Counted from the stretch's first letter, positions 1 through 34,946 are shown. The stretch: DNA of 34,946 bases from Gemmatimonadales bacterium (GCA_025935545.1 JAICVB010000002.1:1-34946); one strand, 5' to 3'. Numbers and translations: made by a program. The notes: generated by a model from the letters alone, not told the origin.

Positions 1-116
1 ACCCCACCCCCGCCCCCCCCCACCCCCCGCGCCGGGGCGCGGGCGCCCCCCCCGGGGGCGGCCCCGCCCCCCGCGCCCCCCCCGGGCGGCGGGGGGGCGG
101 CGCGCCGGCCCCCCGC
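1..116. other. G/C-only low-complexity tract at window start (probable contig-end or assembly artefact)
   Basis: The first ~116 nt contain no T and only three A (positions 1, 6, 22). They consist of runs of C and G (ccccccccc, ggggggg). Recognisable protein homology in the overlapping frame starts only at about nt 111. Confidence 0.6.
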
Positions 117-821
117 TTCCGCGAGGATTACCTCCGGATTCTCCGCGGGATCCGCTTCGCCGCCAGGCTGGCCTTCGAGATGGATCCCGCGACGTGGGCC
201 GCCGCGCGGGCCGAGAGCGCGGGGCTGGCCGGGCTTTCGGCGGAACGGGTGCGCGACGAGTGGTTCAAGGGCCTTCGCACCGCGCTCGATGTGCGCGTCC
301 TCGTTCGCCTCTGGCACGACTCGGGCGCCGCCGCGGTCTGGCTGCCGGATCTCGCGCGCGATGTACCGGCGGGACTCTCCGCGTTCCCGCGCGATCCCGT
401 CCTGCTCACGACGTCGCTCCTCGGCGCCCCGGGTGCCGCGCTTCGGCGGCTGCGTGCCTCCAATGCCGAGATCGCGCGAGCGGAGGCGGCGACGGCCGCG
501 CGCGTCGCCGCCGAGCCGGGAGCGGAGGGTGCACGCCGCTGGCTCGCGCGGGTCGGCGATGCGGCGGACGACGCGCTGCGACTGGCCGAGCTGGAAACCG
601 GGCGCCCGGCGCCCTGGGCGGATGCCGTGGCGGGCGTGCGAGCGCGCGGGGAGGCCACGACCCGGAAGGCGCTCGCGGTGACCGGCGCCGACCTCGTGGC
701 GCTCGGCCTTCGCGGTCCGGCGGTGGGGGAAGCGCTCGACGCGCTGCTGGACTGCGTCCTCCGGGAGCCCGCGCTGAACGAGCGGGATGCGCTCCTCGCG
801 CTGGTCCGGCGCGCTCCGTGA
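3..821 (+). CDS. tRNA nucleotidyltransferase (CCA-adding) / poly(A) polymerase family protein, C-terminal part; 5' end truncated or uncertain
   Basis: The frame is open to the window edge. From about nt 111 it reads PRFREDYLRILRGIRFAARLAFEMDPATW, the conserved ED.LR.LR..RFAARL.F helix of the CCA/PcnB family, followed by a helical tail. Stop TGA is at 819-821. The first ~100 nt are low-complexity G/C, so the real 5' extent is unknown. Confidence 0.7.
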   Translation, partial: PTPAPPHPPRRGAGAPPGGGPAPRAPPGRRGGGAPAPRFREDYLRILRGIRFAARLAFEMDPATWAAARAESAGLAGLSAERVRDEWFKGLRTALDVRVLVRLWHDSGAAAVWLPDLARDVPAGLSAFPRDPVLLTTSLLGAPGAALRRLRASNAEIARAEAATAARVAAEPGAEGARRWLARVGDAADDALRLAELETGRPAPWADAVAGVRARGEATTRKALAVTGADLVALGLRGPAVGEALDALLDCVLREPALNERDALLALVRRAP

Positions 822-1531
822 CGCCGATCCTGTTCGCCCTGATGGCGGCGGCCGGCAACCTCGCCGGGGCGATCGCGGTGGTGCGGCACCAGCGCCGCGA
901 GATGCGGCTCATCGAGCGGTTCATTGCCTTCGGTGCGGGCTTCATGGCGGCGACCGTCCTGGTCGGCATGCTCCCCGAGGCCCTCACCCGTCCCGGTGCC
1001 GCCTACTACGTCCTGGCCGGATACCTCGCGGTCCACCTCGCGCAGCACGTGCTGACGCCGCACTTTCACTTCGGCGAGGAGACCCACCGGCTGAGCTCGG
1101 GGGCGGGCCTGTCGGCGCTGGCCGGCCTGTCGCTCCACACCTTCTTCGATGGCGTCGCGATCGCGAGCGGATTTCTGGTGTCCGGCCGGCTCGGCATGCT
1201 CCTCTTCCTCGCGGTGTTCCTGCACAAGCTGCCGGAAGGCGTGACGATCGCGAGCGTGATGCTCGCGGGTGGCGGCGGGCGGCGGCGGGCCCTGGCTGCG
1301 GCCACGGCACTCGGGCTCGCGACGGTGCTCGGAGTGCTGCTCACCGAGGTGGCCCGACCCCTCGTGGATCACGGACTGGCGCTGTCGGCCGGCGTTACCC
1401 TGTACGTCGCCGCCTCGGACCTGGTGCCGGCCTTCCAGGCCAAGCGGGGGTGGCCCGTGGCGCTCGCGTTCTTCGGCGGCGCGGCGGCTTTTCTCCTGAC
1501 CAGCGTGCTCCTCGGCCGCTGGGTCGGCTAG
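818..1531 (+). CDS. ZIP family divalent-metal (zinc) transporter, ZupT-like
   Basis: Multi-TM protein. HTFFDGVAIASGF and HKLPEGVTIASVM match the ZIP TM4/TM5 metal-site motifs. GTG 818 overlaps the upstream stop (GTGA). An alternative in-frame ATG lies at 842. The long upstream part of ORF 194..1531 is Arg-rich read-through. Confidence 0.8.
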   Translation: MTPILFALMAAAGNLAGAIAVVRHQRREMRLIERFIAFGAGFMAATVLVGMLPEALTRPGAAYYVLAGYLAVHLAQHVLTPHFHFGEETHRLSSGAGLSALAGLSLHTFFDGVAIASGFLVSGRLGMLLFLAVFLHKLPEGVTIASVMLAGGGGRRRALAAATALGLATVLGVLLTEVARPLVDHGLALSAGVTLYVAASDLVPAFQAKRGWPVALAFFGGAAAFLLTSVLLGRWVG

Positions 1532-1542
1532 CGGAGGGCGCC

Positions 1543-2904
1543 ATGTCACCACGACGGCAGGGCGGCGCGGCGGAGGAGGATTCGCTCTTCAGCACCGCGG
1601 CCGATGCGCAGCCGCTCGCCGCGCGGATGCGGCCGCGCACCCTCGACGAGTACGTCGGCCAGACCCACCTGCTCGCACCCGGCAAGCCGCTCCGCGACGC
1701 GGTCGAGAAGGGAACGCCGGGCTCGATCATCTTCTGGGGGCCGCCCGGTGCCGGCAAGACGACGCTGGCGCACCTCATCGCGGCGAGCACCGGGCGCGTG
1801 TTCGTGCCCTTCAGCGCGGTGACCGAGGGCGTGCCGCGCATCCGGGAGATCGTTGGAGCGGCTCGCGGGCGGCTCCAATCCGGCGGGGCGCAGACGATCC
1901 TGTTCATCGACGAGATCCATCGGCTGAACAAGGCGCAGCAGGACAGCCTGCTGCCACCCACCGAGCAGGGGGTGGTGACGCTGATCGGCGCCACCACCGA
2001 GAATCCGAGCTTCGAGATCAACGGCGCGCTGCTCTCGCGGACGCGTGTCTTCGTGCTGGAGCCGCTGGCCGCGGAGGACGTCGCGACCGTGGTGCGCCGG
2101 GCGCTGGACGACCACGAGCGCGGGCTCGGCGCGCTGGAGCTCACGCTCACCGACGACGCGCTCGGCCTCATCGCGGCCGAGGCCGACGGTGACGCCCGGC
2201 GCGCGCTCACGGTCCTCGAGGCGGCGGCGGCGCACGTGGGCCTCCGGGGGACCATCGACGCCGAGGCGGCGCGCGAGGCGATGCAGAAGCGCTTTGCCCG
2301 CTATGACAAGGCGGGCGAGGAGCACTTCAACCTCCTGTCGGCCTACCACAAGTCGCTCCGCGGGAGCGACCCGCAGGGGGCGCTCTACTGGATGGCGCGG
2401 ATGATCGACGGCGGGGAGGATCCCATGACCCTCTTCCGCCGCGCGATCGCGATGGCCGCCGAGGACATCGGGCTCGCCGACCCGAACGCGCTCCCCCTCG
2501 CGGTGGCGGCGCGCGACGCCTTCCACATGCTGGGCGCGCCCGAGGGCTATCTGCCGCTCGCCGAGATGACGATCTACCTCGCCACCGCGCCCAAGTCGAA
2601 CAGCACCAAGCGGGCGCTCGACGCGGCCATGGAGGCGGCGCAGGCCACGCCCGCCGCGCCGGTGCCGTTGCACATCCGGAACGCGCCCACCGCGCTCATG
2701 AAGGAGCTGGGCTACCACGCGGGCTACCGCTACGCGCACGACTCGCCCGACGCGTACCTGCCGCAGGACTACCTGCCCGACCAGCTGAGGGACGCCGCCT
2801 TCTACACGCCCGGCTCGTTCGGCTACGAGAAGCGGGTGGCCGAGCGGCTCGCCTGGTGGGCCCGGAAGCGGGCGGAGTCGGAGAGCGGCCCGGAGGCCGG
2901 GTAA
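1543..2904 (+). CDS. rarA: Replication-associated recombination protein A (MgsA/RarA AAA+ ATPase)
   Basis: Walker A is GPPGAGKTTLA and Walker B is ILFIDEIHRLNK. TLIGATTENPSFE and the C-terminal MgsA motif DPQGALYWMARMIDGGEDP are present. A GGAGGG Shine-Dalgarno lies 4 nt before ATG 1543. Confidence 0.92.
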   Translation: MSPRRQGGAAEEDSLFSTAADAQPLAARMRPRTLDEYVGQTHLLAPGKPLRDAVEKGTPGSIIFWGPPGAGKTTLAHLIAASTGRVFVPFSAVTEGVPRIREIVGAARGRLQSGGAQTILFIDEIHRLNKAQQDSLLPPTEQGVVTLIGATTENPSFEINGALLSRTRVFVLEPLAAEDVATVVRRALDDHERGLGALELTLTDDALGLIAAEADGDARRALTVLEAAAAHVGLRGTIDAEAAREAMQKRFARYDKAGEEHFNLLSAYHKSLRGSDPQGALYWMARMIDGGEDPMTLFRRAIAMAAEDIGLADPNALPLAVAARDAFHMLGAPEGYLPLAEMTIYLATAPKSNSTKRALDAAMEAAQATPAAPVPLHIRNAPTALMKELGYHAGYRYAHDSPDAYLPQDYLPDQLRDAAFYTPGSFGYEKRVAERLAWWARKRAESESGPEAG

Positions 2905-2908
2905 ACGT

Positions 2909-3385
2909 TCACGCCGCGCGTCGTTCCACCCGGAGATCGTAGCAGCCCGCCTGCATGTCGCGCACGTGCACATAGTCGACGCCAGGGCTGGCGAACAGGG
3001 CCTCGATCGCGGCTTCCACCGCGCCGTCCGTCACGTGGACTTCACCCTGATGGACGCGGCCTCGGCCGAATGCCACGAGCGTGAGCGGATGCGCGCGGAG
3101 ATCCTCGGGAAAGCCGGCATCTTCGGCGTGCCGCGGGCAGCTGTCGGCGTGAATGAACACCGGGCCCGGCTGGGGCAGGGTCTCCACCCCCTCGAACGCG
3201 TCCCACGTGAAGAGGATCCGCTCCTCCCGGCCCACACGGAACGTGCGGAGGCAATGACGGCAGGGGCCGTAGCCGCGCGCGATCTCGACGTGCGCGGGAT
3301 GTCCGTAACGGGGGGCCGTCAGCGTCGCACGTACGCTGTCGGCAACGGAGGACGGGATGGCGATGAAGCGGTAGGAGGACGGCAT
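2909..3385 (-). CDS. DUF1203 family protein (function unknown)
   Basis: The 158-aa product has the layout I associate with DUF1203: N-terminal YRF..IP, GYGPCRHCL, GPVFIH and a C-terminal VDYVHVRDMQAGCYDLRVER. It lies downstream of ada on the same strand, 120 nt away. Confidence 0.65.
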   Translation of the reverse strand: MPSSYRFIAIPSSVADSVRATLTAPRYGHPAHVEIARGYGPCRHCLRTFRVGREERILFTWDAFEGVETLPQPGPVFIHADSCPRHAEDAGFPEDLRAHPLTLVAFGRGRVHQGEVHVTDGAVEAAIEALFASPGVDYVHVRDMQAGCYDLRVERRAA

Positions 3386-3461
3386 CTGGCGGCTCCGCGG
3401 TGCGGGTCGGGGCGTTCCGCCGCGGCGCCGGTGGCCGGGCGGTGGATCGTGCCGCCAATCT

Positions 3462-3483
3462 GCGCATCCGCGGCCGGATGCGC
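3462..3483 (-). terminator. Perfect 9-bp stem / 4-nt loop GC-rich hairpin 22 nt downstream of the ada stop (possible terminator or attenuator, no U-tract)
   Basis: gcgcatccg-cggc-cggatgcgc is a perfect inverted repeat. The following sequence on the minus strand, AGATTGGCGGC, is not U-rich, so a canonical intrinsic terminator is not supported. Confidence 0.3.
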
Positions 3484-3505
3484 GTCCCGCTTCCTGCGCA
3501 TGAAC

Positions 3506-4672
3506 TCAGCCGGCAGCCCGCTCCTGTTCGAGGAGCCGCGCCTTCCGTTCGGCGCCCCAGCGGTAGCCGCCGAGCGCGGCGCACCCGGTGGTGGTCGCCC
3601 GGGTCCCCTTCGGCACGACGCGGTGACACGGCACCATGAGCGCGACCCGGTTGCTGGCGATGGCCGACGCCACGGCGCGCACTGCCCGGGGGGCGCCGAC
3701 CGCCGCGGCCACGTCCGTGTAGGAGCGCACCTCGCCGGGGGGAATGGCGCGCACGGCGCGCCATACGCGGTCCTGGAACGGAGTACCCTGCACATCGAGC
3801 GGGACGTCGCCGAGCGGGGGGACGTCGGCGTCGCGCGCGTGGGGGACATCGGCGGCCGGCGGCGTCCCCGCTGCACGGACGGCGGAGGCGAGCCAGCGGG
3901 ACAGATCGGCGTCGGCGCGGAGGGCCGCGCCCTCCAGCCGCTCGCGCACCGCCTCGGGATACTCCGCCGCGAGCGCCGCCTCGAGTGCGGTGTCGTCGTC
4001 CCCCAGCGTGACGGCGCAGACGCCGCGAGCGGTCGCGGCGACGAGAATCCGTCCGATCGGGGTCCCCGCGATGGCGTAGCGGATGTGCACGCCGCGGCCG
4101 CCGCGGCGGTAGGCCGCCGGCGTCATGCCGAGGTGGGCGGCGGCGGCGTCGTACGCGCGGCTCGACGCGCCGAACCCCGCGTCGAAGGTGGCGCGGCTCA
4201 CGCTGGGCGCCTCGCGCAGCTCGGTCTTGAAGCGATCGGCCCGGAGCGCGGCGGCGTAGCGGCGCGGGCTCGTGCCCACGATCCGGGTGAAGGTGCGCTG
4301 CAGGTGATGCGGGCTCAGCCCCACCTGGCGGGCGAGCTCGTCCAGCGACGCCGGCGCCTCGGGATGGGCCTCGATGAGGGCGCGGGCGCGCTCCACCGCG
4401 CGCGCGGCTGCCGAGGGCGCGGGCTGGGTCTGATCGGGCCGGCACCGGCGGCAGGGCCGGTAGCCCGCGGCGACGGCCGTCGAGGCGTTGGCCAGGAACG
4501 AGACATTCTCCCGCCTGGGCCGTCGCGAGGGGCAGCTCGGGCGGCAGAAGATGCGGGTCGTCCGTACCGCATACACGAACCGGCCATCCATCGCGGTGTC
4601 CCGCTCGAGCACCGCGGCCCACGCCTCGCGCTCGTCCATCGGGTCGGTCACGCGGGTAGCGTTGCTGATCAT
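3506..4672 (-). CDS. ada: Bifunctional Ada: methylphosphotriester-DNA methyltransferase / AraC-type activator / O6-methylguanine-DNA methyltransferase
   Basis: The N-Ada zinc Cys cluster is FCRPSCPSRRPRRENV...YRPCRRCRP. The AraC HTH is LDELARQVGLSPHHLQRTF. The C-terminal MGMT domain carries the active site VPCHRVV. An AAGGAGA Shine-Dalgarno lies 8 nt upstream of ATG 4672. Confidence 0.92.
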   Translation of the reverse strand: MISNATRVTDPMDEREAWAAVLERDTAMDGRFVYAVRTTRIFCRPSCPSRRPRRENVSFLANASTAVAAGYRPCRRCRPDQTQPAPSAAARAVERARALIEAHPEAPASLDELARQVGLSPHHLQRTFTRIVGTSPRRYAAALRADRFKTELREAPSVSRATFDAGFGASSRAYDAAAAHLGMTPAAYRRGGRGVHIRYAIAGTPIGRILVAATARGVCAVTLGDDDTALEAALAAEYPEAVRERLEGAALRADADLSRWLASAVRAAGTPPAADVPHARDADVPPLGDVPLDVQGTPFQDRVWRAVRAIPPGEVRSYTDVAAAVGAPRAVRAVASAIASNRVALMVPCHRVVPKGTRATTTGCAALGGYRWGAERKARLLEQERAAG

Positions 4673-4775
4673 GCGTCACGTCTCCTTCGGCTCACGTCAG
4701 GAAAGATCGACTGGCGGCGGCCTCTCCGCCACGGACCCAGGATAGGGTCTCGGCCGCCTCCTCGCGTCCCGCTTC

Positions 4776-4788
4776 TTGCGCGCGAATT
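4776..4788 (-). promoter_or_regulatory. Candidate Ada box (AAT-N6-GCAA) upstream of ada
   Basis: The minus strand reads GGAATTCGCGCGCAAGAAG. It fits the E. coli Ada operator consensus AATnnnnnnGCAA (A box and B box) and is oriented toward ada. It lies 104 nt upstream of the ATG. A TATCCT -10-like hexamer (4739-4744) sits 31 nt downstream of the box. Confidence 0.4.
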
Positions 4789-4903
4789 CCGGCGTGCCGG
4801 TCGTCGCCGGCGCGCACGGCCTGTGATGGGGCGCACGGTGGCCCGGCGGCAGGTCGCGCATCGTGCAACGGCACCGGATATCACCTACTGGAGATGGCGA
4901 TCC

Positions 4904-5428
4904 ATGACTCGACGACTGGCCGCGTGGCTCCTCCTGGGTCCGGCGGCGGCCCTGGCCGGCTGCAGCGGGATCCCCGACAATTTCCGCGACCCCGAGATCC
5001 AGCTGAACCAGGTCATCCTGCGGGGCGCCGGGCTCACCGGTGGGACGATGGACCTGGTAGTAAACGTCCGCAACCCGAACGGGTTCGATCTCCGCGGCAC
5101 GAAGCTGCAGGTCGGCTTCGACGTCGAGGGCTCGCACGTGGGTGACGTCACCTATCAGGACGAGTTCCAGGTCCGGAAGAACGACACCACCGTGGTGACG
5201 CTGCCCGTGCGGTTCAACTGGGCCGGCGTGGGCGCCGCAGTTCGCTCCGCGGTGGGTTATGGTGATATTCCGTACACGATGCGCGGCCAGGCGACGATCC
5301 GCACCCCGTTCGGCAACCACGTCGTCGCCTTTACGCGGGAGGGCCGCGCGCCCCTGACGCGGGGCGCAGGCGGCATCCTGCCAAGCGGCACTGCCGCCCC
5401 GGGCAGCTCGCTTCCACCTTCACACTGA
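4904..5428 (+). CDS. LEA_2 / WHy-domain lipoprotein (NDR1/HIN1-like)
   Basis: The signal peptide carries a lipobox (AALAGC). VVNVRNPNGFDL contains the NPN motif of the WHy/LEA-14 fold, and the rest is beta-rich. Only the last 174 codons of the 820-aa ORF 2966..5428 have coding character. Confidence 0.75.
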   Translation: MTRRLAAWLLLGPAAALAGCSGIPDNFRDPEIQLNQVILRGAGLTGGTMDLVVNVRNPNGFDLRGTKLQVGFDVEGSHVGDVTYQDEFQVRKNDTTVVTLPVRFNWAGVGAAVRSAVGYGDIPYTMRGQATIRTPFGNHVVAFTREGRAPLTRGAGGILPSGTAAPGSSLPPSH

Positions 5429-5560
5429 GGCACGCCAGCCATTCGAGATCCCATCCCGGTCCGCGATCCGATCGAGCGGGCCATCCTGGTCGCCGCACCC
5501 CGCAAGGGCTCGCCTGACGCACGTCACGTCACCGAACATCTCGAGGAGCTCACCCGCCTG

Positions 5561-6763
5561 GTGGACACGGCCGGCGCCGACGTCGTCGGGCGGGTGGTGC
5601 AGCAGGTCGCATCGGCCAGCCCGGCGACGCTGATCGGGGAGGGGAAGGTCGAGGAGGTCGCCCGGCTGGTGGAGGAGATGGCCGCGACCCTCGTCATCTT
5701 CGACGAGGAGCTCACGCCGGCGCAGGGCGGCAACCTGGAGCGGGAGCTCAAGGTTCGCGTCATGGATCGCGCCGAGGTCATCCTCGACATCTTCTCGACC
5801 CGGGCGCGGTCCCACGAGGCGAAGCTGCAGGTGGAGCTGGCGCAGCTCGAGTACATGCTGCCCCGGCTCACGCGGATGTGGACCCACCTCTCGCGCATCC
5901 GTGGAGGCATCGGTCTTCGGGGACCCGGTGAGACCCAGCTGGAGACCGACCGGCGCATGATCCGGAAGCGGATCGGTGCGCTCAAGGGGAAGCTCAAGGA
6001 CGTCCAGCGCCACCGCGAGAACCTCCGCGCCGGCCGCGATCCGTTGCTCAGCGTGGCGCTGGTGGGCTACACCAACGCCGGCAAGTCCAGCGTGCTGCGG
6101 GCGCTGTCTGGTGAGCACGAGATCCTGGTGGAGGACCGGCTCTTCGCCACGCTCGATACCCTCACGCGCGAGGTGGAGCTGGGCGAAGGGGTGCGGGCGC
6201 GGGTCACCGACACCGTCGGCTTCATCCGGAAGCTCCCGCACCACCTCGTCGCGAGCTTCCGCGCCACGCTCGAGGAGGCGCGCGAGGGCGATGTGCTGCT
6301 CCACATCGTGGATGCGAGCCATCCCGACTGGGAGGGCCAGATGCGGGTGGTGGACAAGGTGCTGGCCGAGCTCGACCTGGCGGACCGGCCGACCATCCCG
6401 GTGTTCAACAAGGTTGACGCGCTGCCCGATCCGGCCGTGTTCGCGGCGCGGGCGCGCGAGCTGTATCCCACCGGGGTGCTCGCGACCACCATGCGCACCG
6501 ACGGGCTCAACGCGGTGAAGGCGGCGCTCAGGAGCCGGAACCGCATCGATCGCCCGACGGTCGCCGTGCGGCTGCCGCTCAGCGCAGGTGCGCGCGCCGC
6601 GTCGCTCTATCGTCTCGGCGAGGTGGTGTCGCGGGAGGAGAACGGCGACGGCTATGCGATGGTGGTGCGCCTCGACCGCTGGCAGATCGACCGGCTCAGG
6701 GCGGAAGGGGTGGACGTGGAGGACGCCGTGTCCCCGGCTGCCCGGCAGCGCGCCATCGGCTAG
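5561..6763 (+). CDS. hflX: GTPase HflX (true start probably upstream of the first canonical start codon)
   Basis: HflX N-domain motifs are HEAKLQVELAQLEYMLPRL and GGIGLRGPGETQLETDRR. The GTPase motifs are G1 GYTNAGKSS, G3 DTVGF and G4 NKVD. GTG 5561 is the first ATG/GTG/TTG in frame, but conserved residues (ERAILVAAP...EHLEELTRLVDTAG) are encoded at 5474-5560. Confidence 0.9.
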   Translation: MDTAGADVVGRVVQQVASASPATLIGEGKVEEVARLVEEMAATLVIFDEELTPAQGGNLERELKVRVMDRAEVILDIFSTRARSHEAKLQVELAQLEYMLPRLTRMWTHLSRIRGGIGLRGPGETQLETDRRMIRKRIGALKGKLKDVQRHRENLRAGRDPLLSVALVGYTNAGKSSVLRALSGEHEILVEDRLFATLDTLTREVELGEGVRARVTDTVGFIRKLPHHLVASFRATLEEAREGDVLLHIVDASHPDWEGQMRVVDKVLAELDLADRPTIPVFNKVDALPDPAVFAARARELYPTGVLATTMRTDGLNAVKAALRSRNRIDRPTVAVRLPLSAGARAASLYRLGEVVSREENGDGYAMVVRLDRWQIDRLRAEGVDVEDAVSPAARQRAIG

Positions 6764-6787
6764 GGGCAGCTCCGCCGGCGGGCGCGG

Positions 6788-9313
6788 CTACTGCCGCGCC
6801 ACCACGATGACCGTGACGAGACTCGCGAGGAGCTGCGCAGCGGTGCCCAGCACGGCGAGCACGCTCGTGCCGCCCTGGGCGGGATCCCGGATCGGCACAT
6901 CGACCACCGCGCCCGGCAGGGGATAGGGGTTGTCGTCCGGCAGCAGGAACTTCCGATTGACCGATTGCTTCCGGCCGTTCGGCTGCGTGACGAAGGCCCG
7001 GAGCTTGTCGCCGTTCTTCGCGTACCCACCCGCCGCCCGCACGTACCAGTCGATGCTCTTCCCGGGCTGATAGGCCACCGCGCCCGGCGAGTTGACCGCC
7101 CCTCCCACCATCACCACCGGGTTGAACTCGGGGATGTTGACCGAGTCGCCCGCGGCGAGGATGAGGTTGTCGCGGTAGCGCGGGTCGCGCAGCACGCGCG
7201 GCAGGTCGAGGCCGACCCGCCCCGCGCTGTCCTGCCGGCGGAAGAACTCGATCCCGTTCGGGTACGCCTCCTTCGTCAGCCCGCCCGCGCGCTGGATGAT
7301 GTCGTTGAGCCGCTCCGTCTTGGTGCGGAGGGTGTAGGGGCCGGGATACTTCACCTGGCCCGTGATCTTCACGATGCGCGGCAGCTCCCAGTCCGGCTGG
7401 CGCAGGATGAGGAGGTTGTCGTAGGGCTGCAGCGCGATCTCAGGCGCGCCGGAGGCGGGGGCCGGGATGCCCGGCGGGCCGGCGTATTCACCGGCCGGCC
7501 CGCGGGCAAAGAGGTAGGTGGAGTCGAGCGGGACGTGGATCGTGGTGGCCAGCGCGCCCTGCGAGCGGTCCTCGGGCACGCGCGCGATCTCCGCCTCCTT
7601 GAGGTACGCGTCCTCGCTCAGGCCCTGGGCCAGCAGGATGGCGTCCCGCACCGTCATGCCCTCGCGGTAGCGGATGCGGCCCGGTCTCCGCACCGCACCG
7701 GTCACCGCTACGTACCGCTCGGGCCGGAAGGTCGTCTTCGAGAAGACGACGATCTCGTCCTCCTCCTCGAGCGCCAGGTCGTTCGTCACCCGCCCCGTCG
7801 AATCGGCGAAGGCCGACCGGAGCTGCACCCGGGTCGAATCGCTCCGGAGCCGGGACACGAGGATCTGGCCCAGGTAGACGTCCGGCTTGGTGCCGCCCGC
7901 CAGCCGGAGGGCATCGCTCAGGTGCATCCCCTCGGTCCAGCCCACGGGCCCCTCGACCCAGACGTCGCCCTTCACGGTCACGAAGTTCCGCACGCGCTCC
8001 GCCACGCTGAAGACGGTGACCGAGTCGCCGGCGAGGAGCGGCACGCCCGGGACGATGCCCGTCGCCAGCTGATCGGGGCCGACCTCGACCACCACGCGCG
8101 CGCGACCCGCCTGCCGCGCCTCCGGCGGAAGGATGCGGTGGATCTGGATCCGCTGGCGGAGCGCGTCGGCGGTGAAGCCGCCGGCATCCCGCACCACGTC
8201 GCGCAGCGTCTCGCCGGTCGTGAGCTCGTAGATGGCGGGACGCACCACCTCCCCCGTCACCTTCACGCGCCCGCCGTGCACCGGGACGAAGACGACGTCG
8301 CCGCTCTGCAGGCGGACGTCGCTGCGGTTGATGCCGTTCAGCAGGTAGCCGTAGAGGTCCACGGTGTCCACCAGCGCCGCGCCGCGCCGCACCTCGACGC
8401 GCCGGAAGTTGCCGTTGGCGGTGGGACCGCCCGCGGCGTAGAGGGCGGTAAGGACCGTACCCGCGGCGGAGATCTGGTATGCGCCCGGTCGCGCGACGTC
8501 TCCCGCGACGAAGATCTGGATGTTCCGGAGCCGGGTGACCGTGGCCTGGAAATGCGTGGTGGCGCCGGCGCCTCGGCGCACCCCCGAGTACACGCGACTG
8601 AGGCGACTGTAGAGCAGCTCGTCGAGCTGCGCCATCGTCAGGTTGGCGACGTAGAGCTGGCCCGCCTCGGGGATGACCACGAACCCGTCGCGGTTCACCT
8701 CGAGGGAATACGCGCGCTGGACGTCGCCGGTGAGGATGACCGAGAGCCGGTCGCCGGGGCCGAGCCGGTAGTTCTCGTCGACCGGCCCGGTCTGTACCGC
8801 CTGGAACTGGGTGCCCTGGTCGCGGAAGACAGAGAGCCCGAACAGCTCGAGCGGCCGGGTCCACGGCAGGCCCAGCGAGTCGGCGCGGAGCGAGTCGCGC
8901 ACCAGGGGGTCTTCGGGCCGGGGTGCTGGCGCCGCTGCCGCCGGCTGCGGCGTGGTCTGCATCGTGTCGGCTTCGGCGGAGCCCATGAGGCCCAGGGCGC
9001 GCGCCGCGTCGATCTCCCGGCCGTTGGGCGCGCCGGCTCCGGGCGTGCCGGTCAGGTAGTCGTCGAGCTCATTCTCGGGGTAGCCCATCGCGCGGAGGCG
9101 CGCACGGATCTGGTCCTGCGTGAGCCCCGACTGCTCGATCCGCTGGCGCAGCTGCTCCTGCAGCTCGGGATTGTCCCGCAGGAGCTGGCGTGCCTGCTCG
9201 GGTGACGGCAGCGACTGCGGCGTCTGGGCAGGGAGCGTGGCCGGAGCGGCGGACAGGGCCGCCACGGCGAAGGCGGCGGCGATGGTGCGAAGGCGGAGCG
9301 GGGCAGAGGGCAT
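6788..9313 (-). CDS. Polysaccharide export protein, Wza/OPX family with Poly_export domain plus about six SLBB repeats
   Basis: There is a signal peptide with no lipobox Cys. The Poly_export-like segment is LGPGDRLSVILTGDV...NRDGFVVIPEAGQLYVANLT. Six repeats fit the pattern (V/I)xGxVxxPGxYxxxxxxxLxDxIxxAGG, for example VAGDVARPGAYQI..LYAAGG, VTGEVVRPAIYEL..VRDAGG and ITGQVKYPGPYTL..IQRAGG. The C-terminal hydrophobic helix is SVLAVLGTAAQLLASLVTVIVV. Confidence 0.85.
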   Translation of the reverse strand: MPSAPLRLRTIAAAFAVAALSAAPATLPAQTPQSLPSPEQARQLLRDNPELQEQLRQRIEQSGLTQDQIRARLRAMGYPENELDDYLTGTPGAGAPNGREIDAARALGLMGSAEADTMQTTPQPAAAAPAPRPEDPLVRDSLRADSLGLPWTRPLELFGLSVFRDQGTQFQAVQTGPVDENYRLGPGDRLSVILTGDVQRAYSLEVNRDGFVVIPEAGQLYVANLTMAQLDELLYSRLSRVYSGVRRGAGATTHFQATVTRLRNIQIFVAGDVARPGAYQISAAGTVLTALYAAGGPTANGNFRRVEVRRGAALVDTVDLYGYLLNGINRSDVRLQSGDVVFVPVHGGRVKVTGEVVRPAIYELTTGETLRDVVRDAGGFTADALRQRIQIHRILPPEARQAGRARVVVEVGPDQLATGIVPGVPLLAGDSVTVFSVAERVRNFVTVKGDVWVEGPVGWTEGMHLSDALRLAGGTKPDVYLGQILVSRLRSDSTRVQLRSAFADSTGRVTNDLALEEEDEIVVFSKTTFRPERYVAVTGAVRRPGRIRYREGMTVRDAILLAQGLSEDAYLKEAEIARVPEDRSQGALATTIHVPLDSTYLFARGPAGEYAGPPGIPAPASGAPEIALQPYDNLLILRQPDWELPRIVKITGQVKYPGPYTLRTKTERLNDIIQRAGGLTKEAYPNGIEFFRRQDSAGRVGLDLPRVLRDPRYRDNLILAAGDSVNIPEFNPVVMVGGAVNSPGAVAYQPGKSIDWYVRAAGGYAKNGDKLRAFVTQPNGRKQSVNRKFLLPDDNPYPLPGAVVDVPIRDPAQGGTSVLAVLGTAAQLLASLVTVIVVARQ

Positions 9314-9346
9314 GGAGGCCGAAGATGATGTCTAAGTAGCTGGATG

Positions 9347-10462
9347 TCAAACGCTTGCGCGTTGAGAAGCGACGTCATGCCAGAAGTCGAGCTGGCGCCG
9401 GGCCACTGCGTCGCTGGCGAATACGGCCATCGCGCGGCGCCGTCCTTCGGCACCGAGCCGCGCCCGCTCCGTCGGGTCGTCGAGCAGGGTCTGGAGTGCC
9501 TCCGCCAGCGACGCGGTATCGTCTTCCGCCACGACGATGCCGCCAGGTCCCACCGTTTCAGCGAGGGCGCCGGTGCTGGAGACGACGACCGGGATGCCGC
9601 GCGCCATGGCCTCGATCGCGACGGGGCCCTGGATCTCAACCCAGTCGCGCGTCGCGCGGGAGGGCACGGACACGCAGTTCACGCGCGCCCAGACGGCGCC
9701 GTGGTCCGACCGCGGGAGCGCGCCGTGCCACGTGATCCGCGCGGAGATGCCGAGCCGCTCGGCGAGCTGCTCGAGCTCGAGCAGGGCCGGCCCGGTCCCC
9801 ACCACGTCGATGGTCCAGCTGCCGAGCACCTTCACGGCGGCGCGGAAGAGGAAGTCGAGACCCTTCTCCGGGATGAGCCGCCCGAAGAAGGCGATGGCGA
9901 GGGGGCCTCCCAGCCGGCTCGCGGCCGGTGGAACCGACGCGCCGATCTGCGGAATGACCGCGACCGGCAACGCGGGCTCCGCGCGGGCGATCAGCGCGGC
10001 GGCCTCGGCGTTGCCGGCAACGGCGCCCGCGGCAGCGTGGAGGACACGCCGGCGGCGGATGCGCTGCCGCAGGGTGTCGCGCCGCGGCAGGGTCTGCCAG
10101 CTGAAGATCGTCACGGGGATCCGGAGGCGTCGCGCCTCCGCCACGATCCGGGCAGTTGCAAGCGACCAGGGGGCTTCCTCGACCTGCACCAGGTCGGGAC
10201 GGAAATCCTTGAGCAGGCGACGAAGCGCGCGACGATCCCACACCACGGTGTCCGGGTCGGTGGGGTCGCCGCGGACGGGCACCGGGACGATCCGGACGCC
10301 GGCATCGTCGTCCCAGTCGGTGACGGTCGTTCCGGCGCCCTGGGGCGTGGACCAGCGCGCGGGCACGGCGGCTGCCACGGTGCAGCCGAGCGCGGTGAGC
10401 GCCCGCAGCTTGCCGCGGTTGCCCCGGGCAACGTAGGTGTGCGACACGAGAATGACGCGCAT
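9347..10462 (-). CDS. Glycosyltransferase family 4 (GT-B)
   Basis: The N-terminus MRVILVSHTY is typical. The E-x7-E motif EIQGPVAIEAMARGIPVV is present. It is co-directional with the downstream exporter gene, 33 nt away. An alternative GTG start lies at 10495. Confidence 0.8.
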   Translation of the reverse strand: MRVILVSHTYVARGNRGKLRALTALGCTVAAAVPARWSTPQGAGTTVTDWDDDAGVRIVPVPVRGDPTDPDTVVWDRRALRRLLKDFRPDLVQVEEAPWSLATARIVAEARRLRIPVTIFSWQTLPRRDTLRQRIRRRRVLHAAAGAVAGNAEAAALIARAEPALPVAVIPQIGASVPPAASRLGGPLAIAFFGRLIPEKGLDFLFRAAVKVLGSWTIDVVGTGPALLELEQLAERLGISARITWHGALPRSDHGAVWARVNCVSVPSRATRDWVEIQGPVAIEAMARGIPVVVSSTGALAETVGPGGIVVAEDDTASLAEALQTLLDDPTERARLGAEGRRRAMAVFASDAVARRQLDFWHDVASQRASV

Positions 10463-10587
10463 TGGCGTGCGGAAACATGGGGGGCATGGCGTCACCGTCC
10501 AAGCCCGGGCGGCCGGCGCATTCGGTTGACGTGATCACCGCCCGCGGCCAACTTGGCGGCACCTCGATTCCTTCACCGGGCCGGCGC

Positions 10588-11682
10588 ATGCGCATCCTGC
10601 ACCTCGCGAAGTACTACTGGCCGCGCTCCGGCGGCATGGAGCGCGTGGTGCAGGACCTCGCGGAGGGGGCGTCGCTGCTGGGCCACCAGGTCGAGGTCGT
10701 GGCGGTCCAGGGCTTCGGGCGCGGCGCGGGCACGTCGCGCCACCGCACGCCGGTCACCCGGGCGTTTTCATTCGGGGCCCTGGGATCGCAGGAGATCGCG
10801 CCGGGGTACATCGCCGCCGCGTGGAAGCGGGCCGACATCATCCACGTCCACCATCCGCACTCCCTCGCGGACGTGGCCTGCCTCCTCCGGGCCGGGCGCA
10901 CGCCCGTCGTGGTCACCCAGCACGCCGACGCCAAGCGAGCCATGTACCGGCCCATCGCGCGGCTGGTCCTTCGCCGGGCCCGCGCCGTCGTGGTGCCGAG
11001 CCAGGCGCACCTCGCGCTGTCGGCGGAGCTGCGCGGCTTCGAGGGGAAGGTGCAGGTCATTCCGTTCGGGATCGACGAGGGGCGCTGGAACGTGGTGCCG
11101 CCGCCGCCGCCGGGGGCACCGCCCCGGGCCCTCTTCATCGGCCGGCTCCTGCCGTTCAAGGGCGTCGACCTCCTGCTCCGCGCCCTCGAGCGGGTGCCGG
11201 AGCTCCGACTCGACATCGTGGGCGGCGGCCCCGAGATGTCGCGGCTCCGGACGCTGGCCCAGGCCCTCGCGGTGGGCGACCGGGTTCGCTGGTTCGGCGA
11301 GTATCCCGACGAGGACCTCACCCGCCGGATGGCGGACGCCGACTTCCTCGTGCTGCCCTCGGTCACGGTCGAGGAGATGTTCGGCCTCGTCGTCCTCGAG
11401 GCCATGGCCGCCGGCCGCCCGGTGATCACGACCGCGGTCCCCAGCGCCGTGCGAGAAGTGAACCTCCCGGGCGTCACCGGACTGGAAGTGCCGCTCCGCG
11501 ATGTGGGAGCCCTGGCCGCCGCACTCGATACGCTGGCCCACGACCCGCATCGCCGTCAGGCCATGGGCGAGGCGGGACGAGCCCGGGTGCGCGACCAGTT
11601 CACCCGGGCCCTGATGGCGGAGCGGCACATCGCGCTCTACCAGCGGGTGCTGGCCGGGACAGCCCCTTACGGGGCGGCATAG
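10588..11682 (+). CDS. Glycosyltransferase family 4 (GT-B)
   Basis: The N-terminus is MRILHLAKYYWPRSGGMERVV and the E-x7-E motif is EEMFGLVVLEAMAAGRPVI. It is divergent from the preceding GT across a 125-nt spacer. Confidence 0.85.
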   Translation: MRILHLAKYYWPRSGGMERVVQDLAEGASLLGHQVEVVAVQGFGRGAGTSRHRTPVTRAFSFGALGSQEIAPGYIAAAWKRADIIHVHHPHSLADVACLLRAGRTPVVVTQHADAKRAMYRPIARLVLRRARAVVVPSQAHLALSAELRGFEGKVQVIPFGIDEGRWNVVPPPPPGAPPRALFIGRLLPFKGVDLLLRALERVPELRLDIVGGGPEMSRLRTLAQALAVGDRVRWFGEYPDEDLTRRMADADFLVLPSVTVEEMFGLVVLEAMAAGRPVITTAVPSAVREVNLPGVTGLEVPLRDVGALAAALDTLAHDPHRRQAMGEAGRARVRDQFTRALMAERHIALYQRVLAGTAPYGAA

Positions 11683-11800
11683 AGCATGCGACGGGGCAGG
11701 TGGCTTCGTACCATTGCCTCCCGGGGGCGGCTATATTCGCGGTCTGGGCGCGGAGTTACGACGTCGGCAGGGGCGGCGGCAAACGCGAGGAGGGAAGTGC

Positions 11801-13444
11801 TTGGAACCGGTGCGGAGCGCGAGTCGGGACGGCGATGAGATCGGCGGCGGGCCCTCGGCCGCCGCCGCCACACTGCTCCCCGAGTCTCCCGCGGGCCAGC
11901 TTCGCAAGCCGCAGGCGCCGTCCCGCCCAGCCCCCCCCACCGAAGCAGACGAGCACCTCCGGGTCCGACTGGGACTCCAGCGCCGCGCCTCGTCCAACGT
12001 CCGCCGCCACGTCGTCCGGTCCGCCCGCCGTCTGTCGGTCCTCTTCCTCGCCGACCTCACCGCGGTCTGCGGGGTGGATCTCCTGCTCCGCGCGATCCGG
12101 GACGGCGGGATCCTGGGCGACCGCGTGGCCGCGCTGGCGGTCGCCGCCTTCCCCAGCGGCGCCATCACGAGCCCGCCGTACCTCGTGGCGCTCTTCCTCA
12201 CCCTGTTCATCACCGGCAACTACGGCACGGGCGACCAGCGCCGAAGCCCCCGCCGCCTCTTCGGCGCGGCCTGGCTCGCGGCGCTGCTCCAGGTCTGGAC
12301 CGCGGTCTGGTCCACCGGCTTCGGCCTCGGCGCCCTCCAGTACTTCTGCACCGCGGCGGTGGTCTGGAACGCGCTCCTCCTCGACCGGCTCACGGTGGAC
12401 CGGATCGTGGCGTGGCTCTCGCCGCCCGACTCGCACGCCGCGCGGACCGTGTTCGTGGGGCCGGCGGAGGACTGCCGTGAGGCCGCCGCGCACCCCGCGT
12501 TCCGGGGGGGCGGGGAGTATGCGCAGAAGGGATTCCTCGATTTGCGCTCGCCGGCCGCCCCCGACGCGGTGGGCGCCATCGGCGACCTGCCGCGGCTCCT
12601 GCACGACGCGCACGTGGAGGCGGTCGTGGTCTGCGGCTACCTGCCGGACCGCGAGCTGCAGGATGTGGTGAACATCTCGCTCGCGGCGGGGTGCCAGCTG
12701 CTGTCCGTCCCGCGCTCGATCGAGGTGGCGGGTGTGCATCCGTCGCTCGTGTGGCGCCGCGGGCGGCCGCTCATGGAGCTGACCGCGCCGAAGCTGCAGG
12801 GGCACCAGCTCGCGCTCAAGCGCGCGGTGGACATCGCCGGCGCCACTGTCGGCCTGGTCGTCCTCTCGCCGCTGCTTGCGCTCGTGGCACTGGCGGTGGC
12901 CCTCGACTCGCCGGGGCCCGTCTTCTTCCGGCAGGAGCGGATCGGCGTGGGCGGGCGGCGCTTTCGCGTCTGGAAGTTCCGCACCATGCAGCACGGTGCC
13001 TCCGACAGCTCGCACCGCGACCTCGTGACGCGCATGCTCGCCGGCGACGAGGAGGGCACCCGCCAGACCGGCGCCGACGGCCGCGAGGTCTTCAAGCTGG
13101 TGAACGATCCGCGGGTGACCCGCCTGGGCGCGCTCCTCCGGCGCACCTCGCTCGACGAGCTGCCCCAGCTCATCAACGTCCTGACCGGCGAGATGAGCCT
13201 GGTGGGACCGCGGCCGCCGGTGCCCTACGAATTCGAGGCCTACGACCACTGGCAGTTCGACCGGCTGCAGGTGCGGCCGGGCATCACCGGCCTCTGGCAG
13301 GTGTCGGGCCGGAACCTCCTCTCCTACCGCCAGATGTGCGAGCTCGACGTCGAGTACGTGCGGCGCTGGTCGGTGGGGCTCGATCTCAGGATCCTCTGCC
13401 GCACGATTCCCGTCGTCCTGTTCAACTCCGGCCGCGCCGCGTAG
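11801..13444 (+). CDS. Undecaprenyl-phosphate sugar phosphotransferase (WbaP/EpsB-type initiating enzyme, Bac_transf)
   Basis: There are N-terminal TM helices and a central Rossmann-like segment (RTVFVGPAED...VEAVVVCG). The C-terminal catalytic domain has PGPVFFRQERIGVGGRRFRVWKFRTM and DELPQLINVLTGEMSLVGPRP. I prefer TTG 11801 because GGAGG (11789-11793) lies 7 nt upstream. Alternative starts are TTG 11714 and GTG 11810. Confidence 0.85.
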   Translation: MEPVRSASRDGDEIGGGPSAAAATLLPESPAGQLRKPQAPSRPAPPTEADEHLRVRLGLQRRASSNVRRHVVRSARRLSVLFLADLTAVCGVDLLLRAIRDGGILGDRVAALAVAAFPSGAITSPPYLVALFLTLFITGNYGTGDQRRSPRRLFGAAWLAALLQVWTAVWSTGFGLGALQYFCTAAVVWNALLLDRLTVDRIVAWLSPPDSHAARTVFVGPAEDCREAAAHPAFRGGGEYAQKGFLDLRSPAAPDAVGAIGDLPRLLHDAHVEAVVVCGYLPDRELQDVVNISLAAGCQLLSVPRSIEVAGVHPSLVWRRGRPLMELTAPKLQGHQLALKRAVDIAGATVGLVVLSPLLALVALAVALDSPGPVFFRQERIGVGGRRFRVWKFRTMQHGASDSSHRDLVTRMLAGDEEGTRQTGADGREVFKLVNDPRVTRLGALLRRTSLDELPQLINVLTGEMSLVGPRPPVPYEFEAYDHWQFDRLQVRPGITGLWQVSGRNLLSYRQMCELDVEYVRRWSVGLDLRILCRTIPVVLFNSGRAA

Positions 13445-13466
13445 CGCGGCCCCACGCGGGCTCTCG

Positions 13467-14504
13467 ATGAAGACCTATGGCGTAGGCGTGATCGGGTGCG
13501 GCTACTGGGGGCCCAACCTGGTGCGGAACTTCGCGCGCAACCCGCGGACGCAGGTCCTCGCGGTGTGCGATTCGCGGCACGAGCGCGCCGCGAAAGTCGG
13601 CGCCGAGTATCGCGTGCCCGTCGTGACCGACCAGGTGCGGGAGCTGATCGCGGCGCCCGGCATCGATCTCGTCGTCGTGGCGACGCCGTCCTTCACGCAC
13701 TTCGAGCTGGCCCGCGAGGCGCTCGAGGCGGGGAGGCACGTGCTCGTCATGAAGCCGCTTACCACCACGAGCGAGCACGCGGAGGAGCTGTGCCAGCTGG
13801 CGCACCGGCAGGGGCTCCTCCTCGCCGTGGACCACACCTTCGTCTTCACCGGTGCCGTCCGCCACATGCGGTCGCTCATCGAGTCGGGCGAGGTGGGCGA
13901 CCTCTACTACTTCGATTCGGTGCGCATCAACCTGGGCCTCATCCAGACCGACGTGAACGTCGTCTGGGACCTGGCGCCGCACGACGTCTCGATCATGGAT
14001 TACCTGATCGGCCAGGAGCCGGCCAGCGTGGCGGCGCAGGCGGCAGGGCACGGCGGAAGCCCCACCGAGAACATCGCCTACCTGACCGTGCGCTACGCCG
14101 GCTCGCTGCTCGGCGCGGTGCACGTCAACTGGCTGGCGCCCGCCAAGGTGCGGCGGACGATCGTCGGTGGCTCCAAGCGCATGATGATCTACGATGACAT
14201 GGAGCCGAGCGAGAAGCTCAAGGTCTACGACAAGGGCGTGTCGATCTCGAGCGACCCGAGCGACGAGTATCAGTTCATGATCTCCTACCGGTCGGGCGAC
14301 ATGCATGCGCCCCGCCTCGACACCCGCGAGGCGCTCGCCGTGGAGGCCGACAACATCGTGGCCGCGATGGACGGGCGCGAGCCCCTGGTGTCCGACGGCC
14401 GCGCCGGCCTCCGCGTCGTGCGGATCCTGGAGGCGGCCCAGCGGTCAATCGAGCAGGGCGGCGTGCTGATCTCGCTCAACGGCGTGCCGGCGGCGGCCGG
14501 GTGA
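13467..14504 (+). CDS. Gfo/Idh/MocA oxidoreductase, WlbA/WbpB-like UDP-sugar 3-dehydrogenase
   Basis: The N-terminal Rossmann motif is GVIGCGYWGPNLVRNF. The VMKPL motif is present. The context is the classic oxidoreductase / LbH acetyltransferase / DegT aminotransferase trio. Confidence 0.8.
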   Translation: MKTYGVGVIGCGYWGPNLVRNFARNPRTQVLAVCDSRHERAAKVGAEYRVPVVTDQVRELIAAPGIDLVVVATPSFTHFELAREALEAGRHVLVMKPLTTTSEHAEELCQLAHRQGLLLAVDHTFVFTGAVRHMRSLIESGEVGDLYYFDSVRINLGLIQTDVNVVWDLAPHDVSIMDYLIGQEPASVAAQAAGHGGSPTENIAYLTVRYAGSLLGAVHVNWLAPAKVRRTIVGGSKRMMIYDDMEPSEKLKVYDKGVSISSDPSDEYQFMISYRSGDMHAPRLDTREALAVEADNIVAAMDGREPLVSDGRAGLRVVRILEAAQRSIEQGGVLISLNGVPAAAG

Positions 14505-15016
14505 CGCCGGAGCCGGGCCGGGCCGAGCGCGACGAGCTGCTCCGCCGCGTGGCTCCCGACGTGCGGCTGGGGCGTGGTGTCCGGATGTACGCCTTCGTCA
14601 ACCTGTATGGCTGCACCATCGGCGACGAGACCTCGATCGGCACCTTCGTCGAGATCCAGAAGGGCGTGGTCATCGGCGCGCGCTGCAAGATCCAGAGCCA
14701 CAGCTTCATCTGCGAGGGCGTGACGATCGAGGACGAGGTCTTCGTCGGTCACAACGTCAACTTCATCAACGACACGTACCCCCGGGCCACCACCGGAGGC
14801 GCACGGCAGACGGAGGCCGACTGGACGCTGGTCCCCACGGTCGTGCGCCGCGGCGCTTCGCTCGGCACCGGCTCCACCATCCTCGGCGGCGTGACCATCG
14901 GCGAGGACGCGATCGTCGGGGCCGGGTCGGTGGTCACGCGCGACGTGCCGCCCCGCGCGGTCGTCGCCGGCAACCCCGCACGCCTCCTCCGCACGCTCCC
15001 CGACGCGGGCGGCTGA
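14501..15016 (+). CDS. Hexapeptide-repeat (LbH) N-acetyltransferase, WlbB/WbpD-like
   Basis: IGARCKIQSHSFICEGVTIEDEVFVGHNVNFIND and GVTIGEDAIVGAGSVVTRDVPPRAVVAGNPARL resemble WbpD. The GTG start overlaps the upstream stop (GTGA). Confidence 0.8.
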   Translation: MTPEPGRAERDELLRRVAPDVRLGRGVRMYAFVNLYGCTIGDETSIGTFVEIQKGVVIGARCKIQSHSFICEGVTIEDEVFVGHNVNFINDTYPRATTGGARQTEADWTLVPTVVRRGASLGTGSTILGGVTIGEDAIVGAGSVVTRDVPPRAVVAGNPARLLRTLPDAGG

Positions 15017-15036
15017 CGGCGGCTCGCGGTCGCGTC

Positions 15037-16212
15037 ATGCACGCCGCTGCCATCGCCGCCCTCTCGGCGGGCGCACTCCTCGCCGCCTGCCTCGACCGCG
15101 GGCCGGGTGACCTCCTCGGCAATTCCGCGCCCGACCGGAGCGGCCGGCAGCCCTGGACGATCATCCTCAGCGACGACGCTGGGCGGGTCCTCATCGCGCA
15201 GACGGATTCCGCCCTCGCGCCCGGCGAGGACAGCGCGGCGGTCGGCCGCGCGACGCTCTGGCGCACGCTCGATGGGCCGGCGGAGCCTGACTCCTTCGCC
15301 CTCGGCGTGCAGGCCCATGGCCGCCGCCTCGAGTGGTCGCTCCGTCGGGCCGGTCAGACGGTCGGGTCGGGGAGCGGAGCGCTGCTGGCCTATCCGGGCG
15401 ACGAGGGCGCGCCGCGCTACGCGGGTCTCGCAGCGATCACGCTCGCCGGGGTTCCCCCGGCCATGCGCTTCGACGCCATCGGCGGCCTTCCCATGCCGGC
15501 GGACATGCCTGCGCCCGTGGCCCCGCTGCCCATCGCGGCCCGCGGCGTGGTGTCGCTCCGGGTGGACGACTGCTCGGCATGGGACTCGACGTCGCTCCGC
15601 CTGCTCGAGCGCCACCACCTCGTCGCGTCGTTCGCGGTGCCCAGCCGCCTCGTGGGAAGGCCCGGACGCTGCTCGCGCGATCTCCTCGAGCGGATCGCCG
15701 GCGCGGGCAACGCGATCGACGCCCACTCACGGTACCATGATGCGGCTCCCGCCGGCTTCGCCGATTTCTACATCGAGGCGGTCGGCGCCAGCCGCGACCT
15801 TCGCGCCATGGGCTTCGACGCGGCCGTCTTCGTACAGCCCGGCAGCTGGACCGTGGGGCCCGCGCTGTTCGACTCACCGGCCAAGCTCGCGACGCCGTAC
15901 GGCGCGCTCATTCGCCGCGTCTATCGTGCGCTGGAGGCGTACCAGACCGATGCCGCCTCGGTTCCGCTCCCCGCCGCCGGGCGCTGGCCCTACGCCGGGG
16001 AAATCCGCTACTTCGACCGCGAGCGCCTGGCGGCGTTCGTGCGTGATGCCGCGGCGCGCGGCGAATGGGTGGAGTTCCTGTGGCACTCGGGAGACCAGCC
16101 CTGGGACGCGCTCGATGGCCGCCTTGCCGTGATCGCGGCGATGCGGGACAGCGGCTACGTCGCCAACCTCACCTTCCGCGACGCGCTTCGGGCCGTACCA
16201 CCGGCTCCCTGA
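15037..16212 (+). CDS. Lipoprotein with C-terminal NodB-like (polysaccharide deacetylase-type) motifs and an unassigned ~170-aa N-terminal domain
   Basis: The signal peptide has a lipobox (LLAAC). SLRVDDC (a DD motif) is followed about 55 aa later by HSRYH (an H-S-x-x-H motif), the spacing typical of CE4 deacetylases. GC3 pattern and amino-acid composition support this frame over the overlapping ORFs. Confidence 0.55.
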   Translation: MHAAAIAALSAGALLAACLDRGPGDLLGNSAPDRSGRQPWTIILSDDAGRVLIAQTDSALAPGEDSAAVGRATLWRTLDGPAEPDSFALGVQAHGRRLEWSLRRAGQTVGSGSGALLAYPGDEGAPRYAGLAAITLAGVPPAMRFDAIGGLPMPADMPAPVAPLPIAARGVVSLRVDDCSAWDSTSLRLLERHHLVASFAVPSRLVGRPGRCSRDLLERIAGAGNAIDAHSRYHDAAPAGFADFYIEAVGASRDLRAMGFDAAVFVQPGSWTVGPALFDSPAKLATPYGALIRRVYRALEAYQTDAASVPLPAAGRWPYAGEIRYFDRERLAAFVRDAAARGEWVEFLWHSGDQPWDALDGRLAVIAAMRDSGYVANLTFRDALRAVPPAP

Positions 16213-16303
16213 CGCCGCGGGTCCGACTGGCGGCCGCCCCCCGGCCGCGGCTAGAATCCTGCCGCGCGAACCCGACTTCCCCTGACCCAAGGTACCGTCC
16301 GAC

Positions 16304-17440
16304 ATGGCTCACGCCGCGCCTTCCGGCACCGCCGCTGCGATTCCGTTCCTCGACCTCGTCGCCCAGCACCGGCCGCTGGAGGAGGACCTCGTCGCGGCGT
16401 TCCGGCGTGCGGTGCAGACGGCTGGTTTCGTGGGCGGGCCGGAGGTCGCAGCATTCGAGCGGGAGTTTGCCGCCAGCGTGGGGGCCGCGGAATGCGTCGG
16501 CGTCAACAGCGGGACCGATGCGCTGCGCTTCGCGTACCAGGCGCTTGGCCTCCGGCCGGGCGACGAGGTGATCACCGTCCCCAACACCTTCATCGCCACG
16601 ACCGAGGCGATCACCCAGGCCGGGGGCACGATCCGCTTCGTGGACGTGGACGACGCCACGATGACGATGGATCCGGCGGCGCTCGCGGCGGCGGTCACGC
16701 CCCGCACGGTCGGCATCGTGCCCGTGCACCTCTACGGCCAGCCGGCGGACATGGATCCGATCCTCGGCGTGGCGCGGCAGCACGGCCTCTGGGTGGTGGA
16801 GGATGCGGCGCAGGCGCATGCCGCGCGCTATCGGGGCCATCCCGTCGGCACCCTGGGCGATCTCGCCGCCTACAGCTTCTATCCCGGGAAGAATCTGGGA
16901 GCCTGCGGGGAGGGCGGAGCCGTCGTCGCCCGCGAGGCGGGGCGGCTGGAGCCGGTGCGGCAGCTCCGCGAGCATGGGCAGTCGAAGAAGTACTATCACG
17001 AGAGCGAAGGCTTCAACGGGCGGCTGCATGCGATCCAGGCCGCGTTCCTCCGTATCAAGCTGCCGCACCTGAAGGCGTGGACCGAGGGCCGGCGGCGAGC
17101 CGCCGCGCGATACCGGGAAGCGCTCGCGGGCATCGGGGAAATCGAGCTGCCCGTCGAGGCCGCCTACGCGCGGCACGTGTACCACCTGTTCGTGATCCGC
17201 GCCGACCGCCGCGACGAGCTGCAGCAGCACCTGGGCGCGGAGCGCATCGGCACCGGGCTCCACTATCCGCTCCCGCTGCACCTCCAGCACGCCTATCGCG
17301 GCATGGGACTCGGCGAGGGAAGCTTTCCCGTCACCGAGCGCGCCGCTTCCCGGCTCCTCAGCCTGCCGATGTTTCCCGAGCTTTCCGATAGCCAGATCGA
17401 GCGCGTCGCTGACGCGATCCGCGCCTTCTACCGCGGCTGA
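16304..17440 (+). CDS. DegT/DnrJ/EryC1/StrS family PLP aminotransferase, WlbC/WbpE-like
   Basis: Motifs are IPFLDL, GGPEV..FE.EFA, VNSGTDAL, the PLP-lysine motif SFYPGKNLGACGEGGAV, and NGRLHAIQAAFL. Confidence 0.9.
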   Translation: MAHAAPSGTAAAIPFLDLVAQHRPLEEDLVAAFRRAVQTAGFVGGPEVAAFEREFAASVGAAECVGVNSGTDALRFAYQALGLRPGDEVITVPNTFIATTEAITQAGGTIRFVDVDDATMTMDPAALAAAVTPRTVGIVPVHLYGQPADMDPILGVARQHGLWVVEDAAQAHAARYRGHPVGTLGDLAAYSFYPGKNLGACGEGGAVVAREAGRLEPVRQLREHGQSKKYYHESEGFNGRLHAIQAAFLRIKLPHLKAWTEGRRRAAARYREALAGIGEIELPVEAAYARHVYHLFVIRADRRDELQQHLGAERIGTGLHYPLPLHLQHAYRGMGLGEGSFPVTERAASRLLSLPMFPELSDSQIERVADAIRAFYRG

Positions 17441-18633
17441 GCCGCCAGCAGCTCCCGGTACAGCTCCCTGAGCCGGGCGGCTTCGGCCGGCCAGGTGAGC
17501 GATGCCAGGGCCGCCTGGGCGCGCTCCGCCCGCGCCACGCGCTCGGCCGGGGGCGCGGCGGCGAAGGCGGCGATGGCCCGCGAGGCGTCGTCCGCGCGGC
17601 CCGGCTCGAAGTACCAGGCGCACTCCTCCGGCACATACTCGAGGTAGGTTGGAATCCGCGGGGCGATCAGCGGAATGCCGAGGTGGATGTACTCGAGGAG
17701 CTTGGTGGAGAGGGAGTAGCGGGTCATGACGTTGAGCCGCGTCGGCACCAGGCCGGCGTGGTAGCTGACGAGCCGGTCGCGGAGCTGCTCATGCCCCAGC
17801 GTGCCGCGGAGCCGCACGGCCTGGCCGATGCCAAGCCGGGCGATCCGCGAGGCGAGGAGGGCCGTGTCGGGCCCGCTTCCGTAGAGATCGAACGTGACAT
17901 CGAGGCCCGACGCGCGGGCGGCGGCGACCGCGTCCACCGCGACCTCGAGCCCGTACATCCCCGTGAGCGTGCCGTGATACACCAGACGCACGGGCTGGCC
18001 GGCGGTCTCAGCCGGCGCGCGCGGCGGTCCGAACTCCGCGGGGTCAGCCAGGTTGTGGAGCACCTCGATGCGTTCCTGCGGCCGCGCCTCGCGCGCGCGG
18101 AGTGCCGCGGCGATCGGGCGGTTGACCGTGACGGTAACATCCGCCTGGCGGCGGGACCACCGCTCGAGCCAGCGCGCGACGCGGGCCGCGCCGGCTCCCA
18201 CGGCTCCGCCGAGCTTCGTGCGGGTGAACTCGGGAAAGATCTCGTGCAGGTCAAGGATCGTGCGCGCGCCGCGCCGCCGCGCGGGGAGGATGCCGGCGAT
18301 CAGGAAATCGGGGAGCGAATGCACGTGGACCACGCGGGCCCCCCGGAACCGCTCGTCCCGCCGGAAGAGCGCATGAACCCGCACCACGAAGTCCGTATAT
18401 TCCACGAGGTACTTCCCGAGGGAGCCGCGCCGGCGCCGCCCGGGGAGCCGGATGACGGCGACCCGGCCCCGATGGCCCACCGGGCGCGGGTCGCTTCCGT
18501 CCCGCAACACCACGATGGCCACGCGATCCGCCGCCTCGGCGGCGGCCATGACTTCGCGCCTGGGCCGGGGATCGTCGGGAAACGAGGTATGAGCCACATG
18601 CACGATGTCGAACGGGCGGCGGACTCGGGACAC
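17428..18633 (-). CDS. Glycosyltransferase family 4-like (GT-B), degenerate E-x7-E
   Basis: The N-terminus FDIVHVAHTSFPDDPR..., the segment LVYHGTL..YGL, and the C-terminal STKLLEYIHLGIPLI (first Glu of E-x7-E missing) fit the family. GTG 18633 has a GAGG 6 nt upstream. The longest ORF starts at TTG 18702. The 3' end overlaps the convergent aminotransferase by 13 nt. Confidence 0.7.
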   Translation of the reverse strand: MSRVRRPFDIVHVAHTSFPDDPRPRREVMAAAEAADRVAIVVLRDGSDPRPVGHRGRVAVIRLPGRRRRGSLGKYLVEYTDFVVRVHALFRRDERFRGARVVHVHSLPDFLIAGILPARRRGARTILDLHEIFPEFTRTKLGGAVGAGAARVARWLERWSRRQADVTVTVNRPIAAALRAREARPQERIEVLHNLADPAEFGPPRAPAETAGQPVRLVYHGTLTGMYGLEVAVDAVAAARASGLDVTFDLYGSGPDTALLASRIARLGIGQAVRLRGTLGHEQLRDRLVSYHAGLVPTRLNVMTRYSLSTKLLEYIHLGIPLIAPRIPTYLEYVPEECAWYFEPGRADDASRAIAAFAAAPPAERVARAERAQAALASLTWPAEAARLRELYRELLAAQPR

Positions 18634-18718
18634 TGCGTTCCTCGGGGAGGCGGCGGGGTCGCCGGGACGCGCGAAAGGTGACGCACCAGGCCGATGAATC
18701 AAGGGGCGGAGTGGACGG

Positions 18719-19813
18719 GTGAGTGAGCGCGCGGTGGCGCTCTGCTACGGGACGCGCCCGCAGATCATCAAGGCGAGCCGCATCCGGCGCGCCCTGGAAG
18801 GCCTGGCGCCCGTGCTCGCCATCGACACGGGGCAGCACTACGACTACGAGCTGAACGAGCTGCTCTACCGCCAGCTCGAGGTCGCCGACCCCGACCTGTG
18901 CCTCGAGGTGGGGTCGGGGTCGCACGCGGAGCAGACGGCGGCCATCCTGGCTCGTGCGGCCGCGATCTTCGAGGAGCGGCGGCCGCGGGCCGTGGTCGTG
19001 ATCGGCGACACCAACTCCACGCTGGGCGCGGCGCTGGCCGCCGCCAAGCTGCGCATCCCGGTGGTGCACGTGGAAGCGGGGCTGCGCGCCGCCGACGGCG
19101 GGATGGCGGAGGAGATCAATCGCCGCGCCGTCGATGCAGTGGCCGCGCTGCTCTGCACCCCATCGGCCTTGGCCACGGCGCGGCTCCAGCGGGAACGGCC
19201 CGATGCCGTCATCGTGGAGACCGGCGACGTCGCCCGCGACGTCCTGATGCGGCACGCGGGGTCGCTCCCCGATGTGCGCGGGCTGCTGCCCGCCGGGGGC
19301 CGGTACGCGTTCGCCACGTTGCACCGGGCCGAGCTGACCGACGCGCCCGGGCTCCTGGCCCGCGCGCTCGAAGCGCTGGCCGCGCTGCCCCTGCCGGTGG
19401 TGCTCGCCCTGCACCCGCGCACGCGCGCGGCGCTCGCCGCGCACCGGCTCACGCTGCCGGCGGGGCCGACGTTCAGCGCGATCCCCGCGGTCGGCTATCT
19501 CGAGAGCCTCGCGCTCGCGGCCGGCGCGCAGGCGGTGATCACCGACTCGGGCGGGCTCCAGCGCGAGGCCTACTGGCTCGGCACGCCCTGCATCACGCTC
19601 CGGACGGAGACGGAGTGGAGCGAGACCGTCGCGGCCGGCGCCAATCGCCTGGTGCCTCCGGACGCGCCCGAACGGCTCGGCATGGCGCTCAGCGCCGCGC
19701 TGGCCGCGCCCCGCGGCTGGGGCCGCGACGCCTATGGAGACGGCAGCGCGGCGGGCCGCATCGCCGCGGCCGTGGCAGAGCTGGCCGGCACGTCCGTCAC
19801 CGTGGGGACCTGA
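18719..19813 (+). CDS. wecB: UDP-N-acetylglucosamine (or UDP-diacetamido-sugar) 2-epimerase, non-hydrolysing, WecB/WlbD/WbpI-like
   Basis: Motifs are YGTRPQIIK, IGDTNSTLG, HVEAGLR and DSGGLQREA. A GGAG lies 7 nt upstream of GTG 18719. Confidence 0.88.
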   Translation: MSERAVALCYGTRPQIIKASRIRRALEGLAPVLAIDTGQHYDYELNELLYRQLEVADPDLCLEVGSGSHAEQTAAILARAAAIFEERRPRAVVVIGDTNSTLGAALAAAKLRIPVVHVEAGLRAADGGMAEEINRRAVDAVAALLCTPSALATARLQRERPDAVIVETGDVARDVLMRHAGSLPDVRGLLPAGGRYAFATLHRAELTDAPGLLARALEALAALPLPVVLALHPRTRAALAAHRLTLPAGPTFSAIPAVGYLESLALAAGAQAVITDSGGLQREAYWLGTPCITLRTETEWSETVAAGANRLVPPDAPERLGMALSAALAAPRGWGRDAYGDGSAAGRIAAAVAELAGTSVTVGT

Positions 19814-19815
19814 CC

Positions 19816-21747
19816 ATGTGCGGGATCGGCGGCGTGATCGGATCGAGCGCCGGGTACGACGCGGGCGCCGACATCGAGCGCCTCGGCGCCGCGCTCGCGC
19901 ATCGCGGCCCGGACGGCGCCGGATGCCGCTTCCTCGCGGGGAGGCGCGCCGCGCTCGGACACCGGCGGCTCAGCATCGTGGACCTGGCCGGCGGCGACCA
20001 GCCGATGAGCAACGAGGACGGCTCGGTCTGGCTCGTCTACAACGGCGAGATCTACAACCACCTCGCGCTTCGCGCCGAGCTCGAGCGGGCAGGCCATCGC
20101 TTCCGGTCGCGGGCCGACACGGAAGTCGTGGTGCATGGGTGGGAGGAATGGGGCCCCGGCGTGCTCGAGCGGCTCAACGGGATCTACGCCTTCGCGCTGT
20201 TCGACGGCCGGGGAGGATCCGGGCGGGTCTGGCTCGCGCGCGATCCGGTCGGCGCCAAGCCGCTCTACCTCGGGCAGCGGGACGGTCTCACCTGGTTCGC
20301 GAGCGAGCTCAGCGCGGCGCGTTCCGCCGGGCTCGTCGACGAGACGATCCGCCCCGAGGCCCTCGGCGAGTATCTCGTCTACCGCTTCGTGCCGGCCCCG
20401 GCCACGGTCTTCCGGCATGCCTGGAAGGTGCCGCCCGGCCACTACTGCTCCATCCCCCTCGACGCGCCGGCAGGCCCGCCGGCTTTCCGCTCGTTCACGC
20501 CACGCTTCGCGCCGGCGACGCTGCCGGCAAGCCCGGAGGAGTGGGAGGAGGCGATCCGGACGGGCCTCGGGAACGCGGTCCGCCGCCAGCTCATGTCCGA
20601 CGTGCCGGTGGGCTCGCTGCTCTCGGGCGGCGTGGACTCGACGGCCGTGACCGGCCTCATGCGCGACGCCCTGCCGGCGGCGCCGCAGGCCTTCGCCATC
20701 GGCTTCAGCGATCCGGGCGCGCCCGACGAGCTCGGCGCGGCCCGCGCCGCCGCGCAGGCGCTGGGCGTCCCGCTCGAGGAGGTCGCCGTCTCGGAGCGCG
20801 ACTACCTGGCGCGCTGGCCGGCGCAGATCGCCTCACTGGGGGAGCCGGTGGCGAATTCGGGGGTGCTGCTGCTCGATCTCCTGTGCGAGCGCGTCGCGCT
20901 CACCCACAAGGTGGTGCTGACGGGGCAGGGCGCCGATGAGCCGCTCGGCGGCTACCCCCGGCACGCGGCGGAGCGGTGGGCGGGCTCGCTGCGCCTGATG
21001 TCGCCGCTGCTCGCGCACCTGCCCGAGCGGTTCGCGTCCAGCGATCGGGTGGCGCGCGCCCGGCGGCTCGCGCGCGCATCCGGGGAGGCGGAGCGTTTCG
21101 CGGAGACACTCGCGGTGTTCGGGCCCGCCGAGGCCGCCAGGCTCAGCCGCGCTCCGCTCGATCCCTCCGCGCTGGTGGATCCGGTGCGCCGCTGGCTGCC
21201 GGAAGCACGGGACGGGGATTCCCTCAACCGGCTCCTCGTCACCGATGCGCGGCTGTCCCTGGCGGACGACCTGCTGACGATCGCCGATCGCACGTCGATG
21301 CGATCATCGGTCGAGCTCCGCGTGCCCTTCCTCGATCTCGAGTTCCTCGCGCTGCTCGAGCGGATGCCGAGCCGGTACAAGGTCTCCGGGCTGGGCGGGC
21401 GGAAATGGCTCTACCGGCGTGCGGTGACGCCGCTGATTCCCGCCTCGCTCCGCCCGCGCCTCCTCGGCGCCCAGAGCCGGCTGGGCCCGAAGCTGGGCTT
21501 CTCAACGCCGCTCGACCGATGGTTCGCGTCGTGGGTCGAGCGCGACGCCCCGGCCTACCTCACCGGGCGCGACGCGCGCATCACCGATCACCTCGACGCC
21601 GGCGAGGTCAACCGTCTCCTCCGGTCCGTTCGCGAGGAGGGCAGGCCCCGGCCGCGGCAGCTCCTCTCGCTCTACGTGCTGGAAACGTGGCTCAGGTCGC
21701 TCACCGGCGCCCCCGTAGCGGCCGCGGCCCTTCAGGCGGCCAGCTGA
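19816..21747 (+). CDS. AsnB-type glutamine-hydrolysing amidotransferase, paralogue 1
   Basis: The N-terminal nucleophile is MCGIGG. Glutaminase motifs HRRLSIVDL, YNGEIYN and ADTEVV are present. The PP-loop is SLLSGGVDST. The start lies 2 nt after the wecB stop. Confidence 0.88.
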   Translation: MCGIGGVIGSSAGYDAGADIERLGAALAHRGPDGAGCRFLAGRRAALGHRRLSIVDLAGGDQPMSNEDGSVWLVYNGEIYNHLALRAELERAGHRFRSRADTEVVVHGWEEWGPGVLERLNGIYAFALFDGRGGSGRVWLARDPVGAKPLYLGQRDGLTWFASELSAARSAGLVDETIRPEALGEYLVYRFVPAPATVFRHAWKVPPGHYCSIPLDAPAGPPAFRSFTPRFAPATLPASPEEWEEAIRTGLGNAVRRQLMSDVPVGSLLSGGVDSTAVTGLMRDALPAAPQAFAIGFSDPGAPDELGAARAAAQALGVPLEEVAVSERDYLARWPAQIASLGEPVANSGVLLLDLLCERVALTHKVVLTGQGADEPLGGYPRHAAERWAGSLRLMSPLLAHLPERFASSDRVARARRLARASGEAERFAETLAVFGPAEAARLSRAPLDPSALVDPVRRWLPEARDGDSLNRLLVTDARLSLADDLLTIADRTSMRSSVELRVPFLDLEFLALLERMPSRYKVSGLGGRKWLYRRAVTPLIPASLRPRLLGAQSRLGPKLGFSTPLDRWFASWVERDAPAYLTGRDARITDHLDAGEVNRLLRSVREEGRPRPRQLLSLYVLETWLRSLTGAPVAAAALQAAS

Positions 21748-23657
21748 TGTGTGGCTTCGGCGGCGTCATCGACCTCCGGCGCGGGCCGCCCGACTCCCTC
21801 GGTGACGTCGCCGCGGCGCTGAGTCACCGCGGGCCTGACGCGCGTCACGAATGGCGGGAGGGCCCCTGCGCGCTGGTGCACTGCCGGCTCCGGGTGCTTG
21901 ATCTCTCCGAACGGGCGGATCAGCCCATGTCGCGCCCGGGGGGGCGCGTGGTCGTGGCCTACAACGGCGAGATCTACAACTTCCGGGAGCTGCGGACGGA
22001 GCTCGAGGCGGCGGGGTGTGCGTTCGTCACGCGGTCGGACACCGAGGTGCTTCTGGCCGGCTACGAGCTGTGGGGGCCCGACGTGTTCGCGCGGCTCCGC
22101 GGCATGTTCGCCGCCGCCTTCTGGCATCCCGACCAGCGGCGCCTGGTCCTCGCCCGTGATCCGCTGGGCAAGAAGCCCCTCGTCTACGCCCTCTCGCCCG
22201 GCCGCATCGTCTTCGCCTCGACCGTGGGCGCGCTCCTGCCATTGCTCGATCGCGTCCCCGCCGTCAGCCGGCCGGCGCTCGACTGCTATCTCGGCCACAC
22301 CGTCGTGCCCTTCGAGCACGCGATGCTCGAAGGCGTCGAGAAGCTTCCGCCGGGCGGCTTTCTCGAGTGGGGGGCCGGGACGGTCCGCACGGGGCGGTTC
22401 TGGCAGGTCCCTTCCGCCCCGGCCTCGCCCTCGATGCCGGCGGCCGAAGCGGCGGTCGAGCTCGAACGCCTGCTGCGACAGGCCGTGCGCCGGCGCCTCG
22501 AGAGCGACGTGCCGCTCGGCCTCTTCCTGAGTGCCGGCTTCGATTCGAGCCTGGTGGCGGCGCTGGCGGCACAGGAGCACACGGGCCGGCTCGTGGCCGT
22601 GACCGCCGGGACGGCCGGTTCGGGATACGATGAGCGCTCGGTGGCCGGGCTCGTGGCGGAGCGATACGGCCTGGAGCACCGCCTGGTGGAGGTCCCGGCC
22701 GTCTCCGCGGCTCCGCTTCCCATGCTGCTGGCCGAGCTGGGGGAGCCCTTCGGCGACTCATCGATCCTCCCCTCGTACGAGGTGGCTCGCGCGGCGCGCC
22801 GGGAGATCACGGTGGCGCTCACCGGCGACGGCGGGGACGAGGCGTTCTTCGGCTATGCCACCTTCCGCGGCGTACGACTGGGGGAGCGGTACCGGCGCTG
22901 GATGCCCGCGCCGATGCGGCGTCTCCTTCGCGCCGCGACGGGCGGCGCGACGCGCGAGGGCTGGTTCCGGCGCGCCGGCGCGCTCTTCGAGTACGGGGCC
23001 GACCCAATCAGCGAGAGCTACCGCAACCGGATGGGCTTCGGGCCGCGCGACCGCGCCGCGCTCCTGGGCGGCGCCGTTCCGGGCCACCGGGCGGAGCACA
23101 TCTACACCGAGCGGCTCGAACGCTTCCGCTCGCTTCCGGATGCCGACGCGCTGCGCCGCACCTTCTTCGAGACCTACCTGCCGAACGACTACCTGCCGAA
23201 GGTGGACACGGCCACGATGGCGGCCTCGCTCGAGGCGCGCTCGCCATTCCTCGACGTGGACGTGGTGGAGTTCGCGCTGAGCCTGCCAGAGGCGACCGCC
23301 TTTCCCGGCGGCCGCCTCAAGGCGCTGCTGCGCCCGCTCGTGGCCCGGCTGCTCCCCGCCGAGGTGCTTCGGCGGCCCAAGACCGGCTTCGGGGTGCCCG
23401 TGGGCCGCTGGATGCGGGGCCCGCTCGCGGGCGCGCTCGAGGAGTTCGTCTTCCGGCGCGACACCGCGATGGCGGGGCTGATCGATCCGGGCGCCGCCCG
23501 GCGCATCCACGCCCAGCACCTGGCGGGCGCCGACCACGGCACGCGTCTCTGGTCGCTCCTCTGCCTCGGCATCTGGGCGGCCGTGGTGCTGGAACGCCGC
23601 TGGCCCGCCGGCGATCCGCTGCCGGTCGGCGGCCCCGGGTCGGTGCGGGCCGCATGA
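21747..23657 (+). CDS. AsnB-type glutamine-hydrolysing amidotransferase, paralogue 2
   Basis: It has MCGFGG, YNGEIYN and SDTEVL, and a deviating PP-loop LFLSAGFDSS. The ATG shares one base with the stop of paralogue 1 (TGATG at 21745-21749). Confidence 0.85.
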   Translation: MCGFGGVIDLRRGPPDSLGDVAAALSHRGPDARHEWREGPCALVHCRLRVLDLSERADQPMSRPGGRVVVAYNGEIYNFRELRTELEAAGCAFVTRSDTEVLLAGYELWGPDVFARLRGMFAAAFWHPDQRRLVLARDPLGKKPLVYALSPGRIVFASTVGALLPLLDRVPAVSRPALDCYLGHTVVPFEHAMLEGVEKLPPGGFLEWGAGTVRTGRFWQVPSAPASPSMPAAEAAVELERLLRQAVRRRLESDVPLGLFLSAGFDSSLVAALAAQEHTGRLVAVTAGTAGSGYDERSVAGLVAERYGLEHRLVEVPAVSAAPLPMLLAELGEPFGDSSILPSYEVARAARREITVALTGDGGDEAFFGYATFRGVRLGERYRRWMPAPMRRLLRAATGGATREGWFRRAGALFEYGADPISESYRNRMGFGPRDRAALLGGAVPGHRAEHIYTERLERFRSLPDADALRRTFFETYLPNDYLPKVDTATMAASLEARSPFLDVDVVEFALSLPEATAFPGGRLKALLRPLVARLLPAEVLRRPKTGFGVPVGRWMRGPLAGALEEFVFRRDTAMAGLIDPGAARRIHAQHLAGADHGTRLWSLLCLGIWAAVVLERRWPAGDPLPVGGPGSVRAA

Positions 23658-24646
23658 GCGGCGCGCATGAGCCGCTCCGCATCCTCGCCGTCACCAACAT
23701 GTATCCCTCGGCCACGCGGCCGTACTTCGGCATCTTCGTGCGCCGCCAGGTGGAGGCGATGCGTGCCGCGGGGGTCGACATGGCCCTCGAGGTGATCGCC
23801 GCAGACCGCGGCGAGGGCGACTACTTCCTGGGCCGCTCGCGCGTGCGGCGCGCGGTGCGCGAGCTCCGGCCCGCCCTGATCCACTGTCACTACGGCTACA
23901 CTCCGCTCGCCGCGGCCTTCACCGGCGCGCCCTACCTGGTCACCCTGTGCGGGGACGACATCAACGGACAGGCCGACGGCCACGGCGGGAGGACCTTCAA
24001 GAGCACGCTCGGCATCGGGGTGACCCAGGTCTTCGCGGGGCTCGCGCGGCGGGTGATCGTGAAGAGCGAGGCGATGCGGCGGCGGCTCTGGCCGGCGGCG
24101 CGCGCCAACAGCGACGTGCTTCCCAACGGGGTCGATACGCGGCTCTTTTCGCCCGGCTCCCGCGCGGCGGCCCGGGCGCGGCTGGGCCTGCCGGCCGATG
24201 GCCTCGTCGTCGCCTTCGTCAACAGTGCGGGGCAGGCGAGCAAGCGCCTCGATGTCGCCGAGGCGGTCCGCGACGAGCTCGCGCGACGCGGCCGGGCGCC
24301 GCACCTGCTCGTTGCCCGCTCCGTTCCCGCCGACGACATGCCGTGGCACTACCGCGCGGCGGACTGCCTGCTCGTCACGTCCGACAGCGAGGGCGCGCCC
24401 AACGTGGCCAAGGAGGCGCTCGCGTGCGGTGTACCGGTGGTGAGCGTGCGCGTCGGCGACGTGCCCGAGGTGATCGACCGCGCCGCCATGGGGGCCGTCG
24501 TGCCGCGTGATCCCCGGCTGCTGGCCGATGCGGTCGCCGCGCTCCCGGCCGCGCCCGATCTGCGCCCCTCCCTCCTGCCCGAGCGCTACACGTCCGAGGC
24601 CATGGTGCGCGGGCTCATGGCCATCTACCGCGCGTGCCTCGCGTGA
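23654..24646 (+). CDS. Glycosyltransferase family 4 (short GT-B)
   Basis: The N-terminus is LRILAVTNMYP and the E-x7-E motif is SEGAPNVAKEALACGVPVV. There is an ATGA overlap with the upstream gene. Confidence 0.8.
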   Translation: MSGAHEPLRILAVTNMYPSATRPYFGIFVRRQVEAMRAAGVDMALEVIAADRGEGDYFLGRSRVRRAVRELRPALIHCHYGYTPLAAAFTGAPYLVTLCGDDINGQADGHGGRTFKSTLGIGVTQVFAGLARRVIVKSEAMRRRLWPAARANSDVLPNGVDTRLFSPGSRAAARARLGLPADGLVVAFVNSAGQASKRLDVAEAVRDELARRGRAPHLLVARSVPADDMPWHYRAADCLLVTSDSEGAPNVAKEALACGVPVVSVRVGDVPEVIDRAAMGAVVPRDPRLLADAVAALPAAPDLRPSLLPERYTSEAMVRGLMAIYRACLA

Positions 24647-26310
24647 CCGCCGTCCCGATCGAGGGGACGGTGGTTGGGAGCCCGGACGCGGACCCGATCG
24701 GCACGGGCTGGCGGCGGCTCGCGCTGCTGCTTTCGATACCCGCCGTGCTCATCGGCGTCGTCGCCTATCCCAACGTCCAGCTCGCCACGATGCCCCTGGG
24801 TGCGGCGCTGCCGGTGCTGCTCGCCGCGGCGGCGCTGATCGTGCTGTCCGGCCGCACCCGGCTCCTCGTCCTCCTGCCGCTCATCTCCGCGTACCTGCCC
24901 TCGGCGGAGATCGGGTTCGTCGCCTATCTCGCGGCGCTCGGCTATTTCGTGCTGGTGTACGGGGGCGCCCGCATCGTGCGGCCGCTCGACGCCCCCGACT
25001 GGGCGCTGCTCGCCGTGCTGCTCTGGACTGTCACCAGCTGGCTGGCCAACCTCGGGGACCAGACCGACCTGTGGTCGCTCCCCGTGTTCACGCTCACCTT
25101 CCTCGCGCCCTGGCTTCTCCTCTTCGTGGCGCGGGCCGCGCCGTGGACCACGGGCGAGATCCGGACCATCGTCGTGACCGTCGCCGGGCTGGCGGCGTCG
25201 CAGCTGGCCCCGGCCCTCCTCAAGCCGATCGCCGCCGGCATGCCCGAGGCGTACAGCGTTCCACTCATCCCGCTCCAGGTGACGCGCGTCGCGCTCATCC
25301 GGAACTTCCTCGCGGCGGGCGAGGCGTCCGACCTGACGTCGGGGAGCACGCCGAGCGCGCATCACCTCGGAATCGCGCTGATGCTGTTCGCGGTCTTCCT
25401 GGTGGCGCTCAACGCGGGCGCCCGGCGGCGCACCCATGCCGGCCTCCTGGCGGTCGTCGTGTTCGTCTTCCTGATGACGGATTCGAAGCACGTGATCCTC
25501 TCCGCCGTGCCGGCGGGACTGATCTTCGGTGCCGCCGTCATCTGGCCGGCGCTGGCGCGGCGGTGGCGCCGGCTGCTCGGCTGGGCGGCGGTCCTCGTGG
25601 CGGTGACGGCGGGACCGGTGCTCGCCGTACGCACCGCGCGCATCGTGATCGACGGGCTCTGGCGCCCCTACATCGTGCTGGCCAAGATCAACCCGAAGGT
25701 GCAGCTCGTGGTGCGCACCAGCCAGCTGCTCGGACGCGGCGACCTCGACACCTGGATCGGCTACGGTCCCGGGAGCTACGCGACGCGCGCCGCGACCATC
25801 CGCGCCACCGACGTGCTGTTCAAGGAAGCGCAGCGCCTGCCCGACTTCATCCCGCCGTGGACGTCGCCGGCATATCGGTCGGTGGCCTACGATCTGTACA
25901 CGGCCGATATCGTCGCGACCGCCCAGTTCCGGAGCGGGGCCCTCACCAACCCGTTCAGCAGCGTGGTCGGCATCGTCGCGGAATACGGCATCGGCGGTTC
26001 GATCGTGGTGGCGATCTTCCTCTGGCTGCTGGCGCGCGAGGGGTTCCGCCGCTGGCGCGACGGCGACGCCGAGCTCCGCGTCCGCGCCGCGGGGGCGACG
26101 CTCGGGTTCGCGGTGCCGTTCCTGGTCGTGCTGGGGATCTTCGACAGCTACTTCGAGCAGCCCGACATCACGGCGGCGATCGTGACGCTCGCGCTGGTGA
26201 CGCTGGCGGGCGGGAGGCCGCTTACGGGGAAGAGCGGCGGCGGAGGGAGGAGCGGAGCTGCTGGTAGCCCGCGGGATCCAGTTCCCGCAGCGACCAGCCC
26301 GCAGCCCTGA
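24643..26310 (+). CDS. Polytopic membrane protein of the Wzy_C / O-antigen ligase-polymerase family
   Basis: It has at least 10 predicted TM helices. TSGSTPSAHHLGIALMLF and WIGYGPGSY resemble the NPN.LG and G.G.G.F signatures of Wzy_C proteins. GTG 24643 overlaps the upstream stop; an alternative GTG lies at 24634. The low-complexity C-tail overlaps the convergent gene by 89 nt. Confidence 0.6.
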   Translation: MTAVPIEGTVVGSPDADPIGTGWRRLALLLSIPAVLIGVVAYPNVQLATMPLGAALPVLLAAAALIVLSGRTRLLVLLPLISAYLPSAEIGFVAYLAALGYFVLVYGGARIVRPLDAPDWALLAVLLWTVTSWLANLGDQTDLWSLPVFTLTFLAPWLLLFVARAAPWTTGEIRTIVVTVAGLAASQLAPALLKPIAAGMPEAYSVPLIPLQVTRVALIRNFLAAGEASDLTSGSTPSAHHLGIALMLFAVFLVALNAGARRRTHAGLLAVVVFVFLMTDSKHVILSAVPAGLIFGAAVIWPALARRWRRLLGWAAVLVAVTAGPVLAVRTARIVIDGLWRPYIVLAKINPKVQLVVRTSQLLGRGDLDTWIGYGPGSYATRAATIRATDVLFKEAQRLPDFIPPWTSPAYRSVAYDLYTADIVATAQFRSGALTNPFSSVVGIVAEYGIGGSIVVAIFLWLLAREGFRRWRDGDAELRVRAAGATLGFAVPFLVVLGIFDSYFEQPDITAAIVTLALVTLAGGRPLTGKSGGGGRSGAAGSPRDPVPAATSPQP

Positions 26311-27292
26311 ACGCGGCCCAGGCCACGGCCAGCGCGGCCGCGAGCACGGCGCCGGTGATCGTCATCCGGGTGCGGCGCGGGAAGTCGCGGTACACCGGCG
26401 CCACCGGTGCCTGCACCAGAGTGAAGACCGGCGTGTCGCGCACCTCGTCGATCTGCGCGTCCTGCAGCTCCCGCGACAGGCGGCCGTACTCGTCGGTGAG
26501 CAGCTCGATGCGGCGGTTCAGCTGCTCGCGCTGGAAGGCGAGGCGGGGGATATCGTTCACGCCGGCCCGATTCGCTTCGAGGAATGCGCGCAAGGCACCC
26601 TCGGCCTGCGCCAGCTGCCCGCGCGAGGTGGCGACCGCGCGCTCGGCGAACCGCCGCCGCTCGGAAGCGGCGGAGCGGCGCGTCTCGAAGTTGAACTGCT
26701 CGAGGTGCTCGTAGAGGCGGCGCGCGACGTCCGCGGCGAGCTGCGCATCGGGCAGCGTGACGTTGAGGGTGATGGTGCCGGTGCGGTCGTTCGTGGTGGT
26801 GCCCACGGCCCTGGCCGACAGGAAATCCACGGCGTCGCTGATCCGGTGGGCGCTGTCGGCGCCGGTGATGTGCAGGATGTCGATGAGCGGCCGCCGTTGC
26901 GCGCGGTTTGCCGGATCCGCGAAGGAGTCGAGGGCCACGCGGGTGAGCACGTCGCGTCCCACCACGACGTCGGCGTAGAACTGGAGGGACCGCGTGCCGC
27001 CGAGGCTCCCCGCGCCCAACTGGCCCGCGAGGGCGGCGAGTCCGCCGGCGGCGCTCGGGTTCAGCGTCCGCTCCTCGAGGGCGAACTTGGCGGTGGCGCG
27101 ATAGCGCGGGTGCGCGAGCAGCGCCCAGGTGGCCGCCACGGCGCCGCCCAGGAGGCCACACAGCGCGATGAGGCGCCAGCGCGCGGCCACCGCCGCGGCG
27201 ACGCGGAGCAGGGAGGTCTGTCGCGGCGGCTCGGCCGGCTCGGCGATGGGGCCCGCGGCTGGGTTCATGGAGCGCGAAACGTCGCGCGGCAC
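26222..27292 (-). CDS. Polysaccharide co-polymerase (Wzz/PCP, chain-length determinant) without kinase domain
   Basis: An N-terminal TM (WRLIALCGLLGGAVAATWALL) and a C-terminal TM (ITGAVLAAALAVAWAAF) flank a ~270-aa region with coiled-coil character (ERRRFAERAVATSRGQLAQAEGALRAFLEAN). There is no Walker A. The start is GTG 27292 or ATG 27268. Confidence 0.7.
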   Translation of the reverse strand: MPRDVSRSMNPAAGPIAEPAEPPRQTSLLRVAAAVAARWRLIALCGLLGGAVAATWALLAHPRYRATAKFALEERTLNPSAAGGLAALAGQLGAGSLGGTRSLQFYADVVVGRDVLTRVALDSFADPANRAQRRPLIDILHITGADSAHRISDAVDFLSARAVGTTTNDRTGTITLNVTLPDAQLAADVARRLYEHLEQFNFETRRSAASERRRFAERAVATSRGQLAQAEGALRAFLEANRAGVNDIPRLAFQREQLNRRIELLTDEYGRLSRELQDAQIDEVRDTPVFTLVQAPVAPVYRDFPRRTRMTITGAVLAAALAVAWAAFRAAGWSLRELDPAGYQQLRSSLRRRSSP

Positions 27293-27317
27293 CGATGTGC
27301 CGTCAAGGGAGGAACGC

Positions 27318-28904
27318 GTGCAGCTGTGGACGTCGGTCGTGGCGGCGGTAGTGGCGGGCGCGGTCCTGCGATTCGCGCCGGGCCTCGCGTGGCGCCGGCA
27401 CGGGATGGACAGCGGCTATCATCTGCTGCTTCGCCGGGAGATCCGCCGCCACGGCATGCGGATGCCGGCGCGCGTCGAGGCGATGCACCTCGACGAGCGG
27501 CAGACCTATCCGTGGGGCTACCACTGGATGCTCGCGCTCCTGCCCGAGCGCCTGCTGCGCGCCGTGCCGCCCTTGCCAACCGTTCTCATCGATGGCGTGC
27601 ATACCGCGCTGGTGGCGCTGCTGGCCGGGTTCATCGCCCCCCGTGCGGTCGCGGGGGTGAGTCCGGCCGCCGCGGCGCTCGCGGCCGGCCTCCTCTTCGC
27701 GACGTCGCCCGCGCTGCTGGTGGTCGGAATCGGTCCCCGCGCGTACGAGATCACGCCGCGGCCCCTGGGTGAGCTGCTCTACTCGATCGTGCTCGCGGCG
27801 GCGGCCGCCGGGGCGGTCGCCGGCGGCGGCTGGCCGGCGATCGTCGCCGCGGCACTCGCGGGCGGCTTCCTGCTCCTCTCCAGCAAGTTCGCCGCGCAGG
27901 TGCTGCTGTTCACGTCGCCGCTCCTTGCGCTCGGCGCCGGCAGCTGGCTTCCGCTCGCGCTGCCGCCGCTCGCGCTCGCGGCTGCGCTGGTGATCTCGCG
28001 CGGGCGGTACCGCTACGTGCTCGCCGCCCACGTCCGCCACCTCCTGATCTTTCGCCGGCGCATCCAGCATGAGCACTCCGCGCTGCGCGACCGGAACGAC
28101 TGGCCGCTCCTGGGCCGGGTACTCGCGGCCGCGCTCCGGCACCCGACCGACCGGGCGGCGCTCGCCGCCGTCGCGCGCGTGGCGGAGCACAACACCATTC
28201 TGCAGTTCGCGCTCCGGAACGTCCTGTGGATCGGCGTGATGGCCCTGGTCGTCCTGGGCGCCTACCCCGCCTGGGGCAGCGCCACGGAGGGATGGCGGCG
28301 CTGGCTCGTGGCCTGGGCAGCGGCGCCGCTCGCGCCGTTCGTCGTGACGTCGGTCCGCTCGATGCGGTTCCTGGGCGAGGCGGAGCGGTATCCCGAGTAT
28401 GCGGTAGCCGCGGTGAGCGTCCTCGCCGGCATCGCACTGATGGCGCCGCGCGTGGACCGGCCCGCGGTCGTGGCCGCCTACGCGCTGCTCCAGCTCCCGG
28501 CGCTGGGCTATTCGTTCATGCGCCAGCGCTGGAGCAGCCGGAGGGGCGTGGGGCCCGAGATGGGCGAGCTTCGGCGCTTCCTCTCCACGGTGCCGCCCGC
28601 CAGCGTGGTGGTGCCGGTGCCGTGGTACAGCGCCTACGTGCTCGCTCCCGACCTCGAGCTCCGTTTCCTCGCGAGCAACGACGCGAGCGTCTGGTACCGC
28701 GACTACGACCGCATCTTTACGGCGTACCCGTGGCCGGTACCCGACCGCGAGGCCTGGCGCCGCACCCACGGCGCGAGCCTGGTGCTGGTGGAAACGCCGC
28801 TGCTCAAGGATGCGCCCTCCGGCGCGCCGCCGTACCAGTTTGCCGACCTGCCCGTCCTCTTCGAGAATGCCCGATTCCGGGTCTATGCCCTGAACGGCGC
28901 GTAG
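27318..28904 (+). CDS. Polytopic membrane protein of unassigned family with a soluble ~130-aa C-terminal domain (possible GT-C-like enzyme)
   Basis: A strong Shine-Dalgarno GGGAGG lies 5 nt upstream of GTG 27318. There are about 10-12 hydrophobic helices. The first loop contains HGMDSGYHLLLRREIRRHG and TYPWGYHWM. The C-terminal hydrophilic domain runs RWSSRRG...FRVYALNGA. It heads the operon that contains wzx. Confidence 0.6.
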   Translation: MQLWTSVVAAVVAGAVLRFAPGLAWRRHGMDSGYHLLLRREIRRHGMRMPARVEAMHLDERQTYPWGYHWMLALLPERLLRAVPPLPTVLIDGVHTALVALLAGFIAPRAVAGVSPAAAALAAGLLFATSPALLVVGIGPRAYEITPRPLGELLYSIVLAAAAAGAVAGGGWPAIVAAALAGGFLLLSSKFAAQVLLFTSPLLALGAGSWLPLALPPLALAAALVISRGRYRYVLAAHVRHLLIFRRRIQHEHSALRDRNDWPLLGRVLAAALRHPTDRAALAAVARVAEHNTILQFALRNVLWIGVMALVVLGAYPAWGSATEGWRRWLVAWAAAPLAPFVVTSVRSMRFLGEAERYPEYAVAAVSVLAGIALMAPRVDRPAVVAAYALLQLPALGYSFMRQRWSSRRGVGPEMGELRRFLSTVPPASVVVPVPWYSAYVLAPDLELRFLASNDASVWYRDYDRIFTAYPWPVPDREAWRRTHGASLVLVETPLLKDAPSGAPPYQFADLPVLFENARFRVYALNGA

Positions 28905-28937
28905 CGACCCGCCCGGGCCGCGCTTAGACTTGTCGCC

Positions 28938-30395
28938 GTGCGGCGGCTCTCCTTCCTCCTCAAGGATTCCCTGGTCTACGGCGTTGCCGGCGCGGTCAAC
29001 CGCGTCGTCAAGATCCTGCTCGTCCCGGTGGTGGCGCGGGCCTTCCCCGTGGAGGTCTTCGGGGCGTACGACGCGGCGGGCGTGTACGTGTACGTCCTCG
29101 CGGTCCTGGCCGTGCTGGGACTCAACTCCTCCGTGATCATCATCGCGACCCGCGACGTCTCCCGCGCGGATGAGGGCCGCCTGGGCGAGACGGCGGGTGT
29201 CGGGCTCCGGATGGTGGCGGGGGCGGCCCTGGTGGTGACGGCGATCATCCTGATGGCTCCGTCACTGGCGAGCCGCATCCTGCTCGGCACCCCGCAGTAC
29301 GGCCGCGAGATCGCCTGGGCGGTCGCGAGCGCCCCCTTCTCCGCGGTGCTCATCTACGCGCTCAGCGTGCTGCAGTGGGCCTTCCGGCGGACGGCCTATG
29401 TGGTCATCGCCCTCGGCTCGGCGGTCCTCACGATCGGCCTGTCGTGGTTCGTGGCGTTCCATACCGGCTGGGGGCTCGTCGGCCTCTTCGCCGCCAACCT
29501 GGCGGGGCAGGCGGTCGGCGCCCTCGCGGCGCTCGCGGCGGCGCGTGACCTCCTCCGGGCACCGTGGAGCGGTGGCGTCGCGCGCCAGATGCTCGCGGTC
29601 GGCCTGCCCTTCGCGGCCATCGCCGTCGCGAGCAACCTGATCCCCTCGCTCGACCGCCTCTTCCTGGTACAGGCACACAGCCTCGCCGACGCGGGCGTCT
29701 ACGGCATGGGACAGAAGATCGCGGCGCTCGCCGGCCTCATCCTCACCGGGTTCCAGGCGGCGTGGCAGCCGTTCGCCTTTTCCCAGCGGGCGGCGGAGGA
29801 CAAGCCGGAGATGTTCGGCCGGGTGTTCCTCCTCATCTGCGGCGTGGCGGGGTTCCTCACCCTCGCGCTCGTCTGCGCCGCGCCGCTCATCGCACGGTAC
29901 GCCGCTACGCCGGCCTATGCGGGCGCGGCTATATTCGTGGGTCCGCTCGCGCTCTCGACCGGCCTCGGCGCCGTCTTCTTCGTGGTCGCGATGGGCTCGC
30001 TGTTCGAGGGCAAGTCGCTGCACAACCTGGTCGCGTACGGCGTCGGGGTCGGCACGACGGTGGTGCTCAACCTGATCTTCCTCGCGCAGGGCGCTCCGCC
30101 GATCGCGATCGCGTGGGCCAACTGCCTGGGGCAGGCCGCGGCGGTGGCCTGCATGACGGTGCTCTCGCAGCGGGTGCATCCGATCCCCTATCCCCTCATC
30201 CGTGGAGTGCTGGTGATGCTCGCCGCCGCCGCCGTTGCCGTGCTCGCGGGCCGCGCCGTACCGGGCTGGTCGCTCGGGGCCGTGGCCGCCGCGCAGCTGG
30301 CGCTCGCGGCCGCGTTCGCGGCGTGGCTCCTCTTCGGGGTGCTCGAGCCGGCCGAGCGGGCCCGCCTGCTCGCGCGGGGGAGCGCCGTTTCGTGA
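28938..30395 (+). CDS. wzx: Wzx-type oligosaccharide flippase (MOP superfamily, polysaccharide biosynthesis protein)
   Basis: It has about 12-14 TM helices. The N-terminus LLKDSLVYGVAGAVNRVVKILLVPVVARAF..EVFGAY and the mid-protein segment GLPFA...L...DRLFL are typical of Polysacc_synt proteins. Confidence 0.7.
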   Translation: MRRLSFLLKDSLVYGVAGAVNRVVKILLVPVVARAFPVEVFGAYDAAGVYVYVLAVLAVLGLNSSVIIIATRDVSRADEGRLGETAGVGLRMVAGAALVVTAIILMAPSLASRILLGTPQYGREIAWAVASAPFSAVLIYALSVLQWAFRRTAYVVIALGSAVLTIGLSWFVAFHTGWGLVGLFAANLAGQAVGALAALAAARDLLRAPWSGGVARQMLAVGLPFAAIAVASNLIPSLDRLFLVQAHSLADAGVYGMGQKIAALAGLILTGFQAAWQPFAFSQRAAEDKPEMFGRVFLLICGVAGFLTLALVCAAPLIARYAATPAYAGAAIFVGPLALSTGLGAVFFVVAMGSLFEGKSLHNLVAYGVGVGTTVVLNLIFLAQGAPPIAIAWANCLGQAAAVACMTVLSQRVHPIPYPLIRGVLVMLAAAAVAVLAGRAVPGWSLGAVAAAQLALAAAFAAWLLFGVLEPAERARLLARGSAVS

Positions 30396-30970
30396 CGCCG
30401 TCTCCGGGCCCCGCCGACGATCTCCTCGCGGCGCTCCGCGCGCTCCACGCCACCCGCTCGGCCGAGGTACGCGAGCGCTGGCAGCGGTCACTCCCGCTGG
30501 CCGACTACGTCGTGGATCGGTGGGAGCGGGCCCGGGGTCTCGGCTTCGGGCCGGGCAGCAGCATCTACGACCAGTCCCTTGTCCTCGGGGACGTCGACGT
30601 CGGCGAGGGCACGTGGATCGGGCCGAATACCGTGCTCGACGGCTCCGGTGGCCTGCGCATCGGGGCCACCTGCAGCATCTCGGCGGGCGTGCAGATCTAC
30701 ACGCACGACTCGGTGCGGTGGGCGCTCTCGGGGGGCCGGGCACCCTATGACCGCGCGCCGGTCGTGATCGGCGACCACTGCTACCTGGGACCCTGCACGG
30801 TGGTCACGAGCGGCGTGACCATCGGGCGGCACTGCCTCATCGGCGCCCACTCGCTCGTGAACCGCGACCTGCCGGACTACTCCATTGCGTGGGGCGTGCC
30901 CTGCCGGGTGGTGGGCCGCGTGGAGGTCTCCGGCGCGGACGTTTCCTTCATCTATTCGGGCACCGCATGA
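30392..30970 (+). CDS. Hexapeptide-repeat (LbH) sugar acetyltransferase
   Basis: Motifs are VGEGTWIGPNTVLDGSGGLRIGATCSISAGVQIYTHD and VVIGDHCYLGPCTVVTSGVTIGRHCLIGAHSLVNRDLP. There is a GTGA overlap with the wzx stop. Confidence 0.8.
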   Translation: MTPSPGPADDLLAALRALHATRSAEVRERWQRSLPLADYVVDRWERARGLGFGPGSSIYDQSLVLGDVDVGEGTWIGPNTVLDGSGGLRIGATCSISAGVQIYTHDSVRWALSGGRAPYDRAPVVIGDHCYLGPCTVVTSGVTIGRHCLIGAHSLVNRDLPDYSIAWGVPCRVVGRVEVSGADVSFIYSGTA

Positions 30971-32178
30971 GCGACTCCCGCCCGGCGCCGATTCCCATTA
31001 CCCGCGCGATCTTCGACCAGGCGGAAGCGGAGGCCGTGGCCGCGGTGCTCGCCTCGGGCTGGGTGGTGCAGGGGCCTCAGGTCGCGGCCTTCGAGGCGGG
31101 CTTCCGGCATTTCACCGACCTGCCCGAGGCGGTGGCCACCACTTCGTGCACTACCGCGCTGCACCTCGCCCTCCTCGCCGAAGGCATCGGCCCCGGCGAC
31201 GAGGTCATCGTGCCCGCCTTCACGTGGGTGGCCTCGGCCAACGCGGTGATCTACTGCGGCGCCACGCCGGTCCTGGCGGACGTGTCGCCGGAGACGTTCA
31301 ACATCACGGCCGAGGAAATCGAGCGACGCCGCACGCCACGCACGCGCGCCGTGATGCCGGTGCACCTCTTCGGGCTGGCGGCCGAAATGGGGTCGATCCT
31401 GGACGTCGCGCGCCGCTGGTCGCTCGCCGTGGTGGAGGATGCGGCCTGCGCCCTCGGTACCCTCTACTGCGGCCGGCATGTGGGGACCTTCGGCGGCGGT
31501 GGTGCGTTCTCGTTCCACCCGCGGAAGGCGATCACCACCGGCGAAGGCGGGATGTACACCACCTCCGACCCCGGGAAGGCCCGGCTGGTGCGATCGCTCC
31601 GCGATCACGGCGCCGCCAAGTCCGACCACGCGCGACACGGTGCGCGCGGGGCCGCCCTGCTCCCCGTGTTCGACATGGTGGGCTACAACTACCGGATGAC
31701 CGACCTGCAGGCCGCGGTCGGCGTGGCGCAGCTCCGGAAGCTGCCGGCCATTCTCGCCGACCGCATCGCCCGGGCCAGGCGCTACGATGCGCTGCTGGGC
31801 GGCGTGGCGGGGCTCATCCCGCCGGTGGAACCGCAGGGGCACCGGCATTCCTATCAGTCGTATGTCTGCCGGCTCGAGACCGATGGCCTCGACGAAGGGG
31901 AGATCGCCCGCGGGAACGCGGTGCGGAACCAGGTCATGCAGGCGCTCGAGGAGGAGCGCATCGCCACGCGCCAGGGCACGCATGCCGTCCATGCGCTCGA
32001 CTACTACGCGCGCACCTTCGGCTACCGGCCCATGGACCTCCCCGGCGCCTGGGCCGCCGATCGGCTCTCGCTCACCCTCCCGCTCTACGCGGGGATGACC
32101 GATGAGGAGCAGGACCGGGTGGTCGAGCGGCTGATCCATCATCTCACGCAGGCCTTCCGGACGGCCGATGCCCGCTGA
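30967..32178 (+). CDS. DegT/DnrJ/EryC1/StrS family PLP aminotransferase (second copy)
   Basis: Motifs are GWVVQGPQV..FE, TSCTTALHLAL, the PLP-lysine motif SFHPRKAITTGEGGM, and GYNYRMTDLQAAVG. There is an ATGA overlap with the upstream gene. Confidence 0.9.
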   Translation: MSDSRPAPIPITRAIFDQAEAEAVAAVLASGWVVQGPQVAAFEAGFRHFTDLPEAVATTSCTTALHLALLAEGIGPGDEVIVPAFTWVASANAVIYCGATPVLADVSPETFNITAEEIERRRTPRTRAVMPVHLFGLAAEMGSILDVARRWSLAVVEDAACALGTLYCGRHVGTFGGGGAFSFHPRKAITTGEGGMYTTSDPGKARLVRSLRDHGAAKSDHARHGARGAALLPVFDMVGYNYRMTDLQAAVGVAQLRKLPAILADRIARARRYDALLGGVAGLIPPVEPQGHRHSYQSYVCRLETDGLDEGEIARGNAVRNQVMQALEEERIATRQGTHAVHALDYYARTFGYRPMDLPGAWAADRLSLTLPLYAGMTDEEQDRVVERLIHHLTQAFRTADAR

Positions 32179-33220
32179 GGCGCCGTCGTCGACCGAGCTG
32201 CTGGAGCTGCTGGTCGAGCCGCACACCGGGAGCCCGCTCCACCTGGTGGCGGGCCCACCGCCGCGCCTCGAGTCGGAGAGTGGCCGGGCCTATCCGGTGG
32301 ATGGCGGCGTGGCCCGCTTCGTCGCGGCCGACGCGCTGCCGGCCGAGCAGGCCGCGACCGGCGACACCTTCTCCACCAAGTGGGCGCGGGTGGACACCTT
32401 CGGCCACGACGCCGCGACCCGCGACTTCCACCACCGCTGGTATCTCGAGCGCTACGGGTGGCCTGACGAGGCGGCCTTCGCCGCCTTCCTGGGCCAGCAG
32501 GCCCGCGTCCTCGACGCCGGCTGCGGGGTTGGCCGCGACGTGGCCTGGTATCTCGCGCATGCGCCGGGGCTCGTCGCGGGCGTGGACATCTCGACGGCCG
32601 TGGACGCCGCCGCCCGGAACGTCGGCGCGCATCCTCGCCTCCTTCTCGCGCAGGCCGATCTCGCCAACCTTCCGTTCCCGCCCGGCTTCTTCGACTACGT
32701 CGCCTGTGACCAGGTGCTGCATCACACCTTCGATCCGCGCGCGAGCTTCGACCACCTCGTCTCGCGCGTGCGGCCGGGCGGCGTCCTCGCGTTCTACGTG
32801 TACAAGGTGAAGGGGCCGCTCCGTGAGTTCGCCGACGACCACCTCCGCTCGCTCGCGACGCGGATGCCGGAGGCCGAGGCGCTCCGGCTCTCCGAGGCAC
32901 TCACCCGGTTTGGCCAGGCGCTGACCGAGCAGCGCCTCACCATGGAAGTCCCGGTCGCGATTCCCGAGCTCGGCATTTCGGCGGGGCGCTTCGACGTGCA
33001 GCGCTGGCTCTACTGGAACGTCTTCAAGTGCTTCTACAACGCCGACTGGGACTGGGAGACCAACGTGATGACGAACTACGACTGGTATCGTCCCGTCACG
33101 GCATACCGGTACCGGCCGGAGGAGATCCGGGAGTGGATCGCGGCGGCCGGCCTCGAGATCCTGCACGAGGACGTCGGCGACGCCGGCCTCTCGTACCGGT
33201 GCCGGAAGCCGACTCACTAA
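32168..33220 (+). CDS. Class I SAM-dependent methyltransferase with Cys-less Trm112-like N-terminus and C-terminal extension
   Basis: Motif I is VLDAGCGVGRD, the acidic loop is VAGVDIS, and DYVACDQVLHH is present. The N-terminus LLELLVEPHTGSPLHL resembles the LL..L.CP.C...L zinc-ribbon motif but lacks cysteines. It overlaps the upstream gene by 11 nt. Confidence 0.8.
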   Translation: MPAEAPSSTELLELLVEPHTGSPLHLVAGPPPRLESESGRAYPVDGGVARFVAADALPAEQAATGDTFSTKWARVDTFGHDAATRDFHHRWYLERYGWPDEAAFAAFLGQQARVLDAGCGVGRDVAWYLAHAPGLVAGVDISTAVDAAARNVGAHPRLLLAQADLANLPFPPGFFDYVACDQVLHHTFDPRASFDHLVSRVRPGGVLAFYVYKVKGPLREFADDHLRSLATRMPEAEALRLSEALTRFGQALTEQRLTMEVPVAIPELGISAGRFDVQRWLYWNVFKCFYNADWDWETNVMTNYDWYRPVTAYRYRPEEIREWIAAAGLEILHEDVGDAGLSYRCRKPTH

Positions 33221-33236
33221 CCGACTGGGGAGAGAC

Positions 33237-34241
33237 ATGGACCTGCGTGGCGCACGGGCAGTGGTGGTCGGGGGGGCCGGGCTGATCGGTTCGCACGTGG
33301 TGGACCGGCTGACGCGCGAGGACGTCGCGGAGATCGTGGTCTACGACAACTTCACCCGCGGGACGATGGGGAACCTCGATGCCGCGCTCCAGGACCCCCG
33401 CGTCCGGGTCTTCGAGCTGGGTGGCGATATCCTCCACACCGACATCCTGCAGAAGGCGCTGGAGAAGACCGACGTGGTCTTCCATCTCGCGGCGCTCTGG
33501 CTCCTCCATTGCCACGAGTATCCGCAATCGGCGTTCGAGGTGAACATCCGCGGGACCTTCAACGTGCTCGAAGCCTGCCGGCTCCGGGGCGTGCGGAAGC
33601 TGGTGTACTCGTCGTCCGCCTCGGTCTACGGTGACGCGCTCGAGGTGCCGATGACCGAGGACCACCCCTACAACAACCGCACCTTCTACGGCGCCACCAA
33701 GATCGCGGGCGAGCACATGGCGCGGGCCTACCATCACCGGTACGGGCTCGACTACGTCGGCCTCCGCTACATGAACATCTACGGGCCGCGCCAGGACTAC
33801 ATGGGCGCCTACGTCGCCGTGGTGATGAAGATCCTCGACCGGATCGATCGCGGCGAGCCGCCCGTCGTCTATGGCGACGGGACGCAGTCGTACGACTTCA
33901 TCTACGTGGAGGACGCCGCCGACTGCAACGTGCTCGCGGCGCGCTCCGACGCGACGGACCGCTTCTACAATGTGGGTGCCGGCGTCGAGACGACGATCCG
34001 GGAAATCTGCGAGATGCTGCTCCGCCTGACGGGGAGCGAGCACCTGGGGATCCGCTACGAGCCGGCCGGCCAGACCTTCGTCACCCGGCGCGTCGGCTCC
34101 ACCGAGGCGGCGGCGCGTGACCTGGGCTTCCGGGCCAGGACGCCGGTCGAGGAGGGGCTCCGCCGGCTCATCGCCTGGCGCGAGGGACACAAGGAGGCGG
34201 TGGCGTCCCGCATCCGTGCCGCGGAGGCCCGCACCGGCTGA
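33237..34241 (+). CDS. NAD-dependent epimerase/dehydratase (extended SDR, GalE/WbpP-like)
   Basis: The Rossmann motif is VVGGAGLIGSH. SSSASVYG, the catalytic YGATK and NIYGPRQ are present. A GGGGAGAG Shine-Dalgarno lies upstream. Confidence 0.88.
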   Translation: MDLRGARAVVVGGAGLIGSHVVDRLTREDVAEIVVYDNFTRGTMGNLDAALQDPRVRVFELGGDILHTDILQKALEKTDVVFHLAALWLLHCHEYPQSAFEVNIRGTFNVLEACRLRGVRKLVYSSSASVYGDALEVPMTEDHPYNNRTFYGATKIAGEHMARAYHHRYGLDYVGLRYMNIYGPRQDYMGAYVAVVMKILDRIDRGEPPVVYGDGTQSYDFIYVEDAADCNVLAARSDATDRFYNVGAGVETTIREICEMLLRLTGSEHLGIRYEPAGQTFVTRRVGSTEAAARDLGFRARTPVEEGLRRLIAWREGHKEAVASRIRAAEARTG

Positions 34242-34946
34242 TGTGCGGCCTCGCGGGGGTGGTCCACCTGCGCGGCGAGCCGGTCGCCCGCGAGACGCTG
34301 AAGCGGATGACCGACGCCATCGCCCACCGGGGGCCCGACGGCGAGGGCCACTGGACCGACGGCTCCGTGGGCCTGGGCCACCGCCGCCTCGCGATCATCG
34401 ATCTCTCCTCGGGTGGCCACCAGCCGATGGTCGCCAGCGACGGCGGAGCCGCGCTGGTCTACAACGGCGAGATCTACAACTACGCGGACCTCCGGGCCGA
34501 CCTCCTGGCGCGGGGCCACCGCTTCCGCTCCACCAGCGACACCGAGGTGCTGCTCGAGGCCTGGCGCGAATGGGGCCCGGGCGCGCTGGACCGCCTCAAC
34601 GGCATGTTCGCCTTCGCGGTCTGGGAGCCGGCGCGCCGGCGTCTCGTCCTCGCGCGTGACCGCTACGGCATCAAGCCGCTCTACTACTGGACCGACGGAA
34701 TCCGCTTCGCCTTTGCGTCGGAAATCAAGGCGCTGCTGACGGTGCCGGGGTTCCGGCGCGACGTGTCGCTGCCCGCACTGCACCAGTACTTCACCTTCCA
34801 GAACATCTTCACCGATGAGACCCTCTTCGAGGGCGTGCGGCTCCTCCAGCCGGGCCACACGCTCACCGTCGAAGACGGCCGCGTGGGGGAGCCGGTCCCG
34901 TACTGGGACTACCGCTTCGGGGCGGACGCGCTCGCGATCAGCGAAG
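34241..34946 (+). CDS. AsnB-type glutamine-hydrolysing amidotransferase, paralogue 3 (3' truncated by window end)
   Basis: This ORF is not in the supplied track because it has no stop in the window. My own translation gives MCGLAGVVHL...HRRLAIIDL...YNGEIYNY...SDTEVLLEAW...RDRYGIKPLYYW. The ATG shares one base with the upstream stop (TGATG at 34239-34243). Confidence 0.85.
   Translation, partial: MCGLAGVVHLRGEPVARETLKRMTDAIAHRGPDGEGHWTDGSVGLGHRRLAIIDLSSGGHQPMVASDGGAALVYNGEIYNYADLRADLLARGHRFRSTSDTEVLLEAWREWGPGALDRLNGMFAFAVWEPARRRLVLARDRYGIKPLYYWTDGIRFAFASEIKALLTVPGFRRDVSLPALHQYFTFQNIFTDETLFEGVRLLQPGHTLTVEDGRVGEPVPYWDYRFGADALAISE

Follow-up and report, generated by a model that had tools for sequence, protein, structure and literature searches.

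Three divergent WbpS/WbqG-like amidotransferase genes in a conserved Wzx/Wzy polysaccharide locus of a Gemmatimonadales genome

WbqG of Escherichia coli O121 and WbpS of Pseudomonas aeruginosa O6 are AsnB-like enzymes required for GalNAcAN, and wbqG was reported to be necessary for this sugar (PMC7468200). In Porphyromonas gingivalis, the AsnB-like gene PGN_1234 (wbpS) of the Wbp/Vim pathway lies beside wbpE and wzx, and its deletion abolishes the uronamide, the amide being lost from a 2,3-diamino-glucuronic acid derivative (PMC7468200); this pathway has a single amidotransferase and makes a linking sugar for T9SS cargo instead of a polymer of repeat units. The statement in an earlier note on this DNA that biochemical proof for such enzymes is scarce holds for in vitro work, but not for genetics, as genetic proof exists for WbpS/WbqG and PGN_1234 (PMC7468200). 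The wbm locus of Bordetella bronchiseptica carries three glutamine-dependent amidotransferase genes, wbmC, wbmI and wbmZ, for which a role in making the C-6 amide of L-GalNAc3NAcAN was proposed, and its polymer consists of 2,3-diacetamido-2,3-dideoxy-hexuronic acid, partly present as uronamide (PMC2615507).

We analysed a window of 34,946 nucleotides from a Gemmatimonadales MAG, which holds a conserved Wzx/Wzy polysaccharide locus adjoining hflX and three AsnB-like genes, here named AsnB1, AsnB2 and AsnB3 (Table 1).

Table 1. Coordinates, strand and assignment of the genes discussed, counted from the first nucleotide of the window.
Gene	Coordinates	Strand	Features
Wza-like outer-membrane polysaccharide exporter	6788-9313	-	Poly_export and repeated SLBB domains; upstream edge of locus
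Initiating polyprenyl-phosphate glycosylphosphotransferase	11714-13444	+	Bac_transf; TIGR03025 333 bits, above cut-off
GFO/IDH/MocA sugar 3-dehydrogenase, WbpB/GnnA role	13467-14504	+	Pfam/NCBIfam and PDB matches
Hexapeptide sugar 3-N-acetyltransferase, WbpD/WlbB role	14501-15016	+	PDB matches including WxcM-like 4MZU and WlbB 3MQG
DegT-family sugar 3-aminotransferase, WbpE role	16304-17440	+	PDB matches including QdtB, 2OGA and WbpE (250 bits)
WecB/WbpI-like nucleotide-sugar 2-epimerase	18719-19813	+	Pfam Epimerase_2, E = 1.5e-79
AsnB1	19816-21747	+	643 aa; class-II (Ntn) glutamine amidotransferase fused to PP-loop adenylating domain
AsnB2	21747-23657	+	636-aa paralogue
GT4 glycosyltransferase	23654-24646	+	330 aa
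Membrane protein, probable Wzy-type polymerase	24643-26310	+	At least nine predicted spans
Wzz-type chain-length determinant	26222-27292	-	Domain search
Wzx-type flippase	28938-30395	+	Polysacc_synt; ten hydrophobic segments
SDR epimerase/dehydratase	33237-34241	+	Directly upstream of AsnB3; pairing repeated in related locus L093
AsnB3	34241-34946	+	5' part (235 codons) of 621-aa third paralogue; cut by window end

The intergenic distances around AsnB1 and AsnB2 are tight: a 2-nt gap separates the WecB-like gene from AsnB1, the AsnB1 stop codon and the AsnB2 ATG share one base (...AGC TGA TG..., hence TGATG), and 4-nt overlaps join AsnB2 to the GT4 gene and the GT4 gene to the membrane protein gene. 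These junctions, as well as the coordinates, MCG starts, glutaminase motifs and PP-loops given in the earlier note, agreed with the DNA and the translations. In 19.5 kb there is a single, weak terminator-like site, where chance alone would give 3.5. Nine Gemmatimonadales loci contain the same cassette, and the tight spacing and this recurrence bear out the earlier placement of the genes in a glycan operon; the evidence supports AsnB1-3 as part of the main Wzx/Wzy-dependent surface-polysaccharide locus and not of amino-acid metabolism. The WecB-like protein scored 209.5 bits with TIGR00236 (cut-off 210.15). A gene with a weak match to NodB-type deacetylases sits between the acetyltransferase and aminotransferase genes and recalls VimE of P. 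gingivalis, and in related loci the GT4 gene is consistently paired with AsnB2 on the downstream side. The membrane protein had been called Wzy-family: its predicted spans and its position in the slot of Wzy_C proteins in related loci are consistent with this, but it has no Pfam or NCBIfam family match. AsnB3 belongs to a module of SDR, PseC-like DegT aminotransferase, acetyltransferase and 350-aa methyltransferase genes, followed by a gene for an L-2-hydroxyglutarate-oxidase-like flavoenzyme.

In translation, AsnB1 starts with MCGIGG and contains HRRLSIVD, YNGEIYN, DTEV and LLSGGVDST, and AsnB2 starts with MCGFGG and contains HCRLRVLD, YNGEIYN, DTEV and LSAGFDSS. Pfam matches of AsnB1 and AsnB2 to Asn_synthase (E = 2e-63 and 9e-79) and GATase_6/7 (E = 1e-38 to 1e-42) place these domain assignments far above chance level. 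AsnB3, already recognised as a divergent third copy, starts about 10 kb from the pair and is complete on the source contig (L007:11005-12870), the 235 common residues being identical to the part in the window. Pairwise identity among AsnB1-3 is only about 33%. All three retain Cys2, Arg49, Asn74-Gly75-Glu76 and Asp98 for the glutaminase, as well as the PP-loop S-x-G-x-D-S, Glu352 and the ATP-site residues Asp351, Lys429 and Lys449 (E. coli numbering, from alignments).

By glutaminase residues, PP-loop/ATP site and score, AsnB1-3 fall in the AsnB superfamily (Pfam GATase_6/7 plus Asn_synthase; TIGR01536). Among the three models that the earlier note had suggested, only TIGR01536, "asparagine synthase (glutamine-hydrolyzing)", was passed, with 372, 369 and 455 bits for AsnB1, AsnB2 and AsnB3 (curated cut-off 267 bits). 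That all three lie above this broad cut-off, and that Gemmatimonadota very widely carry orthologues of AsnB1, would fit one copy being the housekeeping asparagine synthetase, or an amidotransferase for peptidoglycan (mDAP), merely located in the locus, a reading that we consider very improbable. TIGR01536 is not discriminating because WbqG passes it as well (460 bits), and with NF006949 (asparagine synthetase B) all three copies, at 236, 220 and 289 bits, stay below the curated cut-off of 499 bits. Wherever the context of an AsnB1 orthologue was inspected, it was this glycan locus, with GT4 genes on the flanks. The residues specific to asparagine synthesis point the same way: E. coli AsnB and human ASNS share with AsnB1-3 the glutaminase residues, the PP-loop and the two ATP-site lysines, yet identity is 26-31%, the C-terminal domain of AsnB1-3 is longer by about 100 residues, and AsnB1-3 lack both the catalytic Glu and the aspartate loop TTxR. 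In the alignment, EPxxxS-type sequences replace the TTxR loop, which in E. coli AsnB is part of the aspartate site. The position of Glu348 (human Glu-364) is occupied by Q in AsnB1, by D in AsnB2, within a GDGGDE motif, and by A in AsnB3, and the human ASNS variants E364Q and E364A are inactive (PMC6748925). Given the NF006949 scores, the replaced Glu348 and the missing TTxR loop, we rejected AsnB1-3 as bona fide asparagine synthetases.

With the remaining two models, the scores stay below the curated cut-offs: 367, 420 and 465 bits with TIGR03108 (XrtA/PEP-CTERM system amidotransferase; cut-off 817 bits) and 313, 316 and 417 bits with TIGR03104 (N-acetylglutaminylglutamine amidotransferase; cut-off 570 bits). 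TIGR03108, itself labelled only "hypothetical equivalog", is the top or near-top NCBIfam match for AsnB1-3 as well as for WbqG, whose NCBIfam profile pattern is that of the three copies, but the scanned window proteins gave no Pfam match to exosortase or PEP-CTERM components.

Over the full length, AsnB1-3 are closer to WbqG (AsnB2 295, AsnB3 283 and AsnB1 231 bits, AsnB1 being the least WbqG-like) than to housekeeping AsnB (114-163 bits), while E. coli AsnB itself reaches 139 bits with WbqG. Together with the NF006949 scores, this upholds the earlier classification as WbpS-type rather than housekeeping AsnB, and within the asparagine-synthetase family, sequence places AsnB1-3 on the long branch of WbpS/WbqG-like members. 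The two-domain architecture and the length of WbqG and WbpS (630 aa) correspond to those of the three copies, WbqG and AsnB2 have in common the Asp at the Glu348 position and an EPF(G/A)DSS loop, and wbqG lies beside GT4 genes in a Wzx/Wzy locus, as the window copies do. The differences are also clear: identity to WbqG is only 29-32%, each window copy has its own orthologue family, and the O121 cluster has one amidotransferase gene, not three, and encodes its own UDP-GlcNAc 6-dehydrogenase (tviB-like) and 4-epimerase, whereas the window has no 6-dehydrogenase. The likeness to PGN_1234 is one of gene context.

AsnB1-3 each head a large orthologue family, in which the catalytic positions do not vary across the 115-121 orthologues compared for each; the same holds for a 26-sequence AsnB2 alignment. 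AsnB1 founds an orthologue family of Gemmatimonadota: over 120 orthologues share at least 61% identity with it, and its catalytic residues are invariant in 121 sequences. The AsnB3 family is very widespread, with identity still above 60% between phyla. The residue at the Glu348 position is family-specific (Q in 121/121 for AsnB1, D for AsnB2, A in 102/121 for AsnB3), and the acceptor-loop sequences differ among the copies. The deviating PP-loop of AsnB2, SAGFDSS, is a trait of the clade and not a sign of decay: of 115 orthologues, 101 share its Ala, and the remaining loop positions are invariant. A confident AlphaFold model (pLDDT 91, pTM 0.92) predicts that AsnB2 adopts the AsnB fold, with TsnB9 (7YLZ) and E. 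coli AsnB (1CT9) as the best structural matches (TM-score 0.79 normalised to 1CT9). As its ATP-binding residues are present and conserved in orthologues, AsnB2 is not the pseudoenzyme that had been considered. AsnB1-3 have a complete set of catalytic residues and are anciently diverged, and as old, distinct lineages they are not recent redundant duplicates.

The tandem AsnB1-AsnB2 pair is repeated in two related loci, L105, with a 1-nt overlap there too, and L106. Of 80 related neighbourhoods, 10 contain at least two AsnB-like genes, and two among these 10 contain three; multiple genes also occur in L103 and L104. The earlier note had regarded a three-amidotransferase glycan module as undescribed; this does not stand, as wbmC, wbmI and wbmZ of Bordetella (PMC2615507) and the multi-copy loci provide precedents, and the arrangement, though real, is rather commonplace. 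The likeness to Bordetella is one of gene content. The wbm polymer is exported by an ABC transporter, in contrast to the Wzx/Wzy system here. A Sphingomonas locus struck by transposon mutants holds the same cassette of amidotransferase, aminotransferase, acetyltransferase, MviM dehydrogenase and GT4 genes, with an additional nucleotide-sugar dehydrogenase (PMC11340318). Relatives of AsnB3 occur in loci with WbmS-like, formyltransferase and WbqC genes.

With domains, catalytic residues, operon context and WbqG similarity all observed directly, we propose by analogy, at a probability of roughly 55%, that AsnB1-3 amidate uronic-acid carboxylates for the surface polysaccharide in an ATP- and glutamine-dependent manner, each copy probably acting on a different residue or precursor. 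As in the AsnB family, the C-terminal PP-loop domain would use ATP to adenylate a carboxylate on the sugar precursor, the N-terminal domain would hydrolyse glutamine at the Cys made N-terminal by removal of Met, and the released ammonia would attack the acyl-adenylate to give a primary amide. The acceptor would most probably be the C-6 carboxylate of hexuronic acids, in the case of AsnB1 and AsnB2 likely 2,3-diacetamido-2,3-dideoxy-hexuronic acids supplied through the adjacent 3-dehydrogenase, aminotransferase, N-acetyltransferase and 2-epimerase genes; amidation may take place at the nucleotide-sugar or the lipid-linked stage, and the resulting uronamides would remove negative charge from the polymer. 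We know of no solved structure and no in vitro assay of a WbpS-type enzyme, and acceptor prediction from sequence is weak for this reason.

The paralogues could instead overlap functionally, amidating the same uronic-acid residue and jointly setting its degree of amidation. Bordetella wbm has three candidates for one amide, with a role in the degree of amidation left open (PMC2615507), and some related Gemmatimonadales loci have AsnB1 alone (L100, L101) or AsnB2 alone (L093, L094) in the same slot. Yet the low mutual identity, the strictly conserved family-specific residue at the Glu348 position and the distinct acceptor loop of each copy speak against such overlap, and the AsnB1-AsnB2 tandem persists at 64% identity, its 1-nt overlap unchanged, which argues that two functions are maintained; we regard joint action on one residue as quite unlikely.

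The nature of the acceptor is affected by the pathway genes. No UDP-sugar 6-dehydrogenase was found in the window, the source contig or the nine related Gemmatimonadales loci, and one lies within 10 kb in only 3 of 80 AsnB-like neighbourhoods across phyla, so a uronic-acid acceptor is unproven, and the C6 dehydrogenase creating the carboxylate would have to be encoded elsewhere in the genome. In Bordetella pertussis, this gene lies outside the glycan cluster as well. The GFO 3-dehydrogenase has its best PDB matches in 3C1A and 7BVJ, the latter being the UDP-GlcNAc-specific GnnA; its best NCBIfam match, below cut-off, is the archaeal UDP-GlcNAc 3-dehydrogenase, and no WlbA/WbpB-named PDB chain matched at E <= 1e-10, so that the pathway may start on a neutral sugar. 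The missing 6-dehydrogenase, the lack of a WlbA/WbpB-named match, the resemblance of the AsnB3 module to an amino-deoxy sugar pathway followed by the flavoenzyme, and the tentative label of TIGR03108 would suit acceptors with carboxylates other than uronic acids, namely a dicarboxylic N-acyl substituent, a pyruvyl or lactyl group, an amino-acid decoration on a sugar or a lipid-linked intermediate; the adenylation and ammonia-transfer chemistry would be the same, with a different, undescribed substrate class. We think such acceptors unlikely, since the only genetically characterised relatives in the branch, WbqG, WbpS and PGN_1234, make uronamides, and homologous polymers may contain uronic acids, to judge from the C5-epim_C (glucuronyl-C5-epimerase) genes of L092 and L106 and the heparinase II/III gene of L100.

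Amidation of uronic acids hence remains our preferred reading. On the missing C6 dehydrogenase and WlbA/WbpB-type match, AsnB1-3 may nevertheless amidate a non-uronic carboxylate, such as an acidic N-acyl or ketal decoration. As another option, the coupled AsnB1 and AsnB2 may form a heteromer. We hold this pair of proposals to be rather improbable, but if either were true, a defined chemistry would become available for the first time for some members of the uncharacterised and very large TIGR03108-like family.

Translations, the DNA itself and Pfam domains bore out everything that the earlier note had read from this pair of AsnB-type amidotransferase genes: the motifs, the one-nucleotide junction, the gap and overlaps and the third copy. 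AsnB1 and AsnB2 are uninterrupted, AsnB3 extends past the window end, and all three proteins start with MCG. The glutaminase motifs read HRRLSIVD in AsnB1 and HCRLRVLD in AsnB2, both proteins have YNGEIYN and DTEV, and the PP-loops are LLSGGVDST and LSAGFDSS, respectively; GATase_6/7 and Asn_synthase domains were found in both full copies (E = 1e-38 to 1e-79). At the AsnB1/AsnB2 junction, AGC-TGA-TG, one base is common to stop and start, while a 2-nt gap separates the epimerase gene from AsnB1 and each of the two genes after AsnB2 overlaps its predecessor by 4 nt.

The genes belong to a polysaccharide locus that spans from a Wza-like exporter to beyond the window end (see table), in DNA of 73% G+C whose homologues bear Gemmatimonadales or Gemmatimonadota names. 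Exact-protein look-ups assign the window to a 108-kb contig from a Gemmatimonadales MAG (GCA_035248145.1). A promoter/terminator scan found a single, weak terminator-like site in 19.5 kb, vs 3.5 expected by chance.

Gene content of the polysaccharide locus and its flank, in locus order (window coordinates, except on L007, the longer source contig)
Feature	Position	Strand	Remark
Long ORF	2966-5428	+	C-terminal LEA_2 domain
Ada-type gene	3506-4672	-	Ada_Zn_binding, HTH_AraC and O6-methylguanine methyltransferase domains
hflX (HflX GTPase)	5561-6763		adjoins locus edge at 6788
Wza-like exporter	6788-9313	-	locus edge
Two GT4 glycosyltransferases			
Initiating phosphoglycosyl transferase			
GFO-family 3-dehydrogenase			
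Hexapeptide N-acetyltransferase			
Lipoprotein, 391 aa	15037-16212	+	signal ...LLAAC; weak NodB polysaccharide-deacetylase match (E = 8e-4, below cut-off)
DegT 3-aminotransferase			
Divergent GT4			
WecB-like 2-epimerase			
AsnB1	19816-21747	+	643 aa
AsnB2	21747-23657	+	636 aa
GT4			
Multi-span Wzy-like protein	24643-26310	+	
Wzz	26222-27292	-	
Second multi-span membrane protein, 528 aa	27318-28904	+	at least 6 N-terminal spans, soluble C-terminal part
Wzx			
Second acetyltransferase			
PseC-like aminotransferase			
Methyltransferase, 350 aa			
SDR			
AsnB3	34241 to past window end	+	621 aa at full length
FAD oxidase	L007:12872-13999		beyond window, 1 nt after AsnB3 stop

Because hflX adjoins the locus in at least three Gemmatimonadales genomes (the window and the related loci L094 and L102), we regard it as a syntenic core locus and not a mobile island. 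A GC dip at 33-34 kb had raised horizontal transfer of the AsnB3 module, which was ruled out by a GC3 of 0.91-0.96 in all genes; the lower overall G+C there reflects amino-acid composition. Several further features were observed. The LEA_2 ORF overlaps the opposite-strand Ada-type gene, and the true LEA_2 gene is probably much shorter. The NodB-like lipoprotein recalls VimE of the Wbp/Vim pathway, and its slot between the 3-N-acetyltransferase and aminotransferase genes varies, being occupied in related loci by Ig/Big_1-domain proteins, a GT4 or unknown genes. At their 3' ends, the convergent Wzy-like and Wzz genes overlap by about 89 nt; the 528-aa protein gave no Pfam or NCBIfam match, and a gene of its type (415-545 aa in L007-L010 and L093) is kept beside the divergent Wzz gene.

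Judging from profile scores and active-site residues, none of the three copies is an asparagine synthetase. All pass the broad model TIGR01536; on NF006949, the model for AsnB proper, they score 220-289 bits vs a cut-off of 499. Where E. coli AsnB has its TTxR loop, which we take to be part of the aspartate site, AsnB1 has GEPVANSG and AsnB2 has GEPFGDSS. In addition, the Glu of the S-G-E-G-S-D-E motif (Glu348 in E. coli numbering) is Gln throughout the AsnB1 family (121/121), Asp in AsnB2 and Ala in 102 of 121 AsnB3 family members. In human ASNS, the corresponding Glu364 helps to hold the aspartyl moiety, and both E364Q and E364A are inactive (PMC6748925). A housekeeping role is thus given very little credence.

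The copies are almost certainly active enzymes. More than 100 orthologues were collected for each, and across 115-121 sequences per family the following are conserved (E. coli numbering): the nucleophile Cys, Arg49, Asn74-Gly75-Glu76, Asp98, Lys449 and the PP-loop Ser, Gly, Asp and Ser, all essentially invariant. Asp351-Glu352 is invariant in the AsnB1 and AsnB3 families, and G360-E365 (GDGGDE) in a 26-sequence alignment of the AsnB2 family. The Ala of the deviating SAG loop occurs in 101 of 115 AsnB2 orthologues, more distant relatives in the 26-sequence alignment having SGG, and the loop is a clade trait under selection instead of decay. The AsnB2 AlphaFold model (pLDDT 91, pTM 0.92) superposes on TsnB9 (7YLZ), E. 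coli AsnB (1CT9), human ASNS and beta-lactam synthetase; this confident model and the catalytic residues conserved in orthologues ruled out that copy 2 is a pseudoenzyme. Recent tandem duplication was likewise dismissed, since the two copies are 33% identical and fall into separate orthologue families. Pairwise identities among the three proteins are 32-33%, and 26-31% to E. coli AsnB; the comparison indicates old lineages. The paralogues may overlap in function; with a separate Glu348-position signature (Q, D or A) and a different acceptor loop in each family, we consider such overlap quite improbable. What the analysis usefully leaves is a set of three defined orthologue families, each recognisable by its active-site signature.

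Direct sequence comparison was made with WbqG, whose gene in the E. coli O121 RM8352 O-antigen cluster (L099:16094-17986) is annotated 'asnB'; WbpS, PGN_1234 and WbmC/I/Z were set beside the copies by published description. Over its full length, WbqG aligned with AsnB2 (295 bits), AsnB3 (283) and AsnB1 (231), with only 139 bits for E. coli AsnB. It resembles AsnB2 in two respects, an Asp in place of Glu348 and a CEPFADSS loop, and its NCBIfam pattern is that of the window copies: TIGR03108 on top but below cut-off, TIGR01536 passed and NF006949 failed. According to PMC7468200, which cites King et al. 2010, formation of the GalNAcAN uronamide depends on wbqG, and the same role is proposed for its homologue WbpS in P. 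aeruginosa O6. Furthermore, the AsnB-like gene PGN_1234 of P. gingivalis adjoins wbpE and wzx, the same gene association as in the window, and deleting it leaves a 2,3-diamino-glucuronic acid derivative without its amide (PMC7468200).

We propose that the AsnB copies would amidate uronic-acid carboxylates in a WbpS/WbqG-like, residue-specific manner in the main Gemmatimonadales surface polysaccharide, a reading that we put slightly above even odds (roughly 0.55). There is good support for a 2,3-diacetamido sugar as the predicted pathway product, because in the PDB the aminotransferase matches sugar 3-aminotransferases, among them WbpE, and the acetyltransferase matches sugar 3-N-acetyltransferases, among them WlbB. 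The GFO enzyme matched 3C1A and 7BVJ best in the PDB, the latter presumably the UDP-GlcNAc-specific GnnA, with no WlbA/WbpB-named chain at E <= 1e-10; its best NCBIfam match was the archaeal UDP-GlcNAc 3-dehydrogenase (150 bits vs a cut-off of 450). Oxidation of this sugar to a uronic acid we only infer. With E. coli TviB and Ugd as tblastn queries, no UDP-sugar 6-dehydrogenase was found in the window, L007 or nine related loci, and among the matches listed one lay within 10 kb in only 3 of 80 background loci. A non-uronic carboxylate as acceptor would fit such loci. In favour of uronic acids are glucuronyl C5-epimerase-like genes in L092 and L106 and a heparinase II/III-like gene in L100; in B. 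pertussis, moreover, the WbpA-type dehydrogenase is, as we understand it, encoded outside the wlb cluster. On balance, the non-uronic acceptor seems unlikely. The FAD oxidase matched L-2-hydroxyglutarate oxidase best in NCBIfam (242 bits vs a cut-off of 299). In WbpB/WlbA-type 3-dehydrogenases, 2-oxoglutarate is reduced to 2-hydroxyglutarate to restore NAD+, and the oxidase could recycle this by-product for the sugar pathway.

Nine related Gemmatimonadales loci, often beside hflX, share a cassette in the order Bac_transf, GFO, hexapeptide transferase, variable gene, DegT, WecB (not always), divergent GT4, one or two AsnB and a GT4 of about 330 aa. With assignment by bit score, AsnB1 and AsnB2 are in tandem in the window, L105 (again a 1-nt overlap; 64% identity) and L106, have one gene between them in L092 and L102, and occur singly as AsnB1 in L100 and L101 and as AsnB2 in L094 and L093, the last with AsnB3 further on. 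AsnB3 relatives of 60-63% identity occur in several phyla; the loci in which they lie (L103, L104) also contain a second AsnB-like gene, along with formyltransferases, WbqC, an ABC transporter and a WbmS-like protein. One sub-module of the window (30392-34241) is found again in the distant locus L103 (743-4880): an AsnB-like gene together with a PseC-like DegT and a methyltransferase of some 350 aa, an SDR being close by. It has the look of a cassette that can be transferred and that serves a single modified amino sugar.

The close loci were found by exact-protein look-ups; the background was 80 AsnB2-like neighbourhoods from many phyla without them (31-42% relatives among the matches listed), obtained with the very general patterns NGEIYN and GDGGDExFxG, back-translated from the AsnB2 alignment. 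Within 10 kb, ten of these 80, among the matches listed, carried two or more AsnB-like genes, and two of the ten had three: L049 (Acidobacteriota; almost in tandem, 8718-16013) and L081 (Nitrospira; within 20 kb). Such arrays are therefore not confined to Gemmatimonadota. A three-gene case, wbmC, wbmI and wbmZ of the Bordetella bronchiseptica wbm locus, is already published: these genes are candidates for making the L-GalNAc3NAcAN C-6 amide, in a polymer built solely from a 2,3-diacetamido uronic acid (PMC2615507). In Sphingomonas, transposon mutants were hit in a cell-associated polysaccharide cluster with the cassette seen here, which comprises an amidotransferase, an aminotransferase, a WxcM acetyltransferase, an MviM dehydrogenase and a GT4 (PMC11340318). 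Given these precedents, the suggestion in the earlier note that a three-amidotransferase glycan module was undescribed does not stand; otherwise, the locus is one more example of an already known type of system. Literature searches on Gemmatimonadota glycans, and on AsnB-like proteins with polysaccharide, returned nothing specific.

The three families could help to divide, by specificity, the huge pool of genes in glycan loci that are annotated 'asparagine synthase', and beside their signatures the locus raises the question of the carboxylate's origin. Gemmatimonadota are an abundant soil phylum, barely studied, and we know of no envelope chemistry for them. In pathogens, uronamide formation changes antibody epitopes and probably phage or cation binding. 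It removes negative charge from surface glycans, and in Gemmatimonadota the amidotransferase genes sit in the conserved main polysaccharide locus.
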